A stretch of 64,000 bases of DNA from Halobacteriales archaeon SW_5_70_135 (GTDB lineage Archaea > Halobacteriota > Halobacteria > Halobacteriales > SW-7-71-33): assembly GCA_003022865.1 (NCBI GenBank), contig PXSK01000009.1, forward strand, positions 16,274-80,273. Direction: 5' to 3'. Each line of letters opens with the position of its first letter. Position 1 is the first letter of the stretch. The notes beneath the pieces were generated by a model. It was given only the letters and a program-made list of their open reading frames with translations, was not told the origin of the DNA and did not search any database. The position numbers and the translations under genes are program-made. Shown piece after piece: positions 1 through 64,000 of the stretch.

Positions 1-389
1 GGCGTCCAGAGCAACACCTCCTCGTCGTACGGCAGTGAGGCGTGGATGACCACGGCCAGTCGCCCGAGCGACGAGCGCCCCTCGACGTGGGCGATGAGGT
101 CGTCGGGGATGTCGACGCGCTCGACGGTGGTCCCGAGTACGAAGTCGCCCGGATGGAGGACGAACTCGCCGTCCTCGGGGACGACGGTCTCGTCGACGTA
201 CTCGGCGACCTCCTCGTCGCTGTCCGGGTGGATGTAGGGGATGTTCGTGTGCTGGAACTCCAGGAACTCGCGGCCGAGTCGCAGGTCGACGCTGGCGGGC
301 TGGACCTGCAGCGCCGGGTCCGCCAGGGGCGCGATGTCGAGGTCGCCCTCCTCGAGACGACGGCGGATCTCCCGGTCGGAGAGGATCAT
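1..389 (-). CDS. dcd: dCTP deaminase; the 3' end runs off the left window edge
   Basis: My own reverse-strand translation from the ATG (cat at 387-389) gives [42 protein letters not shown]...[16 protein letters not shown], a typical dCTP deaminase N-terminus with the GRSS motif. It is missing from the ORF track because the window edge truncates it. Confidence 0.85.
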
Positions 390-492
390 GCCGGAAGCGA
401 GGGCCGAGGGGGGCAAAAAGCACCGTGGTCCCTCGACCCGTAGTGTTCGGAGCAGCATCTGCTGATGGGAACGCTACTGGTGTGGAGAGCCA

Positions 493-535
493 GAAAGCCC
501 CCGACGGCTCGCTCGGCGAGCCGTCGGGGGCTTTC
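493..535. repeat. Perfect 20-bp-stem palindrome (3-nt loop) in the divergent dcd/pth2 intergenic region
   Basis: gaaagcccccgacggctcgc-tcg-gcgagccgtcgggggctttc read directly. A second 8-bp hairpin (gttcagat-tgccg-atctgaac) follows at about 553-573. Confidence 0.9.
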
Positions 536-642
536 AGACTGTTCAATCCAGTTCAGATTGCCGATCTGAACAGTGTCCCCCCGACCGGTGACCCGTCGGC
601 GACGACCGGTGTCGTTATCCGCGCCGCGACCGCTCCGAGGGT

Positions 643-981
643 ATGAAACAGACCGTCGCCGCCCGCGCGGACCTGGGGATGGGCGAGGGGAAACTCGCCG
701 CCCAGGTCGCCCACGCCTCGCTGCAGGCCTACGAGGACGCCCCCGACCGGGACGCGAGCGCCTGGAAGGGCGAGGGACAGACGAAGGTCGTCGTCCGGGT
801 CGACGGCGAGGCGGCGCTGTTCGAGACCGCCGACGTGGCCGAGCGGGCGGGGCTGCCCCACGCCGTCGTCCGGGACGCCGGACGCACGCAGTTGGACTCG
901 GGGACGGCCACGGCGGTCGCCGTCGGGCCGGCCGGCGACGACGCCGTCGACCGCGTCACCGGCGACCTGCCGCTGTACTGA
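643..981 (+). CDS. pth2: Peptidyl-tRNA hydrolase, archaeal type (Pth2)
   Basis: 112-aa [30 protein letters not shown]...[23 protein letters not shown] matches the Pth2 family signature (GKLAAQ..HA, D.G.T). Confidence 0.9.
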
Positions 982-994
982 TCGGGGCCGCGGC

Positions 995-1471
995 TCACTC
1001 CTCCGCCGCCGTCACGGAGCGCAGGTCCGCGAGTGCGTCCTCGGGGTGTTGCTGGGGGTCGACGCTCTCGTAGGCGCGCTCGATTTCGCCGTCCGGGCCG
1101 ACGACGTAGGTGTTCCTGAGGGCGATCTCCGTGGTCCCGTCACGGAGTTCGGCCGTGCCGTAGGAGTCGTACCGCTCGGCGACCGTGCCGTCGGCGTCGC
1201 TCAACAGGTCGAACGGGAGGTCGTGTTCCTCGCGGAACGCCCGTAGGTCCTCGGTCGGGTCGTTGCTCACGCCGAGCACGACGGCGTCCAGGTCGCGGAA
1301 GGCGGCGTGCTCGTCGCGAAAGCCCGTCGCCTCGGTCGTGCAGCCGCGGGTGTTCGCTCGCGGGTAGAAGTACAGCACGACCCGCTCGCCGCGGTGGTCG
1401 GAGAGTCGCACCGTCTCGCCGTCCTGGTTCGGCAGTTCGAACGCCGGCGCCGTCTCGCCCGGATCGAGCAT
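995..1471 (-). CDS. bcp: Peroxiredoxin, Bcp-type thiol peroxidase
   Basis: Internal ATG at 1471 (cat at 1469-1471) of track ORF 995..1891. MLDPGETAPAFELPNQDGETVRLSD...VVLYFYPRANTRGCTTEA carries the PxxxTxxC peroxidatic motif. The upstream part of the track ORF is Arg/Pro-rich junk. Confidence 0.88.
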   Translation of the reverse strand: MLDPGETAPAFELPNQDGETVRLSDHRGERVVLYFYPRANTRGCTTEATGFRDEHAAFRDLDAVVLGVSNDPTEDLRAFREEHDLPFDLLSDADGTVAERYDSYGTAELRDGTTEIALRNTYVVGPDGEIERAYESVDPQQHPEDALADLRSVTAAEE

Positions 1472-1529
1472 ACCGCCTCTCGGAGGCGGGATCGCTTGTG
1501 CGTTGGCATCGCGGGCGCCGGGCGGGCGG

Positions 1530-2264
1530 TCAGTCCCGCCGCCGGCTGATCGCCAGCCCCTCGCCGAGCGGGACCAGCACCGTCTCGAACGCCTCGGCGG
1601 CGCGGACGCGGTCGAGGTAGGCGGCGACCCCCGTCGTGGCGTCCTCGGCGTCGGCCGGCGACACCGTGCCGTCGCCGTCGACGAGCGAACGGAGGCGCTC
1701 GAAGTCGACCGACCCGGCGGTGGTGGCGTTGTCGGCGACGACGACCGCCCCCTCGGAGAGCCGCGGCCGGGCGGCCTCGAACGCGTCGACGTAGCGTTCC
1801 TTCTCATTGTCGACGAGCACCAGGTCGAGGTCGTCGTACGTCCCGACGACCTCGACGGCGTCGCCGGTTCGGAGCGTAGCGCGGTCGGCATAGCCGCCGC
1901 GGACGAGGTAGTCGCGGGCGTCCGCGAGCAGGTCGGCGTCGCGGTCGACGAGGACGACCTCGCCGTCGGCCGGCAGACCGCGGGCGATCCAGTAGGCGGA
2001 ATAGCCGAACCCCGAGCCGAACTCGAAGACGCGGCGGGCGCCGGTGAGGCCGACGAGCCAGGCGAGCAGGCCGCCGACCTCGGGACCGACGGTGGGAAAG
2101 CCCTCGCGGGCGGCGCGGTCGTCCATCTCGCGGGTCACGTCGTCGGCGGGCGGTCCGACGGCGCGGGCGAGCCGTGTGACCGCCTCGGGCGGCTCCGGGT
2201 CGACCATGACGCCGCTCGGTCGTGGAGTCACTTCGCCGTTCGGGTGCGGCGGCGTCGGAGTCAC
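1530..2264 (-). CDS. Class I SAM-dependent O-methyltransferase (caffeoyl-CoA OMT-like)
   Basis: VFEFGSGFGYSAYWIA (motif I) and VVLVDRD, DLVLVDNEKERY are typical of the O-methyltransferase family 3 fold. The start may be the internal MVDPE at 2207. Confidence 0.75.
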   Translation of the reverse strand: MTPTPPHPNGEVTPRPSGVMVDPEPPEAVTRLARAVGPPADDVTREMDDRAAREGFPTVGPEVGGLLAWLVGLTGARRVFEFGSGFGYSAYWIARGLPADGEVVLVDRDADLLADARDYLVRGGYADRATLRTGDAVEVVGTYDDLDLVLVDNEKERYVDAFEAARPRLSEGAVVVADNATTAGSVDFERLRSLVDGDGTVSPADAEDATTGVAAYLDRVRAAEAFETVLVPLGEGLAISRRRD

Positions 2265-2460
2265 GGAAACGGGGACCGGACGTGTCCGGCCGGTCCAGTC
2301 GGCACGCCCGTGGACGGCGCCGGCGCGGCCGAACCGCCCCGCCGCGGGACGGCCGTGACCTCGTCGGCCGCGCGGTCGGTCCGCGGCGTGCGCCAGTCCG
2401 TCGCGGGTACGCCGGTATAACCCTTGTGTGATCGGCGCCGTCCCGCTGACGGCCGTCGGC

Positions 2461-4245
2461 TCACTCCAGCTGGTGGTAGTCGAGCTCGTGGTCGGCGTCG
2501 AGGGCGGCCCGCACGGCCGGCGTCGGCTCGTCGAGTCGCTCCGTGTCGAGTCGGAGCGCGCCGACGCTGTCGCGCTCGACGACGGTCCGGCGGTCCCAGT
2601 CGGGGTCGGCCTCCGTGGCGTCGGCGCGGTAGTGAGCGCCCTTGGACTCCTCGCGGCGGAGCGCCCCGCGCAGCACCGCCTCGGCGACGGTCAGCGCGTG
2701 GCCGAGATTCAGTGCCGTCTCGAAGGCGCGACCGGTCCGGTCGCCGGTCGACAGCCGCTCGGCGCGCTCGCGCAGGTCCTCGAGGGCGGACAGTCCCGCC
2801 GCGAGCCCCTCGGCGTCGCGGCGGATGCCGACGTGGCTCTCCATCGTCGCGCGGAGCTCCTCGAACACCGCGGCGGGGTCGAAGGCGCCGTCGCGGTCGG
2901 TCGTCGCCTGGAGGTCCGCGAAGTGCGTTCGTGCCGCCCGGTGGGGAGTGGGTGTGGGAGTCGACGCCGCGCCGTCGAGTCGGTCGGCGACGGCGGCGCC
3001 GGCGATCCGACCGTACACCACGGTCTCGGCGAGGGAGTTGCCGCCGAGCCGGTTCGCGCCGTGGACGCCGGCCATCGTCTCGCCGACGGCGTACAGCCCG
3101 TCGACGTCGGTCTCGCCGTCGTCGTCGACGACGACCCCGCCCATGCCGTAATGGGCGGTGGGGGCGACCTCGACGGGCGCCGCCGCGAGGTCGACGCCGA
3201 GCGAGTCGAACCGCTCGTACATCCGGGGCAGACGCTCCCTGATGAACGCTCGGTCGCGGTGAGAGACGTCCAGACGGACGCCGCCGGCGTCGGTGCCGCG
3301 ACCGGCCGTGATCTCTCGGGCGATGGCGCGGGCGACGACGTCGCGGGCGTCGAGTTCCATCTGGTCCGGCGAGTACCGCTCCATGAACCGTTCGCCGTCG
3401 GCGTTGTAGAGGCGTCCGCCCTCGCCGCGGACGGCCTCGGTGACGAGTCGACCGTCCCATTCGTCGCCGTAGCGGTCGCCGACCATGCCCGTCGGGTGGA
3501 ACTGGACGAACTCCATGTCGGCGAGGCGAGCGCCGACCGACAGCGCCAGCGCGGGCCCGTCGCCGGTGTTCTCGTCGTCCCGGGAGGAGTGGCGGTCGTA
3601 GACGGAAGTGTAGCCGCCGGCCGCGAGGACCACCGCGTCGGCGTCGAACAGCAGGAACTCGCCGGTGTCCTGGTCGTAGCCGGCGGCACCGAGGACGCGA
3701 CCGCCCCGGTCCCGGCCGTCGGTGACCAGCCGCGTGACCGCGACGTGCTCGCGGTACGGCACGCCGAGCGAGCGGGCGCGGTCGATGAGTGTCTCCAGCA
3801 GCGACTCGCCGGTGTGGTCGCCGGCGAAGGCCGTCCGCCGGTACGACTGTGCGCCGAAGTATCGCTGGTCGATCGCGCCGTCCTCGGTGCGGGAGTAGTC
3901 CATCCCCCAGTCGTCGAGCTCTCGCAGGCGCTCGGGCGCCTCGCGGGCGACGGTCTCGACCTTCGAGGGCTCGTTGAGGAAGTGGCCCTCCTTCAGGGTG
4001 TCCGCGGCGTGGATCGTCCAGTCGTCCTCCGGGTCGCGGGTGCCGAGAGCGCCGTTGATACCCCCCCGGGCCCACGTCGTGTGGGCGTCACCGTGGGCGC
4101 GCTTGCCGAGCACGAGCACGTCCTCGGGCGGGACGCCGCGCTCGACCAGTTCGATCGACGCACGCACGCCGGCGGCGCCGGCGCCGACGACCAGCGCGCG
4201 CGGCGAAGTCGTCTCGTACTCGGGGGCAGCGTCGTGTGTGCTCAC
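2461..4245 (-). CDS. FAD-dependent oxidoreductase of the L-aspartate oxidase / succinate dehydrogenase flavoprotein family
   Basis: ALVVGAGAAGVRASIEL (dinucleotide fold), FVQFHPTG, RGEGG, HYGMGGV and GLYAVGE..GVHGANRLGGNSL are family hallmarks. The likely start is a GTG at 4245 (VSTHDAAPEY); the track ORF extends to 4320. There are no adjacent sdhBCD or nadAC genes, so the exact function is open. Confidence 0.8.
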   Translation of the reverse strand: MSTHDAAPEYETTSPRALVVGAGAAGVRASIELVERGVPPEDVLVLGKRAHGDAHTTWARGGINGALGTRDPEDDWTIHAADTLKEGHFLNEPSKVETVAREAPERLRELDDWGMDYSRTEDGAIDQRYFGAQSYRRTAFAGDHTGESLLETLIDRARSLGVPYREHVAVTRLVTDGRDRGGRVLGAAGYDQDTGEFLLFDADAVVLAAGGYTSVYDRHSSRDDENTGDGPALALSVGARLADMEFVQFHPTGMVGDRYGDEWDGRLVTEAVRGEGGRLYNADGERFMERYSPDQMELDARDVVARAIAREITAGRGTDAGGVRLDVSHRDRAFIRERLPRMYERFDSLGVDLAAAPVEVAPTAHYGMGGVVVDDDGETDVDGLYAVGETMAGVHGANRLGGNSLAETVVYGRIAGAAVADRLDGAASTPTPTPHRAARTHFADLQATTDRDGAFDPAAVFEELRATMESHVGIRRDAEGLAAGLSALEDLRERAERLSTGDRTGRAFETALNLGHALTVAEAVLRGALRREESKGAHYRADATEADPDWDRRTVVERDSVGALRLDTERLDEPTPAVRAALDADHELDYHQLE

Positions 4246-4757
4246 GTGTACGGACAGGCGACGGACGGGTATAAGCTGTCGCCTATCATGTTCGGGAACG
4301 GACGGCCGCGAGAGCGGCATCCGTCCGCGGACTGCCCGTCGGGGCCCGTCGGCCCCGGAATTTTACGACCACGCTCGCCGGCTCGCGCCCTCGCGACCCG
4401 GGCGGAGACCGTCGGACGGACGGGTGAGAGTGGAACCGTCGCCGATCACCGGCCGTCGGCGGCTCTCCCGAGTTTCACTTTCACTCCGGTTTGGCGAGGT
4501 TCATTAGGTATCGTTCCTTCCGACTGGGTTACGCGACGCCGGGCGACGAGCCCGGCGACGCAGACGAACGAAAGCAAGGGATCCCGTCGGTGTACCACCC
4601 GTCAGACACATCCACGGCGACGCCTGCCGACGTGTCGAGGACGGTACACCTGCGCGGTGGCGACGCGGGAGCAGGAGGTAATCGCATCCATGACACACAC
4701 AAAAGTGAGAACACACGAGCCGGTCGCCGTCGGGGCGACCCGGCGGGAGGTGAGCAG

Positions 4758-7700
4758 ATGAGCACGCACGACGAGTTGGGCGCCGAGGAGGTGCACCTGC
4801 CGGCCAAGCGCACGGACGGCGACACCGTAGCGGAGCGGCTGACGGACAACGCCTACCACAACATCCTGCCGGCCCGCTACCTGAAGAAGGACAGTCAGGG
4901 TCGGCCCGTCGAGCAGCAGGAGGACCTCTTCGAGCGGGTCGCGAAGAACATCGCCCTCGCGGAGGCGGTGTACGGCGCCGACGAGCCCGTCACCGTCGAA
5001 CCGGAGCAGGTGAAACCCGACCATCCACGACGCGGCGAACTCGCCGGCGAGGCCTTCGGCGTCCACTCGGACCGCTACGACGCGCCCGAGGCGCTGCCCG
5101 AGGAGTTGGACGAGGCCCGCGACCACCTCGCGACGACGGAGACCGACCTCACGGAGGGCAACGTCTCGAAGTTCGCCTACGACGCGGTCGTCCCCGCGCT
5201 CGACGACGAGCTGCGCGAGCACGTCGAGTCGGTGTACGCGGAGTTCCGCGAGACGATGGAGAATCTGGACTTCACGCCGAACTGTCGAGGCAGTCGATCC
5301 AGGTGAGCGGGTCTACGACGACGAGGACGGGCTGGCAGAGGTGACAGAGCGGTACAGAAACGGCGAGAAGGTCGTCCTCGAACTCGAAACCGAGGCCGGA
5401 TACTCCGTGCGGGCGACGCCCGAGCACCACTTCCGGGTGATCACGGCAGACGGCGAGTACGAGTGGCGACAATTGGGGGACGTGGAGCCGGACGACGTGC
5501 TCGCCCTGCAGAAGAACTTCCTCGACGACGACGGGAGGCGTACAAGTCTTACCGGGGGCTCGTCGAGTCACGAAACCGGTCGAAAGCGGGCCGGGTTCGC
5601 TCCGCCCGAGGAGATGACGCCAGCGCTCGCGGAGTGGCTCGGGCTGTACGTCGGCGACGGCACTGCCCGGGAGTCCGGCATCCGGGTCGCGTTCGACGAC
5701 ACCGACACTGACCTCGTCGATCACTGGGTCGAGCTCACGGAGTCCGTCTTCGGGTTCGAGTCGACGACCAGGGCGCGGAACGACGCCGCCTGCGCCGTCG
5801 GGCAGGCGAGCCGCCGGGACCTGTTCGACTTCCTCGACGAGAACGACCTCCTGAAGGAGACCTCGGACACGGCGACGGTGCCGGAGGCGGTGCTCCGGTC
5901 GGGCCGTCGTCCCGCCGCACGATTCCTTCGAGGACTGTTCGAGGCCGACGGGTCGGTCAACGAGCGGTCGATAGAGCTGTACACCCACAGCGAGGCGCTG
6001 GCGTCGCAGGTGCAGAAGCTCCTCCTGGGACTCGGCGTTCGCTCGAAGGTCCGCGAGAAGCGGGACGGACACCGAGTGACGATCCGGAAGAACGTCTGTG
6101 GAAACCGGTTCGTCGAGCGCGTCGGATTCATCAGCGACCGCAAGGTCGGGGAGGCCGAGCGGTTCGAGCGGGTCGCGGACGACGCCACGTCGGTGAAGAT
6201 ACCGAACCAGACCGAGCGACTCCACGAGTGGTTCACCGAGAGCGAACTGGGACTCGACGCTTACCGGGACCTCTCGCAGTTCCTCATCGATCCCGACTCC
6301 GATCACCACCAAGAGGTCGGCAAGGGGGTCTTCCAGCGGTACGCAGAGGAGTACCCCGAGCTGCGGGAGTCGCCGGTCGCCGAGCTGGTCGACCGCGACC
6401 AGATATACGAGCGGGTTTCGTCGGTGGCCGAGATCGGGACGATGGCCGTCGAGGACATGCGCGTCCCGCGGCGAGAGACCTACGTCGTCGAGGGGTTCGT
6501 GAGCCACAACAGCCCGACGCTGATGAACGCCGGCGACGAGCTCCAGCAACTCAGCGCGTGTTTCGTCTGCTCGCCCGACGACGACATCACCGACATCCAC
6601 GAGACCGCCCGCGAGGCCGCCGAGGTGTTCCAGTGTCTCACGGCGGACACCCGCGTTCCGGTCGACGGGAGGGGGCTCGTCTCGGTCGCCGACGTCGAGC
6701 CGGGCGACGAGGTCGTCCAGCGGGACGGCGACGGTCACCGCACCCGAGTCGTCGAGGAGACCCACGCCTACCACGACGCTCCCGTCCATCGAGTCGAGAC
6801 CGGGGCCGGACTGACGCTGACCGGCACGCCGAACCACGAACTCCTGGTCGGCGGCGAGTGGACGCGGATCGACGCGATCCAGGCAGGCGACGAGCTCTCC
6901 GTCCGGCTGGGCTGGCTCTCCGAGGACGCCGACACCCCGGAGCTCACGAGCGTCTCGACGGGCGGTCGGTGGGGCGAGACCCGGACCGTGTCCGACGAGG
7001 CGATCCGCGAGCTGCACGCCCGGGGACACTCGGACTACGAGATCGCGGAGGAACTCGGCTGCTCCGCCTCGACGGCCCAGCGCCGCCGCGCGAACGAGCT
7101 CAGTCTCGACCCGAACGGCACGGGTGGCCGCTCCCGAGGGAGCGTCTCGTTCGACCCCGACGAGTTCGAGCGCCTGTACGGAGAGGGTCACAGCGACGCC
7201 GGGATCGCCGACGAGCTCGGGATCTCGCCGGCGACGGTGCAACAGCAGCGCCAGAAGCAGTCGCTGGACCCGAACGGCGAGCCGGTCACGTCGGTCACGC
7301 AGCCGGCGACGCTGACCCCCGACCTCGCCGAGCTGTTGGGAATGTGGGTCGGCGACGGGTCGACGCACGAGGACGGAATCCGGCTGCATCTCCGCCGCGA
7401 GGAGACCCTCGAACACGCCGACCACCTCTGTCGGGAGCTGTTCGACGAGGGGCTCGACTGGCGGTTCGAGGACGGCTGTTACGACGCCGTGCTCCACAGC
7501 CACGAACTCAAGCGGTTCTGGCTCACCAACTTCGGCGACGCGAAACCCGACGCTCCCTCGGCGTCGGTGCCGGAGCAGGTGTGGGCGGCCGACCGCGAGA
7601 CGGTCGCCGCCTTCCTGCGGGGGCTGTTCTCGACCGACGGCAGCCTGCAGGACGGAAAGTACCCGCGTCTCTGGAGCGCCTCGGAGACGCTGATCGGGGA

Positions 7701-10700
7701 CGTTCAGCGCCTGCTGATCGGCCTCGGTGCGCCCGCTGTCCGGTGGGAGTACGACACCGACGAGCGGGACTACTACAACGTCGGTCCCATCGGCGAGCGG
7801 GGGCTCCGGACGTTCGCGGAGCGCGTCGGGTTCGTCGACGCACGGGACGGGGAGATGACCGAGAGGGTGTCCGAGTCCGGATTCCGAGACCTCTCCTGTG
7901 GCACTCTCGTCGACGAGCGGACCTGGCGAGTTCCCGTCGAGACCGTCGAGTCTGCCGGCACCGACACCGTCTACGACGTCACAGTCGCCGACGACCACGA
8001 GTACCTCGCCGACGGCGTCGTTTCGCACAACAGCGGCGGCGGAATGGGCTACGCCTTCTGGCGATTACGACCCTACGGCGACGCCGTCGGCTCCACCGGT
8101 GGCATCGCCAGCGGACCTATAACGTTTATGAGGACTTATGATCAATTATGTGAGACGATCGCCCAGGGCGGCGCCCGGCGGGGCGCGCAGATGGCGGTCA
8201 TGCGGGTCTCGCATCCGGACGTGATACAGTTCGTCCACGCGAAGAACAAGGACGTCTCGCTGGCCCGCACGCTGCGGCTGAACGACCCCGACGACTACAC
8301 GCACACCTCCTTCGTCGACGCGCTGGACGAGGCCCGCGAGCTCATCGACGAGGGAGGGCGCGTGCCCGAACATCTGCGCAACGCCGTCGAGGGACACCTC
8401 TCGAACTTCAACATCTCGGTCGGTATCACGGACGAGTTCATGGAGGCGGTGCGCGAGGGCGAGGAGTACACGTTCACGAACCCGCGCACCGGCGATCCCC
8501 ACGAGGCCACCCAGCACACGAAGGAGCTGTACGAGCGGTTCGGTCTCGGCGAGTACGTCGAGGTCGGCGAGCCGCTCGCCCTGCCGGCCGAGGAGCTGTG
8601 GGACCGCATCGTCGACGGCGCCCACGAGAACGGCGAGCCGGGCGTGGTCTTTCTCGACCGCATCAACGAGGAGCACTCCTTCCCGGTGGAGTCGACGTCG
8701 ACGGGTGACTCCTCCGAGTACGAGGTGCTCGCGACCAATCCCTGCTGTGCGGAAGGGACGCTGGTGAACACCCCGAACGGCTACCGCCCGGTCGAGGCGG
8801 TCGAGGAGGGCGACGAGATATCGACGGTGCTCGGGAGCGAGCCCGTCGAGGAGATCGAGGTCCACGAGGACTACCCCGTCCACCGCGTGGAGTTCAGCGA
8901 CGGCGGCTCGCTCGATGTCACCGCACAACACCAGTTCCACGTGCTCGACGGCAAGGGGGTCGAGACGGTCCCGCTCCACCAGGTCGAAGCGGGCGACCAC
9001 GTGCGGCTCCATCCGTCATCGCTCAACGAGGCTGGAACCGAGGAACAGTACGAGCGCGAACTGAAGCGTGGAGTCCTGATCGGCGACGGCTGTTACACTG
9101 AGACGGCCGTCGAGTGTGACAGCGTGACGATATCGACGAGCGCAGAGGACGAGGCGTACAACCGGCGGCTGCGGGAACTGTTCGGCGAGGGGGCGTTCCG
9201 CGCGGACGACGACAGTCCGGAGGGGAAGGCGAAGAAACTCCCTCTCTCGGACGGTGGTGCGGTCGTCCAGCAGCTCGACCTCGATCCCGCTCGGTCACCG
9301 GAGAAGAGCTTCGACCCCGCTGGGCTGAGGACCGAGGCGGAGGTCGTTGGGATGCTCGACGGCCTGCTGGCGTCCGACGGCAACGTCAACCTCTACGGCG
9401 ACCACCCCCAAATCCGGTGGGACACGTCCTCCGAGGAGCTCGCGAGTGCCATCCGGAAGGCGCTGCTGAGCGTCGGGATCCACGGTCGGATCTCGACGGT
9501 GACCAGCCACAAGCGCGGCGGCTCGATCAACGGGCGGAAGGTCAGCGCGAACAACCCGAAGTACACGGTCAACGTCTCCGGTTCCTCAGCGCGTCGCTAC
9601 GCCGGGACGAGTCGGATCGGGGAGATCCATCCCCGGAAGGGCGAGCAGATGCTGGAGCTACGGACCGGCTGGATGACCACGGGCAACACCTGGAAAGCCC
9701 AGATCGAGTCCATCGAGGCGCTCGAGGAGACGACGACGGTGTACGACCTCTACTGCTCCGAGTCGGACACCTGGATCACGGAGGGGTACGTGCAGCGGGG
9801 CTGCGGCGAACAACCGCTAATGGAGTACGAGGCCTGCAACCTCGGCCACATCAACCTCTCGACGCTGGCGGCCCACGACCGCCCGGACTGGCGAGTGTTC
9901 CGCGAGGAACACGGCGGCAGCCTGGAGGAGACGGTCGGGGACTTCCTCGACGCCGCCATCGACAACGAGGAGCTCGACCGTCGCATCGAGGTCGGCACCC
10001 GCTTCCTCGACGACGTCGTCACCATGAGCGACTTCCCGGTCGACCGCATCGAGCGGACGGTCCGTGACAACCGCAAGGTCGGCCTGGGCATCATGGGGCT
10101 GGCGCAGCTGTTCATCCAGCTCGGCGTCGAGTACGGCAGCAGCGAGGCCAACGAGATCGCCCGCCAGGTCATGCAACACATCAACCGCGGGTCGAAGAAG
10201 GTCTCCCGGGACCTCGCCCGCCGGCGCGGCTCGTTCAACAACTGGGCGGACTCGAAGTGGGCCTCGCCGACAGAGCACCGCGAGTGGTTCGAGAAACACA
10301 CCGGCCTGGACGCCGACGAATGGGCCGACGGCTATCCGATCCGGAACCACAACACCACGACGATCGCCCCGACGGGATGTGTCAAGGAGAACTCGCTGGT
10401 GTCGACTGACGAGGGGCTTCGCCCGATCGAGGACTTGGACAGTACCACTGCGGAGTTCGAGCAGTGGGACGAGATCGAGATCGGCGTGTCGACCGACGGT
10501 GGCACGAAGACCGCGACCGCCGTCTACGACAACGGCTTCGCCGACGTGCGGCGTATCGAGACCGAGGGTGGGTTCAGCGTCACATCGACGCCGAATCATC
10601 GGTTCCGGACGATCAGCGAGGACGGCGAGTACGCCTGGAGGGAAGCCGACGAGTTCGAACCCGGAGACAGTATCGTCCTCCAGCGGAACACCTTCGACGG

Positions 10701-13002
10701 TGGGTCGCGTGCCACCCTCGACACGAGCGAGTGCGAGAACTACTACCACAACACCGACGAGAGCCTCGAACTGCCGGCGACGATGACCCCTGAACTCGCC
10801 GAGTTCCTCGGCTACTTCATGGGTGACGGCTATGTCCACGACGAAGTCGGCGTCAAGCTGGTCGTCGGATCGGATGCAGAGGAACTCGACACTCGGCTCC
10901 GACGTCTCGGTGAGTCACTGTTCGGCGTGGCGCCGACCGTCGAGGGCCGCGATACACGTCACGTCCTCTGTTTCGACGGTCGTCACCTCCCTCGATACTT
11001 CGAGGACAACGGCTGGAAGAGGGACGACGGAAACGCAGGCGAGGGAGCCGCCAGTGCGTTCGTCCCCGAGGAGGTACTTCGCGGCGACGAGGCGGTCGCG
11101 AAGGCGTTCCTCCGGGGTCTGTTCGAGGCCGACGGAACAGCCTCTCGGAAGGTGGAACTGTCGACCGTCTCCCCAAGGCTCGCGGACCAGGTTCAGACAC
11201 TCCTGCTGTCACTGGGCTGTGTGTTCGTCCGGGACACGCTGGAGACTGCCGGCCTGGACGACCACTACGGTGACCGCCCCCGTCACAGGGTTCGGGGGGC
11301 GAACAGGCGCGAAGACAAGCGGTTCGTCGACGAGATCGGGTTCGTTACGAAGTCGACGAAGTTCGACCTGACTCCACAGTCGTACAAGAACGACACGTAT
11401 CCGCCCGCGGTCGTCGAGGCGCTCCGCGAGGTCGACGGGTACGAGTCGGTCAGCGCGGCCGTCAAGCACCGCGTCAACCAGTCGCCGATCGACGACTCCG
11501 TCTCTCGGAAGCTCGTCAGAGACGTCGAGCGAGAGACTGGCGAGACGGTTCGTCTTGACGGGCGGCGGTTGACCGAGTTCTACGTCGCCACCGTAGCGGA
11601 CGTGACCGAGGAGATGGCGTACACGAAGGACATCAGCGTCCCCTCGAACAACACCTACGTCGCAGACGGGTTCGTCACGCACAACACCACCTCGATGGTG
11701 GGCAACACCTCCGGTGGCTGTGAGCCCATCTTCAACGTCGCCTACTACAAGAACGTCAGCGAGGACGTTCAGGGCGACGAGATGCTGGTGGAGTTCGACG
11801 ACTACTTCCTGCGGGTGCTGGAGGCGAACGACATCGACGTCCAGGCCGCGAAGCGCGAGGCCCAGGAGCTGATGGCCGAGAACGACTTCGACGGCGTCGA
11901 GTCAATGGACACCGTCCCGGACGCGATCGGCGAGCTGTTCGTCACCACGGGCGACCTGAGCGCCCACGAGCACGCCGCCGTGCAGTGTGCGCTGCAGGAG
12001 GGCGTGGACTCGGCGATCTCAAAAACTGTCAACTCTCCAAAAGAGGCCACACTAGAGGACGCGAAGGACGCCTTCGAGTACGTCCACCGCAACGGCGGCA
12101 AGGGCGTCACCTACTACCGCGACGGCACCCGCTCGAAGCAGGTGCTCACCACGCGGGCGGAGAACACCGAGTTCGCCGACGCGCTGCCCGAGGACGAGGC
12201 CGAGGCCGCCGAGGTGCTCGTCGACCAGATCGAGGAGATCTTCGGCGGCGTCGAGGCCTTCCTCGGTCGCGACGTCGTCGGCGGTCTGGTCGACATGGAG
12301 GAGCTACTCGGCGGCAGCCGTACTGTCGCCGACCGTCCGGACACGCTCACCGGCGTCAGCCAGCGCATCGAGACCGGCTACGGCAAGCTGTACGTCACGA
12401 TCAACGAGGACCCCGAGACGGGCGACCCGTTCGAGGTGTTCGCCAACATCGGCCACTCCGGCGGCTTCACCAACTCCTTCACGGAGGCGATCGGGAAGAT
12501 CACCTCCTCCGCCCTGCGGGCGGGCGTGCCGCCGGAGGAGATCGTCGACGAGCTCTGTGGCACCCGCTCGCCGAAGGTCGCCTGGGACAAGGGCGAGCAG
12601 ATCCAGTCGATCCCCGACGCCATCGGCACGGCGCTGCGGCGCTACCTCGACGGCGACGTCGACCGCGCGGTGCCCCAGCAGACCACCATCGACGAGATGA
12701 CCGACGAAGACGCCGAGACCGGAGCCGACGCCGAGACCGGAGCCGTCGCGAGCGCGAGCACGCGCTCGGACTCGGACCCAGACCCGGACCCGGACGCGGG
12801 CGCCGAGCCGGAGTCGGAGTCGGAGTCGGAGTCGGAGGACGACCCCGCCGCGCCGGAGACCGACGGTGGCGTCGCGACCGCGGACAGTCAGGCCGTCGTC
12901 GACGCCGGCGAGAACCCCGAGTGTCCCGAGTGTGGCGCGATGCGGCTCTACTACTCGGAGGGCTGCAAAACCTGCGATAGCTGTGGGTGGAGCGAATGTT
13001 AA
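4758..13002 (+). CDS. nrdJ: Adenosylcobalamin-dependent (class II) ribonucleotide reductase NrdJ, interrupted by four inteins. The reading frame is broken at 5283-5306, so it may be a pseudogene or carry an assembly indel
   Basis: The N-extein is in frame 0 (ATG 4758, MSTHDELGAEEVHLPAKRTDGD...NLDFTPN). The rest is in frame 1 (track ORF 5341..13002). Extein motifs are SPTLMNAG, SGGGMGYAFWRLRP, TNP/CGEQPL, TTIAPTG/TTSMVGNTSGGCEP and SKTVNSP, followed by an acidic tail and a C-terminal CPECG..CKTCDSCG zinc ribbon. Confidence 0.85.
5283..6510 (+). mobile_element. nrdJ intein 1 (LAGLIDADG type), inserted at FTPN|SPTLMNAG; N-terminal splicing block missing or out of frame
   Basis: A Cys codon at 5283 follows ..FTPN. 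LAGLIDADG blocks are LAEWLGLYVGDG and FLRGLFEADGSV, block B is TPEHHF, and the C-terminus is VEGFVSHN|S (cac aac at 6505-6510). Confidence 0.8.
6634..8031 (+). mobile_element. nrdJ intein 2 (LAGLIDADG type with a tandem HTH insert), inserted at EVFQ|SGGGMGY
   Basis: It starts CLTADTRVPVDG (tgt at 6634). Blocks are TPNHELLV, LAELLGMWVGDG and FLRGLFSTDGSL. It ends VYDVTVADDHEYLADGVVSHN|S (aac at 8029-8031). Confidence 0.9.
8743..9801 (+). mobile_element. nrdJ intein 3 (LAGLIDADG type), inserted in the catalytic TNP|CGEQ motif; non-canonical C-terminus ..YVQRG
   Basis: It starts CCAEGTLVNTPNG, which aligns with the CFAKGTNV-type block A. Other blocks are RGVLIGDGCYTE and MLDGLLASDGNV. It ends TTVYDLYCSESDTWITEGYVQRG|CGEQPL. 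Confidence 0.75.
10378..11685 (+). mobile_element. nrdJ intein 4 (LAGLIDADG type), inserted at TIAPTG|TTSMVG
   Basis: It starts CVKENSLVSTDEG (tgt at 10378). Blocks are TPNHRFRT, LAEFLGYFMGDG and FLRGLFEADGTA. It ends SNNTYVADGFVTHN|T (aac at 11683-11685). Confidence 0.9.
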
Positions 13003-13010
13003 TTATTTGA
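12999..13010 (+). promoter_or_regulatory. Putative TATA-like element for the downstream nuclease gene (near-leaderless transcript)
   Basis: The AT-rich ttaattatttga overlaps the nrdJ stop and is centred about 30 nt upstream of the ATG at 13037. That spacing is typical of haloarchaeal leaderless mRNAs. Confidence 0.35.
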
Positions 13011-13036
13011 CATAAGATCGGATAGCGCACTCTTCG

Positions 13037-13966
13037 ATGGTTCACGACGTGGAACGGCCGATCGACGAGTGTCCCGCCTGCGGCAGGGGCGATTTCTCGG
13101 GAGAATATGGTATCGGTATTCGCCTGATCCGGTACTGTAACGAAGCGACTGACGAGGACAGGAACCTCGGTCACGAACTGATCAGTGGAGAGAACCACCC
13201 AATGACGGGGTACAAGATGCCGGAAGAGGCAAAAGAAGCTATCGGCGAAGCCAGCCGAGGACGGGAACTCTCCAAGGAGACGAAAGAGCAAATCAGCCGG
13301 ACTCTCCAGGGACACGAGGTGTCTGCGGAGACGAGAGAGAAGATATCGGAGTCGTTGCAGGGGAGCGATAACCCCTGGTACGGAGTGACCGGTGAGGACC
13401 ACCCACTTCATGGGTGCGAGTGGAGCGAAGAGCAGCGACAACAGCTATCAGAGTCACTCTCCGGCGAAAATGCCCCGTGGTACGGTGTCACCGGTGAGGA
13501 TCATCCGTGGCACGGTGTGACCGGCGAGGACCACCCGATGTACGGCTACGAGTGGTCGGAGGAACAACTGGAACGGTTGAGCGAGGCACACAGAGGTCAG
13601 TTGAGCGCAGGGACGAAGCAGATCCACGTCGACGAAACCGGCCACGTAGTACGGAGCGGGTGGGAGGCAGAGGTGGACGCTATTCTCCACCAGAGCGGTG
13701 TCGAGTACGAGTACGAGGGTGAGACATTTGACCTCGGGGAGAGAACGTACACGCCCGATTTCATCTGTCGTTCCACCGTTGTCGTCGAGGTGAAGGGGTA
13801 TATAAACGACGGCGACGAGGAGAAGGCCAGAATGTTGATGCAGCAGAACAACGAAAGAGTATACATGGTGGTAGGGTCCGAACTCCCCGCACATCGCCAC
13901 CTCTGCTGGGAGGAACGTGAGAAGTTGCCCGAGGTGGTCGAGACTCTGGCGAGTGACTCCGGCTAA
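13037..13966 (+). CDS. Free-standing homing-endonuclease-like protein: N-terminal CxxC, five NUMOD3-like repeats, C-terminal PD-(D/E)XK nuclease motif
   Basis: 309-aa ORF in a low-GC island. The repeats are PEEAKEAIGEASRG, SKETKEQISRTLQG, SAETREKISESLQG, SEEQRQQLSESLSG and SEEQLERLSEAHRG, interleaved with NPWYGVTGEDHP(L/W/M)(H/Y)G units. The C-terminus reads SGWEAEVD...ERTYTPDF...VVVEVKGY. Confidence 0.7.
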   Translation: MVHDVERPIDECPACGRGDFSGEYGIGIRLIRYCNEATDEDRNLGHELISGENHPMTGYKMPEEAKEAIGEASRGRELSKETKEQISRTLQGHEVSAETREKISESLQGSDNPWYGVTGEDHPLHGCEWSEEQRQQLSESLSGENAPWYGVTGEDHPWHGVTGEDHPMYGYEWSEEQLERLSEAHRGQLSAGTKQIHVDETGHVVRSGWEAEVDAILHQSGVEYEYEGETFDLGERTYTPDFICRSTVVVEVKGYINDGDEEKARMLMQQNNERVYMVVGSELPAHRHLCWEEREKLPEVVETLASDSG

Positions 13967-13974
13967 CGTAGAAT

Positions 13975-14103
13975 ATGAAAGACACGGATAGCAAGACCAG
14001 CCCGCGCTGTCCAGCCTGCGGCGCCGAGACGTACCGCCGACACTGCAAGTACGTCTGTCCCGCACACGGCGTCGTGATGGACTGCGCGGACGCCTTCTGG
14101 TAG
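13975..14103 (+). CDS. Small CPxCG-type zinc-ribbon protein (42 aa)
   Basis: My own translation gives MKDTDSKTSPRCPACGAETYRRHCKYVCPAHGVVMDCADAFW*. It is below the ORF-track size cutoff. It has native GC and two Cys pairs. Confidence 0.5.
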   Translation: MKDTDSKTSPRCPACGAETYRRHCKYVCPAHGVVMDCADAFW

Positions 14104-14184
14104 CCGGACACCGGCCGCGAGCGGTCGTCTGACGTCGCCGGCCGCCACCCAAGGCTTAATCCGTCGCACGTCGCCCCTCCGACG

Positions 14185-16536
14185 ATGCACGACAGGCCAG
14201 ACGGGCGACGGGCGGGCGCATCGCTCGCGGTCGTGGGACTCGCGGCGCTTCTGGTCGTCTCGGCCGGCACGGCCACGGTCGACGCGACTGCCACGCAGGA
14301 GTCGGCGGAAGGCGAGGAGCTGACCGACGGTGGCCTCTACTTCGTCGGCCAGCAGCTGGTCACCGACCGGTACGACGCCGGGACGACGCTCACGCTCAGA
14401 CGCGGGGACGACTCGTTCGTCTCGGACCTGGTGGTCGACGACGACGGCGTGTTGCGGATCGACACCGCTCGCCTGGAGGCGGGGACCTACCGGCTGGTCC
14501 CGCCCGACGGCCCGCGGACGACGTTCGAACTCGCACGCCAGACGCTGCGCGTCTCGGCGACGCCCTCGCGGGTCTCCGGCGCCGACCGGACAGTACAGCT
14601 CACGGTCGACTCGAACCGGGACGGCTACGACCTGGTGGTCTCCGTCGACGGGCTCGACGCCCGCACGCTCGCCGACGGCAGCGACCAGTTGACGCTGCGC
14701 GACGGGCAGGCGGTGCTCGCCGACGCCGGCACAGGGGAGACGCTGACGCTCGACTTCGACGGCGTGGCCGACGGCGGCTACGAGGTGAGGGTGGCGGTAG
14801 CGGACACGACAGCGACGGCGACGACGACGGTGCGGGTCGGGGCGAGCGGCGGCACGGCGACGTTCGGGACGAGTCTCGTCACCGAGGAGGTGGGTGACGT
14901 GGCGCGTGTCCCCGTCGAGTTCGACGACGTCGACCGGGCGACACTCACCGTCGGCAGCGAGGCGCTCAACTGGCGAGTGCGGGTCGACGTCGTCGACGCC
15001 GACGGCGACGGTAGCGCCGTCGTGCTGGTGAACACCGACAACGTCCGCCAGGCGGGACGGGTGTTCTCGGCGACGGGTGCCGACCGCGTCGAGGACGTCC
15101 GGCGACTCGCTGGCGGCCGGTTCGACGACCCGAACCGGCGGATCGACCCGACGTCGTATCCGCTGCGGCTGTCGGCCGGCGGGGCGACGGACGCCGGGAG
15201 TCTGACCCTGGAGAATCCGAACAGCGTCCGGCAGTCGGTCTCGGCGACGGCGGTTCCCGGCGTGTTGCAGGCGACCGAGGTCCCCGACGCGGTCGCCGGA
15301 GTGGGCGGCGACACGACGGCGAGCGTCGCGGCCGGCGACTGGGTGGTGCTGCGCGTCCGGGCGGCCGGCGTCTTCGGCTACGTCGACGACGTCGGGGACC
15401 TGACCGGCGAGGGGAGCCAGGGCGTCACGCTGCGGCTCGTCCGGCAGTCCGGCGTCGGAGCGGGGACCGACGCGCTCGGCGACGGGGCCGGCTACGTGCT
15501 CGTCGGCCGGCCGGCGGAGAACACGCTGTTCGTGTTCACGAAGCCCGACCTGGGTGGACTGGAGGTCGGCGACCGGTACGAGGCGCGGTTCAGAGTCGAG
15601 GAGTCGAACCCGTACGTCGGCGCGACGGTGGAGCGGTCGGCGACCGTCACCGTCGAGCGACCCTCCGTTACGGTCGCGGCGACCGGCGACCACGTCGGCG
15701 TCGCGGCGACCGCGTCGGGCCTGGTCAGGGGAGAGACGAACCTGGCCGACGGCACGGAGCTCGCGGTGTCGGCGAGCGGCCCCGGCGTCGCCGCCGCCGG
15801 CGAGGCGACGGTACGGGACGGCCGCTGGAGTGTCGACCTGGACCTCTCGACCGCGGAGCCGGGCGAGCGGTTCACCGTCGAGGTGGGCCGGCCGGGCGAG
15901 ACGATCACGAGCGTCGACGCCGTCCTCACGCGTCCTCCGTCGGTCGCGGTCGCGAACCAGACGCCGAGTGGCGACCGACTGGTCACCGTCGACCGCGTGC
16001 GCCTGCCGAACGGCGGGTTCGTCGCGGTCTACGACCGCCCTCCGGGTGAGGACGGCCGGCCGGCGCCGCTCGGCACGTCGACGCTGCTGCCACAGGGAAC
16101 GAGCGGGGACGTCACCGTCACGCTCGACGAGCCGATCGACGGGGAGCGGTCGGTCGTCGTCGTGGTCCACCGGAACGGCGGCGACGGTCAGTTCGAGTTC
16201 GTCACCTCCGACGGCGCACGCGACCGACCGTACACGGCCGACGGCCGGACCGTGAGCGCCGAGGTGACGCTGTCGACGGGGGGCGAGCCCGCCACGACCG
16301 CGACGACGACCGAGACCGATACCGTCACCGACACGGATACGGACACGCCGACCACCGACGATACCGCCACCGACACGCCGACGGACACGGACACGGACAC
16401 GCCGACCACGGCCGACACGACCGGCGATGACGGCGACGGCGGACTCGTCGACGGGGTCGGCGCGCCGGGCTTCGGCCCGGCGGCGGCGCTGGTCGCACTC
16501 TTCGCCGTCGCGCTGCTGGCGCGGCGCCGCCGGTAG
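14185..16536 (+). CDS. Secreted surface (S-layer-like) glycoprotein with a Thr/Asp-rich linker and a PGF-CTERM archaeosortase signal
   Basis: It has an N-terminal signal/TM (SLAVVGLAALLVVSAGTA), a C-terminal TDTDTDTPTT linker, then GAPGFGPAAALVALFAVALLARRRR. Confidence 0.85.
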   Translation: MHDRPDGRRAGASLAVVGLAALLVVSAGTATVDATATQESAEGEELTDGGLYFVGQQLVTDRYDAGTTLTLRRGDDSFVSDLVVDDDGVLRIDTARLEAGTYRLVPPDGPRTTFELARQTLRVSATPSRVSGADRTVQLTVDSNRDGYDLVVSVDGLDARTLADGSDQLTLRDGQAVLADAGTGETLTLDFDGVADGGYEVRVAVADTTATATTTVRVGASGGTATFGTSLVTEEVGDVARVPVEFDDVDRATLTVGSEALNWRVRVDVVDADGDGSAVVLVNTDNVRQAGRVFSATGADRVEDVRRLAGGRFDDPNRRIDPTSYPLRLSAGGATDAGSLTLENPNSVRQSVSATAVPGVLQATEVPDAVAGVGGDTTASVAAGDWVVLRVRAAGVFGYVDDVGDLTGEGSQGVTLRLVRQSGVGAGTDALGDGAGYVLVGRPAENTLFVFTKPDLGGLEVGDRYEARFRVEESNPYVGATVERSATVTVERPSVTVAATGDHVGVAATASGLVRGETNLADGTELAVSASGPGVAAAGEATVRDGRWSVDLDLSTAEPGERFTVEVGRPGETITSVDAVLTRPPSVAVANQTPSGDRLVTVDRVRLPNGGFVAVYDRPPGEDGRPAPLGTSTLLPQGTSGDVTVTLDEPIDGERSVVVVVHRNGGDGQFEFVTSDGARDRPYTADGRTVSAEVTLSTGGEPATTATTTETDTVTDTDTDTPTTDDTATDTPTDTDTDTPTTADTTGDDGDGGLVDGVGAPGFGPAAALVALFAVALLARRRR

Positions 16537-16580
16537 CCGGCCTCCAAACACTTAATCGGCTGGCGATCACCTCTCGGACA

Positions 16581-17105
16581 GTGACGGAGCCGAACGAGTC
16601 CGGTCTCGACGACCCGCGGTGGCGCGAGCGGGTCGACGAGAGCGGGGGCGACGACGGTCCGACGTTCCCCTCGCCGGAGAGGAGCGGTCCCGAGGAGGGC
16701 GATCCGGACTCGGACTCGGACCCGGACCCGGACCCGGACCCGGTCGAGACCGGCGTCGCCTTGCTGTCCCGCCTGGAGCACGACGAACTGTCGGTCGCCG
16801 ACGCGCTCGACCGGATCGAGGCGATCACGTCGGCGCCGGAGCGCCAGCGGGAGATCCTCGAGACGGCCGAACGGCGGGGACTGGTCGAGCGCGACGGGGC
16901 GCGACTGCGACCGGCCGACGGCGCCGGCGCCGGCGCCGGCGGCGGCTACGTGCGCTTCGAGAGCGAGGTGGTCGTCCGTCACGGCGAGTTCACCTGTCGG
17001 CGCTGTGGCGCGGCGATCGGCGAGGGCCACTTCGTCCGTCTCGACCCGGGCGAGGTGGGGCCGTTCGGCTCCTCCTGTGTGCGGACGGTGTTGGGGCGCG
17101 ACTAG
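16581..17105 (+). CDS. Conserved hypothetical acidic protein with a C-terminal CxxC..C motif
   Basis: 174-aa ORF with a GTG start, halophile-like acidic composition, and GEFTCRRCGAAIGEGHF...GSSC near the C-terminus. Confidence 0.6.
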   Translation: MTEPNESGLDDPRWRERVDESGGDDGPTFPSPERSGPEEGDPDSDSDPDPDPDPVETGVALLSRLEHDELSVADALDRIEAITSAPERQREILETAERRGLVERDGARLRPADGAGAGAGGGYVRFESEVVVRHGEFTCRRCGAAIGEGHFVRLDPGEVGPFGSSCVRTVLGRD

Positions 17106-18181
17106 CTCTCGCGCAGCGTCTCGACGAGGCGCTCGACGGCGTCGTTGTGCCGTCGCAGGAGTTCGTTCTGCCGCTCGACGGCCGCCCGCAGCTCGGCGAG
17201 TTCTTCCTGCGGTGCCTCCTCGGATGCCGGCGCGACCGACTCCGTGAACGGCGTGTCCGTCTCCGTCTCGACGGTCTTCCCGTCGGGCGGGGAGCGCCCT
17301 TCCGACGCGTCCGCGTCTTCCGTCGTCCCGTCCGCGTCGGGCCGGACCGGTCCCGGTGCGTCGGTGTCGGTGTCGGTGTCGGTCGCGGGGGACGCGTCGT
17401 CTATGGTGTCGTCCGCGCCGCCGTCGAGGGCGGCGTCGGCGGCGTCGCGAGCGGAGGCGGCGCCCCGTTCGGAGCCGGCGTCGAGGGCGTCGACGCCGCC
17501 GAAGTCGGCGACGGCGGCCCCCGGGTCGACGGTCGACACGTCGTTCGTGTCGTCACCGAGGTCGGCGACGCTGTCGGCGTCGCGGGCGGCGAGCAGCGCG
17601 CTCTCAACGACCTCGCGCACCTCGGGGAGACGGTCGTTGGGGGTCTTCATCCGCTCCACGCGTCCGTCGACGGTGAGGACGACACCGGTAGCGACGGAGC
17701 CCTCCTCGTAGGAGAGGTCGGTGACGGCGTCGAACGGGATCGCCTCGTGGTCGTCGTCCCAGAGGGCGGCGCCGACGTGTTTGAACAGGCGCTCGTCGGT
17801 GACCACGAGCGTCAGTTCCGAAAAGGAGAAGACGCGGTGGACCCGTTCGCCGGGGGTGGTGACGTCGCCGGCCCGCAGGACGGCCGCGAGCAGAGTCTGG
17901 AGGGCGGCCTCGACGCGGTCGAGCGGGACCGCGAGTTCGCGGTCGGGGTCGACGGCGTACTCCAGGCCGAGGGTGGCCTTGCGGCGACCCTCGGAGAGGG
18001 TGAGTCGCTCGACGTCGTGGGAGAGGCTCTCGACGGACTCGTCGCTGAGCACGCCGCCGGCACGGTAGACGAGCGAACGCTCCGGGGTAACGAACAGGCG
18101 GTCGTCGCCGCCGAGCGAGACGGCCGTGGCGATCGTCTCGCCCTCGCCCAACTCGTCCGCGACGGTGCCGGGCAGTTCCAT
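17102..18181 (-). CDS. Conserved hypothetical protein (globular N-terminal domain, acidic TDTDTD linker, C-terminal coiled-coil-like tail)
   Basis: 359-aa ORF with coding-like composition; it is convergent with and overlaps the previous gene by 4 nt. I recognise no family. Confidence 0.6.
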   Translation of the reverse strand: MELPGTVADELGEGETIATAVSLGGDDRLFVTPERSLVYRAGGVLSDESVESLSHDVERLTLSEGRRKATLGLEYAVDPDRELAVPLDRVEAALQTLLAAVLRAGDVTTPGERVHRVFSFSELTLVVTDERLFKHVGAALWDDDHEAIPFDAVTDLSYEEGSVATGVVLTVDGRVERMKTPNDRLPEVREVVESALLAARDADSVADLGDDTNDVSTVDPGAAVADFGGVDALDAGSERGAASARDAADAALDGGADDTIDDASPATDTDTDTDAPGPVRPDADGTTEDADASEGRSPPDGKTVETETDTPFTESVAPASEEAPQEELAELRAAVERQNELLRRHNDAVERLVETLRES

Positions 18182-18307
18182 GTCGCGGCGTACGGGGGCC
18201 GTGACCTAAAACCGCCGGCCCCGCCGACCGAGCCGACTCCGCCGGAACGGCCCACGGGTGGTCGGGATGAGAAGGTTAAAGACTGGACCGCGATAGGTTC
18301 GTGACGC

Positions 18308-18437
18308 GCCCGGGTGGCTTAGCTGGACATAGCGCCGCACTCATAGGGTTCACGAGGCGGCACGCATGCCCGAGAGGCCGGCCGAGCCTCCGACCTGGGA
18401 CATGCGGAGATCGCGGGTTCGAAGCCCGCCCCGGGCA
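18308..18437 (+). tRNA. tRNA-Met (anticodon CAU, elongator type) with a 56-nt intron at 37/38 (18346-18401)
   Basis: Hand-folded: acceptor GCCCGGG/CCCGGGC, anticodon stem CCGCA/UGCGG, loop CUCAUA[intron]A, T arm GCGGG-UUCGAAG-CCCGC, discriminator A. The mature length is 74 nt. A tRNA-Ile2 (CAU) identity cannot be excluded. Confidence 0.85.
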
Positions 18438-18571
18438 TACTTCAATTTGTTGTCATCTATGCAGGACCGCAGGGCGGCGGCGCCGCCGCGACGTGCGGGA
18501 CACCGCGGGAGAAGTCGACACGTCGACGGCGCGAGGAGTGTCGTCGGGAGACGACGGCTGGACGCGGCGGG

Positions 18572-19675
18572 TTACTCCGTAGCGGACTCGACGCCGGTGA
18601 TCTCGAACCTGGCGCCGCCGCTGCTCCCGTCGGTAAGACGGATCTCCCAGTCGTGTGCCTCGACGACCTGTTCGACGACGCTCAGTCCGAAGCCGGTCCC
18701 CTCGGGACCGGGGGAGTAGCCGGCCTCGAACACGGCCGTGCGTTCGTCGGCGGGGATACCCGGCCCGTCGTCTTCGATGTAGAAGCCACCGTCGGTCTCT
18801 CCGACGGTGACCGAGACGTCCGTCCCGCCGCAGTTCACGGCGTTCGAGAGGAGGTTCTCGACCAGCTGACGGAGGCGGTCGCGGTCGGCGTCGACCTGCT
18901 GTGTCGTGTCGACGTGCAGCGTGGCGTCGTTCGGCTCCAGGTTCGTCCAGCAGAACTGGGTGAGTCGTGCCAGATCGACAGTCTCGCGGTCGAGCGCCCT
19001 GGTCCCGACCAGTGCGAACGTCAGCAGGTCGTCGATCAGGCGCTCCATCCGCTCGTGTGCGGCCGCGATCTCTCGCAGGGACTCGCTGTCCCGTTCCTTG
19101 CGAACGAGTTCGAGGTGCCCCCGGGCGACGGCCAGAGGATTTCGGAGGTCGTGGCTGACGACCGACGCGAACTGGTCGAGCCGCTCCACCTGCTGTTCCA
19201 GCTCCTGTTCGCGCTCGATGCGATCGAGCGCGGTCCTCGCGTGACTGACGAGCAGCTCCGCCAGCTCGACGTCGTCCTCGTCGAACGCGGCTTCGGTCGT
19301 ACTGACCGCCTGAAAGACGCCGTGCTCACCGATAGGAACGCTGAACCCCGACCGGTAGCTCGGCTTGGCGGGGTCGGTCCCGTCGTCCGGCTCGACGCGG
19401 TCGACGATCCGGGACTGTCCGGACTGGTAGGATTCGCCCGCCAATCCCTGCGTGAGTCGCATCCGACGGCTGCCGTCCGGCGGCGCGTCGTCCGAGGTGG
19501 CGTACGGGACGAGCCACTCGCCTTCCCGAATCACGATCGTACAGAGGCTGAACTCCAACACTCTCGCTGCCGCGTCGACGGTCAATGCACAGACGTCCTC
19601 GACGGAGTCCTGGGACTGAAGCTCGGTCGCAATGCCGTGAAGAGCCTCGATCGTGTTCCCGGACGACTCCACCAT
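18572..19675 (-). CDS. Sensor histidine kinase (GAF - HisKA - HATPase_c)
   Basis: It has the H-box FASVVSHDLRNPL, the N box LRQLVENLLSNAV, and G boxes DDGPGIP and GTGFGLSVV. The N-terminal region is GAF-like. Confidence 0.88.
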   Translation of the reverse strand: MVESSGNTIEALHGIATELQSQDSVEDVCALTVDAAARVLEFSLCTIVIREGEWLVPYATSDDAPPDGSRRMRLTQGLAGESYQSGQSRIVDRVEPDDGTDPAKPSYRSGFSVPIGEHGVFQAVSTTEAAFDEDDVELAELLVSHARTALDRIEREQELEQQVERLDQFASVVSHDLRNPLAVARGHLELVRKERDSESLREIAAAHERMERLIDDLLTFALVGTRALDRETVDLARLTQFCWTNLEPNDATLHVDTTQQVDADRDRLRQLVENLLSNAVNCGGTDVSVTVGETDGGFYIEDDGPGIPADERTAVFEAGYSPGPEGTGFGLSVVEQVVEAHDWEIRLTDGSSGGARFEITGVESATE

Positions 19676-19834
19676 ACCGAACCAGAGACAGGAGCGACAA
19701 AACCACTTTCGCCGAATCCGCCCCGCCCGCTCGGCACGGCCGCCGAGAACGCCTCGGCGCCCGTCGGGGGACGACTGCCGGACACCGACGCCGTCCCCGG
19801 CGTGACCACGGTCGCCGGTCGATCGAGGGGTGAG

Positions 19835-20335
19835 CTACCGTGTCGGGCGTTCGAAAGTGGTCGTGGTCGTGTCCCCGTGGGCGCGTTCCACCACGACGAC
19901 CGTGTCGGGCAGCTCGTCGCTCATCGTGACCCGAACCCGGTACGTGTCCCAGCTCAGGTTGCTAGTACATCCCCTCCCCAGCCAGACGCTGTCCCGGAAG
20001 CCCTCCCGCTGGGGGCCGGTCCCGACGACGACGTGGAGGGTGTCCGTCCGGGCGTAGTACGTCGCCCGCTCGAGGACGGCACGGTCACAGCTACTCGACC
20101 CGACCGGCATGCGACCGATCACCTCGACGCTGTGCTCGCTGTCGGTGACCTCGACCGCTGGCGGTCGACGTTCGGCCCCGGAGGGTCCGTCGTAGCGTTC
20201 GAGGCCGTCGACCGCCGGCGGGTCGAGTTCGAACTCGCGACCGGCGATCGGGGACGGGTCGGGGACCGTCTGCCGGAAGCCGACGACGCCGAGCCCACCG
20301 ACCCCCAGCGCGTAGAGGAACCGACGCCGGTTCAT
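19835..20335 (-). CDS. Tat-secreted hypothetical protein
   Basis: MNRRRFLYALGVGGLGVVG is a twin-arginine signal. The ORF is 166 aa. Confidence 0.6.
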   Translation of the reverse strand: MNRRRFLYALGVGGLGVVGFRQTVPDPSPIAGREFELDPPAVDGLERYDGPSGAERRPPAVEVTDSEHSVEVIGRMPVGSSSCDRAVLERATYYARTDTLHVVVGTGPQREGFRDSVWLGRGCTSNLSWDTYRVRVTMSDELPDTVVVVERAHGDTTTTTFERPTR

Positions 20336-20717
20336 CGTGACAGCCGGAGTACTGGTATGATAAATTCGCTACGACCACGGGGACGGATCGGCCGCCGGTC
20401 GTCGTCCGGTCACCTGCTGGCGGGGCAGCCTGGTCCGGCACGCGACACTGGAGGTCGTCACGGTCCCGGCGTCGCCGAGTGAGGCGAGCGGACTCCGGGG
20501 ACGACGGCGAGTCGACACCGCCGGCGAGAGTACGGGGCTGTGGCGTCGAGGTTCGGCCGCGGTCCCAGACACGCGCCGTAGTCGCGGGGCGTACTCGACG
20601 GTTCGTGTACGGACACGTCGGCGTCGGGCCGGGAGCTCGCTCGACTCACTCCCGCTTCTCGCCCCGCGAGTCGCCGCTGTCGTCATCCACAAGCCCGAGC
20701 GCCGAGTACCGTCGCCG

Positions 20718-21992
20718 ATGGACGATCCCTTCCGCTTCGAGTTCCGGCCGGGGGCGATTCGGTACGGCACCGGCTGCGTGCGCTCGCTGGGCGAGGAGGT
20801 CGCCGCGCTCGACGCCGACCGCGTGCTCGTCGTCTCGGGGCGGACCGTCGGCACGACCGACGCGGTCGTCGACCCGGTCCGGGCGGGGCTGGGCGAGCGA
20901 CTCGTGGACGTGCTGGCGGTGACGACACCCGAGAAGCGCGTCTCGGCGGCCGCCGCCGTCGCGGAGCGGGCCTGCGAGACCGAGGCCGACGCCCTGGTCG
21001 CCGTCGGCGGCGGCTCCAGCCTGGACGTGACGACGGTGGCCGCTGCCCTGCTGTCGACGGGGACCGACGACGAGGCGGCGGTGCGGGCCGTACTGGAGAC
21101 TGGCGGCGTCGCCGTCGGCGAGTCGGTGCCGCCGATCGTCGCCGTGCCGACCACGCTCGCGGGGGCGGGCCTCACGCAGGTCGCCGGGATCGGCGCCGAC
21201 CCGGCGTCGGTCGGCGATGACGGGGCGGTGGCACACGGCGGCGTCTCCGACCCGGCGCTGATGCCGTCGGCGCTGTTCTACGATCCGGAGCTGTTCCGGA
21301 CGACGCCGGAGGGCGTGCTGTTGCCGTCGGCGATGAACGGCTTCGACAAGGCCGTCGAGGCGGTGTACGCCCGGACGGCGACGCCGGTGACGGACGCGAC
21401 AGCGCTGCGCGCGCTGCGACTGCTGCGAGCGGGGCTGCCGGCGCTGGGCCGCGGCGACCGGAGCGACGCGACGCTACGGCGGGCGGTCGTCGGGACGGTA
21501 CTCGCACAGTACGGTGTCTCCCGGCCCGACGCCGGCACGCTGTCGGTGCTGCACGCCTACGGACACGCCCTCTCGCGGCCGTACGAGTTCCAGCAAGGGG
21601 CCGCCCACGGGCTGGTGGCGCCGGCCGCGCTCTCGCACCTGCTCGGCGAGGTCGACGCCCGCCGGCGGACGCTCGCGGAGGGACTGCGCGCCGGCGCCGC
21701 CCTCGCGGAGCGGGAGGACGGCGACGTCGACGAGGGGCGCGACCCGGACGCGGTCCCGGCCCGCGACGTCGACGACGGTCGTGACCCGGCGACGGTCGTC
21801 GTCGAGGAGGTGCGGGCGGTGCGGGACGGACTCGGGCTGGACCGGCGACTGCGGGGCGTCCCCGGCGTCGAGCGCGACCACCTGCCGGAGGTGGCGCGAG
21901 CGACCGTCGAGGACGGTGTAATGGGGAACGCGCCAGCGGGCTACGAGCCGACGCCGGCAGCCGTCGAGAGGGTGCTCGAGTCGGTGTGGTGA
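20718..21992 (+). CDS. Iron-containing (group III) alcohol dehydrogenase family protein
   Basis: FEFRPGAIRYGTG..., LVAVGGGSSLDV (the GGGS motif) and AYGHALS are typical of the Fe-ADH fold. Confidence 0.8.
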   Translation: MDDPFRFEFRPGAIRYGTGCVRSLGEEVAALDADRVLVVSGRTVGTTDAVVDPVRAGLGERLVDVLAVTTPEKRVSAAAAVAERACETEADALVAVGGGSSLDVTTVAAALLSTGTDDEAAVRAVLETGGVAVGESVPPIVAVPTTLAGAGLTQVAGIGADPASVGDDGAVAHGGVSDPALMPSALFYDPELFRTTPEGVLLPSAMNGFDKAVEAVYARTATPVTDATALRALRLLRAGLPALGRGDRSDATLRRAVVGTVLAQYGVSRPDAGTLSVLHAYGHALSRPYEFQQGAAHGLVAPAALSHLLGEVDARRRTLAEGLRAGAALAEREDGDVDEGRDPDAVPARDVDDGRDPATVVVEEVRAVRDGLGLDRRLRGVPGVERDHLPEVARATVEDGVMGNAPAGYEPTPAAVERVLESVW

Positions 21993-22084
21993 CCGGACGC
22001 CGGACCGCCCTCGACCGGTGACGGCAGCGGTCACGACGACGGTTACCCGAAGGCTCTTAGGGCGCAGTGACCTATATCGGTCCA

Positions 22085-23299
22085 ATGACGGACACGATGG
22101 ACAACGTCGATCTCCCGTACAGCGACGGGGAGGCGTCGAAGCAGGAGAAGATCGCCGCACTGCGGGAGCGTCTGGAGGTCCTGGAGAACCAGAACGAGGA
22201 GATGCGAGACAAGCTGCTGGACGCGAACGCCGAGAACAACAAATACCAGCAGAAGCTAGAGCGGCTCACCCACGAGAACAAGAAACTGAAGCAGTCGCCG
22301 CTGTTCGTCGCGACGGTCCAGGAGATCACCGAGAAGGGCATCATCATCAAGCAACACGGCAACAACCAGGAGGCGCTCACGGAGGTCACCGAGGAACACC
22401 GCGAGGCGCTGGAGCCCGACGCCCGCGTCGCAGTGAACAACTCCCTCTCGGTGGTAAAGCGATTGGACGACGACACGGACGTGCGGGCCCGCGTGATGCA
22501 GGTCGAGCAGTCGCCCGAGGTGAGCTACGGCGACATCGGCGGCCTCGAAGAGCAGATGAAGGAGGTGCGCGAGACGGTGGAGATGCCGCTGAAGAAGCCC
22601 GAGATGTTCGGCGAAGTCGGCATCGACCCGCCGTCGGGCGTGCTGCTGTACGGGCCGCCGGGCACCGGGAAGACGATGCTGGCGAAGGCCGTCGCCAACC
22701 ACACCGACACCACCTTCATCAGGATGGCCGGCTCCGAGCTCGTCCACAAGTTCATCGGCGAGGGGGCGAAGCTCGTCCGCGACCTCTTCCAAGTGGCCCG
22801 CGACCACGAGCCCTCCGTGCTGTTCATCGACGAGATCGACGCTATCGCCGCGAAACGCACCGAGTCCAAGACCAGCGGCGACGCCGAGGTCCAGCGCACC
22901 ATGATGCAACTACTCTCGGAGATGGACGGCTTCGAGGACCGCGGCGAGGTCCGCATCATCGCCGCCACCAACCGCTTCGACATGCTCGACCACGCCATTC
23001 TCCGGCCCGGCCGCTTCGACCGCCTCATCGAGGTGCCCGAGCCCGACGAGGAGGGCCGGGAGACCATCTTCGAGATCCACACCCGCGAGATGAACATCGC
23101 GGGGGACGTGGAGTTCGCCGCACTCGCCGCGGAGACCGACGCCGCCTCCGGCGCCGACATCAAGGCCGTCTGCACCGAGGCCGGCATGTTCGCCATCCGC
23201 GACGACCGTACCGAAATCGGCATGGAGGACTTCCGCAACGCCTGGGAGAAGGTCCAGGCCGAGAGCGACGAGTCCGAGGTTTCGAAGACGTTCGCGTAG
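22085..23299 (+). CDS. pan: Proteasome-activating nucleotidase (AAA+ ATPase)
   Basis: It has an N-terminal coiled coil, Walker A GPPGTGKT, Walker B LFIDEID, and the second region of homology. The ATG at 22085 (MTDTMDNV) lies inside track ORF 22067..23299. Confidence 0.92.
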
Positions 23300-23380
23300 C
23301 GCGAGCCGACGCCGCTCTCGCTATCGCTCTCACACTCACTCTTACCCTTACTCTTACTCCTGCTCTCGTTCCTGCCGCCG

Positions 23381-23524
23381 TCACAGCGCCCGGAAGACGA
23401 GAAAGGGGACGACGAACAGCAGCAGAAACATCACGAGCAGGACCGCCCCGTAGGCGACGGCGGTGCCGACCGCCGTCACCCAGGCGGGGTCCGTGTATCG
23501 CGCCAGCGGCTCCGGCAGGTCCAT
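23381..23524 (-). CDS. Possible small single-pass membrane protein (47 aa)
   Basis: My own translation gives MDLPEPLARYTDPAWVTAVGTAVAYGAVLLVMFLLLFVVPFLVFRAL*. It is below the track cutoff and supported only by its hydrophobic helix. Confidence 0.35.
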   Translation of the reverse strand: MDLPEPLARYTDPAWVTAVGTAVAYGAVLLVMFLLLFVVPFLVFRAL

Positions 23525-23808
23525 ACCCGCCTTACGGACGAGGGCGGCTTCGTCCTTTCGACTGCGCGGACACGGCGGCCGTCCGTCGCTGCCGGCCGTT
23601 CGACCTCGCTGCCGACCCCCGACCCGGGAGAGTCCGTGAGGCGGTCGAGGCGTGTCCGGAGAGGGCGGGACCGGCTGGACGCACGGTGTCGGCGCCGCCG
23701 GCGGTGGCGGTCGACCGGGGCCGGGACGACCGACAGCACCGTCGGCGTGGTGCGCTTCCGACCGCCAACAGTCGGACCGCTTTTGTGCGGTCGTGCGCTA
23801 CGGAGCGC

Positions 23809-24393
23809 ATGACGCGGATCGTCGTCGTGGACAACCACGGCCAGTTCACGCACCTAGAGGGGCGTGCGCTGCGGGAGTCGGGGGTCGACTGCGAGGTGGT
23901 CGACAACACGACGCCGCCGGCGGCGGTCGAGGCCGACGGCTACGTGCTGTCGGGAGGGCCGAACATCGAGCGGACCGGCCGCTGTGGGGCGTACCTGGAG
24001 GACGGCCGGCCGGTCCTCGGGATCTGTCTGGGGATGCAGTTCATGGCACGGGAGCTCGGCGGCGCGGTCGCGGCGGGGGACTACGGCGGCTACGCCGACG
24101 TGACCGTCGAGATCACCGACGAGGCGGACCCACTAGTAGGCTCGCTCGCGCCGGAGACGCGGGTGTGGGCGAGTCACGCCGACGAGGTGGTCGAGGTGCC
24201 GCCCGGCTTCGAGCGCACCGCTCGCTCCGAGGTCTGCGAGGTGGAGGCGATGAGCGACTCCGAGCGGAACCTCTACGGCGTCCAGTACCACCCCGAGGTG
24301 GCACACACGGAGCGGGGTCAGGAGGTCTTCGAGAACTTCCTGGCGGTCTGTGAGGAGGCGACGGCACGGCAGGCGGGGCCGGAGTCGCGGTGA
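23809..24393 (+). CDS. guaA: GMP synthase, glutamine amidotransferase subunit
   Basis: MTRIVVVDNHGQFTHLEGRALRE...PVLGICLGMQFMA...YGVQYHPEV shows the class I GATase Cys-His-Glu triad context. The ATG at 23809 lies inside a long track ORF. Confidence 0.88.
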   Translation: MTRIVVVDNHGQFTHLEGRALRESGVDCEVVDNTTPPAAVEADGYVLSGGPNIERTGRCGAYLEDGRPVLGICLGMQFMARELGGAVAAGDYGGYADVTVEITDEADPLVGSLAPETRVWASHADEVVEVPPGFERTARSEVCEVEAMSDSERNLYGVQYHPEVAHTERGQEVFENFLAVCEEATARQAGPESR

Positions 24394-24514
24394 GGGCGGT
24401 CCGGGTCCGGGTCCGGGTCCGGTTCAGGTGACCGCCGAGGGCAGCGAGCGGGTCGACGGCGGGACGTGAGACCGATACGATGGGTTTTATTCTCCCGAGC
24501 GGTCGTACTCGACG

Positions 24515-26422
24515 TTGATGACGACGACGCAGGGCAACCTCGCGGGACTGTCGCAGTACGTCTTCCGCACGCCGCGGTGGTACACGAGCCTCTCGTTCGT
24601 CCTGGTCGTCGCCGCGGTGACGGGGATAGCGGTGTTCGACACCGCGGTCGTGCTCGGTGACGTCTGGCAGGGGGTGTTCTTCGTCGGCGTGTCGACGGTG
24701 GTGGCGAGCGGACTGACGAGCGTCGTCGACGGCTGGCTCGGCGGCCGACTCACGCCGAACCGCTCCTCGTTTCTGGCGCTGACCTGCGAGGTGATCGTCG
24801 TCGTGACACTGGTCGCCGCGGGGGTGATCGCCCGGCTCACCCAGTTCGTCGGTCCGGTCGGGCCGGTGCCGGTGCTCGGGCAGAACTTCGTCTTCGACGC
24901 CCTGCTGGTCGGGCTGGCGTCGATCTTCGGTGTCCGGCTGTTCGTCCTGATGAGCGTCTCCCGGCACCGGCCCGTCCTGGCTGCGATCCCGGCGGCGGTC
25001 CAGACCGTCGTGGCGGCGGTGCTGCTGTTCGTCTACAGCGGAACCCTGCGGTACTTCGAGGTGAGTCGGCTGTCCGGCCCGCTGGTCGACGCCTACCTCG
25101 CCCGCCAGGAGCAGGCGCCCGAGGAGTTTCTCGTCGTCGTCCCGAAGGACTTCCTGCTGCTCGCGGTACTGTGTGGGCTGTACGCCGTCGCCGTCGTCGC
25201 CTTCGTCCGGGTGATCGACCGGCCGTGGCAGCGCTCGCTCGACGTCTCCGTCCTCGACTTCGTCGGGGGATTCGTCGGGCACATGGCCGAGGACACCGAC
25301 GAGCTCGAGTCGTTCTTCGAGGAGATCGGCGAGGAGGCGGTCGTCCCGGTGTCGGTGCTGAGCGCCCGTCGGCCGGACGGCGAGGAGACGTTCCGCCTGG
25401 TGCTCCCGATGATCCACCCCGGACCGATGGGCGAGATCGGCGGCGGCGCGCTGCCGGTCCGGCTCGCCCGCGACACGGACGGACTCTGTCTCCCGCCACA
25501 CGCCACCGCCGGTCACGACTTCAATCTCGTCACCGACCGCGAGGTCGACACCGTGTTGGCGACAGTCGAGGAGGCACGCGACCGAATCGAGTTCGAGACG
25601 GGCGCCACGCGGTCGGTCCGAACGTCCGTCGGCGACGCGACGGTGACCGGACAGGCGGTCGGCGACGACCTGCTCGTGGTGACCACCTTCGCGCCCGGAT
25701 ACGCCGACGACGTGGAGTACAGCGTCGGCCTGTCGGCCGCGGCGGAGGCCCGCTCCAGTGGCTTCGAGGACGTGATGGTCGTCGACGCCCACAACTGCAA
25801 CGACGGCCTCTCCGACGGCGACCTGGGTCACGTCGTCCCCGGCTCGACGCGGTCGTTCGACCTGATGCGGGCCGTCGAGGCCGCCGCCGAGGAGCTCACC
25901 GACGCCCCCCGGGAGCCGGTACGGGCCGGCGTCGCCTGGACCCGCACGGAGTGGACCCCCGAGGACGGCGTCGGCCCCCTGGGCGTCCGCGTCGCCGCCC
26001 TGGAGGTCGACGACCAGACCACGCTGTACGTGCTCGTCGACGGCAACAACATGGAGCCGGGCGTCCGCGGCCGACTGGTCGACGCCGTCACCGCTCTCGA
26101 CGGCGTCGACCGTGCGGAGGTGATGACCACCGACAACCACCTTGTCAACGCCGTCGACTCCGAGAACCAGGTCGGCGACCGGGTCGACGTCGACCGCCTG
26201 GCGGCCGTCGTCGAATCGGCCGCCCGCGACGCGCTGACAGATCGTAAACCCGTCGAGGTGGGGATGGCGACCGAACACGCCGAGGTGACCGTCTTCGGCA
26301 ACGACCGCACGGAGACGCTCGCAAGCACCGCCAACGCGATGGTGTCGATGGGCTTCGCGCTCGCCGGCGTCGTCGCTCTGGCCGCCGTCAGCCTCTCTAT
26401 TATCGTCTTCCTGTTGCTCTGA
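24515..26422 (+). CDS. Large polytopic membrane protein with a soluble C-terminal region (DUF2070/COG3356-like)
   Basis: 635-aa ORF with multiple N-terminal TM helices, a central soluble domain and a C-terminal TM. The family assignment is from memory only. Confidence 0.7.
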   Translation: MMTTTQGNLAGLSQYVFRTPRWYTSLSFVLVVAAVTGIAVFDTAVVLGDVWQGVFFVGVSTVVASGLTSVVDGWLGGRLTPNRSSFLALTCEVIVVVTLVAAGVIARLTQFVGPVGPVPVLGQNFVFDALLVGLASIFGVRLFVLMSVSRHRPVLAAIPAAVQTVVAAVLLFVYSGTLRYFEVSRLSGPLVDAYLARQEQAPEEFLVVVPKDFLLLAVLCGLYAVAVVAFVRVIDRPWQRSLDVSVLDFVGGFVGHMAEDTDELESFFEEIGEEAVVPVSVLSARRPDGEETFRLVLPMIHPGPMGEIGGGALPVRLARDTDGLCLPPHATAGHDFNLVTDREVDTVLATVEEARDRIEFETGATRSVRTSVGDATVTGQAVGDDLLVVTTFAPGYADDVEYSVGLSAAAEARSSGFEDVMVVDAHNCNDGLSDGDLGHVVPGSTRSFDLMRAVEAAAEELTDAPREPVRAGVAWTRTEWTPEDGVGPLGVRVAALEVDDQTTLYVLVDGNNMEPGVRGRLVDAVTALDGVDRAEVMTTDNHLVNAVDSENQVGDRVDVDRLAAVVESAARDALTDRKPVEVGMATEHAEVTVFGNDRTETLASTANAMVSMGFALAGVVALAAVSLSIIVFLLL

Positions 26423-26434
26423 GCCGGTCGGCGG

Positions 26435-26719
26435 CTACGCCCCGTCGACGTCAACGTCGGTGTCGCCCTCGAACAGCCGGTCGACGGCGCGGCGGGCGGC
26501 GAGGGCGGCGTCGTCGGCCACCCGGTCCGGGTCGCGCGTCCCCGGCTCGGGGACGTCGAGATAGACGTCGACCTCTAGAACGCCGTCCTCGAAGGCGACG
26601 GTCACGTCGAGGTCGCGCACCTCGTCGGCGCCGAACCGCGAGAGAACGAGCTCGCGTGCGGCGGCCGCGCCGGTCTCGACGACCTCGCTGTCGGTCGGTG
26701 TGTCGTCCGTCTCGGTCAC
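26435..26719 (-). CDS. Small acidic protein (DUF3194-like), commonly found next to prefoldin beta
   Basis: 94-aa ORF adjacent to pfdB in the conserved exosome/ribosomal neighbourhood. Confidence 0.6.
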   Translation of the reverse strand: MTETDDTPTDSEVVETGAAAARELVLSRFGADEVRDLDVTVAFEDGVLEVDVYLDVPEPGTRDPDRVADDAALAARRAVDRLFEGDTDVDVDGA

Positions 26720-26729
26720 GACGCCGTCG

Positions 26730-27131
26730 TCAGTCGCCCGCGCCGGGGCCAGGGCCGGGGCCGCCGGGCATACCGCCCGCGCCGCCGGCGCCGCCGAGCA
26801 TCTCCTGGAGCTCCTCCTGGAGGCTCTCGAACTTCTCGCGGACGCGGTTCTCCTGGCGGTCGAGGTTCTCGACGCGCAGCTCCAAGCTCTCGACCTTCTC
26901 CTGGAGGTTCTCGCTCGCGGTTTCGTAGTCGGTCTGGACGAGCAGTCCGCCCACCTCGCGGTACATCGTCGTCTCCTCGTTGATGTTTCCGAGCTCGTTG
27001 AGGGCGTTCTGTGACTCCGTCAGCTGGGTCTCGGCCTCCTCCTTCTGGATGGCGACCTGCTGTGCGGTGTCCTGCAGCTCCTGCAGCTCTTCGAGTTTCT
27101 CCTGTGCTTCCGGCGGGAGGTTGCCCTGCAT
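26730..27131 (-). CDS. pfdB: Prefoldin beta subunit
   Basis: [37 protein letters not shown]...[15 protein letters not shown] is the typical prefoldin beta coiled-coil/beta-hairpin pattern. Confidence 0.88.
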
Positions 27132-27267
27132 GTCCGTAGCGAGCGCGCCCCCGGTGAAAAGCCCCCGGGTTCGCGGTTCGGAGGGTCCAGACTCGACGGC
27201 GACGATGGCCGACGTGTCTTCTCCAGTCGTCCCGAAGACACATGCGGCCCCGAGACGTTGACCACGC

Positions 27268-27822
27268 GTGACCGGATCGACCCGGAGAACGACGACGGTG
27301 GACTGCGCGTACGAACTTCGCGTCGACGACGTCGTCCCCGGGAGTCACGAGTCGGTCAAGAACAGTGTTGACGAGCCCCTCTCCGTTGACGTCGAGCCGT
27401 TCGAGTCGAGGATCACTCCCTCACACACGGCGCAGGTCGAACTGACGGTCTCGAACACCGGCACGAGCACGGTGCACCTGTCTCATCTGAGCACCAACGC
27501 TCCGAAACCGCTCGTCAGCCAGAGTGCGATCGAGAGCTTCGACGAGGAGACGGGCGAGTACGAGGAGCCAGTGCTCGTGCTGGTGCCGGAGAGCTACGGC
27601 GAGGTGGAGCGGGCGCCGGACACCTGCTGGGAGCCCGAGCGTGACGGGTTCGACGTTCAGTTGGCCCTGGTACAGACCGCCATCGATCCGGGCGATTCAC
27701 TCGTCCGTTCGTACGAGGTGTGGGCGTCACCGAACGACCGGCAGACCGGCGTTCAGCCCGGAACGTACGAGTTCGCCGAGGGATTCGGCAGGTTCACGCT
27801 CAACGTCGAGCCCGATGAGTGA
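27268..27822 (+). CDS. Hypothetical protein
   Basis: 184-aa ORF with a GTG start and coding-like acidic composition. I recognise no family. Confidence 0.5.
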
Positions 27823-27890
27823 GTCGACGCCCGCTCGGGAACACCGAACGCGAAGGGTTTATGCGGCGACCCGGCTGATCGACGGACACC

Positions 27891-28202
27891 ATGGCCGAGC
27901 AACGCGGACGGACCGGCAGTGCGGGTCGCTTCGGCGCCCGCTACGGTCGGGTCTCCCGCCGACGCGTCGACGAGATCGAGGACGTCTCCCGGGCGAAACA
28001 CACCTGTCCGGACTGTGGCGCCGAGAAGGTCGAGCGCCAGGGCACCGGCATCTGGTCGTGCTCGCGGTGCGAGTACACCTTCGCCGGCGGCACCTACCGC
28101 CCGCAGACCCCCGGCGGGCGCTCCGTGCGGCGTTCCATCCGGGCCGCACTCGCGGAGGACGGCGACGAGAACGAGGGCGAGACCGGCGCGGAGGGCGACT
28201 GA
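27891..28202 (+). CDS. rpl37ae: 50S ribosomal protein L37Ae (eL43)
   Basis: [21 protein letters not shown]...[35 protein letters not shown] is the eL43 zinc ribbon. Confidence 0.95.
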
Positions 28203-28204
28203 CG

Positions 28205-28354
28205 ATGAGCACGGAGTCGTACGGCTACAAGTGCTCGCGGTGCAAGCGCGACGTCGAACTCGACGAGTACGGCGGCGTCCGCTGTCCCTACTGCGGACAC
28301 CGCGTCCTCCTGAAGGAGCGCGGCCGCGACATCACGGAGATCGACGTCGAGTGA
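28205..28354 (+). CDS. rpoP: DNA-directed RNA polymerase subunit P (Rpo12)
   Basis: [40 protein letters not shown]... is a 49-aa zinc ribbon. The ATG at 28205 lies inside track ORF 27524..28354. Confidence 0.88.
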
Positions 28355-28378
28355 CCGCTCGGTCCGTCACCACCGACC

Positions 28379-28702
28379 ATGAGCGACCAGTCGGCAGACT
28401 ACGACCACACGGCGACCTTTTCGCTGACCTGTGATCCCGACCGCGCACGGCGACTGCGGGCCGCACTCGCCGAGGAGATCGGAGAGATCGACGACGACCG
28501 CTCGCGCGCCCGGCTGGTCGACGGTACCGGCGACGGTATCGACATCGAGATTGAGACTGAGACCGAGACCGACGGTGACGTGACCGTGACCGTCGAGACG
28601 CGTGACCTGTCGGCCGTGCGGGCCGCGACGGACACCTGGCTGGGACTGCTCGAAGCCGCCGACCGGACCGTCGCGGTCGCCGCCCGGGGGCGAGAGCCGT
28701 GA
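28379..28702 (+). CDS. pcc1: KEOPS complex subunit Pcc1-like protein
   Basis: 107-aa ORF following rpl37ae-rpoP, the conserved archaeal gene order. ATFSLTCD...ARRLRAAL...ETRDLSAVRAATDTWLGLL fits the Pcc1 fold pattern. Confidence 0.65.
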   Translation: MSDQSADYDHTATFSLTCDPDRARRLRAALAEEIGEIDDDRSRARLVDGTGDGIDIEIETETETDGDVTVTVETRDLSAVRAATDTWLGLLEAADRTVAVAARGREP

Positions 28703-29328
28703 GCGGCGTCCAGGCGACCGCGGCGACGATGGTGCGACGCACCCGACGGCTGCTGCGGCCGCCGCTGACCGGCGACGGCCTGCTACTTGTCGGCTTCGTC
28801 GAGGGGCTGGTCGGCTGGCCGCTGTCGTGGGTCGTCGTCACCCAGGGGGTCGCGCCGTTCGGGCTGCTGACGACCGTCGTCGTGCTGTGGGGGGTGCTGA
28901 CGGCGGCGATCGTCGCCGTCGGCTGGTTCGCGACGGCGCCGACCGTGCGCCGCAACGACGTCTGGACGGTGTGGGGGGTACTCGTCCTCGTCGCGACCGG
29001 CGCGAACGTACTCGGGGTCGTACACGTCAGCGGCGTCGCCGAGGCGCTGCCGGAGGCGCTCCTGCAGTACGCCTTCTTCCACCCGTGGCTGGCGGCCCTC
29101 GGCGGCGGCTACCTCGTCACCGCCCTGCTGAGTCGCGAGGACCGACGCCTCCGTCGAGCGGAACGGGTCGGCTACGGGCTGGCCGGCGTCGCCAGCCTAC
29201 TCGTGCTCGTGTTCGCCTTTTCGAGCAGGGCGAACTCGGCGCTCACCACTCAGTACGTCTTCCACGTCGGCGCCGTCCTCCACCTGACGCCGATCGGCTT
29301 CGACCTGGCGTACGACACGCTGCGGTGA
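28699..29328 (+). CDS. Integral membrane protein (about 6 TM), unknown function
   Basis: 209-aa hydrophobic ORF. Its start overlaps the pcc1 stop by 4 nt. Confidence 0.6.
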   Translation: MSGVQATAATMVRRTRRLLRPPLTGDGLLLVGFVEGLVGWPLSWVVVTQGVAPFGLLTTVVVLWGVLTAAIVAVGWFATAPTVRRNDVWTVWGVLVLVATGANVLGVVHVSGVAEALPEALLQYAFFHPWLAALGGGYLVTALLSREDRRLRRAERVGYGLAGVASLLVLVFAFSSRANSALTTQYVFHVGAVLHLTPIGFDLAYDTLR

Positions 29329-29334
29329 CCGGCC

Positions 29335-30144
29335 TCAGTCGGCGTGGTCGTCGGCCGGCCCGTCGCCCCCCTCTCGCATCGCACGCTCGGCCGCCGCCAG
29401 CGCCGCCGCGGGGTCGAATTCCTCGACAATGGCCTCGACCTCCGCCGACGGGCGGTCCGCCAGCGACTCGGCGTGGGCCGTGAGGTTCCTCAGCGCCCGC
29501 GAGAGTTCGTCGACGACCGGCACGTCGGCGACCCGCGCCGAACGGGAGAGCGGGTTGAGGTCTATCACCACCTCCGACTTGCCGGCGGCGTCGAGCGCGG
29601 CGGCGCGGTCGCCGTCCTCCAGCGGCACGAGCACCACGTCGGCGGTCGCGATGCCGTCGGCGTCGACCCGTGCGCGGTCGTGGTCCAGGCCGGGAACGCG
29701 GGCGTCGGCGTCGACGCCGAGCACCTCCTCGGCACCGTGATCGCGCAGGCGGTCTGCGACGGCCCGCACCCGCTCCTCGCTGCGGTGAAAGAGGTTCACC
29801 TCGACGGCGGCGTCGACCGCCGCCGCCAGCTCGACGACGGCTCCGGGGGCGAGCGCGGCGACGTTGCCGTTGACCGAGACCACCGGGCGGTCGGCCGCGA
29901 GCAGGCTGGCGGCGCCGGCCCGGGCGGCACGGTCCGCGCTGTCGACGGTGCGCTCGCCGAGCAGGTAGTCGAACGCCTCGCCGCGACCGTGGGCGATCAG
30001 TCCGTGGACGCTCGTGATCCCCGTCTCGACGCCCTCGACGAGACGGTCGCGAGCGACGAGCGAGTCGTGGCGGGGGTGACTCTCGGGGACCGACCCCTCC
30101 GCGGCCGTCGGCGTGGACGGGTCGTCGTCCGGCTCCTCGCTCAT
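29335..30144 (-). CDS. 4-phosphopantoate--beta-alanine ligase (archaeal phosphopantothenate synthetase)
   Basis: HPRHDSLVARDRLVEGVETGITSVHGLIAHGRGEAFDYLLGE...VSVNGNVAAL...VIDLNPLSRS are COG1701/PPS hallmarks. Met at 30144. There is no stop codon between it and the upstream kinase-like region. Confidence 0.82.
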   Translation of the reverse strand: MSEEPDDDPSTPTAAEGSVPESHPRHDSLVARDRLVEGVETGITSVHGLIAHGRGEAFDYLLGERTVDSADRAARAGAASLLAADRPVVSVNGNVAALAPGAVVELAAAVDAAVEVNLFHRSEERVRAVADRLRDHGAEEVLGVDADARVPGLDHDRARVDADGIATADVVLVPLEDGDRAAALDAAGKSEVVIDLNPLSRSARVADVPVVDELSRALRNLTAHAESLADRPSAEVEAIVEEFDPAAALAAAERAMREGGDGPADDHAD

Positions 30145-30963
30145 GGGCTCTCCTGAGATCGGGCGGGAGAAAAGCACGGCGGAGACGGGCCACAGAAGCG
30201 CCGCGCCCGCGGTACTGGTGGTCGTCACGGTGGGGTCGTAGCCGGCGCCGGTCAGTCCGGTGCCGAGCGCGAACACCGTGTCACCGATCATCGCCGTCGA
30301 GGCCTCGCCGCCGACCGCGGCCGCCACCTCACGGCCGCCTTCGACCGCTCCGTCAATGGCCCCGTCTCGCGAGCGAACCGCCGGGAGGCGCGGGCGAAAT
30401 TCAGGAGCGTCGGCTCCTGCACCACTCGCGACCCTTCCGGGTGACGTGCGCCCGGTGCTGGCCGTGTGTGTCGCTCCTATCGTCGTCGCCGCCACCGTCC
30501 TGTCGTCCGGTCCCACGCCGTCTGTCGGCACCGGCGTGTCGTCGTCGACGTTCTCGTCCGTCTCCTCGCCGCTGGTTTCGTCCTCGGGGTCGCCGTCCCC
30601 CGGACTGTCGTCCTCCGTCGACGCGATCACCGCCGCCGTGAAGAGTTCGCCGAAGCCGACGAACTCGACGCGAGCCCGTCGGGCGATACCGTCGGGACGA
30701 CTGTGCTGCGGGCCGCCCGACTCCGGACGGACGGACACGCCGCCACGCAGCTGGGCGATTACGTCGCCGAGACCGGTGCCGGCCTCGACCTCGGCGCCGT
30801 GGGCGACGGTCGCCAGTTCGTTCTCGGAGAGCCCCCGGCCGAAGGTCGCGTCGGCGGCGAGTGCGGTGCCGAGTGCCACCCCGTCGGAGGCGCCGAACCC
30901 CGCTTCCAGCGGCAGGTCCGTCTCGGTGCGGACGACGGCGTCGACGTCGAGCGTGCGCAGCAC
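30145..30963 (-). CDS. Pantoate kinase-like (GHMP family) region; the N-terminus is unresolved and it is in frame with the downstream PPS
   Basis: It has the GHMP motif II-like TDLPLEAGFGASDG and HGAEVEAGTGLGDVIAQLRGGV. The first in-frame start is a GTG at 30963. The frame stays open up to 31131 with no start codon, and the expected N-terminal AFVPGH.TGFF-type motif is not found. Confidence 0.5.
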
Positions 30964-31131
30964 CCGTTCGGCGGCGGCCGTCCCGACCCGGTCGCCGTTC
31001 AGCTCGACCGTGTCGCTCGTCGCCTCGGGGTTTCGGAGCCGGGCAGTAAAGCCTTCGTCGCCGTCACGCTGCCGTCGGGAGGTCGGCCGACGGTCGTCGC
31101 CGGAGTCGCCGACCGCGGGCGGACGACCGCG

Positions 31132-31587
31132 TCAGTCGACCTCGGCGACCGGCTCGGTCTCGGCGTCGGCCCTGCGCTCGCGCTCGTCGCCCCTCTCCGG
31201 GTCGGGGTCGGACTCGCGCTCGTCGGCGAGCACCCGGTCGAGACGGCGCTCGAACGCCGTCTCGGTCAGGCCGCCGCGGACGTACCGCTCGCGGAGGCGT
31301 CGGACGGCGGGGTCGGACTCCTCGCCGGTCGCTCCCGCGAGCGCGGCGTCCGTGCCGGAGTCGCGTCGCGCCGCCAGCCCGACCGACAGGCGGACGGCGA
31401 CGCCGGTCAGCAGGAAGCCGAGCCACCACAGCTCGGCGCCGGTGGCCAGAGCGACGACCGACAGCCCACCCCCCACGAGCAACAGGAGTCCCGGCACGGG
31501 ACCGTCGAGCCACGAGCCGTTCTGGGTCACGCTCGAACGAAACGTCTCCGGAGACAAATGCGTTCGGCGTCGCTCGCGGGAGCCCAC
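31132..31587 (-). CDS. SHOCT-domain membrane protein
   Basis: It has two TM helices, then LRERYVRGGLTETAFERRLDRVL (SHOCT-like), and an acidic tail. Confidence 0.6.
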   Translation of the reverse strand: MGSRERRRTHLSPETFRSSVTQNGSWLDGPVPGLLLLVGGGLSVVALATGAELWWLGFLLTGVAVRLSVGLAARRDSGTDAALAGATGEESDPAVRRLRERYVRGGLTETAFERRLDRVLADERESDPDPERGDERERRADAETEPVAEVD

Positions 31588-31605
31588 TCGTGCTCCGGAC
31601 GGTGC

Positions 31606-31815
31606 TCGGGGACGCGACCGCTGGCGGTCCCTCGGGAACGACGGAAACGTCGCTCTGCTCCGTTTTCTGGCTCCCGAGAGACGGCACTCTCAGGGACGCG
31701 ACCGCTGTCGATCTCTCGGGAACGACGAAAGCTCGCTGCGCTCGCTTTCTGGCTCCCGAGAGACCGCGGGCTTCGTCAGGGACTCAGCCGCTGGCGGTCC
31801 CTCGGGAACAGGATC
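31606..31815. repeat. Tandem repeat with an 84-86-bp period, 2.4 copies; the last partial copy is the 3' end of aspS
   Basis: Units start at 31606 (tcggggacgcgaccgctggcggtccctcgggaacg...), 31690 (tcagggacgcgaccgctgtcgatctctcgggaacg...) and 31776 (tcagggactcagccgctggcggtccctcgggaaca). Units 1 and 2 each contain an inverted repeat ctcggga...tcccgag. Confidence 0.85.
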
Positions 31816-33080
31816 GCCTCGCGGACGTTGTCGAGGTCGAGCATCGTCATCACGAGCCGCTCGCCGCCCATCCCCCAGCCGGCGTGGGGCGGCATCCCGT
31901 AGCGGAACGTCTCGGTGTAGTAGGCGAACTCCTCGGGCGGCAGTCCTTGCTGCTCGAACCCCTCGACGAGCCGGTCGTAGCGGTGCTCGCGCTGGCCGCC
32001 GCTGACCAGCTCCATCCGCGGGTGGTTCAGGTCGAAGCCCTTCGACAGCGAGGGGTCGTCGTCGTAGTCCTGGATATAGAACGGCTTGATCTCCGAGGGC
32101 CAGTCCGTGACGAAGAAGTGCTCGCCGACCGCCTCGCCGAGGGCCTTCTCGGCCTCCGTCGAGAGGTCGTCACCCCAGACGAGCGGCTCGTCCAGGTCGG
32201 CGACGGCGTTGGCCCGCTCGATCGCCTCGTCGTAGGTGAGCCGGGGGAAGGACCCCGACGGCACCTCCAGGTCGACGCCCAGCGCCTCCAGCTGCGTCTC
32301 GCAGTGCTCCGCGACCGCCTCGTAGGCGTCGAGGACGACCGTCTCGGCGACGGCCATCGCGTCCTCGTGGTCGGCGAAGGTGGCCTCGAAGTCGATCGAG
32401 GTGGCCTCGTTGACGTGACGGGGCGTGTTGTGCTCCTCGGCGCGGAAGATCGGCCCGATCTCGAACACCCGCTCCAGGCCGGAGCCGGCCATCAGCTGCT
32501 TGAACAGCTGTGGCGACTGGTTCATGAAGGCCTCGCGGCCGAAGTAGGTGATCGGGAACAGTTCCGTGCCGCCCTCGGTCCCCGTGGCGACGATCTTCGG
32601 GGTGTTGATCTCCGTGCAGTCCAGCTCGCGGAACGTCTCCCGCACCGCCCGCTGCACCTCGGCGCGGACCTCGAAGACCGCCTTCACCTCCGGCTTGCGC
32701 AGGTCGAGCGTGCGGTTGTCGAGCCGCGTCGAGAGTTCGGCGTCGACCTTCCCGCTCGGGTCGAGGGGGAGTTCGGGGTCGGCGGGGGCGATCACCTCGA
32801 CGGAGTCGGGGACGACCTCGACGCCGGTGGGAGCACGCTCCTCGGCCTCGACCTCGCCCTCGACGACGACGACGCTCTCGCGGGCGACGCTCGTGCTCGT
32901 CTCGACCAGCTCGTCGTCGGTCGCGTCCTTCTCGAACTTCACCTGGATCTTCCCCGTGCGGTCGCGCACGATGAGGAAGGCGATCCCGCCGAGGTCGCGT
33001 ATCTCGTGGGCCCAGCCGGCGACGCGGGCCCGCTGGCCGGGCTCCGCCTCCGCGGCGTGGGTCCGGTCGTCCGTGTACAT
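31776..33080 (-). CDS. aspS: Aspartate--tRNA ligase (archaeal type, probably non-discriminating given gatB nearby)
   Basis: 434-aa ORF with class II motifs [14 protein letters not shown] and GGQREH, and the C-terminal GMGGERLVM...FPRD. Confidence 0.93.
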
Positions 33081-33149
33081 CGTGCGTTCGCTTCCGGCGA
33101 CGCCCCCATAAACGCCGCCATTCGCCGCGCGGTCCGTCGTCGGTCGGGG

Positions 33150-35783
33150 TCAGGCCTCCGCGCCCGTCCCGTCCTCGCTCGACTCGGCGTCGGGGTCGAC
33201 CCGACCCGACTCGTCGCCGTCCTCGTCGTCGTCGCCGTCCTCGTCCAGCCCCTCGACGGCGGCGATCGCGGCACGGCGCAGGCCGCGGGCGCGGTGTTCC
33301 TCCATGCCGGTCCGGTCCGCGAGGTCGGCGGGGTCGGCGCCGACGAGGTCGGCCACGCTCGTCACGTCGGCCGCCGCCAGCGTCTCGCGTGTCTCGTCGT
33401 CGACGCCCTCGACGGCGGCGAGGTCGAGGTCGCCGCCCTGCTCGGCCTGGCGGGCACGGTACTCCCGGAAGTTACAGACGGGACAGCCCAGCTCCCAGGG
33501 GTCGTCGCTGTCGGCGTCGACCACGACCTCGCGCAGGCCGTGTTCCGCACAGCGGTCGTCTGTCACCGCGAGGTCGCCACGGCGGGGCAGCGGCAGCGAG
33601 TACTCGCAGTCGGGATAGCGGTCACAGCCCACCAGCCGGGAGCCGTTCTGTAGCTGCTTCACCTGGAGGTCGCCGCCGTGGTCGCGGCCACAGTCCGGAC
33701 ACGACCCGACGAGCGGGCCGTCGCCGGCCGCCTCTGCCTGGCAGACCGGACAGCCGTGCGTGTACGTGTTCCGTCCGTCGAGCATCCGCACCTCGTGGAG
33801 GGCGTGTTCCTCGCAGACGTCGTCGGTGATCTCCGGCTCGCCGCGGTCCGGCAGCGGCAGCGTGAACTCGCAGTCGGGATAGCCGTCACAGCCGACGAAC
33901 GCCGACCCGGAGCGCGACCGGCGCACGAGCAGGCGCTCGCCACAGTCCGGACACGGTCCGAGCGAGGCGTCCTCCTTCAGCGACTCCCGCAGCAGGTCGC
34001 CGACCGCCTCGTGGTTCTCGGAGAGGTCGTCGAACACCGTCCGCAGCATCTCGCGGGACTCCTCGGTCACCGCTTCGAGCGTGGCCTCGCCCTCCGCGAT
34101 GGCGGTCATGTCCCGCTCCAGTCGCCGGGTCATCTCCTCGGAGACGATCTGCTCGGCGTATTCCTCGGCGGCGTCGACGACCGCCGTCGCTAGCCGGGTG
34201 GGCCGCGGCGGGTCGCCGTCGACGTAGCCGCGGTCGTACAGCTTGTCGATCACGTGATGCCGAGTCGACTTCGTCCCGATCCCCCGCTCCTTCATCAGCT
34301 CGACGAGCCTGGACTGGCTGTAGCGTTGCGGCGGCTGGGTCTGCTTCGCCGCCAGGCGCACGTCCGCGGTCCCGAGGGCGTCGCCCTCCGTGACGTCGGG
34401 CAGGTGGGCCTCCGAACTCGAAACGTACGGGTAGACGGCGTGGTAGCCGGGCGACAGCAGCCGACGGCCGTTGGCCTTCAGGCGGGCGCCGTCGGCGTCG
34501 GCGACCACCCGCAGGTCGGCCCACTCCGCCGGCTCGGCGACGGTCGCGAGAAAGCGGCGGACGACGAGCTCGTAGACCTCCGCCTCGGCCTCGCTCAGGT
34601 CGTCGAGGTCGGGGAGCTCGTCGGTCGGGTGGATCGGCGGGTGGTCGGTCGACTCCGTGTCGCCGCGGGTCGGTTCGATCTCGCCGTCGCCGTCGCGCTC
34701 GCTCGCCCGCAGCGAGGCGGCGTCGACACCGATCTCGGGCAGCTCCGCCAGCGCCCCGAGCAGCTCGTCCGGGTCGAGGTCGTCCGGGTAGACGGTGTTG
34801 TCGGTGCGGGGGTAGGTGACGTAGCCCGCCGTGTAGAGGTCCTCGGCGGCGCTCATCGCGCGCTCGGCGCCGTAGCCCAGCGAGCCCGCGGCCGAGATGA
34901 AGGCCGTCGTGTCGAAGGGTGCGGGCGGGCGGTCGGTGCGGGTGCGGCGGCGCACCTCCGTCACCCGGGCGGCGTCGGCACCGGCGACCGTGCCGCGAGC
35001 CCGTTCGGCGGCCTTCTCCTCCCAGATCCGCTCCTGCTCGCCGTCGTCCTCGTAGAAGTACTGCGCCTCGAACGCCTCGTCGGCGGCGGAGAGATCGGCG
35101 TACAGCTCCCAGTAGTCCTCGGGGTCGAACCGCTGAATGGCGCGTTCGCGCTCGACGATCAGCCGCAGCGTGGGCGACTGTACCCGGCCGACGGAGACGA
35201 ACTCGTCGCCGAGCCGGCCGGCCGAGAGCGAGAGAAACCGCGTGAGCGCGGCCCCCCACATCAGGTCGACGACCTGGCGGGCCTCGCCGGCCGCCGCGAG
35301 GTCGAAGTCGACCTCGTCGGGCTCGTCGAAGGCCCGACGGACCTCGCGGTCGGTGATCGAAGAGAAGCGCACGCGGTCGACGGGCGCGTCGGTCTCCTCG
35401 CGGACGATCTCGTAGGCCTCCTTTCCGATCAGTTCGCCCTCGCGGTCGTAGTCGGTGGCGATGGTGACCCGGTCGGCGGCACGGGCGAGCGAGCGCAGCT
35501 CGCGGACGATGTCCGCCCGCGTGGGCGTCTTCCGCAGGTCGGCGTCGATCAGTTCGGCTGGCTCGACGGCTCGCCAGTCCTCGTACTCCGGCGGGAAGTC
35601 GACGCCGACGACGTGGCCGGACAGACCGACACAGACGCGGGAGACGTCCCGGGAGTCGGTCCAGCGGTAGACGTTCACCTCCTCGCCGCCGACGGTCGCC
35701 GCCCCGTCGCTGAGGATGTCGGCGATGCGGCGGGCGGCGTTGTCCTTCTCGGTGACGATCAGTTCGACCCGGTCCTCGTCCAT
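33150..35783 (-). CDS. topA: DNA topoisomerase I (type IA) with C-terminal zinc ribbons and an HhH tail
   Basis: It has a Toprim domain (ELIVTEKDNAARRIA, ATDYDREGE), the active-site region SAAEDLYTAGYVTYPRTD, several CPDCG/CPVC zinc fingers, and a C-terminal HhH. The start Met is at 35783 (MDEDRVELIV), inside track ORF 33150..35879. Confidence 0.92.
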   Translation of the reverse strand: MDEDRVELIVTEKDNAARRIADILSDGAATVGGEEVNVYRWTDSRDVSRVCVGLSGHVVGVDFPPEYEDWRAVEPAELIDADLRKTPTRADIVRELRSLARAADRVTIATDYDREGELIGKEAYEIVREETDAPVDRVRFSSITDREVRRAFDEPDEVDFDLAAAGEARQVVDLMWGAALTRFLSLSAGRLGDEFVSVGRVQSPTLRLIVERERAIQRFDPEDYWELYADLSAADEAFEAQYFYEDDGEQERIWEEKAAERARGTVAGADAARVTEVRRRTRTDRPPAPFDTTAFISAAGSLGYGAERAMSAAEDLYTAGYVTYPRTDNTVYPDDLDPDELLGALAELPEIGVDAASLRASERDGDGEIEPTRGDTESTDHPPIHPTDELPDLDDLSEAEAEVYELVVRRFLATVAEPAEWADLRVVADADGARLKANGRRLLSPGYHAVYPYVSSSEAHLPDVTEGDALGTADVRLAAKQTQPPQRYSQSRLVELMKERGIGTKSTRHHVIDKLYDRGYVDGDPPRPTRLATAVVDAAEEYAEQIVSEEMTRRLERDMTAIAEGEATLEAVTEESREMLRTVFDDLSENHEAVGDLLRESLKEDASLGPCPDCGERLLVRRSRSGSAFVGCDGYPDCEFTLPLPDRGEPEITDDVCEEHALHEVRMLDGRNTYTHGCPVCQAEAAGDGPLVGSCPDCGRDHGGDLQVKQLQNGSRLVGCDRYPDCEYSLPLPRRGDLAVTDDRCAEHGLREVVVDADSDDPWELGCPVCNFREYRARQAEQGGDLDLAAVEGVDDETRETLAAADVTSVADLVGADPADLADRTGMEEHRARGLRRAAIAAVEGLDEDGDDDEDGDESGRVDPDAESSEDGTGAEA

Positions 35784-35872
35784 CACGTCCGCGTAGCGGG
35801 ACCCGCCTGCTAAACGTTCCGGAGCCCGAGACGTCCGGAAAGATTTACCAGTGCCCGGGGTAGTGTGAAGAT

Positions 35873-36610
35873 ATGTCACAGCCCTCCTCGTCGAAGTCGA
35901 CCGACGGCGCCGAGGCCAGCCCGACGAGCGAGGGGGAGACGGGTGTCACCGACTCCGAACCGGACCCAGACCCCGAGCCCGAGCTGAACGGCGAGGCGGA
36001 CCCGCGGGAGCCGGCGCCGGGCGACCCCCGAGCGCTGTACCTCGACAGCGAGGACACCGGAGAGCTGATCGCCTCGCTGTCCTCGGAGACCGCGCGGTCG
36101 ATCCTCGTCGCTCTCCACGACCGCCCCGCGACGGCCTCGGAGCTCGCCGAGAGCGTCGACACGACCGTCCAGAACGTCCGTCACCATCTCGACAACCTGC
36201 GCGAGGCCGACCTGGTGCGGACGGCGGAGACCCGGTACTCCTCGAAGGGCCGCGAGATGGACGTGTACGCCCCCGTCGACCGCCCGCTGGTGGTCGTCGT
36301 CGGCAAGGGCGAGGACGACCCCCTGGCGGACGACGGGACCGAGACGGAGACGGGAACGGAGGGGTTCGTCGACGCCCTGAGTCGCTTCGTCGGCGCGGTC
36401 GTGGGACTGGCCGCGGTCAGTCTGGCGGTACAATGGCTGGCCGTCTCGCCGGGCGGCGGCGACCTCGGCGGCGTGGTCCGCTCGCCGGACGCCGTCGGCG
36501 GCGGTCTCGGACCGACCGTCGCCCCGCCGGGGCTGCTCTTTTTCGCCGGCGGCGCTCTGATACTGGCGGTCGTCTCCGGCTGGCGGTACTGGCAGCGCAA
36601 CGAGGCCTGA
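35873..36610 (+). CDS. Winged-helix (ArsR-type) transcriptional regulator fused to a C-terminal membrane anchor
   Basis: ARSILVALHDRPATASELAESVDTTVQNVRHHLDNLREADLV is an ArsR-like HTH. Two C-terminal TM helices follow. Confidence 0.7.
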   Translation: MSQPSSSKSTDGAEASPTSEGETGVTDSEPDPDPEPELNGEADPREPAPGDPRALYLDSEDTGELIASLSSETARSILVALHDRPATASELAESVDTTVQNVRHHLDNLREADLVRTAETRYSSKGREMDVYAPVDRPLVVVVGKGEDDPLADDGTETETGTEGFVDALSRFVGAVVGLAAVSLAVQWLAVSPGGGDLGGVVRSPDAVGGGLGPTVAPPGLLFFAGGALILAVVSGWRYWQRNEA

Positions 36611-36709
36611 CGCCGGCGAGGACGGCCGCCCTCCGACTTCGCCGTCGCAGTCACACGTCGTGATCACGACCTGCAGGGTTTTTGTGACAGAGCCTCGTGG
36701 TACGGTCAC

Positions 36710-38371
36710 ATGGGCCGACGGGCAGGAACGACGCAGCTGGTGGTCGCGTCGCTGCTGCTCGCCGTGTCGGTCGGTGCCGTCGTCGCGCTGTCGACACACT
36801 CACCAGGGGAGTCGCCCGAGGAGCCGGAGCGAGCGACCCTGCAGACGTACGACGACCCCGAGCTCGACCCGCAGGTGGTCGTCACCGCCGACCTGCGGCC
36901 GGGCGCGAGCCTGCCGGCGAACCTGCGCGCCCGGAACGACGTTCACGTTACCGTCAGCGAGGACGAGCGCCGCCTGCAGGCCACGATCCCGCTGTCGGAG
37001 GTGCGGACGCTGTCGGACACCGAGGGAGTCACCGGCGTGCGGATCGACACGAGCGGCGTCACCGCCGACGACGACACGGTGTCGCCGGGCGTGACGGCGA
37101 TCGGCGCCGACCGGCTCCACGAGCGGGGGATCACCGGGGAGAACGTCACCGTCGGCGTCGTCGACGCCGGCTTCCACCTGAGTCACCCGTCGATCGCGGA
37201 CCAGGTGAGCGCCTACCGCGCCGTCGGCGAGCCCGGCGACCCGGCCCACGGGACCGCCGTCGCCGACGTCGTCTCGGACACGGCGCCGGACGCCCGGCTC
37301 CATCTCGTCGCCGTCGGGCCGACGACCACCCCCGGGGAGTACCGCGAGGCGGTCGAGTGGCTGCAGGCCTCCGGCGCCGACGTGGTCGTCGACGCCGGCT
37401 CCTACCTCGGCGCCGACAGTTCGGCGGGGGTCGCCGCCGTCGCCGAGAACGCCGCCGACGAGGTCGCCTTCGTCACCTCCGCGGGCAACTACGCGACGCG
37501 ACACTGGACCGGCGTCCACCGGCCGGACGACGACAGACAGGCGGCCGTCGACCGTAGGGACGGCGACGAGCGGTCGACGCTTTCGGACGGGCTACCCGGC
37601 AGCGTCCCGCAGCACGTCGCCGGGCTGGTCGGCGGCGTGGACGGCGACGCGGGCGTCCTGGAGTGGGTGACCGTCGGCGACGACCGGCGCAACCGCCTCG
37701 GGGACGGACCGACCGCCGGTCGCGTGACGGTCACCCTCTCCTGGGAGGGCGAGGCCGACTACGACCTCTATCTCGTCCGGCGGACCGCCGCCGGCGAGGT
37801 GGTCTGGGACAGCGCGACGACCGGAACCGGCAACCGCGAGCGGCTCTCGGTCGTCGTCCCCCGCGGTCGGTACGCCGTCGCCGTCGGCTACGACGGCGGT
37901 GAGACGCGCGAGAGCCGGCTCGAACTGTTCTCGAACCGCCGGCTGGAGTCGGCGGCGCCGACCGGCAGTCTCGCCGTGCCGGCGACCGCCGAGGGGGTGA
38001 TCGCCGTCGGCGCACTCGACGGCGGCAGTGCGGCGGCGTTCTCCTCGCGTGGTCCGACCGACGACGGTCGCCTCGGCGTCGACGTGGCCGCGCCGGACGA
38101 CAGCGCCGCCGGCGGCGGCACCTCCTTCGCGGCGCCGTACGTCGCCGGCACGATCGCGCTGGTGCAGTCGTCGACCCCCGGGATCGAGCCGCGACGGGCC
38201 GGCGAGGACGTCGTCCGCTCGGCCACCGACGTCGGTACGCCCGGGCCGGACGCCGCGACCGGTCACGGCCGGGTCGACGCCGTCGCCGCCGAGCGCACGC
38301 TCGACACGCTCGGTCTCGTCGACACGCCACACCCAGTTCGGCTCGCCTCGCTCGCGTCCGACGACGACTGA
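36710..38371 (+). CDS. Secreted subtilisin-like serine protease (peptidase S8)
   Basis: It has a signal/TM and the catalytic triad contexts VGVVDAGF (Asp), HGTAVADV (His) and GGTSFAAPYVAG (Ser). Confidence 0.85.
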   Translation: MGRRAGTTQLVVASLLLAVSVGAVVALSTHSPGESPEEPERATLQTYDDPELDPQVVVTADLRPGASLPANLRARNDVHVTVSEDERRLQATIPLSEVRTLSDTEGVTGVRIDTSGVTADDDTVSPGVTAIGADRLHERGITGENVTVGVVDAGFHLSHPSIADQVSAYRAVGEPGDPAHGTAVADVVSDTAPDARLHLVAVGPTTTPGEYREAVEWLQASGADVVVDAGSYLGADSSAGVAAVAENAADEVAFVTSAGNYATRHWTGVHRPDDDRQAAVDRRDGDERSTLSDGLPGSVPQHVAGLVGGVDGDAGVLEWVTVGDDRRNRLGDGPTAGRVTVTLSWEGEADYDLYLVRRTAAGEVVWDSATTGTGNRERLSVVVPRGRYAVAVGYDGGETRESRLELFSNRRLESAAPTGSLAVPATAEGVIAVGALDGGSAAAFSSRGPTDDGRLGVDVAAPDDSAAGGGTSFAAPYVAGTIALVQSSTPGIEPRRAGEDVVRSATDVGTPGPDAATGHGRVDAVAAERTLDTLGLVDTPHPVRLASLASDDD

Positions 38372-38392
38372 CCCGCCGGACGGGCGTGGCGG

Positions 38393-39916
38393 TCACGAGG
38401 AGCCGTCGTCCTCGAGTCGCTCGCGGAGCAGCTCGTTGACGGTGCCGGGGTCGGCGCTGCCGCCGGTCACGCTCATCACCTGGCCGACGAGGAAGTTGAC
38501 CGCGCCGTCCTCGCCGGCGTGGTAGTCCTCGACGGCGTCGGGGTGCTCCGCGATCGCGCTCTCGACGGCGTCGACGACCGCGTCGTCGTCGGTCTTGCCC
38601 AACCCCTCTCGCTCGACGACCGCGTCCGGGGAGAGCCCCTCGTCGAGCATCGTCCGCAGCACCCTTTCCTCGGCGTTCTTGACGGTTATCTCCCCGGCGT
38701 CGACGAGTTCGATCAGCCGGGTGAACTCCTCCAGGCGGTGCTGTACGTCGGCGACGGCCATGTCGCGGTAGTGGAGCTCGCCGAGCAGACGGTCGGCGAC
38801 CCACGACGCCGCCGTATCGGGGTCGAACTGCTCGGCGACGGCCTCGTAGAAGTCCGCCACCTGCTTGCGCGAGGTGAGCTTCGAGGCCGCCTCCCTGCTC
38901 AGCCCGTACTCCTCACGGAAGCGCTCGCGGCGGGCGTCCGGCAGCTCCGGGATCGAGAGCCGCTCCCGCCAGTCGGCCACCCGCAGCGGCGGCAGGTCCG
39001 CCTCTCGGAAGTAACGGTAGTCCTTCTCGGCCTCCTTTGCGCGCATCGACACCGTCACGCCCTTGGCCTCGTCCCAGTGGCGGGTCTCCTGTTCGACCTC
39101 GCGGCCGCGCTGGACGGCGTTTCGCTGCCGACTGGCCTCGTACGAGAGCGCCTTCTCGGCGCCCTTGTGACTGGAGATGTTCTTCACCTCCGTGCGGTCG
39201 GCCTCCTCCAGGACCGCCCGGGGGACGGAGCCGTCCGCGGCGACCGCGTCGCCGTCGACGACCGAGAGGTTGGCGTCGACCCGCAGCGAGCCGTCCCGCT
39301 CCGAGTCGAACACGCCCAGATACTCCAGCACCTCCTCCAGCTTGGCGAGGAAGGCCCGCACCTCCGACGGACTCCGGAAGTCCGGTCGCGTGACGACCTC
39401 CATCAGCGGCGTCCCCGCCCGGTTGTAGTCCACCAGCGTGTAGTCGGCCCGGTCGATCGAGGTCCGGCGGGCCTCCAGCGGCCGCGTGCCGTCGGTGACG
39501 TGGACGAGCGAGCCGGGGTCTTCCTCCAGGTGAGCCCGGCGGATGTCGATCTCGCGGGACTCGCCCTCGACGTCGACCTCCAGGCTGCCGTCCCGACAGA
39601 CCGGCGCGTCGTACTGGGTGATCTGGAAGTTCTTCGGCAGGTCGGGGTAGTAGTAGTTCTTCCGGTGAAAGCGCGTCTCCGCGGGGATCTCGGCGTCGAT
39701 CGCCTTGGCGACCTTCACCGCCGCCTCGACGGCGGCCTCGTTGAGCACCGGCAGAGCGCCGGGCAGCCCCAGACAGACCGGGCAGGTGTTCGTGTTCGGC
39801 TCCGCCGCCGGCTCGGTCGAACAGCCACAGAAGACCTTCGTCTCCGTCTCAAGCTGTACGTGTACCTCCAGACCGATGACGACGGCGAGGTCCTCCTCGA
39901 CGGCCTGTGCGGTCAT
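38393..39916 (-). CDS. gatB: Asp-tRNA(Asn)/Glu-tRNA(Gln) amidotransferase subunit B
   Basis: VIGLEVHVQLETETKVFCGC...CPVCLGLPGALPVLN...YYYPDLPKNFQITQ, with a C-terminal YqeY-like tail NFLVGQVM. The ATG at 39916 (MTAQAVEE) lies inside track ORF 38393..40228. Confidence 0.9.
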   Translation of the reverse strand: MTAQAVEEDLAVVIGLEVHVQLETETKVFCGCSTEPAAEPNTNTCPVCLGLPGALPVLNEAAVEAAVKVAKAIDAEIPAETRFHRKNYYYPDLPKNFQITQYDAPVCRDGSLEVDVEGESREIDIRRAHLEEDPGSLVHVTDGTRPLEARRTSIDRADYTLVDYNRAGTPLMEVVTRPDFRSPSEVRAFLAKLEEVLEYLGVFDSERDGSLRVDANLSVVDGDAVAADGSVPRAVLEEADRTEVKNISSHKGAEKALSYEASRQRNAVQRGREVEQETRHWDEAKGVTVSMRAKEAEKDYRYFREADLPPLRVADWRERLSIPELPDARRERFREEYGLSREAASKLTSRKQVADFYEAVAEQFDPDTAASWVADRLLGELHYRDMAVADVQHRLEEFTRLIELVDAGEITVKNAEERVLRTMLDEGLSPDAVVEREGLGKTDDDAVVDAVESAIAEHPDAVEDYHAGEDGAVNFLVGQVMSVTGGSADPGTVNELLRERLEDDGSS

Positions 39917-40238
39917 CGTCCGCCCTTTCGTGTCCCCCCACATAACGTATGTGCTCCGCCCGCTCCGGACTGTCGCTCGCCCGTCCGTCGCCCGCGGGTG
40001 ACCGCTCAGACCGACGGGTCTGCGCCGCAAACGACCGGGTTTGCGCTCGGAACCGGCGGTCATCGGCCGGGTTGCGCGTGAAAACCGACGGTCGGGACGG
40101 GTTCGCCGCGAAAGATCGTGTTTGTACGTGAAAAGGGAAGAGCGTCCGCTGCGAGCGCGGAGCGGGAGCGCCGGCGGGCGGGCGTCGAGACGGACGGCTC
40201 CGGAAACGATTTCACGCGGCCGCCCCAAGTACCGAGAG

Positions 40239-40763
40239 ATGCGAAAGAGCGGCCCGCCGAAGGGACTGATCGCGTACCTCGTCCTCGAACTCCTGGAGGA
40301 GAAGCCCCGGTACGGCTACGAGATCCTCAAGGAGATCGAGGACATAAGCGGCGGGCACTGGGCGCCCTCGTACGGCTCGGTCTACCCGATCCTCTACAAG
40401 TTCGAGGAGGAAGGTTGGGCCGAGCGCGTCGAGCGCGAGGACGAGCCCGACCGGAAGTACTTCGAGCTGACCGAGGCGGGCACCGAGGAACTGCAACAGC
40501 GGCGCCGCGAGTCGGCGAGCGACGCCCGCGAGTTCGCCGACGTCGTCCTCGGGTTCTACCACGTCTACGTCGCCTTCGCCAGCGACGAGCGCTTCCAGGT
40601 GCCGGACGTGCAGGGGGAGTGGCGCTACGACGACGCCTTCTCGGCGTGGATCGTCGAGCAGATGATCCGCCACCACGACCACTACTTCGACGACGACTTC
40701 GAGCGCATCGAGGCGACGCCGGAGGAGTTCTACGAACACCACGACGTCGACACCGAGGACTGA
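40239..40763 (+). CDS. PadR family transcriptional regulator
   Basis: LIAYLVLELLEEKPRYGYEILKEIEDISGGHWAPSYGSVYPILYKFEEEGW is the canonical PadR winged helix. The ATG is at 40239. Confidence 0.85.
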   Translation: MRKSGPPKGLIAYLVLELLEEKPRYGYEILKEIEDISGGHWAPSYGSVYPILYKFEEEGWAERVEREDEPDRKYFELTEAGTEELQQRRRESASDAREFADVVLGFYHVYVAFASDERFQVPDVQGEWRYDDAFSAWIVEQMIRHHDHYFDDDFERIEATPEEFYEHHDVDTED

Positions 40764-40790
40764 CCGCGGGAGCGGGACTAAGACTGGGAC

Positions 40791-42305
40791 TCAGCAGGTG
40801 TGGCGCTCCAGCCGCTCGCGCTCGGTGGGCTCGTCGTCGTCGGGCACGCCGACGACGGTCGGCTGTTCGACGAAGTAGACGGTCACCCGTCGTGGCCGGA
40901 CGCCGTGGCGACGCTCGTAGCGGTCACAGAGGTAGGCCGCGAACTGGCGGCGGTCGGCGGTGTCGTAGCGCCACAGCCCGACCAGATACTTCCGCCAGCG
41001 CGCGGTGGGGTACGTCGAGGAGACGTCCTCGGGGCGGTCCCAGTCGACGCTGCCGTCACGGTAGGCGTCGACGCGGCTGCCGTCGGGCAGTTGGGCGGGT
41101 GCGACGACCCAGCCGTCGACCGAGAGCGGGTCCGGCGCGAACATGTTCCAGTACTGGTCGGTGCCGGTGACCTGGAGCGCGGGTTCGGCCTCCTCGGGGA
41201 CCGGCTCGTGGCCGACGACCTCGGCGGCGCCGAGGAACTGGACGTTCCACAGCACCACGAGGACGAGAAAGACGACGACGACCGCACTCGACAGTCGCGA
41301 GGCCACGCGGGAGAGCGCCGGCGGCACGTCGGCGACGCGGACGACCGGTAGGGCGTCGGCCAGGCGGCGGTGCCAGCGGTCGAGCGCCCGCACCGGCCGA
41401 CGGTCGGCGAGCGGCGCCGCCCGGTCCCAGACTGCCGCCGGCAGGAATGGAACCAGCGAAGCGACCGAGACGAGTGGGAACAGGTCGATGCGCATCGTCA
41501 CCACCATCCCCAGGTGCATGCCCATCAGCGCGACGGCGTAGAGGGCGCGGGGCCAGCCGGTCAGCAGCAGCAGGGCGAACGACAGCGCGATCGTGACGAG
41601 CCAGACGTAGTCGAGGACGTGCAACAGCGCGGGGAACTGGCCGAGACGCTCGCCCAGGAGGACGGTGAACTGCCCCAAGCTGAACACGTACCGCAGGCCG
41701 TCGCCGCGGACCCAGACGTCGCCGGTGAGCTTGAAGGCGGCGTTGGTGAGATACAGCGCGACGACCTGCACGAGCAGGGCGGCGCTCGCGACGCCCGCGA
41801 CGTAGTCGCCGGCGACCTCCTCGTCCGGCTCGCGGTGACGGGCGTCGACGCTCCAGCGGGCGCCCAGCGGGAGGAAGAGCCCCCAGAACAGCAGTAGCCG
41901 CAACAGCACGTCGCCGCCGTTGAGCACGTCCGGAACGCGGTTGTGCAGGGAGACCAGCAGCAGCCAGGAGACGGCCGTCGCCAGCCGCGTGCGGTAACCG
42001 ACCGCGAGGGCGACGGCGACGACGCCGGCGACCGCGAACAGCAGCGCCTGCCCCCAGGCCTCGCCGGAGGCGAGGTGGAGCGACCAGTGCGTCGGGCCGT
42101 GCTGCGCGAGGAGGGCGGTCCGCGGCAGGACGCCGTCGTCGGTGTAGAAGGCGTGGAGGCTCCGCGAGCGCAACAGCAGGTCCGCGAGCAGCAGCGAGCC
42201 GAGCGCGACCCGGAAGAGGGCGAGCGACCGGGCGTCGATCCGCACCCGGCGACGGACCGCCCTGCGGAGCGCACCCGGGAGGTCGTCGGGGAGTCGCCGA
42301 CGCAT
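40791..42305 (-). CDS. HTTM-domain (vitamin K-dependent gamma-carboxylase-like) polytopic membrane protein
   Basis: IDARSLALFRVALGSLLLADLLLR...LFWGLFLPLGARWSVDA is the N-terminal HTTM signature. The protein is 504 aa with many TM helices. Confidence 0.7.
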   Translation of the reverse strand: MRRRLPDDLPGALRRAVRRRVRIDARSLALFRVALGSLLLADLLLRSRSLHAFYTDDGVLPRTALLAQHGPTHWSLHLASGEAWGQALLFAVAGVVAVALAVGYRTRLATAVSWLLLVSLHNRVPDVLNGGDVLLRLLLFWGLFLPLGARWSVDARHREPDEEVAGDYVAGVASAALLVQVVALYLTNAAFKLTGDVWVRGDGLRYVFSLGQFTVLLGERLGQFPALLHVLDYVWLVTIALSFALLLLTGWPRALYAVALMGMHLGMVVTMRIDLFPLVSVASLVPFLPAAVWDRAAPLADRRPVRALDRWHRRLADALPVVRVADVPPALSRVASRLSSAVVVVFLVLVVLWNVQFLGAAEVVGHEPVPEEAEPALQVTGTDQYWNMFAPDPLSVDGWVVAPAQLPDGSRVDAYRDGSVDWDRPEDVSSTYPTARWRKYLVGLWRYDTADRRQFAAYLCDRYERRHGVRPRRVTVYFVEQPTVVGVPDDDEPTERERLERHTC

Positions 42306-42372
42306 GGGGTCGTCGGAGGATGCGGTCGACCACCCAAATAGGTGTGGGAGAGTGAAACGTCGGTTACAGCCA

Positions 42373-44098
42373 CTAACCGCCGAGCAGCTGTGGCCCGAGC
42401 ACGAGTAGAACGAAGCTCACGAGCATCGTCAGGCCGACGGTGGTGGTGACGGCGCGGACGATCCGGCGGGAGGCGTCGACCGGCAGCCGCGAGACGACCG
42501 TCTCGGCGCTCGACCGGAGGATGTGGCCGCCGTCCAGCGGGAAGGCGGGGATGCAGTTGAAGAAGCCGAGTTGGACGTTGATCCAGCCGATCCAGAAGAG
42601 GACGTTCGCGAGGAGGAACACGCCGTCGCCGAGCCCGCCGAGCGGGCCGACCGGCTCGTAGAAGTTGAGGTTGACGCCGACGAAGCCGGGGAAGTTGAAC
42701 GAGAACGGACCGAGGACGCCGCTGAGCGGGAGATACAGCGCGACGATCGTCCGACCGAAGAACGACTCGCCGATCGCGCCGAAGCCGCCGGTCGCGCCGC
42801 CGCCGTCGCCGCCCAGCGCCGTGAGGTACGCCCCCGCGGGGTACGTCCGGACGCCGAAGTCGTCGACGGAGAGTCCGGTGGTTCCGGGGAAGGCGCGAAT
42901 GCCGAGGAAGCCGCCGTCGTCGTTGGGGCTCTCGCCGAGTTCGACCTCGACGACGCGGCGCTCGCCGTCGACGTGGGCGACGACGGTGAGCCGGTCGCCG
43001 GGGCTGGTCCCGTCCAGGCGGTCGACGAGGTCGCTCCGCGAGCCGACGCGGGTGTCGCCGTCGCTGCCGTTGATCCAGGTGACAACCGCCAGGTCGGCGG
43101 GGACGCCGGACTCGTTCAACGGCTCGCCCTCGGCGACGCTGACGTAGGCGCCGGCCGGAAACGTCGTCGTCGTCCCGTCGGTCGTCTCGACGGTGATCCG
43201 CTCGTTGGTGGCGACGACCTCCCGGAAGCGGGCGTGGCTGCGGACCGCCTCGCCGTCGACGCGGGCGATCGTCGCCCCGCTGTCGAGGTCGGCCGGAGCG
43301 CCCTCCGTGGCGGCGGTCACGAGGAGGCGTCGCTCGACCTCCCGTCGTCGGTCGCCGTTCAGCGTGACGGTCACGCGGTCTCGGTTCGAGTCGGCGAGCA
43401 CCGTCGAGAGGTTGTCGGCGCCGACGGGCCGGCCGTCGACGGCGGTGATCCGGTCGCCGGGTTCGATCCCGGCGTCGGCGGCGGGGGAGTCGGGGACGAC
43501 CCCGCCGACGGCGGCGCCGGGAGCGACGCCGACGGAGGCTATTACGGGGCCGAAGAGTAGTCCGAAGGCGACCAGCGTGACCGCGAAGTTGTTGGTGACG
43601 CCGGCGGCGAACATCCGAGTCTTGCCGCCGCGGGAGGCCGCCTCCCGCGACTCCTCGTCGGGGGCGACGAAGGCGCCGACGGGGACGAACGCCAGGAGGG
43701 CGAGCCCCATCGACTCGATCTCGATGTCCTCGACGCGACAGAGCAGGCCGTGACCCCCCTCGTGGACGACCAGCCCGACGGCGAGCCCGAGGACGATCTC
43801 CGGCGCGACCGACAGTGGGAGGAAGTCGTTCACCCCGGGGATGACCAGCACGTTGCGCGGCCGGTTGACCGCGGTCGCCTCAGGCGGGTTTTGCAGCGTC
43901 GAGACCGCGAAGACGAGCAGAAACAGAAAGGCACTGAACATCACCACCAGCGCGACGCCGACGCCGAAGTTGGCCCACGCCCGCCAGAACCGCTTCGGCC
44001 CGGCGAGCCAGTCGAGAAAGTCCTTGCCCGACTGGGTGTGGACCGTCGTGATCGGCCCCTGGACGCGGACGGCGTCGGGCAGCAGTCCGCGTCACCAT
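42373..44098 (-). CDS. Site-2 protease (peptidase M50) with PDZ domains; apparent 1-nt frameshift four codons after the ATG
   Basis: It has HEGGHGLL (HExxH), PDZ-like PGAAVGGVVPDSPAADAGIEPGDRITAVDG, and C-terminal NCIPAFPLDGGH. The coding frame is open and protein-like up to 44091 (GLLPDAVRVQGPITTVHTQSGKDFLDWL...), but the only ATG (44098, MVTR) is one base out of frame. The track ORF starts at the internal GTG 43947. Confidence 0.7.
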
Positions 44099-44183
44099 TG
44101 GTGTTCCTTCCCTCGTGGAGGGCACTCTTGTGTCTTCGGTTCGGCCGTCCCGTCGGTCGATTCCGTCCCGTCCGAGGCGGAGT

Positions 44184-46007
44184 TCATCGCTCCCGGCGCA
44201 GCCTCGCCACGACGAACTCGCGGTCGAGGTCGGCGAGGAACGGACCCAAGCGTGGCCCCTCGTCGTCGCCGAAGAACAGCCGGTAGCCGGCCTCGAACAC
44301 GTCAGCCGCCTCGACGCCGTGTCGGTCGGCGGCCTCGTACAGCTCGCCCTGGACGGCTTCGCCGTCGCCGCCGTTCGCGACCACGCTCGCCACCTCCGCC
44401 AGGGCGGCGGCCACGTCGCCGTCCACGTCGACGTCGGGGAGTGCGCCGCGCTCGACGCGGTAGTCGAAGCGGTTGCCCGTCCGGTCGGCCCAGGCACGGG
44501 CGTGGTCGACCCGGTCGAGGGCGAGGTCGACCGCCCACGCCGGCGCGTCGTCCGGTAGATGGCCCTCGCGGCGGGCGATCTCCTCGCGGACGTCCGCCCG
44601 CTCGGTCATGCCGAGCACCGCGGCGAAGCGGTACGGCACCCGCACTCGCTCGCGGAAGACGCCCTCGAGGAAGGCACGCAGTCGCCCGAAGTCCGCCGGG
44701 TCGGGGTCGGCGGCGGCGACGCGGTCGAGCGTCGCGTCGACGGTCCCGGGGTCGTCGGCCGCCGAGGTCGCCGCCGCCGGCACGCGACGGGGGTCGAGCA
44801 CGTATGGGTACGCCCGCTCCGCCGTCGCCGGGTCGGCGCCGGCCGCGCCCTGGTCGGGGTCCGCGGCGTCGACGCCCCGGAAGTAGGCTCGCTCGAAGCG
44901 GTCGAACTCGTCGACGAGGCCGTCGAGCGAGGCGACCGCCAGGTCGCGCTGCTTGCGTGGCTCCTTGGCGAAGAAGTACCGCAGCGCGTCGCTCTCGACC
45001 AGTTCGAGCAGTTCGCCGGCGGTGATCACGTTGCCCGACGAGGACGACAGCGCGGCGCCGTCGAGCGTGAACCACTCGTAGACGAGCGGCTCCGGCGGCT
45101 CGACGTCGAGCAGGTCGCGGGCGATCTCCTGGCCGGACGGCCACGACCCCTCGGCGTGGTCCTTGCCGAACGGCTCGAAGTCGACCCGGAAGTGCGCCCA
45201 CTGGGCGGGCCACTCGAAGCGCCAGGGGAGCTTCCCCTCGGTGAGGTCGGCGACGCCCTCGTGACCACAGCCTTCGATGGTGCGGTCGCCGGCCTCGATG
45301 TCCTCGCAGACGTACCTGACGGTGCGGGTGTCGGCGTCGAACGACCGGACGCCGCCGGTGACGATACCGCACGACTCACACCGCGGGCGGAACGGCCAGT
45401 AGTCGCCGTCGGCGTCGACGGAGTCCTGGAACTCGGCGAGCAGCGCCCGCACCTCGGCCGGACGGGCGAGCAGGTCGGCGGCGACGTCGGCGAAGGCGCC
45501 GTCCTCGTACAGCGCCGTGGCCGAGTAGAAGTCGACGGGGACGCCGACGGCGTCGACCGCCTGTCGCAGGAGTGCGGTCTGGTGGGCGCCGAAGGAGTCA
45601 CAGCAGCCGAGCGGGTCGGGCACGTCCGTCAGCGGCCGGCCGAGGTTGCGTCCGAGCGCGCCGACGTCGAAGCCGTCGCGCTCGACGTACTCGCCGTCGA
45701 GCGTCATCAGGCGGTAGGGGATCGACCGCAGCGGGTCGCGGTCGTCGCTGGTGAACACCTGCCGCACGTCGTGGTCGCGCTCCCGCAGGACGCTGGCGAC
45801 GTAGTAGCCCCGCAGCGCCTCGTTGACGTGGCCGGCGTGTGGCACGCCCGAGGGAGAGACGCCGCCTTTGACGACGACCGGTTCCTCGGGGTCGCGGGCC
45901 TCGACGCGGTCGGCCACCTCGTCCGCCCAGAAGGCGTGGTACGCCCGGTCGCCGCGCTCGTCGTCGCCCCCGACGCGGACGCCGTCGTCGCCGTCGCCGG
46001 CACTCAT
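44184..46007 (-). CDS. lysS: Lysine--tRNA ligase, class I
   Basis: PSGVPHAGHVNEALR (HIGH-type motif), FEPFGKDH and LSSSSGNVI (KMSKS-type) give the class I LysRS architecture. The ATG at 46007 lies inside track ORF 44184..46151. Confidence 0.9.
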   Translation of the reverse strand: MSAGDGDDGVRVGGDDERGDRAYHAFWADEVADRVEARDPEEPVVVKGGVSPSGVPHAGHVNEALRGYYVASVLRERDHDVRQVFTSDDRDPLRSIPYRLMTLDGEYVERDGFDVGALGRNLGRPLTDVPDPLGCCDSFGAHQTALLRQAVDAVGVPVDFYSATALYEDGAFADVAADLLARPAEVRALLAEFQDSVDADGDYWPFRPRCESCGIVTGGVRSFDADTRTVRYVCEDIEAGDRTIEGCGHEGVADLTEGKLPWRFEWPAQWAHFRVDFEPFGKDHAEGSWPSGQEIARDLLDVEPPEPLVYEWFTLDGAALSSSSGNVITAGELLELVESDALRYFFAKEPRKQRDLAVASLDGLVDEFDRFERAYFRGVDAADPDQGAAGADPATAERAYPYVLDPRRVPAAATSAADDPGTVDATLDRVAAADPDPADFGRLRAFLEGVFRERVRVPYRFAAVLGMTERADVREEIARREGHLPDDAPAWAVDLALDRVDHARAWADRTGNRFDYRVERGALPDVDVDGDVAAALAEVASVVANGGDGEAVQGELYEAADRHGVEAADVFEAGYRLFFGDDEGPRLGPFLADLDREFVVARLRRER

Positions 46008-46008
46008 C

Positions 46009-46731
46009 TCAGGACTCCGCGGCCCAGTAGGTGGGCTCGCCGGTCTCGCCGTCGGGGACGACGTCGGTGCCGTCGTGGTCTCCGCGGCGGACGGCGTCGG
46101 CGATGCGTCCCGGGTCGGTGCCGTCGAGGACGACGGTGCGCAGGCCGGCACGCTCTATCACCTTCGCGGCGACCAGGTCGACCGGCGCGGCGGCGCCGGC
46201 GGTACGCTCCAAGTCGGCGATCACGTCGACCAGTTCGCCCGGGGTGAGCCGGTCGAACTTGCGCGCGTCGTCGGCCTCGTTGGGGTCGGCGTCGAACACC
46301 CCGGACACCGAGGTGGCGTAGACGAGCAGGTCGGCGTCCGTGTACTCCGCCAGCGCGGCGGCGACGGCGTCGGTGGTCTGTGCGGGGGCGACTCCACCCA
46401 TGACCGGCACGTCGCCGCGACGCATGGCGGCGCCGGCGGTCTCGTAGTCCTCGGGCGGGGACGGCGTCGCCGACGTGTCGAGCGCGGCGGTCAGCAGCCG
46501 GGCGTTCAGCCGCGTGGCCGCGATGCCGAGCTCGTCGAGCACCATCTCGTTGGCGTCGAGGTCGCGGGCGACACCGATGTACTCCCGGGCGGTGGTGCCG
46601 CCGCCGACCACGATACCCATCGTCCGTCCCTCGTCGGCGAGTTCCTCGACGACGGCGGCGTGGTCGCGGACGTACTCGGCGCTCACCGTCGGCACGAACA
46701 CGCTGCCGCCGACCGAGACGACCACCTTCAT
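46009..46731 (-). CDS. pyrH: UMP kinase (archaeal type)
   Basis: MKVVVSVGGSVF...GIVVGGGTTAREYI...MGGVAPAQTTDAVAA shows the amino acid kinase fold in the archaeal PyrH pattern. Confidence 0.9.
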   Translation of the reverse strand: MKVVVSVGGSVFVPTVSAEYVRDHAAVVEELADEGRTMGIVVGGGTTAREYIGVARDLDANEMVLDELGIAATRLNARLLTAALDTSATPSPPEDYETAGAAMRRGDVPVMGGVAPAQTTDAVAAALAEYTDADLLVYATSVSGVFDADPNEADDARKFDRLTPGELVDVIADLERTAGAAAPVDLVAAKVIERAGLRTVVLDGTDPGRIADAVRRGDHDGTDVVPDGETGEPTYWAAES

Positions 46732-46839
46732 GCTACTTCCGCTTTCCGCGACCCGTTCTTAAGAATTGTCAACCGCCGGCAGCCCGCCGACGCGCTCGGG
46801 CGGGGACAGCTACAAGCCGACGGCGCCCGAGCTGACCGC

Positions 46840-47649
46840 ATGAAACTCGTCGTCGTCGACGGTCCGCCCGGCGAGACCGGGACGGCGGTCGACCGCCTGG
46901 CCGACCGCCTCGCGGCCGAAGGGACCGTCGCCGTCGTCACCGAGGCGGACGACCCCGGCGGAACGACCCCCGACGACTCCGGAGCTGCGAGCCGGTACGT
47001 CGTCGGCGACGGTCGCGTCGAGGGAAAGGAGCCCGGCGACGTGGCGACGGTGCTCGACCGGCTCGCGCCCGAGCACGACTACGCCGTCCTGGAGGGGTTT
47101 CCGGACGCGAACGCGCCGCGTGTCCGGGTCGGCGGTGAACGAGCGGAGGCGGGCGACGAGCGGGTCGTCGCGACCCCAACACGGGCCGAGGCACTGGACG
47201 TGGAGCGCGTCGTCGAGGCGCTCGCCGGCGCGCGACCACGCGAGACCCTGGAATCGCTAGTTGCCGCGGTGAAACGCTCGCCGGACGCCGACCGCGCCGG
47301 GGCGATCGCGACGTTCACCGGCCGGGTGCGGACCCGCGACGGGCCGAACGACCCGCCGACGGAGTACCTGGAGTTCGAGGCCCACGACGAGCTGGCGGAG
47401 CGCCGCATGGTCGACCTGCGCTTGGACCTGGAGGCGCGAGACGGCGTGTGGGCGGTGCGACTCCACCACCGTCGCGGCGTCGTCGAGGCCGGCGAGGACA
47501 TCGTTTTCGTCGTCGTGCTGGCGGGCCACCGGTCGGCGGCCTTCCGGGCCGTCGAGGACGGTATCGACCGCCTGAAAGCGGAGGTACCGCTGTTCAAGCG
47601 CGAGGTGACCGCCGAGGGGGAGTTCTGGGCGCACCGGTACGACCCCTGA
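46840..47649 (+). CDS. moaE: Molybdopterin synthase catalytic subunit MoaE with an N-terminal MobB-like extension
   Basis: The C-terminal half is ATFTGRVR...YLEFEAHDELAERRM...IVFVVVLAGHRSAAFRAVEDGIDRLKAEVPLFKRE, which is MoaE. The N-terminal region of about 120 aa is a degenerate P-loop-like domain. The ATG is at 46840. Confidence 0.8.
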   Translation: MKLVVVDGPPGETGTAVDRLADRLAAEGTVAVVTEADDPGGTTPDDSGAASRYVVGDGRVEGKEPGDVATVLDRLAPEHDYAVLEGFPDANAPRVRVGGERAEAGDERVVATPTRAEALDVERVVEALAGARPRETLESLVAAVKRSPDADRAGAIATFTGRVRTRDGPNDPPTEYLEFEAHDELAERRMVDLRLDLEARDGVWAVRLHHRRGVVEAGEDIVFVVVLAGHRSAAFRAVEDGIDRLKAEVPLFKREVTAEGEFWAHRYDP

Positions 47650-47933
47650 GGCCGTCGACGATTCGGCGGCCGCGCGCTCGCGCCCCAGGCCGGCCGAACG
47701 TGCACGAACACCCCCTCTCGTCCGAACGTATCATATTTCGGTTATATGTAGCGACAAGCGTGCAAGAAACTCTGAGATCGCGTTGTAAAACGTTTCAGGC
47801 GTTCTGAGAGCTTGATGAAAGATGATGAAACGAGGTATAAGGGGGGTTACCTGACTGAACTGTCCCGAAACACCCCGAAGTGTCGGCCGTTTATATGGGG
47901 GTGTGGGTCCGTACGAACGGTGAGGCGATCGAG

Positions 47934-48191
47934 ATGAGTACCACGACACAGCCCTCCACCGACGACGCGAACGGCGGTCCAGGGAAGGACGAACGCCTGC
48001 GTCAGTTCCTCAAGCAGAAGGCCGACGACGGCGAGCTCTACTTCAAGAGCAAGTTCATTGCCGACGAGGTCGGTCTCTCCCCCAAGGAGATCGGCGCCCT
48101 GATGGTCAAACTCCGGGACTCCTGTCCGGGCCTGGAGATAGAGAAGTGGTCGTACACGAGCGCGACGACCTGGCGGGTCGAACCCGCATAG
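47934..48191 (+). CDS. Small conserved hypothetical protein (about 85 aa)
   Basis: The ATG at 47934 is preceded by ggtgag (SD-like) and a tttatat TATA-like box at 47890-47896. Its composition is coding-like (MSTTTQPSTDD...LYFKSKFIADEVGLSPKEIGALMVKL). Confidence 0.55.
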   Translation: MSTTTQPSTDDANGGPGKDERLRQFLKQKADDGELYFKSKFIADEVGLSPKEIGALMVKLRDSCPGLEIEKWSYTSATTWRVEPA

Positions 48192-48352
48192 GCCGCCGGA
48201 ACCCCGCGACGCCGTCCCTCCACTCCGTTCCGGTTCCTTCCCATTCCCCTGTCGCCCCTCGACGAGCGACGGCCGAGCCCTCGTGGGGTTGTCCCGCCGA
48301 CCGGTCGCTGCGCTCCGGGGATTTAAGCGCCCGGAACGGCTAGCCGCGAGCG

Positions 48353-49504
48353 ATGCCCGAGGGTGACGCGCCGTCGGCGGCGCCCCCGCTCGACCTCCCC
48401 GAGGACGTGTTCGTCGTCTACCGCGCTCTCACCGACGGCGACAGGCGCCTCTACTTCGGCGTGCGTCTGGGGTCACAGGGAGCGGTCGAGCAGCAGGTCA
48501 CCCGTACGTTCGGCGCCGCCGACTACGAGGTGCGCTGTACGTCGGCCGACTCCGTCGACGTCGAGGCGGCCGACGACGTCGTCGCCCGAGACGTCGTCGT
48601 CGTCGAACCGAGCGAGGTCGGCGTCGACGGCGTGCCGTGGACGAACGTGGGACTGTTCCTGGCGACGGTCCTCTCGACGCTGTACGCCGGCAGCCTCTGG
48701 TACCACATCGACCTCTCAAACCCCCTCAGTGCCGTGCGGGCGTGGCCGTTCACGCTCGCGATCGTGAGCGTGCTCGGCGTCCACGAGATGGGACACTACC
48801 TGTTCAGCCGCTATCACGGCGTCAACGCGACACTACCGTACTTCATTCCCGTGCCGACGCTGATCGGCACGATGGGCGCTGTCATCAGGATGAAAGGCCG
48901 CATCCCCGACCGGGAGGCGCTGTTCGACATCGGCGTCGCCGGGCCGATCGCCGGGCTCGTGGCGACGGTCGTCGTCACCACCGTCGGGCTCTACCTCGAT
49001 CCCGTCACCATTCCGGAGGCAGTGCGGACCGACCCCGACGCCGTCCGCGTGGAGATCGGCTTCCCGCCGCTGATGTACGTCCTCTCGTGGCTCACCGGCC
49101 AGCCGCTCACCTACCCCGAGGGACAGGCGGTCAACCCCGTCGTCATCGGCGGCTGGGTCGGCATGTTCGTCACCTTCCTCAACCTCATTCCCGTCGGGCA
49201 GCTCGACGGCGGACACGTCCTGCGGGCGATCCTCGGCAGTCGTTACGAGCGCTACGCCGCGCTGGTACCGGGCGCGCTGTTCGCGCTGGCCGCGTACGTC
49301 GAGTTCGTCCGTGACGCCCCCGGCAACGCCGCTCTCGTCTGGGTCGTCTGGGGTGTCATCGCGACGTTCCTGTCGTTCGCCGGCTCCGTTCGCCCCGTCG
49401 ACGACGCGGAGCCGCTCGACCGCCGGCGCGTCGCCGTCGGCCTGCTCACGCTCGTACTGGGGTTGCTCTGTTTCACGCCCGTTCCGATCGCGGTGATCCA
49501 GTGA
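48353..49504 (+). CDS. Site-2 protease family (peptidase M50) membrane metalloprotease
   Basis: It has HEMGHYLF (HExxH), NLIPVGQLDGGHV (NxxPxxxLDG) and multiple TM helices. Confidence 0.85.
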   Translation: MPEGDAPSAAPPLDLPEDVFVVYRALTDGDRRLYFGVRLGSQGAVEQQVTRTFGAADYEVRCTSADSVDVEAADDVVARDVVVVEPSEVGVDGVPWTNVGLFLATVLSTLYAGSLWYHIDLSNPLSAVRAWPFTLAIVSVLGVHEMGHYLFSRYHGVNATLPYFIPVPTLIGTMGAVIRMKGRIPDREALFDIGVAGPIAGLVATVVVTTVGLYLDPVTIPEAVRTDPDAVRVEIGFPPLMYVLSWLTGQPLTYPEGQAVNPVVIGGWVGMFVTFLNLIPVGQLDGGHVLRAILGSRYERYAALVPGALFALAAYVEFVRDAPGNAALVWVVWGVIATFLSFAGSVRPVDDAEPLDRRRVAVGLLTLVLGLLCFTPVPIAVIQ

Positions 49505-49513
49505 GCCGGTCGC

Positions 49514-50449
49514 CTAGCTCGAACCGTCCCCGTCGGCCCCGTGGGTGTACCCCCGGTCCGGCAGCGGCTCGCCGTCCATGGTCACCCCCGTCTCGGTGAC
49601 GCGACCGAGCTCGGTGACCGCGACGGGCGAGGCCTCACGGACCGCCGACAGACGCTCGTCGGGAACCGCGAACAGCAGTTCGAAGTCCTCGCCGACGAAC
49701 GTCGCCGCCTCACAGCGGTCGGCCGCGCCGGCGACGACCTCGTCGACGGCGGAGTGGACCGGTAGGCGGTCGCCGTCGACGGTCACGCCGCAGCCGCTCG
49801 CGGCCGCGAGCATGTGGGCGGAGCGGGCCAGCCCGTCGCTCACGTCGAGTGCCGCCGTCGCGTGCTCGGCGATCGCCCGTCCCGTCGCGACCCGTGGCGT
49901 GAACCGGAACAGCTCGTTCGCGCGCCGGCGGTCTTGGTCCCGGCTCTCGTCCGCCGACCTCTCGCCGTCGGCCCGCTCGAACAGCCCGAGTGCGGCCGCG
50001 GTGCGCCCCAGCTCGCCCGTGACGCAGAGTCGCTCGCCGGGGGTTACGCCCGACCGGGTGAGCGCCGCCGTCCCGTCGAGTCGGCCCACGGCCGTCGTCG
50101 CCACCGTCAGCTCGTCGTGTGCGTCGAGGTCGCCGCCGACGTACCTCGCCCCGACCCGCTCGCAGACGTCCGTGGCGCCGTCGAAAAAGCCACCGAGGGC
50201 GTCGGCCTCGAAGGCGGGGGCGCCGTAGGCGGCCACCGCCGCGACCGCCCGTGCGCCCGTCGCCGCCAGGTCCGACAGCGAGACCGCCACCGAGCGCCAG
50301 CCGACCGTGTACGGCGTGACGCCGTCTGGCAGGTCCGTCCGCTCGTGGAGCATGTCCGTCGTGACCGCGAGGTCGTCGACGACGGCGGCGTCGTCGCCGG
50401 TGTCCGGGACGACGTCGGCCACGAGCGCCAGCGCCGCCCGTTCGTCCAT
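49514..50449 (-). CDS. thiL: Thiamine-monophosphate kinase
   Basis: It follows the AIR-synthase-related pattern: GDDAAVV...TTDMLHERTD, VAVSLSDLAATGA, GGDL and DVSDGLA. Confidence 0.85.
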   Translation of the reverse strand: MDERAALALVADVVPDTGDDAAVVDDLAVTTDMLHERTDLPDGVTPYTVGWRSVAVSLSDLAATGARAVAAVAAYGAPAFEADALGGFFDGATDVCERVGARYVGGDLDAHDELTVATTAVGRLDGTAALTRSGVTPGERLCVTGELGRTAAALGLFERADGERSADESRDQDRRRANELFRFTPRVATGRAIAEHATAALDVSDGLARSAHMLAAASGCGVTVDGDRLPVHSAVDEVVAGAADRCEAATFVGEDFELLFAVPDERLSAVREASPVAVTELGRVTETGVTMDGEPLPDRGYTHGADGDGSS

Positions 50450-51242
50450 GTGTACGCTGTGGTCGCCCCCGACAAGTTCGTTGGCATCGACCGCGGGCGT
50501 GTCTCTCGATCCTGTCGGGGTCGCTTACGAAACTCTCGGAGTGTTCTCATCGGTCGTGTCGGCTGCTCTCGGTCCTGCTGTGTAGACCTACAAAGCCCTC
50601 GGCGCGCGCTCCGCAACCGACACTCTCGATCCTACTACGATGGCTTCCGAAGCCCTCGGCACAGCCTTCGCGCGCCTCTGTACGGGTCGGCCGGGCGTCC
50701 AGGCGCTGGGCGCGCGACTGACGCGCGAGGTTCTCACGACCACGAGCGCGGCGAGTGAGAGCGAGAACGTCGCAGCGGCGAGGCCCTACGCGCCGCCGGC
50801 AGCCGGCGCTCACGAGAGCGTCGCTCTCGTGAGCCGAGCGGAACCCGAAGAGTGCTGATGACGTTCGTCAGAGCGGAGCTCTGACGGGCCAACCGGAACC
50901 CTGCGGGTTCTGGTGACGCCGGAGGCGCCGGCGACGACGAGCGTCACGAGTCCGACCGTCTCTCCGTGGACGAGTGAGTGAGCGCAGCGGGCGAACGAGG
51001 AAGCTGGGGAGGACGAGGCGAGGCAGCGGGCGGCCGGGTGGGACCGAAAGGGGCCGGCCTGGTGCGGGCGCGTCGGGACGCAAGCACTACAGTGAGCGAA
51101 GCGAACGGAGCGCACAGCGAGCGAGGTGTCCGCACCAGGCCGGGGGCTTTCAGGGCATACCCCGGACGGACACGATCGACTGGGACGAAGAGTAGTGAGC
51201 CGCACCCGGGAGTCTTTAGTCGGGGCGTGTCCACGCTTCGAT
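50450..51242. other. Non-coding spacer of about 790 bp, dense in hairpins and short dispersed repeats, upstream of polB
   Basis: It contains a 27-nt palindrome at 50808-50834, hairpins at 50866-50886, 50893-50913 and 51126-51173, three purine-rich GAGCGA-type motifs (about 50749, 50961, 51091), and duplicated ctctcgatcct and aagccctcggc words. Only Arg/Gly-rich shadow ORFs are present. Confidence 0.7.
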
Positions 51243-54200
51243 ATGACCGATTCGGGGCAGACGGACCTCGGCGGATTCGGGGACACCGGGGACGAAAGCG
51301 TGGAGAGCGACCGCGACGCGGCGGCGGAGGCCCGGGCGGTCGCCGGGCCGGGTCAGGACACGGACCGCGTCGTCGACCCCGACCGCGAGGCCGTGCCCGA
51401 GGCGACGGGCACCGTCGAGATGGCCGTCACGCAGGTCGACTACACCGTCGTCGGCAGCGGCCGCGACGAGCGACCGATCGTCCACGTCTTCGGTCGGACC
51501 GCCGACCGGGAGCGCGAGCACGTGAAGGTGCTCGGCTTCCGGCCGTACTTCTACGCGCCGACGGCGACGCTGTCGGACGAGAAGCTGGACCACGACCGGA
51601 TCACCGGCTGGGAGGAGACCGACGAGGACGGCGAGCCGTACGAGTCGATCCGAGGGGAGCATCTGACGAAAATATTCGCCCGGACGCCGCGTGACGTCGG
51701 GCAGATGCGCGACGAATTCGACCACTACGAGGCGGACATCCTGTTCCCGAACCGTCTGCTCATCGACAAGGACATCCGCGGCGCCGTCCATGTGCCGGAG
51801 CGTCGTGACGACGACGGGACGATCCTCGTCCCACACGAGGAAGTCCGGGGCGGCGACGTGAGCGTCGCGCCGCGGGTGCTGACGCTCGACATCGAGGTGG
51901 ACGACCGCCGGGGGTTCCCGGAGGACGGCGAGGAGCCGATCGTCTGCATGACGACCCACGACTCCTACGACGACGAGTACGTGCTGTGGCTGTACGAGGC
52001 GCCGGACTGGGACGGAAGCACGGGCGTCGACGACGCGGCACGGGGGACGGTCACCGACGGCGGTGCCGCGAGCACGAACGGCCGGGCCGGGGACGATTCC
52101 GAGCCGGACGCCGACCTCGACCCGCGACTCGCGGACTACGAGCCGATCCGCGGCGAGATCGACGTCGACGTGCGCACGTTCGAGGAGGAGGCGGCGATGC
52201 TCGACGCCCTGGCGATGTATGTCGAACGAAAGGGCCAGGACGTCATGACGGGCTGGAATTTTGAAGATTTTGATATGCCGTACCTCCTCGACAGAATGGA
52301 GGAGTTGGACGGTCGAGCCGGCGTCGACCGTGACCTCTCCGTCGAGCGACTCTCCCGCATCGACGAGGTGTGGCGCTCGGGCTGGGGCGGCCCGGACGTG
52401 AAGGGCCGCGTCGTCTTCGACCTGCTGTACGCCTACAAGCGGACGCAGTTCACCGAACTGGAGTCGTACCGGCTCGACGCCGTCGGCGAGATGGACAACC
52501 TGCGAGACGTCGAACTCTGCGTGGAGATCGACCGCGAGCAGGACGTCATCCCGTTCTGGATGGAGGTCGCCTCCTTCGTCGGCTGTCTGCTGGAGGACGC
52601 CCCTACGCCCGGCGACGCCGTCGACCTGTACGTGCTCCACGAGGCCCACGGGGAGTTCGCCCTGCCCTCGAAGGGCCGACAGGAGTCCGAGGAGTTCGAG
52701 GGTGGCGCCGTCTTCGACCCGATCTCGGGGGTGCGGGAGAACGTCTCGGTGCTCGACCTGAAGTGCTTCAGCGGCGATACGGACGTTCTCACACCCGACG
52801 GCGTCCGCAACGTCCGCGAGCTGGAGGTCGGCGATCCGATCTACACGCTCGACCCGGAGACGTTCGAGTGTGAGGTGAAACCGGTCGCCGAGACCCACGA
52901 GTACCACAATCGGTACGGTGAGTTGCACCACCTGAGCGGGAACACGCACGACCTCAAGATCACCGAGAACCACCGGCTGCTGGTCTCGAAGGAGCGCGGC
53001 TGGGACGACCGGACGCCCGACGACTTCGAGTTCAGCGAGTACCGGAACGTTCCGGAAACCGAGCGGTTCGCGTTCCCGACCCACGAGCCGATGGACGGCG
53101 CCGTTCGAGACGAGTTCCGGCTGTACGAGCACGTCGAGGGCGGACACGCCGTCGTCTACGCACACGACGGACTGACGGCGCTCCGTGCGGCGGTGCCGGC
53201 CGGCATCGAGTCGGAACTGGACTGGGCGAACGGGACCTCCAGGCTCGCCGCCACCGAGGAGAAGACGGGGAAGTACCTGGTCCCGATCGAGACGTACCGT
53301 CAGCACCGGGAGCAGATCGAGGCGCAGGCCGACGAGGTGTTCCTGAAGTACGACCGCGGCCACGCGGAGACGCCGTTGTCGTTCGACACGGACGACTGGC
53401 TCGAACTCGTCGGCTGGTTCGTCACCGAGGGGAGCTACGTCCGCGAGTCCCCCGGGATCGTGCTCCACCAGCAGGACGAGGACGGACGAGCGGCGATCCG
53501 CGACCTGCTCGAACGAACGGGATTGAACCACAGCAGCGACGACGACCGATTCCAGATCTCGAATCGGTTCCTCCACGATTGGTTCCAGCAGCACTGCGGT
53601 GACGGCCACGCGGAGAAACACCTCCCGGAGTGGGTGTTCGAGCTCGACGCGGGCCACCTGCGGGGGCTGCTAGAGACGCTCGTCGACGGGGACGGTAGTC
53701 GAGCCGACAGCGGACTGCGGAAGTTCTGGACCAGAAGCGACCGGCTGAAGCGGGACGTCGCCCGACTCGCGGTGCGGTGTGGCGAGAAGCCGACGGTTTC
53801 GAAGCAGGGTGACGGAACGTGGTACGTCTCGATCGGCAAGCGAGGCTCGTTCAACCGGAGTGTGAACGCCACCATGGAGGAGCACGACGAGACCGTCCAC
53901 TGCGTCACCGCCGAGGACAACCACGTGGTTCTCGCCGGTCGGAACGGGCAGTTCCAGTGGGTCGGGCAGTCGCTGTACCCAATGTCGATGGTGACGATCA
54001 ACGCCTCGCCGGAGACCCGCGTCGGCGAGGAGTACGACGACCCCACCTACCGTGCCCCCAACGGCCAGCGGTTCCGAGAGGAACCGGACGGCATGATCCG
54101 GACGATGGTGGACGAACTGCTCGAAGAGCGAGAGGTCAAGAAGGACGCCCGCGACGACTACGAGCCGAACAGCGAGAGGTACGAGCGATACGACCGCCAG

Positions 54201-57200
54201 CAGGCTGCTGTCAAGGTAATTATGAACTGCTTCACGCCGGACACGGACGTGCTCACCCCCGACGGCGTGCGGAACGTCCGCGATCTCGAAGTCGGCGACG
54301 AGGTGTACTCCCTCGACCCGGACACGATGGAGATGGAGCTAAAGCCCGTCGAGGAGACCCACGAGTATCCCGACTACCGCGGCGAGCTGATCGACATCGA
54401 GACCGGCAAGATCGACCTCCGGGTGACGCCGAACCACCGGATGCTCGTTCGGAAGGCCGAAACGAACGGGATCGCGTGGGACGAGGACGAGTACCGCTTC
54501 GTCGAGGCGGGCGACCTCGACGATGCGACGAACTACCAGCTCCCGCACGGCTGGGATGGACCCGACGGTACGGAACTCGATAGGGTGGATCTGACTGAGT
54601 TACTCGACGGAGAGTACGAGGTGTGGGCCAACAACGACGTACACGGTCACACGCTCGCGGCAGAGGTGGGACAGTATCCCGACAAGGTGGTCCGCCAGGC
54701 AGTCGACGACACGGGGTACGTCTTCTCCGCGGAGGAATTCGCGGCCAACCGTGAGTACCTCGACGAGGACTGCTCGGAGTTCTACGTCCACGGCGAGCGT
54801 GGACGCAAGTGGATACCGAGATGCTACGACGGAGACGACTTTCTCGAACTGCTCGCCTGGTACATCACGGAGGGGAACGTACACACGTCCACCGAAAAGC
54901 AGTTTGGAGACAACTTCCGAGGCAGTTCGACAACGATAAATATCGCTCAGGAGGCGATCCCGGACGGGGGACAGGGCGACGACCACGCCGCCATCGGTGA
55001 ACTCCTGGAGCGTATGGGATTCGAGCCGTACAGCGATCAGCGAGGCTACCAGTTCACCTCGAAGCTGCTCGGGGAGTGGCTCGAAGGCAACTGCGGTGCC
55101 GACAGCTTTGAGAAGCGGATCCCCGAGTTCGTGTTCGATCTCACCCGGCGGCAGAAACGGCACTTCCTCGAGACGCTCATCGCGGGCGACGGTGACCGGC
55201 AACGGAACTCCTGGCGATACAGCACCGCGAGCGAGGAGCTACGAGACGACGTGCTCCGACTCTGTGTCCATCTCGGTCTCACGGCCAATTACGGTGAGGA
55301 CAGTGACGTCTACCGGATCCACGTCACAGAGGATACGAAGAACACGCTCCGGATGCACCGCAGCGCAGGCCGGAGCACCGCCGAGGACGGCGTTTACTGC
55401 GTCACGGTCGCCGACAACCACACGCTACTGGCCGGACGGAACGGCACGTTTCAGTTCGTCGGTCAGTCGCTCTACGGCGTTCTTGGATGGGATCGCTTCC
55501 GCCTGTACGACAAGGACATGGGTGCCGCCGTAACCGCAACAGGTCGTTCGGTTATCGACTTTACCGAGGAGGTGTCCAGTGAGATGGGCTACCAGGTGAC
55601 CTACGGCGACAGCGTGACGGGTGATCGGCCGGTCATGGTCCGCGACCCAGGCGATCGAGTCCAGATCACTCCCATCGAGAGTCTGTACGAGCAGGTGGCA
55701 ACAGATACCGAGCCGGATCTGCTGATCACGGCCGACGGCGGGGCGGTCGCCAAGACGACCGTAGGTAAGGAACGAGCCACTCCCGACGGCTGGGAGGCGT
55801 TGTCAATGAACGAGCGAGGTGAGGCGGAGTGGCAGCCGATAGAGGAAGTGATACGTCACGAGACCGACAAAGAGGTGGTCAACCTCCAGCACGAGTTCGG
55901 AGAGTCGACGACGACGACGGATCACTCGTTCGTCGTCAGCGACGACGGCGGGTTCACCGAGGCCTCCCCAAAGGAGGTTGACGAACCACTTCGTATTCCG
56001 GGGGTTCCGGCGGTCGAAACTGCGGAGGCAGTCGACCTGTACGAGGTGCTAAACGGGTACACGAGAGAGTATGGGGACGGGCGTAGCGTCGGGTCGGAGA
56101 ACGCGGAGACAAAGGTGAAGCGAGTCCACACGGACGGAGAGCGTGTCTGGTTCGGACACGAGCATCATCACGACCTCGACGAGACCGTTACCCTGCGACG
56201 CCACGTCGACCTCGACGGAGAGGACGGCGTATCTCTTGTACGACTGCTCGCGGCGTACGCCGCGGAGGGCAGCGCGTCGACGATAGAGACGACCGACTCA
56301 AAGTTCGGCGCGAGTATAGCCTCCTCGGACCGCGAGTGGCTGGAGACGCTGCAGGAGGACTATCATCGGCTGTTCGACGGGGCGATCGCCAGTATCACTG
56401 CGAGCGACGCCGATGACGAACGCCGTCTGGAGGACGGCGAGGACGGCGAAACCACCTACGAGGACACGACGGAGAAGCTCCAGATGATGAACGAGCTTTC
56501 GGCGGTGTTCTTCCGGGAGTTCGCCGGACAGACCTCCCGTGGGAAGCAAGTTCCGTCACTCGTCTACCACCTGTCGGACGATCTCCAACGACTGTTCGTC
56601 GAGACACTCGTCGAAGGTGACGGCTCACGGAAGTTCCGTCGGTACACGGGGGAGGACAGCGAGCGGAACTTCGACTACGAGACGGCGAGCCGAGAGCTCG
56701 CTGCGGGTCTGTCGATGCTGTTGACCCAGCGCGACCGAAAGCACTCGCTGAAGTACCGTGACGAAAAAGAAAGATACACGATCCGCACGTGCGACTACTA
56801 CCGCTCTGAACGCGATCTCGTGATTCGAGAAGTCGTCCACGACGGCTACGTCTACGACCTCAGCGTCGCAGAGAACGAGAACTTCGTCGACGCAGTCGGC
56901 GGAATCGTGCTCCACAACACGGACTCAGTGATGCTCGAACTCGGTCCGGACGTCTCGAAGGAAGAGGCCATCGAGCAGTCCTTCGAGATCGAGGAGCGGA
57001 TCAACGAGTCGTACGACGAGTTCGCCAGCGGGCAGTTGAACGCCGAGACGCACCGCTTCGAGATCGAGTTCGAGAAGCTCTACCGTCGGTTCTTCCAGGC
57101 GGGCAAGAAAAAGCGGTACGCCGGTCACACCGTCTGGAAGGAGGGAAACGACGTCGACGACATCGACATCACCGGCTTCGAGTACAAGCGCAGCGACATC

Positions 57201-57749
57201 GCGCCGGTCACGAAGAAGGTCCAGCAGGAGGTCATCCAGAAGATCGTCCACGGCGGGGACCGCGAGGCGGTGAAGGAGTACGTCGCCGGCGTCGTCGACG
57301 ACTTCCAGGCCGGCGAGATGGACCTCGACGACGTCGGTATCCCGGGCGGCATCGGCAAGCGACTGGACGCCTACGAGACCGACACCGCCCAGGTGCGGGG
57401 CGCGAAGTACGCCAACCTCCTCCTGGGGACGAACTTCGGGCGCGGCTCGAAGCCCAAACGGGTCTACCTGGAGAAAAACGGCGTCCACCCGGACTACTTC
57501 CAGCGGATCGACGAGGACGTCCAGGGGGACGCCTGGTACGACGACTTCCGCGAGGACGTCTCCGAGGGGAACGGCGTCGTCTGCTTCGAGTACTCGGACC
57601 AGGTGCCCGAGGAGTTCCAGGTCGACTGGGAGAAGATGCTCACGAAGACACTGAAGAAACCGATCAGCCCACTAATCGAGGCGATCGGGCTCTCATGGGA
57701 CGAAGTAGTCAACGATCACGACCAGAGCGGCCTGGGCGACTTCATGTGA
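51243..57749 (+). CDS. polB: Family B DNA polymerase (PolB1) interrupted by three inteins
   Basis: Motifs present: Exo I LTLDIEV, Exo [15 protein letters not shown], motif A VLDLK|SLYP, motif B KVIMN|SLYGV and motif C YGD|TDS. The ATG at 51243 ([13 protein letters not shown]) lies inside track ORF 51126..57749. Confidence 0.92.
52764..53969 (+). mobile_element. polB intein a (motif A site), LAGLIDADG type, C-terminal Gln
   Basis: It starts [17 protein letters not shown]. Blocks are [14 protein letters not shown] and [12 protein letters not shown]. It ends [25 protein letters not shown]|SLYP. Confidence 0.88.
54228..55466 (+). mobile_element. polB intein b (motif B site), LAGLIDADG type, C-terminal Gln; a paralogue of intein a
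   Basis: It starts [17 protein letters not shown]. Blocks are [14 protein letters not shown] and [12 protein letters not shown]. It ends [25 protein letters not shown]|SLYG. Confidence 0.88.
55611..56918 (+). mobile_element. polB intein c (motif C YGD|TDS site), Ser1 intein with LAGLIDADG domain
   Basis: It starts [15 protein letters not shown]. Blocks are [22 protein letters not shown] and [12 protein letters not shown]. It ends [23 protein letters not shown]|TDS. Confidence 0.88.
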
Positions 57750-57870
57750 CGGCCGCCCGTCGACGCCCGACCCGAACGATCGAAAAGTAATTTTTGTTCT
57801 TCGAAAAACGGCGATAGGCGTATCCGAAAGCATTATGCGTGGCTCGACCCTGATTTCGAACGACCGGACC

Positions 57871-58794
57871 ATGGCGACGATAGAGATAGAGAACCTACAG
57901 GCCGAGGTCACGGAGACCGGCGAGTCGATCCTCCGCGGGGTCGACCTCACCGTGGCGTCGGACGAGATCCACGCACTGATGGGGCCGAACGGCAGCGGGA
58001 AGTCGACCCTGGCGAAGGTCATCGCCGGCCACCCCTCCTACGAGGTGACCGGGGGGACGCTGACGCTCACGCTGTCGGGCGAGGAGTTCGACGAGCCGGT
58101 GCCCGAAGAGAGGCGAGAGTGGGATCTGCTCGAGTTGGAGCCGAACGAGCGCGCCGCGCTGGGCGTGTACCTCGGCTTCCAGTACCCCGCCGAGATCGAG
58201 GGCGTGACGATGGTGAACTTCCTCCGCACGGCGCTGAACGCGAAGCTGGAGGAACGCGAGGAGCTGTTCGAGGACGAGGAGGGCGACGCGGAGGCCGACC
58301 CGGAGGAGACCCAGGAGGACGCCGCCGGCTACGAGTCGAGCCCGATGGAGGGTCCCGCCGACGAGGGCGAGGTCGGCGTCGCGGAGTTCCAGCAGCTGCT
58401 TCGCGAGAAGATGGAACTGCTCGACATGGACGAGCGCTTCGCCGAGCGCTACCTCAACGCCGGCTTCTCCGGCGGCGAGAAGAAGCAGAACGAGGTGCTC
58501 CAGGCGGCGATCCTGGAGCCGGAGATCGCCGTGCTGGACGAGATCGACTCCGGGCTGGACATCGACCGTCTGCAGGACGTCTCCGTCGGCATCAACGCCC
58601 TGCGCGACGAACAGGGGTCGGGCGTACTGATGATCACCCACTACCAGCGCATCCTCGACTACGTCCAGCCCGACCACGTCCACGTGATGCTCGACGGCCA
58701 GGTGGCACTCGACGGCGGTCCCGACCTCGCCGAGAAGCTCGAAGACGAGGGGTACGACTGGGTCCGCGAGGAGACGTTCGAGGCCGCCGACTGA
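57871..58794 (+). CDS. sufC: Fe-S cluster assembly ATPase SufC (with an acidic insertion)
   Basis: Walker [13 protein letters not shown] signature FSGGEKK and Walker [12 protein letters not shown]. The ATG is at 57871. Confidence 0.92.
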
Positions 58795-58836
58795 ACCGAG
58801 TGAAAGACACAAGAGGACACGCACACAACGACACAC

Positions 58837-60264
58837 ATGAGCTCACAGGACAACCTGCAGGAGACGGACACGGAAGCTCGCTTCGAGTTCAAAAAAGAGG
58901 AGAACTCCGCGTTCGAGTCAGAGAAGGGACTGACCGAGGAGACGATCCGCGTCATCTCGGCTGACAAGGACGAGCCGGAGTGGATGCTGCAGCGTCGGCT
59001 GCGCGCGCTGGAGCAGTTCAAGCAGATGCCGATGCCGACCGACTGGCCCGGCCAGCCGGACCTCTCGGAGATCGACGTCGACGAGATCGTCCCGTACATC
59101 CGCCCGGACATCGACACCCGTGGCGGCGTGGACGACTGGGAGGACCTGCCCGACGACATCAAAGACACCTTCGACAAGCTGGGTATCCCCGAGGCGGAGA
59201 AGGAGGCGCTCTCCGGCGTCGGCGCGCAGTACGAGTCGGAGATCGTCTACCAGAACATGCAGGAACGCTGGGAGGAGAAAGGCGTCGTCTTCTGTGACAT
59301 GGACGAGGCCGTCCAGGAGCACGAGGAGGTCCTCAAGGAGTACTTCATGACGAAGGCCGTGCCGCCGAGCGACAACAAGTTCGCCGCCCTGCACGGGGCG
59401 GTCTGGTCGGGCGGCTCGTTCGTCTACGTCCCCGAGGGGGTCACCATCGAGATGCCGGTACAGGCGTACTTCCGGATGAACTCGGAGGGGATGGGCCAGT
59501 TCGAGCACACGCTCATCGTCGCCGAGGAGGGCAGCGAGGTCCACTACATCGAGGGCTGTTCCGCGCCGCAGTACGCCACTCACTCGCTTCACAGCGGGGG
59601 CGTCGAGGTGTTCGTCAAGGAGGACGCCCACGTCCAGTACTCCACGGTGCAGAACTGGTCGAAGAACACGTACAACCTCAACACCAAGCGCGCCATCGTC
59701 GAGGAGAACGGCACGATGGAGTGGGTGTCGGGGTCGATGGGCTCGAAGGCCACGATGCTGTACCCCTCCTCGATCCTGAAGGGACGGGGCGCGACGGACA
59801 ACCACATCACCATCGCCTTCGCCGGCGAGGGCCAGGACATCGACACCGGCGCGAAGGTGTACCACAACGCGCCGGAGACGAAGTCGACGATCGAGTCGAA
59901 GTCCATCTCGAAGGACGGCGGCCGCACCAACTACCGCGGTCTGGTGCACATCTCCGACGGCGCCGAGGGTTCGAGCACGGCCGTGGAGTGTGACGCCCTG
60001 ATGTTCGACAACGAGTCGACCAGCGACACGATGCCGTACATGGAGATCCAGGAGTCACAGGTCGACGTCGCCCACGAGGCGACCGTCGGCAAGATCGGCG
60101 ACGAGGACGTGTTCTACCTCCAGTCCCGCGGCCTGGACGACGACGACGCCAAGCAGATGATCGTCGCCGGCTTCATCGAGCCGATCACCGAGGAGCTGCC
60201 GATCGAGTACGCCGTCGAGCTGAACCGGCTCATCGAGCTGGAGATGGAAGGGAGCCTCGGATGA
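58837..60264 (+). CDS. sufB: Fe-S cluster assembly protein SufB
   Basis: 475 aa: FVYVPEGV...YFRMN, HYIEGCSAP and the C-terminal DVAHEATVGKIGDEDVFYLQSRGL are SufB hallmarks. Confidence 0.93.
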   Translation: MSSQDNLQETDTEARFEFKKEENSAFESEKGLTEETIRVISADKDEPEWMLQRRLRALEQFKQMPMPTDWPGQPDLSEIDVDEIVPYIRPDIDTRGGVDDWEDLPDDIKDTFDKLGIPEAEKEALSGVGAQYESEIVYQNMQERWEEKGVVFCDMDEAVQEHEEVLKEYFMTKAVPPSDNKFAALHGAVWSGGSFVYVPEGVTIEMPVQAYFRMNSEGMGQFEHTLIVAEEGSEVHYIEGCSAPQYATHSLHSGGVEVFVKEDAHVQYSTVQNWSKNTYNLNTKRAIVEENGTMEWVSGSMGSKATMLYPSSILKGRGATDNHITIAFAGEGQDIDTGAKVYHNAPETKSTIESKSISKDGGRTNYRGLVHISDGAEGSSTAVECDALMFDNESTSDTMPYMEIQESQVDVAHEATVGKIGDEDVFYLQSRGLDDDDAKQMIVAGFIEPITEELPIEYAVELNRLIELEMEGSLG

Positions 60265-61544
60265 GCACGCAGGTGCACGCGACCGTCGACGAGAGCACCG
60301 TCCGGGAGATAAGCGAGTCACTGGACGAACCGGAGTGGCTGCTGCGGACCCGACTCGAGGCGCTCTCGGTGCTGGAGGAGCTGGAGATGCCGGACGTGAT
60401 CCGCACACCCGGCCGTGACTGGACCGACCTCGCGGCGCTCGACTTCGAGTCGCTGGTCGACCCCCTGAACGCCGCCGAGCGCAAGGACCAGGTCGGACCC
60501 GAGGAGGCGGAGGTGCTGTCCTTCGCCGAGGCGCTGTCGGAGCGTCCGGAGCTCGTCGAGGAGCGGTTCGGCAGCGTCGTCGACCCGCAGCGGGACTACC
60601 TCACCGCGCTGTCGACGGCGCTGTTCTCGACCGGCACCGTCGTCTACGTCCCCGAGCGGGTGAACGCCGAGGACGTGACGGTGCGGACGGAGATGCACTC
60701 CCGGTCGCTGTTCAACTACACGCTGGTGGTCACGGAGACCTCCACCTCGGTGACGGTGCTCGAACGGCAGTCCACCGGCAGCGAGGCGCCACGGGCCTCG
60801 GGCGGCGCCGACGAGGGACGCTACTACTCCGGCATCGTCGAGGTCGTCGCCGGCGAGAACAGCCACGTGCAGTACGGCGCCCTGCAGGACCTCTCCGAGG
60901 AGACGTACAACTACCAGGTGAAACGCGGCGCCGCGCCGGACAACGCCACCGTCTCCTTCGTCGACGGCAACCTGGGGTCGCGACTGACGAAGTCGAGCGT
61001 CGAGACCGAGCTCGTCGGCCAGGGTTCGGAGGCGCGGATCGTCGGCGCCTTCTTCGGACAGCACGACCAGCACTTCGACATCGCCTCGCGAGTGTGGCAC
61101 CGGACCGAACACACCACCGCCGACCTGGTGACGCGGGGCGTGCTCGACGACACCGCCCGCTCCGTCTACGAGGGCGTCCAGGACGTCGGTCGCGACGCCT
61201 GGGACACCAGCTCCTACCAGCGGGAGAACACGCTGATGCTGTCCGAGGAGTCCGAGGCCGACGCCTCGCCGAAGCTGATCATCAACAACCACGACACCGA
61301 GGCGAGCCACTCGGCGACGGTCGGCCAGATCGACGAGGAGGAGCTGTTCTACATGCTCGCCCGCGGCGTCGGGCAGCGCCGGGCCCGCAACATGCTCGTC
61401 GAGGGCTTCTTCGTTCCCGTCCTCGACGAGATCGAGGTCGAGGAGCTCCGCGAGGACCTCCAGAGCGGCGTCGCGGCCCGACTGCGCGAGGACACCGCCG
61501 AGGCGAAGGCCGAGGCCGCGGCAGAGACGGCGGCCGGCGACTGA
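60261..61544 (+). CDS. sufD: Fe-S cluster assembly protein SufD
   Basis: 427 aa. Its start overlaps the sufB stop by 4 nt. The SufBD-family C-terminus is EASHSATVGQIDEEELFYMLARGV. Confidence 0.88.
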   Translation: MSTQVHATVDESTVREISESLDEPEWLLRTRLEALSVLEELEMPDVIRTPGRDWTDLAALDFESLVDPLNAAERKDQVGPEEAEVLSFAEALSERPELVEERFGSVVDPQRDYLTALSTALFSTGTVVYVPERVNAEDVTVRTEMHSRSLFNYTLVVTETSTSVTVLERQSTGSEAPRASGGADEGRYYSGIVEVVAGENSHVQYGALQDLSEETYNYQVKRGAAPDNATVSFVDGNLGSRLTKSSVETELVGQGSEARIVGAFFGQHDQHFDIASRVWHRTEHTTADLVTRGVLDDTARSVYEGVQDVGRDAWDTSSYQRENTLMLSEESEADASPKLIINNHDTEASHSATVGQIDEEELFYMLARGVGQRRARNMLVEGFFVPVLDEIEVEELREDLQSGVAARLREDTAEAKAEAAAETAAGD

Positions 61545-61644
61545 CCTCGCGTCGCTTCTCACGACTCGCGGGGCGGGGCGACCTCGCGTTTCGGGACCGT
61601 ATCGAGCGACGGGCTGAAGCCGGAGCGACCCGGAACGCGTGTCA

Positions 61645-61806
61645 GTGACCGACGCTCGTCCCGTCGTCGTGGTCGACGTCGACAGCCTGCGACCCGACCA
61701 CGTCGGCGCGTACGGCCATCCGCGGCCGACGACGCCGACGGTCGACCGGCTCGTCGAGCGCGGGCCAGCGGGTCATCGGTTCCGACGGTGGGGGGCCGAC
61801 CGGTGA
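61645..61806 (+). pseudogene. N-terminal remnant (53 codons) of a sulfatase / alkaline-phosphatase-superfamily gene
   Basis: My own translation from the GTG at 61645 gives VTDARPVVVVDVDSLRPDHVGAYGHPRPTTPTVDRLVERG. This is the typical sulfatase N-terminus. It then degenerates (PAGHRFRRWGADR*) before the Cys/Ser-x-P-x-R active site. Confidence 0.5.
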
Positions 61807-61837
61807 GCGACGACCGCGAGCAGAGAGTCTTAAGTGA

Positions 61838-62338
61838 GTGCCGCACCGCCGTTACGGCATGAGCCTCGGGCAGCGAGTGACCTCCGACCACCAGCTCGCG
61901 CGGCTGCTGCAGATCGGGACGGTGCTGGAGGAGGTCGTCGAGGCCCGGGCGCTGCGACACGCCGACGAGCTGTCGGGGGCGGACAGGGAGACCCGACGAC
62001 TGCTGTCCGAGGCCGCGGAGGAGTCCGCCGAGCACCGCCGTCTGCTGGCGGAGCTGCTCGACGAACTGGACGCCGGCTCGGTGCCGTACGAGGAGGTCGA
62101 GCGACTCGTCGAGGAGCGGTACGCGGCGACGACCGACAGCGACGGCCTGCTGTACGACCAGCTCTGCAACGAGGAGACCGCATACAAGTTCTACGACGAC
62201 CTCGTCGACGCCCTCGAAGCGTCGGAGGTCACCTTCAGCGTCGACCGCGACCGCGTTCTGAGGACGCTGCGGGCGATCCGCGCCGACGAGGAAGCGGGCG
62301 TCGAGGCAGTCACGCGACTCATGGAGCGCCAGGAATGA
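61838..62338 (+). CDS. Ferritin-like / rubrerythrin-fold four-helix-bundle protein
   Basis: 166-aa helical ORF with paired E..H motifs (EESAEHRRLL, NEETAYKFY). It lies between sufD and the DtxR-type regulator. The start may be Met at 61859. Confidence 0.6.
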   Translation: MPHRRYGMSLGQRVTSDHQLARLLQIGTVLEEVVEARALRHADELSGADRETRRLLSEAAEESAEHRRLLAELLDELDAGSVPYEEVERLVEERYAATTDSDGLLYDQLCNEETAYKFYDDLVDALEASEVTFSVDRDRVLRTLRAIRADEEAGVEAVTRLMERQE

Positions 62339-62411
62339 CCGAGACGGAGCACACGACCCGAGCGCGCCGACGGCTCGACAGTCACGACCCCGAGCGGGAG
62401 GCGATGGCCCC

Positions 62412-62837
62412 GTGAACACCGCCGACCAGTATCTCAAGGCGATCTACGTCGTCCAAGAGGCCCGCGACGGCCCCGCCTCGACGGGCGACCTGGCGGACAC
62501 GCTGGAGGTGAGTCCCGCGAGCGCCAACGAGATGATCGGCAAGCTCGAACGGCGCGGGCTGGCCGACCACGAGAAGTACGAGGGCGTCGAGTTGACCGAC
62601 GAGGGTATCGTCCGCGCCCGCGAGGCGCTGCAGACGTACTGCATCATCGAGCGCTTTCTGGCGAACGTCCTCGAAGTCGAGGCCTACCAGGAAGAGGCCC
62701 GCGCCCTGGAGAGTGTCATCGACGACACCGTCGCCGAGCGACTGGACACCATCATCGACCGCCGCGAGGAGTGCCCGGACTGTTTCGGGGCGGACTGGAC
62801 GCCGAGGGCGCGGATTGACGCCGTCGCGTGGCTTTGA
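62412..62837 (+). CDS. DtxR/IdeR/MntR-family metal-dependent transcriptional regulator
   Basis: ADQYLKAIYVVQEARDGPASTGDLADTLEVSPASANEMIGKLERRGL...GVELTDEG is the canonical DtxR N-terminal HTH plus dimerisation helix. The start is a GTG. Confidence 0.85.
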   Translation: MNTADQYLKAIYVVQEARDGPASTGDLADTLEVSPASANEMIGKLERRGLADHEKYEGVELTDEGIVRAREALQTYCIIERFLANVLEVEAYQEEARALESVIDDTVAERLDTIIDRREECPDCFGADWTPRARIDAVAWL

Positions 62838-62865
62838 TAACCCCGAGTCGCTTACCGGTGAGTGG

Positions 62866-62969
62866 AGCCCTGTGGTGTAGCGGCCAATCATATGGGCCTT
62901 TGGACGTGGTCGGTCCCGGCCGTACACGAAAGAGAGCCCATGACGGTGGTTCGAATCCGCCCGGGGCTA
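62866..62969 (+). tRNA. tRNA-Gln (anticodon UUG) with a 31-nt intron at 37/38 (about 62904-62934)
   Basis: Hand-folded: acceptor AGCCCUG/CGGGGCU, anticodon stem UGGGC/GCCCA, loop CUUUGG[intron]A, T arm GGUGG-UUCGAAU-CCGCC, discriminator A. The mature length is 73 nt. An AT-rich T-run follows. Confidence 0.85.
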
Positions 62970-63133
62970 CTATAAAAAATATTATACTTTTGTGGAGCCG
63001 TCAGAACTCGGCGACGGAAGTCTGTTCGTTCGGGCCGGCGTCCACCGCGAGTCGGGCGTACGGGTCGTCGGCGGGCGTGCCACTCGGGTCGCCGGACGAG
63101 ACGTAAGGATCACGCCGGCCCGCGGCGGCCGAG

Positions 63134-64000
63134 TCAGCCGCCCGTGACCGTCAGCCAGGCGACGAACACGACTGTGCCACCGAGCAGGGTCGCGCCCACG
63201 GCGTGCAGGCGGAGGCGGTCGAGGCGGTGGTGAGCCTCGTCGCCGAGGTCGGCGACGGTGTGGATCTCGCCGCCGACCTCGCACTCGGGGAGGAAGTCGG
63301 TGCCGACGTGGAGAAAGACGCCGGCGGCGAAGCCGAAGACGAGACCGTTGAGCACGGGGTCGGCGGGCAGGGCGACGGCACTCGCAGTGAGGGCGGTCAG
63401 GCCGACGCCGCTGGCGGGCACCAGCAGGACGGCCGTCGACCGGCCGCGGGTGGCGAGCCGTCGGGCGGCCGCGTAACCAGCCGGCCCCTTGTGGGAGACG
63501 ATGGCGAGGCCGAGCAGCAGACCCAGGTCGGGCACGTTGCCGTAGACGACGCCGATGACGCTGCCGGCGGCCAGCGCGTGTGCCGACAGTTCGACGGCCG
63601 TACGGTCGAACACGGAAGCGTGGGTGAGTCGGTGGCCGACGACGTGAGCCGCGTAGCCGAGCAGCACGCCGGCGGCGACGCCGAAGCCGCCGTACGCCGG
63701 GTGGTGGCCGACCGCGTCGGGCAGTAAGAAGACCGCCGCGCTGGTGATCATCGCCCCGCTCGCGAGGCCGTACCCCCACACCAGCGGTCGCGCTCGCCGG
63801 TCCGACGCCGCACGCCACCCCAGCGGCACCGCTCCCGCCATCGCACCGAAGGCGACCCAGGAGATACCGATCAGCTTCCACGGCGGGTCGCCCGTGCCGA
63901 CGCTGGCGACGGTCAGTGCCGCCAGCGCGACGACCGCACCGCCGCCGACCGCCACTCCGCGACGCGAGTTAATAACATCGACTGCCAAATTATTACTCAC
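63134..64000 (-). CDS. ZIP-family divalent metal (Zn/Fe) transporter; its start is at or beyond the right window edge
   Basis: Polytopic membrane ORF with LAIVSHKGPAGYA and HVGTDFLPE motifs, typical of ZIP/ZupT-like permeases. Confidence 0.75.
   Translation of the reverse strand: MSNNLAVDVINSRRGVAVGGGAVVALAALTVASVGTGDPPWKLIGISWVAFGAMAGAVPLGWRAASDRRARPLVWGYGLASGAMITSAAVFLLPDAVGHHPAYGGFGVAAGVLLGYAAHVVGHRLTHASVFDRTAVELSAHALAAGSVIGVVYGNVPDLGLLLGLAIVSHKGPAGYAAARRLATRGRSTAVLLVPASGVGLTALTASAVALPADPVLNGLVFGFAAGVFLHVGTDFLPECEVGGEIHTVADLGDEAHHRLDRLRLHAVGATLLGGTVVFVAWLTVTGG

Follow-up and report, generated by a model that had tools for sequence, protein, structure and literature searches.

A fragmented NrdA was reportedly described in Aeromonas phage Aeh1 by Friedrich and colleagues in 2007, and illegitimate repair of double-strand breaks during intron or intein homing is said to have been observed in phage T4 by Parker and colleagues in 1999. 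In a later study, the fragmented large subunit of the Aeh1 ribonucleotide reductase (RNR) is documented as functional (Crona et al., 2011; PMC3045599). The RNR genes of haloarchaea carry Class 1 LAGLIDADG inteins, described as rir1 alleles (Soucy et al., 2014; PMC4071816), and metagenome scaffolds produced by IDBA-UD are known to contain local assembly errors (Chen, Anantharaman, Shaiber, Eren and Banfield, 2020, Genome Res; PMC7111523).

The gene considered here is an nrdJ of an uncultured salt-crust archaeon, contained in a 64,000-nt stretch of a scaffold from the metagenome-assembled genome (MAG) SW_5_70_135 (the window), which is interrupted at the start of its first intein, where a 47-base stretch is missing. 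Its first intein shares with the rir1 inteins the host gene, insertion in conserved RNR motifs, canonical blocks B, F, and G, endonuclease motifs, and a C-terminus of HN/S; unlike them, intein 1 of the window lacks block A and its Cys1 is out of frame with the remainder, and its insertion site, F-x-P-N/S-P-T-L-M-N-A-G, was not matched to any of the lettered alleles (PMC4071816). Judged from sequence comparisons, the frame break is most likely a gap left in the deposited scaffold by a local assembly error of IDBA_UD, the nrdJ of the organism itself probably being intact at this point.

Organization of the interrupted nrdJ gene

Pfam and NCBIfam assigned both pieces of nrdJ to one adenosylcobalamin-dependent ribonucleotide reductase, with Ribonuc_red_lgN on the first piece and Ribonuc_red_lgC, TSCPD, and four stretches each of Intein_splicing and LAGLIDADG_3 on the second according to Pfam (Table 1). 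In a homology search, the N-extein open reading frame was 100% identical to NCBI protein BRD13_01545 (P0007) from MAG Halobacteriales archaeon SW_5_70_135. By direct reading and translation, the frame of 4758 runs through ...ENLDFTPN (N at 5280–5282) and C into RGSRSR and a stop, and the frame of 5281 reads T-VEAVDPGERVYDDEDGLAEV... and stays open through 13002; the downstream open reading frame is 2,553 aa long. Since homology to the N-extein stops at 5282 and homology to the intein begins at 5284/5287 in the other frame, the break is not a chance pattern, and the placement of the break exactly at the N-terminal splice junction of intein 1 in the initial annotation is borne out. In the deposited scaffold the reading frame is thus disrupted. 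A minus-strand open reading frame of 918 codons (5272–8028) was treated as a by-product of the 70% G+C content, the homology lying on the plus strand.

Table 1. Features of the nrdJ locus, in window coordinates.
Feature	Position	Strand	Basis
nrdJ N-extein, Met1 to Asn175	4758..5282	+	translation; Pfam Ribonuc_red_lgN; NCBIfam NrdJ models
End of N-extein, intein-1 insertion site F-T-P-N / S-P-T-L-M-N-A-G	5282	+	
Cys1 codon (tgt) of intein 1, 47-nt gap directly after	5283..5285	+	alignment with L001
Intein 1 without block A, from residue 17 of the intact allele, +1 frame	5284..6510	+	translation, Pfam, comparison with L001
Out-of-frame intein DNA (RGSRSR) and stop tga at 5304–5306, closing the N-extein frame	5286..5306	+	
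GTG, earliest possible start in the downstream frame, 35 nt past the stop	5341..5343	+	ORF list
Extein segment 2 (SPTLMNAGDELQQLSACF...EVFQ)	6511..6633	+	
Intein 2 (CLTADTRV...VVSHN/S), HTH motifs and LAGLIDADG	6634..8031	+	
Extein segment 3, ending ...LATNP	8032..8742	+	
Intein 3, starting CCAEGTLV, ending ...SDTWITEGYVQRG	8743..9801	+	
Extein segment 4 (CGEQPL...IAPTG)	9802..10377	+	
Intein 4 (CVKENSLV...GFVTHN/T), LAGLIDADG type	10378..11685	+	
Extein segment 5: TSCPD domain, acidic tail, C-terminal Cys-rich motif, stop codon	11686..13002	+	

Most of intein 1 is preserved, including blocks B (ATPEH), F, and G, the C-terminus ...TYVVEGFVSHN/SPTLMNAG with its terminal His-Asn and Ser at +1, and a LAGLIDADG endonuclease with PF14528 matches and two motifs, LAEWLGLYVGDGT and FLRGLFEADGS; the protein encoded by this retained part is 100% identical to that of an intact allele, L001. 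Block A, comprising the first beta-strands (C-V-P-P-D-S-L-V... in this allele family), is absent, with residues 2–16 gone and the Pfam Intein_splicing match beginning at profile position 38 of 155. The Cys codon of the window lies in the N-extein frame and the rest of the intein in the +1 frame, whereas in L001 Cys1 is in frame with both.

Intact alleles and the size of the gap

A contig from an independent metagenome (ERZ27230166 k119_43846) matches the window at 99.86–99.98% over ∼40 kb, specifically at 99.86% over 5285–23984 and at 99.977%, gap-free, over 21776–43080, and in it nrdJ is open for 2,764 codons with the 47 nt present in frame. L001, the only independent assembly of this strain, and L018 are 99.86–99.98% identical to the window and have 47 extra in-frame nt that encode the conserved block A; another assembly of the same population therefore has a different and biologically coherent sequence at the site of the gap. 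The extra bases (L001 837–883) read GTGCCGCCGGACTCGCTGGTGGCCGCCGGCGGGGGTCTAAAGCCGAT, amount to exactly codons 2–16 of intein 1 plus 2 nt, and encode intein residues 2–16/17 (VPPDSLVAAGGGLKP-I). The window reads CCGAACTGTCGAGGCAGTC across the junction, and the intact sequence reads CCGAACTGTGTGCCGCC and AAGCCGATCGAGGCAG there; because one T is ambiguous, the junction falls at either 5284/5285 or 5285/5286. The initial annotation had estimated a deletion of about 40–55 nt that removed block A and shifted the frame, had placed the block B His about 48 residues after Cys1, and had taken VEAVDPGERV for the segment following block A. These points agree with the alignment to orthologous intein alleles that it had proposed for sizing the deletion: the loss is 47 nt relative to the near-identical intact allele, the distance from Cys1 to this His is 49 residues in the window and 64 in the intact allele, and the latter reads CVPPDSLVAAGGGLKPIEAVDPGERV.

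Block A is kept in all ∼20 orthologous alleles, which read CVPP[DNES]S... in frame except for one contig with a 1-nt indel. Five further orthologous alleles, all of them intact, came from a second scan of JGI metagenomes with an intein alignment; a scan of the JGI metagenomes with the exact-junction flank (the shared right flank) gave no matches, and the best intein identity in a scan of GTDB genomes, a set that does not include the species, was 71%. Outside the gap, four substitutions in 7.7 kb separate the nrdJ of the window from the intact allele, and the frame stays open; extra stops, frameshifts, and elevated substitutions were looked for in this remaining 7.7 kb and none were found. A recombination breakpoint at the junction was suspected from BLAST identities of 97.2% upstream vs. 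99.86% downstream and was rejected, as all of the mismatches fall near the start of the gene, in its first ∼70 aligned nt (∼4782–4850 of the window), and the ∼430 nt before the gap are identical to the ERZ27230166 contig. Slippage and a hairpin were also rejected as origins of the gap, given that there are no flanking direct repeats, that the sole inverted repeat (CCGCCGG/CCGGCGG) falls within the missing bases, and that the folding energy resembles that of shuffled sequences (z = −0.19).

The same alleles bear on whether the break might be tolerated, the gene working in pieces or by recoding, which is highly improbable. In pieces, once the crippled intein had been cleaved at its C-terminus, the N-extein domain and a product initiated at the GTG of Table 1 would associate non-covalently, as in the NrdA of Aeh1; by recoding, ribosomes would shift frame by +1 or −2 at AAC-TGT-C and so restore the fused precursor. 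The Aeh1 enzyme provides a precedent (PMC3045599), with an RNR large-subunit gene split into two open reading frames at a position linked to a mobile element; the GTG is close to the stop, and C-terminal cleavage has no chemical need for Cys1 (PMC4031507). However, the Aeh1 split arose from an inserted endonuclease gene, is stable, and equips both halves with sequences that mediate assembly, whereas in the window 47 nt are missing and the downstream piece starts inside a damaged intein. No split arrangement occurs in any of the ∼20 alleles, not even in the near-identical strain, and neither interaction domains nor a conserved start signal was found, the GTG being the only translation signal for the second piece. 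A fused product would lack block A, and a re-initiated one, opening at intein residue 36, would be without the 35 residues preceding it. Because the HINT fold takes its first strands from this part of the intein, neither product would be likely to fold, splice, or cleave.

Recurrence of gaps in the source study and the origin of the break

The scaffolds of the source study were built with IDBA_UD from 100-bp HiSeq reads, with no mention of any step to correct scaffold errors (PMC5532433); the window is thus part of a scaffold uncurated for local errors, with a coverage of ∼135×, and the SW_5 reads belong to BioProject PRJNA351262. Four of the five nrdJ scaffolds from this study contain N-free, frame-shifting gaps of ∼44–68 nt that remove conserved residues at different places. 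Besides the 47-nt gap at the intein-1 start of the window, these are a 65-nt gap in QH_10_67_13 (L017, PXQL01000112.1) with the same left edge, AACT(G), as the window, a second gap of 68 nt inside an extein of the same gene, which also has two runs of N, a gap of ∼47–50 nt in the N-extein of QS_9_68_17 (L013, PXSA01000034.1), and one of 44 nt in the endonuclease domain of SW_7_65_23 (L014, PXSQ01000079.1). Comparable gaps were found in none of 16 nrdJ loci from other sources, including the isolates Halapricum hydrolyticum and Halobellus ordinarius (Fisher p = 5/5985, ∼8e-4). The scaffold is not generally poor, since the 47-nt gap is the only one of its kind across the 40 kb of the window comparable with the ERZ27230166 contig. 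The start of intein 1 is a fragile region in other data as well: contigs from other assemblies often stop within its first ∼70 nt (P0035, P0019, and P0013), and one contig from the 454 era is in error by 1 nt at this place.

A local assembly error is favored by the uncurated IDBA_UD source, the intact twin contig, the lack of decay, the recurrence within the study and absence elsewhere, the conserved block A, and the fragility of the region. With many related Halobacteriales in the community, two conserved stretches, the extein end (...CCGAACTG) and the start of a mobile intein, may have tangled or broken the de Bruijn graph, and IDBA_UD would have joined the two pieces without N's at the cost of a few tens of bases. 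In the organism, ribosomes would read on through Cys1 and block A, and removal of all four inteins from the precursor by splicing would leave a 1,084-residue class II ribonucleotide reductase. The window resembles the errors described by Chen et al. in being an uncurated IDBA_UD scaffold, in having a wrong stretch (47 nt) shorter than a read and without N's, and in sharing its defect with scaffolds from the same pipeline; those errors are defined by a consensus that no read supports, the comparison here covering scaffold sequences, and deletions specifically at intein junctions are not described there (PMC7111523). Some features count against this explanation. The ERZ27230166 contig belongs to another data set, and its k119 naming suggests reads >100 bp, so the SW_5 population could differ from it; a biological process specific to the site could also underlie the left edge common to two MAGs; and each of the five gaps causes a +1 frame shift, a coincidence that has a chance of ∼1 in 16 and is not predicted by misassembly.

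The initial annotation regarded nrdJ as a pseudogene unless the assembly was in error, and the second of these is now the better supported, given the uncurated scaffold, the gaps in four of five study scaffolds vs. none of 16 others, and the absence of further lesions in 7.7 kb. A real, very recent 47-bp genomic deletion that destroyed the N-terminal splice junction and made this nrdJ copy a null allele is unlikely. Translation would then end after the N-extein, no spliceable precursor would be made, and the copy would be either a newly formed pseudogene whose role another RNR fills or one defective copy among intact ones in a polyploid haloarchaeon, originating possibly in aborted intein homing or in illegitimate end-joining anchored at the insertion site. 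The deposited sequence does carry the gap, without N's, and a loss of 47 nt is atypical of base-calling error. Some haloarchaea also have class I RNR genes, and these could compensate; however, a second ribonucleotide reductase was looked for in the 64-kb window and none was found, nrdJ has no second lesion in its 7.7 kb, and an intact allele is present in the same strain-level population.

An origin in homing draws on the edges of the gaps. Those of the window and QH_10_67_13 share a left edge inside the Cys1 codon of the same intein and have right edges at different positions in that intein, the pattern that would be expected from joining a fixed double-strand-break end to a partly copied intein. 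As in end-joining, microhomology is limited to 1 nt and flanking repeats are absent. Illegitimate homing repair of the kind reported for T4 would leave just such a junction, with little microhomology and with one side constant at the homing site and the other variable. In contrast to that system, the window presents no evidence of a break, and its left side retains the G of TGT, a base of the intein Cys codon, which points to derivation from an intein-containing allele rather than from a cut intein-less one. Similar nrdJ gaps also lie away from intein junctions and homing sites in sister scaffolds of the source study, and nowhere else; if real, they would mean that several species have majority null alleles of a normally essential gene in which all other residues are conserved. 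That the 47-nt and 65-nt gaps are both real, as homing or end-joining scars in null nrdJ alleles persisting in polyploid haloarchaeal populations, is unlikely.

Database records and the unusual end of intein 3

Most probably the organism has a normal nrdJ with four inteins, and as biology the finding is ordinary and matters little. The public record of MAG SW_5_70_135 and of at least three sister MAGs nevertheless contains a broken essential gene, and the truncated “hypothetical proteins” BRD13_01545 and BRC62_08080 are already in protein databases. In mixed haloarchaeal communities, errors of this kind seem to concentrate in highly conserved genes rich in inteins, so that calls of pseudogenes or “degenerate inteins” from uncurated MAGs need read-level checks. 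Were the gap real, it would be a rare case in nature of a host gene killed by damage to its intein, and possibly a trace of homing that failed.

Intein 3 is inserted at N-P/C-G-E-Q, where the catalytic Cys is the +1 residue, and it ends in Gly rather than Asn. It falls in a large family of RNR inteins with the same ending, in whose block F an Asp is part of an xDTW motif. A PDB sequence search with it gave weak matches only (best E = 0.13), and a literature search on Gly-terminal inteins found nothing relevant. The missing terminal Asn was considered as a sign of an already dead gene and rejected, because the terminal Gly is conserved in >100 representatives of the family.

The nrdJ gene and its inteins

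A single gene for an adenosylcobalamin-dependent (class II) ribonucleotide reductase, nrdJ, was identified on the forward strand of the window at 4758-13002 by Pfam and NCBIfam annotation, and it carries four inteins. The first open reading frame contains Ribonuc_red_lgN, and the second contains Ribonuc_red_lgC, TSCPD, and four stretches each of Intein_splicing and LAGLIDADG_3; the predicted NrdJ after splicing comprises 1,084 residues. The frame breaks at the N-terminal junction of intein 1 exactly as described in the initial annotation, with FTPN-C followed by RGSRSR and a tga stop. No second ribonucleotide reductase was found within the 64-kb window.

Coordinates of nrdJ features in the window (a slash marks the splice junction)
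Feature	Position	Strand	Detail	Basis
N-extein	Met 4758 to Asn 5280-5282	+	...ENLDFTPN	translation
Cys1 codon	5283-5285	+	tgt, then six out-of-frame codons (RGSRSR)	translation
Stop closing the N-extein frame	5304-5306	+	tga	translation
Remainder of nrdJ	up to 13002	+	open in the frame of 5281	translation
Intein 1, C-terminal end	6510	+	VSHN/S	splice-junction reading
Intein 2	6634-8031	+		boundary reading
Intein 3	8743-9801	+		boundary reading
Intein 4	10378-11685	+		boundary reading

In intein 2, the LAGLIDADG domain is preceded by two helix-turn-helix-like repeats, SDYEIAEELGCSASTAQRRR and SDAGIADELGISPATVQQQR, with matches to Pfam HTH_23, HTH_38, and Sigma70_r4_2. The downstream neighbor of nrdJ (13037-13966, forward strand) encodes a 309-aa protein with precomputed matches to Phage_endo_I (Pfam PF05367) and, weakly, NUMOD3; it may be a free-standing endonuclease beside the intein-laden gene, and identical copies of it occur in ENA assembly ERZ27230166 and a Logan contig of SRR6651932. 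An open frame of 918 codons on the opposite strand (5272-8028), overlapping inteins 1 and 2, was without homology support and was taken as a by-product of the ~70% G+C content.

Size and content of the gap

With what remains of intein 1 as the homology query, six proteins carrying both N-extein and intein were recovered (62-70% identity); each has F-[MV]-P-N/C-V-P-P-[DNS]-S-[LM]-V-A-... preceding the segment aligned to VEAVDPGERV of the window, which bears out the earlier placement of VEAVDPGERV after block A, the N-terminal intein motif. Block A was also intact and in frame at the scanned loci (14 from GTDB species genomes and five orthologous loci from JGI metagenomes, with two isolates among them, Halapricum hydrolyticum and Halobellus ordinarius), apart from one contig with a 1-nt indel. 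A functional split or recoded nrdJ is very improbable: a fragmented ribonucleotide reductase is known in phage Aeh1 (PMC3045599), but any product here would be missing block A or else intein residues 1-35, and the arrangement is absent from all relatives compared. At two loci, 1-nt frameshifts were seen, at ~551 within block A of intein 1, a G/C-rich stretch (GCCGG-GGTGG), in the 454-era JGI contig GSLNARP_contig17669 (L025) and at ~9351 between consecutive extein residues in A07HR60 (L008); both look like homopolymer-type sequencing errors.

The missing segment was sized against contig k119_43846 (65.8 kb) of ERZ27230166, located by neighbor-gene look-up, which is 99.86% identical to window positions 5285-23984, 99.977% identical without gaps to 21776-43080, and a perfect match across ~430 nt upstream of the break. 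Its nrdJ is uninterrupted (2,764 codons), and the sole difference at the break is 47 more bases, GTGCCGCCGGACTCGCTGGTGGCCGCCGGCGGGGGTCTAAAGCCGAT, encoding N/CVPPDSLVAAGGGLKPIEAVDPGERV, so that the window lacks intein 1 codons 2-16 and a further 2 nt; microhomology at the gap is a single T. This supports the block A deletion with frameshift that the initial annotation had put at ~40-55 nt. The other 7.7 kb of nrdJ differ from the intact allele by four substitutions, all in intein 2 (7850, 7851, 7870, and 7887). Over the ~40 kb compared, the only other indels are in-frame length differences of 6 nt (16717-16722) and 12 nt (16919-16930) in G+C-rich repeats, at ~12.3-12.5 kb of the ENA contig. Upstream of nrdJ, the two contigs diverge completely (window ~4436-4850 versus ENA contig 1-400), and the first ~30 codons of the gene differ by 14 mismatches (MSAETPDTEADEVVLPVKRTEGETMEE... 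versus MSTHDELGAEEVHLPAKRTDGDTVAE...), being identical thereafter; this divergence marks either a boundary of recombination between strains or a chimeric end of the ENA contig or window scaffold, at the 5' end of nrdJ.

Gaps in sister scaffolds and their probable origin

NCBI protein BRD13_01545 of MAG SW_5_70_135 matches the N-extein reading frame, RGSRSR tail included, at 100% identity; this MAG is part of the Atacama salt-crust study (Finstad et al., 2017), whose scaffolds were built with IDBA_UD. A second MAG from that study, QH_10_67_13 (L017), encodes a 181-aa frame (BRC62_08080) ending FMPN-WRARL-stop, in which the DNA reads ...ATGCCGAACTG directly joined to GCGAGCGCGTCTATGAC, fusing the N-extein to G-ERVYDD; this 65-nt gap has its left edge inside the Cys1 codon, as in the window. 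The same nrdJ contains two N runs with frame changes and a further N-free gap of 68 nt within an extein, between LNDP and RVPEH.

A systematic tblastn search of every locus with the intact N-extein plus intein 1 revealed N-free, frame-shifting gaps removing tens of conserved bases in four of five Atacama-study scaffolds, namely the window (47 nt), QH_10_67_13 (65 nt), QS_9_68_17 (L013; ~47-50 nt, with loss of DQLKPDHPRRDELAxE), and SW_7_65_23 (L014; 44 nt, with loss of RSxxxEKRDGYRVTI), the fifth (L003) being clean, versus none of 16 loci from other sources, which carry at most the 1-nt frameshifts of L025 and L008 (Fisher, 5/5985, ~8e-4, a strong association with the data set). The gap sites are 5285 in the window, 10528-10530 and 14652-14654 in L017, ~5838-5856 in L013, and ~6831-6836 in L014.

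Given the intact twin allele and the confinement of these gaps to one study's scaffolds, the pseudogene reading of the initial annotation is not favored, and the assembly error it had allowed for is probably the better explanation of the frame break. Majority null nrdJ alleles in four species, with all other residues conserved and no stops, are not credible, whereas a pipeline-specific defect is. A real 47-nt genomic deletion is unlikely. In its favor, the scaffold is N-free, the gap is the lone one of its kind in the 40 kb comparable with the ENA contig, and aborted homing or end-joining is expected to leave a constant left edge and differing right edges. Against it, the G of TGT is retained, which points to an intein-containing allele as the source of the left side, like gaps in sister scaffolds lie far from any homing site, and neither a flanking repeat nor a significant hairpin is there to account for replication slippage. 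Chen et al. (PMC7111523) reported 13 local assembly errors in one 1.13-Mb genome.

The cause of such an assembly error may be the conservation, among co-occurring Halobacteriales, of the N-extein end (TTC-ATG/ACG-CCG-AAC-TG) and the start of the mobile intein 1. A de Bruijn graph would be expected to branch at the last position of the Cys codon, where intein 1 alleles (TGT or TGC) first diverge. Contigs of other assemblies tend to stop in the first ~70 nt of intein 1, as seen from homologous proteins ending at the junction (P0035), at residue 14 (P0019), and at residue 24 (P0013). IDBA path assembly trims bases if the paired-end distance estimate is negative.

All five N-free Atacama nrdJ gaps (47, 65, 68, 44, and ~47-50 nt, each 2 mod 3) shift the frame by +1, with a chance of ~1 in 16; this common shift is explained by neither assembly error nor real deletion.

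A Gly-terminal intein family

The insertion site of intein 3 is the catalytic motif N-P/C-G-E-Q, whose catalytic cysteine is the +1 residue, and the intein ends in ...SDTWITEGYVQRG/C, with Arg-Gly at the usual His-Asn position of inteins. A HMMER scan of 1.84 billion representatives recovered 425 relatives, of which 123 reached E <= 1e-10. Because Gly is terminal in 107 of the 124 relatives with a readable C-terminal junction (RG in 81, QG in 18; Asp in 10 and Asn in seven others), the Gly terminus is not a defect particular to this genome. The terminal residue covaries with the block F position seven residues past a conserved YD, which is Asp in 101 of the 107 Gly-terminal members (xDTW), Leu or Phe in Asp-terminal members (TLTW), and His, Ser, Thr, or Glu in Asn-terminal members. 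Plausibly, and by inference, the block F Asp has taken over from the terminal residue as the group breaking the C-terminal splice bond. In a 2014 review of splicing mechanism, the C-terminal residues given are limited to Asn, Gln, Asp, and Glu, and a 2020 review names terminal Asn alone; our literature search, an incomplete one that included both reviews, found no description of Gly-terminal inteins. The family, which merits separate follow-up, includes both large (LAGLIDADG) and mini forms, and its hosts include Halobacteriales, Anaerolineae, and DPANN archaea.

Follow-up and report, generated by a model that had tools for sequence, protein, structure and literature searches.

Three intein insertion sites are known in the polB gene of haloarchaea, and the polB of Haloquadratum walsbyi carries an intein at each of them (PMC3024317; PMC10643990). 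The corresponding polB-a, polB-b and polB-c alleles (InBase; Naor et al., 2011, PMC3024317) are all large and contain LAGLIDADG domains, and the PolB-c intein of Haloferax volcanii, of about 437 aa, inserted at YGD|TDS and running from Ser1 to His-Asn, homes actively in vivo according to the work cited in PMC10643990 (Naor, 2011; Robinzon, 2020). The alleles group according to insertion site, ectopic invasion is rare, changes of insertion site are likewise thought to be rare, and no supported link between allele clusters was found (Soucy et al., 2014, PMC4071816). A second group of described inteins is comparable in its chemistry: those of PolII in Pyrococcus abyssi, P. horikoshii and Methanoculleus marisnigri and of the Chilo iridescent virus (CIV) RNR have Gln in place of the terminal Asn, and cyclisation of this Gln to aminoglutarimide at the third step of splicing has been shown for the Pyrococcus PolII and CIV RNR inteins (PMC4031507; PMC8175363).

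Here we analyze the polB gene in a window of 64,000 nucleotides (the whole stretch of DNA examined) from Halobacteriales archaeon SW_5_70_135. The window adds a further genome to the haloarchaeal polB-a/b/c alleles, with the same gene, the same three insertion points and no essential difference. Its inteins are very probably the three catalogued polB inteins, of which a and b are old paralogues separated by an ancient move between sites, with no recent duplication or conversion in this genome.

Results

The polB precursor, a family B replicative DNA polymerase of Halobacteria, is encoded by an open reading frame at positions 51,243–57,749 of the forward strand, to which all coordinates below refer. 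Its product of 2168 aa plus stop is 100% identical to the NCBI protein BRD13_01740 from the metagenome-assembled genome of Halobacteriales archaeon SW_5_70_135, which contains Pfam DNA_pol_B and DNA_pol_B_exo1 domains and carries the label "hypothetical protein". An earlier note on this DNA had placed three inteins in the gene, and orthologues with empty sites bear this out, fixing all boundaries at motifs A, B and C: empty alleles in the protein set read DLK/SLYP, IMN/SLYG and YGD/TDSV at sites a, b and c, and genomic loci with an empty site were present as well (48 for a, 28 for b). Intein a (polB-a allele; 402 aa; 52,764–53,969) interrupts motif A between DLK and SLYP, and intein b (polB-b allele; 413 aa; 54,228–55,466) interrupts motif B between KVIMN and SLYG; both run from Cys1 to Gly-Gln and are followed by Ser+1. 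[quoted passage not shown] Together the inteins take up 3753 of 6507 nt (57.7%; previously given as about 58%), and splicing leaves an extein of 917 aa. The boundaries and the N- and C-terminal peptides that had been quoted for a and b were correct, and the alternative that the ends were misplaced and an Asn terminates these inteins fails, as the empty alleles agree. All three inteins are present in 34 of 120 relatives, and a and b in the window correspond to the ordinary polB-a and polB-b alleles already on record for haloarchaea.

Each intein is predicted to consist of a HINT domain for splicing, within which a LAGLIDADG homing endonuclease with two motifs is nested. The nucleophiles are those of class 1 inteins (Cys1 and Ser+1 in a and b, Ser1 and Thr+1 in c) and are invariant at positions 1 and +1 among 76 a, 114 b and 84 c homologues, and the Ser1...His-Asn pattern of c recurs in 84 of 84. 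The TxxH motif of block B reads TENH in intein a and TPNH in intein b, and block F of both has His at position 13; at least 90% of homologues retain these block B and F motifs as well as block A and the two LAGLIDADG motifs, a degree of conservation that fits selection for splicing and homing. Profile searches recognize the splicing domains unevenly, with intein b above the cut-offs of Pfam Hint_2 (35.0; cut-off 28.4) and TIGR01445 (30.3; cut-off 24.5) and intein a below both (24.1 and 21.6), while intein c exceeds that of Pfam Intein_splicing (39.1; cut-off 35.8) and is the only one to match TIGR01443 (intein_Cterm). An AlphaFold model of intein a, built from a two-sequence alignment, was too poor for a fold search (pLDDT 49.9, pTM 0.33), and a PDB sequence search with intein a alone returned only a bacterial intein-like domain (E 1e-3). 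Judging from their position and conservation, the inteins would be excised after translation, rejoining the polymerase motifs; because they sit inside catalytic motifs of a replicative polymerase, they presumably must splice. We know of no splicing assay of a polB-a or polB-b intein.

The predicted endonuclease core of intein a spans 53,400–53,699, with LAGLIDADG motifs at 53,400–53,435 and 53,667–53,699 that end in FVTEGS and VDGDGS; that of intein b spans 54,843–55,196, with motifs at 54,843–54,878 and 55,164–55,196 that end in YITEGN and IAGDGD. In intein c the motifs end in AAEGS and VEGDGS. The acidic residues of "TEG" and "GDG" in intein a are conserved in at least 90% of its 76 homologues, and scores against Pfam LAGLIDADG_3 (cut-off 22.5) are 31.3, 26.3 and 21.3 for a, b and c. 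The closest solved structure by sequence is PI-PkoII of Thermococcus kodakarensis Pol-2 (PDB 2CW7/2CW8), another intein of a family B polymerase that sits at motif B, carries a LAGLIDADG endonuclease, and has Ser at its start and His-Asn at its end. A profile of a and b matches about 96 of its residues, those surrounding the second LAGLIDADG motif (E 4.6e-10), and in the same PDB search its splicing domain had no detectable match to the profile.

Translation bears out the terminal Gln of a and b and the SLY that follows each of them (SLYP and SLYG). A feature unremarked before is that the penultimate residue of both is Gly rather than the usual His, so the His-Asn of block G is absent altogether. 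The description of the terminal Gln as a rare variant applies to inteins generally and fails for the alleles themselves, where it is the rule: Gly-Gln terminates 76 of 76 a inteins and 103 of 114 b inteins (a 104th Gln-ending b intein has Ser-Gln), and extends to the wider lineage, in which 48 of 61 full-length relatives (representatives at 50% identity) have it. The a and b profile retrieves one large family, with a Cys-Phe-x-x-Asp-Thr start, Cys at F:4 and a Gly-Gln end, whose members occur at several sites and in several hosts, some of the sites preceding CDK instead of SLY. As read from these sequences, Gly-Gln is a trait of the whole lineage. Since Gln and non-His C-termini are documented in functional inteins (PMC4031507), we regard Gly-Gln in a and b as an accepted variant rather than grounds for exclusion; Gln-terminal inteins splice (PMC4031507; PMC8175363). 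The PolII and RNR examples are unlike a and b in their hosts (the PolD large subunit or RNR) and in being mini-inteins or members of other lineages. In the open-access literature searched, we found neither a description of polB-a and polB-b inteins as sister lineages nor a mention of their terminal Gln, although either may be published elsewhere.

The claim that a and b form one lineage stands: they are full-length homologues (BLASTP E 4e-74) whose alignment is collinear throughout, linker and LAGLIDADG motifs included. Intein c is far more distant from either, with matches that are weak and only local (E 5e-7 and 1e-9). The accompanying figure of about 70% identity holds for the termini only (76% in the N-terminal 46 aa, 72% in the C-terminal 25 aa) and not for the whole inteins, which are 36–39% identical, the 319 aligned residues between the termini being 28% identical. 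The likeness is visible in DNA, as had been noted, 77% of the initial 138 nt and 75% of the final 75 nt being identical, against a chance expectation of about 29% for sequences of this base composition, and it arises because protein conservation is combined with a GC3 of 0.82–0.89. Codon identity at conserved residues is 0.71 (25/35) and 0.61 in the two termini and 0.61 (54/88) in the middle, and the longest identical run is 12 nt. Codon use shows no sign of recent gene conversion between a and b.

A phylogeny of haloarchaeal polB-a and polB-b inteins had been proposed as the means of deciding whether they group by genome, and they group by site instead. In neighbor-joining trees of these divergent sequences (Kimura-corrected distances, unrooted), site monophyly was recovered in 100 of 100 bootstraps for a, 100 of 100 for c and 71 of 100 for b, in agreement with the clustering by site described by Soucy et al. 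(2014, PMC4071816). In the 70 haloarchaeal PolBs that have an intein at both sites, a–b identity is 33.4% within a genome and 33.0% between genomes; inteins of the same site are 65% (a) or 69% (b) identical, and the ranges are disjoint (a–b maximum 38.5%; within-site minima 45–47%). The window's inteins are 61–73% identical to other representatives of their own site. Same-genome and cross-genome values also agree at the ends, at 0.613 and 0.607 over the first 46 aa and 0.651 and 0.651 over the last 25 aa. At its N-terminus (46 residues), the window's intein a is nevertheless more b-like than any other of the 76 a inteins (0.667 against 0.600 ± 0.025; z about 2.7), and its a–b identity over this segment is the highest of the 70 same-genome pairs, which leaves a slight possibility of a very short, old conversion tract there.

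This segment also speaks for concerted evolution, in which old paralogues would have had their termini kept alike by gene conversion within the same gene, a process that would account for termini so much more alike than the middle. We consider it very unlikely, as the equality of same-genome and cross-genome identities at both ends and the unraised codon identity, with its short longest run, speak against it, and purifying selection on blocks A, F and G explains the alike termini. Less likely still, to the point of being extremely improbable, is the recent intragenic jump that the earlier note had raised, by which one intein with its endonuclease was copied between the two SLY sites in this polB or a close ancestor. 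The shared SLY context and the similar DNA core at both sites would suit such an event, as would the likeness of the termini, visible in DNA, and the top rank of the window's N-terminal pair; set against these, a and b are only 36% identical at full length, level with unrelated genomes, which is the very outcome that the note itself had named as pointing to an ancient shared origin, while intein a resembles a inteins elsewhere and belongs to a monophyletic site a, and synonymous sites lack any deficit of differences. That unrelated inteins converged at their termini through splicing beside Ser-Leu-Tyr is scarcely credible, for although the +1 to +3 extein is identical and similarity peaks beside the junctions, the alignment is collinear over the full length and the CF..DT, Cys F:4 and GQ features recur at several sites and in several hosts, CDK-followed sites among them.

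A comparison of the DNA around both insertion sites had also been suggested, and we carried it out on candidate sites reconstructed from the 48 empty a and 28 empty b alleles. The 5' half of homing site a, CTCGACCTGAAG (52,749–52,763), contains the TGAAn that it has in common with site b, and the +1 to +3 codons are TCG CTG TAC (Ser-Leu-Tyr; 53,970–53,978) after intein a and TCG CTC TAC (55,467–55,475) after intein b, the third base of Leu being the only difference. Around the junction the sites have 12 of 14 nt in common, within a core TGAAn|TCGCTnTAC, and they are 59% identical from −7 to +10 and 24% identical outside. A typical LAGLIDADG site is 14–40 bp long, and since the shared core is far shorter, a causal role for it is a conjecture. 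A candidate difference downstream of site a, SLYPMSM in all intein-bearing and SLYPMCM in empty alleles, was rejected because 59 of 76 intein-bearing sequences read MCM.

A second pair of related inteins at motifs A and B is found in PolBs resembling that of Halogranum tailed virus 1. The motif-A intein of one such polymerase (P0145, L056) and the motif-B intein of another (P0142, L055) are 55–57% identical, their exteins are only 44% identical, and the two inteins group together in 100% of bootstraps, apart from all other motif-A inteins. In a tblastn search of phage genomes, made to infer the host of P0145, the best match was the PolB of Halogranum tailed virus 1 (37.6%), and inteins of the P0145 type were absent from the isolate haloviruses in the phage-genome collection searched. 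We read this pair as a sign that the lineage switched between motifs A and B a second time, independently and more recently.

Discussion

Our preferred reading is that inteins a and b are old paralogues of one PolB-specialized lineage, marked by the Cys-Phe-x-x-Asp-Thr start, Cys F:4 and Gly-Gln end, whose C-terminal cleavage would proceed, by analogy, through cyclization of Gln to an aminoglutarimide in place of Asn cyclization. A member of this lineage would anciently have moved between the motif-B and motif-A sites, which have the core TGAAn|TCGCTnTAC in common; the endonuclease domains would afterwards have diverged to 28% identity as the splicing termini stayed at 72–76%, and each allele would then have spread separately in Halobacteria by homing and gene transfer, leaving one of each in this genome. 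Because site b is the more diverse, with 42 clusters against 11 at site a, a direction from b to a is suggested for the move on an unrooted tree. Whereas Soucy et al. (2014, PMC4071816) reported no supported connection among clusters of alleles, a and b, both Gly-Gln-ended, are clearly related here.

The proposal that the SLY context offered a route for a jump is thus plausible for the ancient event, with indirect support from the virus-like PolBs, and does not hold for a recent one. Site switching between a and b looks real for the lineage but not recent in this genome. We tentatively extend this to the possibility, which we would not yet call probable, that the Cys-Phe...Gly-Gln PolB lineage moved more than once between motifs A and B, and additionally into a third site upstream, in cellular and viral polymerases alike, with the Ser-Leu-Tyr codons as its foothold. 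If this is true, P0145 and P0142 would form a natural before-and-after pair for studying how homing endonucleases are retargeted.

For the organism, our analysis turns a "hypothetical protein" into a replicative polymerase with three standard inteins and leaves no recent event in need of explanation. For the family, it indicates that a Gly-Gln end, lacking both the penultimate His and the terminal Asn, has been kept across hundreds of inteins that cells need spliced in order to replicate, making these inteins good subjects for the Gln-cyclization mechanism under high salt. At least two changes of insertion site within one gene family appear to have occurred in this lineage, and with the virus-like pair, a young case, one could map how the endonuclease changed its specificity.

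Three inteins in the polymerase gene

The polB ORF (51243-57749, plus strand) encodes a 2168-aa product matching, at 100% identity, NCBI protein BRD13_01740, a 'hypothetical protein' of Halobacteriales archaeon SW_5_70_135 (a metagenome-assembled genome) whose precomputed Pfam domains comprise DNA_pol_B, DNA_pol_B_exo1, Hint families and LAGLIDADG_3. Without its three inserts the product is a family B polymerase of 917 aa whose motifs are intact and, once rejoined, read VLDLK-SLYP (A), KVIMN-SLYG (B) and YGD-TDS (C). The inserts, all on the plus strand, are intein a at motif A (52764-53969, 402 aa), intein b at motif B (54228-55466, 413 aa) and intein c at motif C (55611-56918, 436 aa), and they occupy 3753 of the 6507 nt of polB (57.7%), exactly the figure in the earlier note. 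Haloarchaeal polB has three known intein sites, all filled in Haloquadratum walsbyi (PMC3024317, PMC10643990, PMC4104785), and the polB-a, polB-b and polB-c alleles have already been catalogued (PMC4071816); the window's three inteins are ordinary members of these alleles.

The boundaries proposed in that note are right, as they agree with both empty-site homologues and the invariant ends of filled sites. With site flanks placed by local alignment in 120 homologous PolB precursors, insert-free proteins read DLK|SLYP, IMN|SLYG or YGD|TDSV, and filled sites show the same start and end as the window in every case. Sites a, b and c are all occupied in 34 of the 120 proteins, a and b in 36, b and c in 44, and a and c in 6; among 54 loci from named genomes, site a is empty in 48 and site b in 28. 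Asn-terminated boundaries for a and b are ruled out by the empty alleles together with the Gln ends of 76/76 site-a inteins, every one Gly-Gln, and 104/114 site-b inteins, the other 10 ending in Asn. All 84 site-c inteins follow the pattern Ser1...His-Asn.

At least 90% of homologues retain blocks A, B (TxxH) and F (with Cys at position 4 and His at position 13), as well as the two LAGLIDADG motifs. The LAGLIDADG_3 profile scores above cut-off for inteins a and b, and Hint_2 and TIGR01445 above cut-off for b and just under it for a, while the C-terminal intein model TIGR01443 matches intein c only, consistent with the atypical Gly-Gln termini of a and b. Among solved structures, the nearest in sequence is PI-PkoII, whose match is confined to the region of the second LAGLIDADG motif (E 4.6e-10).

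Several homologues depart from this arrangement. Five of the ten Asn-ended polB-b inteins (in the PolB proteins P0015, P0024, P0029, P0031, P0032, P0055, P0062, P0069, P0073 and P0102) are shortened to 353-372 aa (P0024, P0029, P0031, P0032 and P0055), suggesting that in some lineages the endonuclease domain is decaying. In the haloarchaeal PolBs P0006, P0021, P0078, P0085, P0099, P0114 and P0115 there is one more intein, presumably the polB-d allele, whose domains are Hom_end/Hom_end_hint (PF05204, PF05203); counting it, P0006 and P0021 (2613-2634 aa) have four inteins in one polB gene. The window itself holds a second multi-intein gene, a ribonucleotide reductase ORF (5341-13002, plus strand, 2553 aa, with Ribonuc_red_lgC and TSCPD domains) into which several LAGLIDADG inteins are inserted: three stretches match Pfam Intein_splicing and four match LAGLIDADG_3, and candidate His-Asn|Ser/Thr junctions lie at residues 389, 896, 1670 and 2114. 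The matches of these inteins to polB inteins a and b are only weak and local.

Inteins a and b are old relatives, not recent copies

Inteins a and b are homologous end to end (BLASTP E 4e-74), and intein c is far more distant, with local matches only (E 5e-7 and 1e-9). The identity of about 70% claimed earlier holds for the splicing termini (76% of amino acids over the first 46 residues and 72% over the last 25) but not for the whole inteins, which are 36% identical (39% in a MAFFT alignment), with 28% over the middle 319 aligned residues. The reported likeness at the DNA level is real, 77% of nucleotides being identical in the first 138 nt and 75% in the last 75 nt.

A C-terminal Gln is uncommon among inteins generally. 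Splicing of Gln-ended inteins has been shown for the PolII inteins of Pyrococcus abyssi, P. horikoshii and Methanoculleus and for the CIV RNR intein, with Gln cyclisation the presumed route (PMC4031507, PMC8175363). Within the a/b lineage, C-terminal Gln with Gly replacing the penultimate His is the norm: when 1.84 billion representatives were searched with a profile built from the window's two inteins, 10,426 matched at E <= 1e-3, 362 of them at E <= 1e-30, and 48 of 61 full-length relatives with parsable junctions end in Gly-Gln. Inteins a and b do form one lineage, both Gln-ended, as the note held, but these are family traits; the Gln ends reflect shared ancestry and do not tie together the two copies in the window's genome. 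Our literature search, with InBase outside its scope, found no explicit statement of a sister relationship between polB-a and polB-b or of a Gly-Gln terminus common to both.

A recent jump within polB, which the earlier note had proposed, is refuted by the comparison that the note itself named as decisive. Across 70 PolB proteins with both inteins, a and b of the same genome are on average 33.4% identical (range 28.5-36.7%), as against 33.0% (25.7-38.5%) between genomes, with a-a pairs at 65% (minimum 47%) and b-b pairs at 69% (minimum 45%). The termini behave alike, a-b identity being 0.613 within and 0.607 between genomes over the N-terminal 46 aa, and 0.651 in both cases over the C-terminal 25 aa. 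When 76 a, 114 b and 15 c inteins are placed in one neighbour-joining tree, the a and c clades each appear in 100/100 bootstraps and the b clade in 71/100, a clustering by site that agrees with the report that haloarchaeal intein alleles group by site and rarely invade ectopic ones (Soucy et al., 2014; PMC4071816). Codon identity and identical runs revealed no trace of recent duplication or conversion between a and b: codons are identical at 25/35 identical residues in the N-terminus, 11/18 in the C-terminus and 54/88 in the diverged middle, and the longest identical run is 12 nt. With GC3 at 0.82-0.89, the a-b DNA similarity stems from protein conservation and codon bias.

Over its first 46 residues (52764-52901), intein a of the window is the most b-like of the 76 site-a inteins, with a mean identity to b inteins of 0.667 against 0.600 ± 0.025, owing to b-like states at variable positions 14, 17, 18 and 30. 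The DNA of this stretch bears no sign of recent conversion, and we regard the resemblance as chance or retained ancestral states.

A short core shared by the two sites

Ser-Leu-Tyr follows both sites because motifs A (DxxSLYP) and B (KxxxNSLYG) of the polymerase include it. Empty sites a and b of the same genome have the core TGAAn|TCGCTnTAC in common, with 59% identity at -7 to +10 and 24% outside (28 genomes). LAGLIDADG enzymes have sites of 14-40 bp (PMC3024317), beside which the core is short, and it is only plausible as a foothold for a rare ectopic event.

At loci L001-L054, 25/76 empty site-a and site-b alleles (for example at L003, L005, L006 and L008-L012) have AGC or AGT as their Ser+1 codon, as against 0/26 intein-filled alleles, which have TCN, mostly TCG (pooled Fisher p 3e-4, uncorrected for phylogeny; p 0.07 and 0.13 for the sites taken apart). 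The AGC/AGT alleles could be homing-resistant, or the flank could have been co-converted.

Apparent site switching in the wider lineage

The 61 parsed relatives include 42 at the motif-B site, 11 at the motif-A site and 3, all in low-GC PolBs, at a third site, DMMxAF|CDK, which lies upstream of motif A by about 130 residues. The third-site inteins, in family B polymerases P0126, P0135 and P0138, are of the form Cys-Phe...Gly-Gln and are followed by Cys at +1; P0126 has a further intein of the same lineage at motif B. Haloarchaeal a inteins and six further motif-A inteins form a cluster (87% bootstrap), which in turn joins the third-site clade (88%).

Two motif-A inteins, those of P0145 and P0166, instead cluster with the motif-B intein of P0142 in 100% of neighbour-joining bootstraps. 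The P0145 intein is 57% identical to that of P0142 (55% over the full length by BLASTP) and at most 34% identical to any main a-clade member. The two host PolBs are virus-like (P0142 at L055 10001-14383, P0145 at L056 1362-5717); their exteins are collinear homologues only 44% identical, and the nearest isolate PolB to them is that of Halogranum tailed virus 1 (37.6%). The filled sites have only the Ser-Leu/Val-Tyr codons in common. The 43.9-kb contig with P0142 is itself virus-like in gene content: small ORFs are numerous, genes for RNR, HNH and MazG are present, and RtcB is interrupted. A LAGLIDADG_2 ORF seems to divide this RtcB ligase gene (L055 19010-21705) into parts of 488 aa and 101 aa; the interruption could be an intron or the insertion of a free-standing homing endonuclease.

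On distance-based, unrooted trees of metagenomic sequences, the P0142/P0145 pair looks like an independent, younger a/b site switch. Read in this way, the pair supports in general the site-switch mechanism suggested in the earlier note, though not for the window's own genome. The main lead to emerge is that this intein lineage appears to have switched between sites a and b repeatedly, with the virus-like pair as the foremost case.
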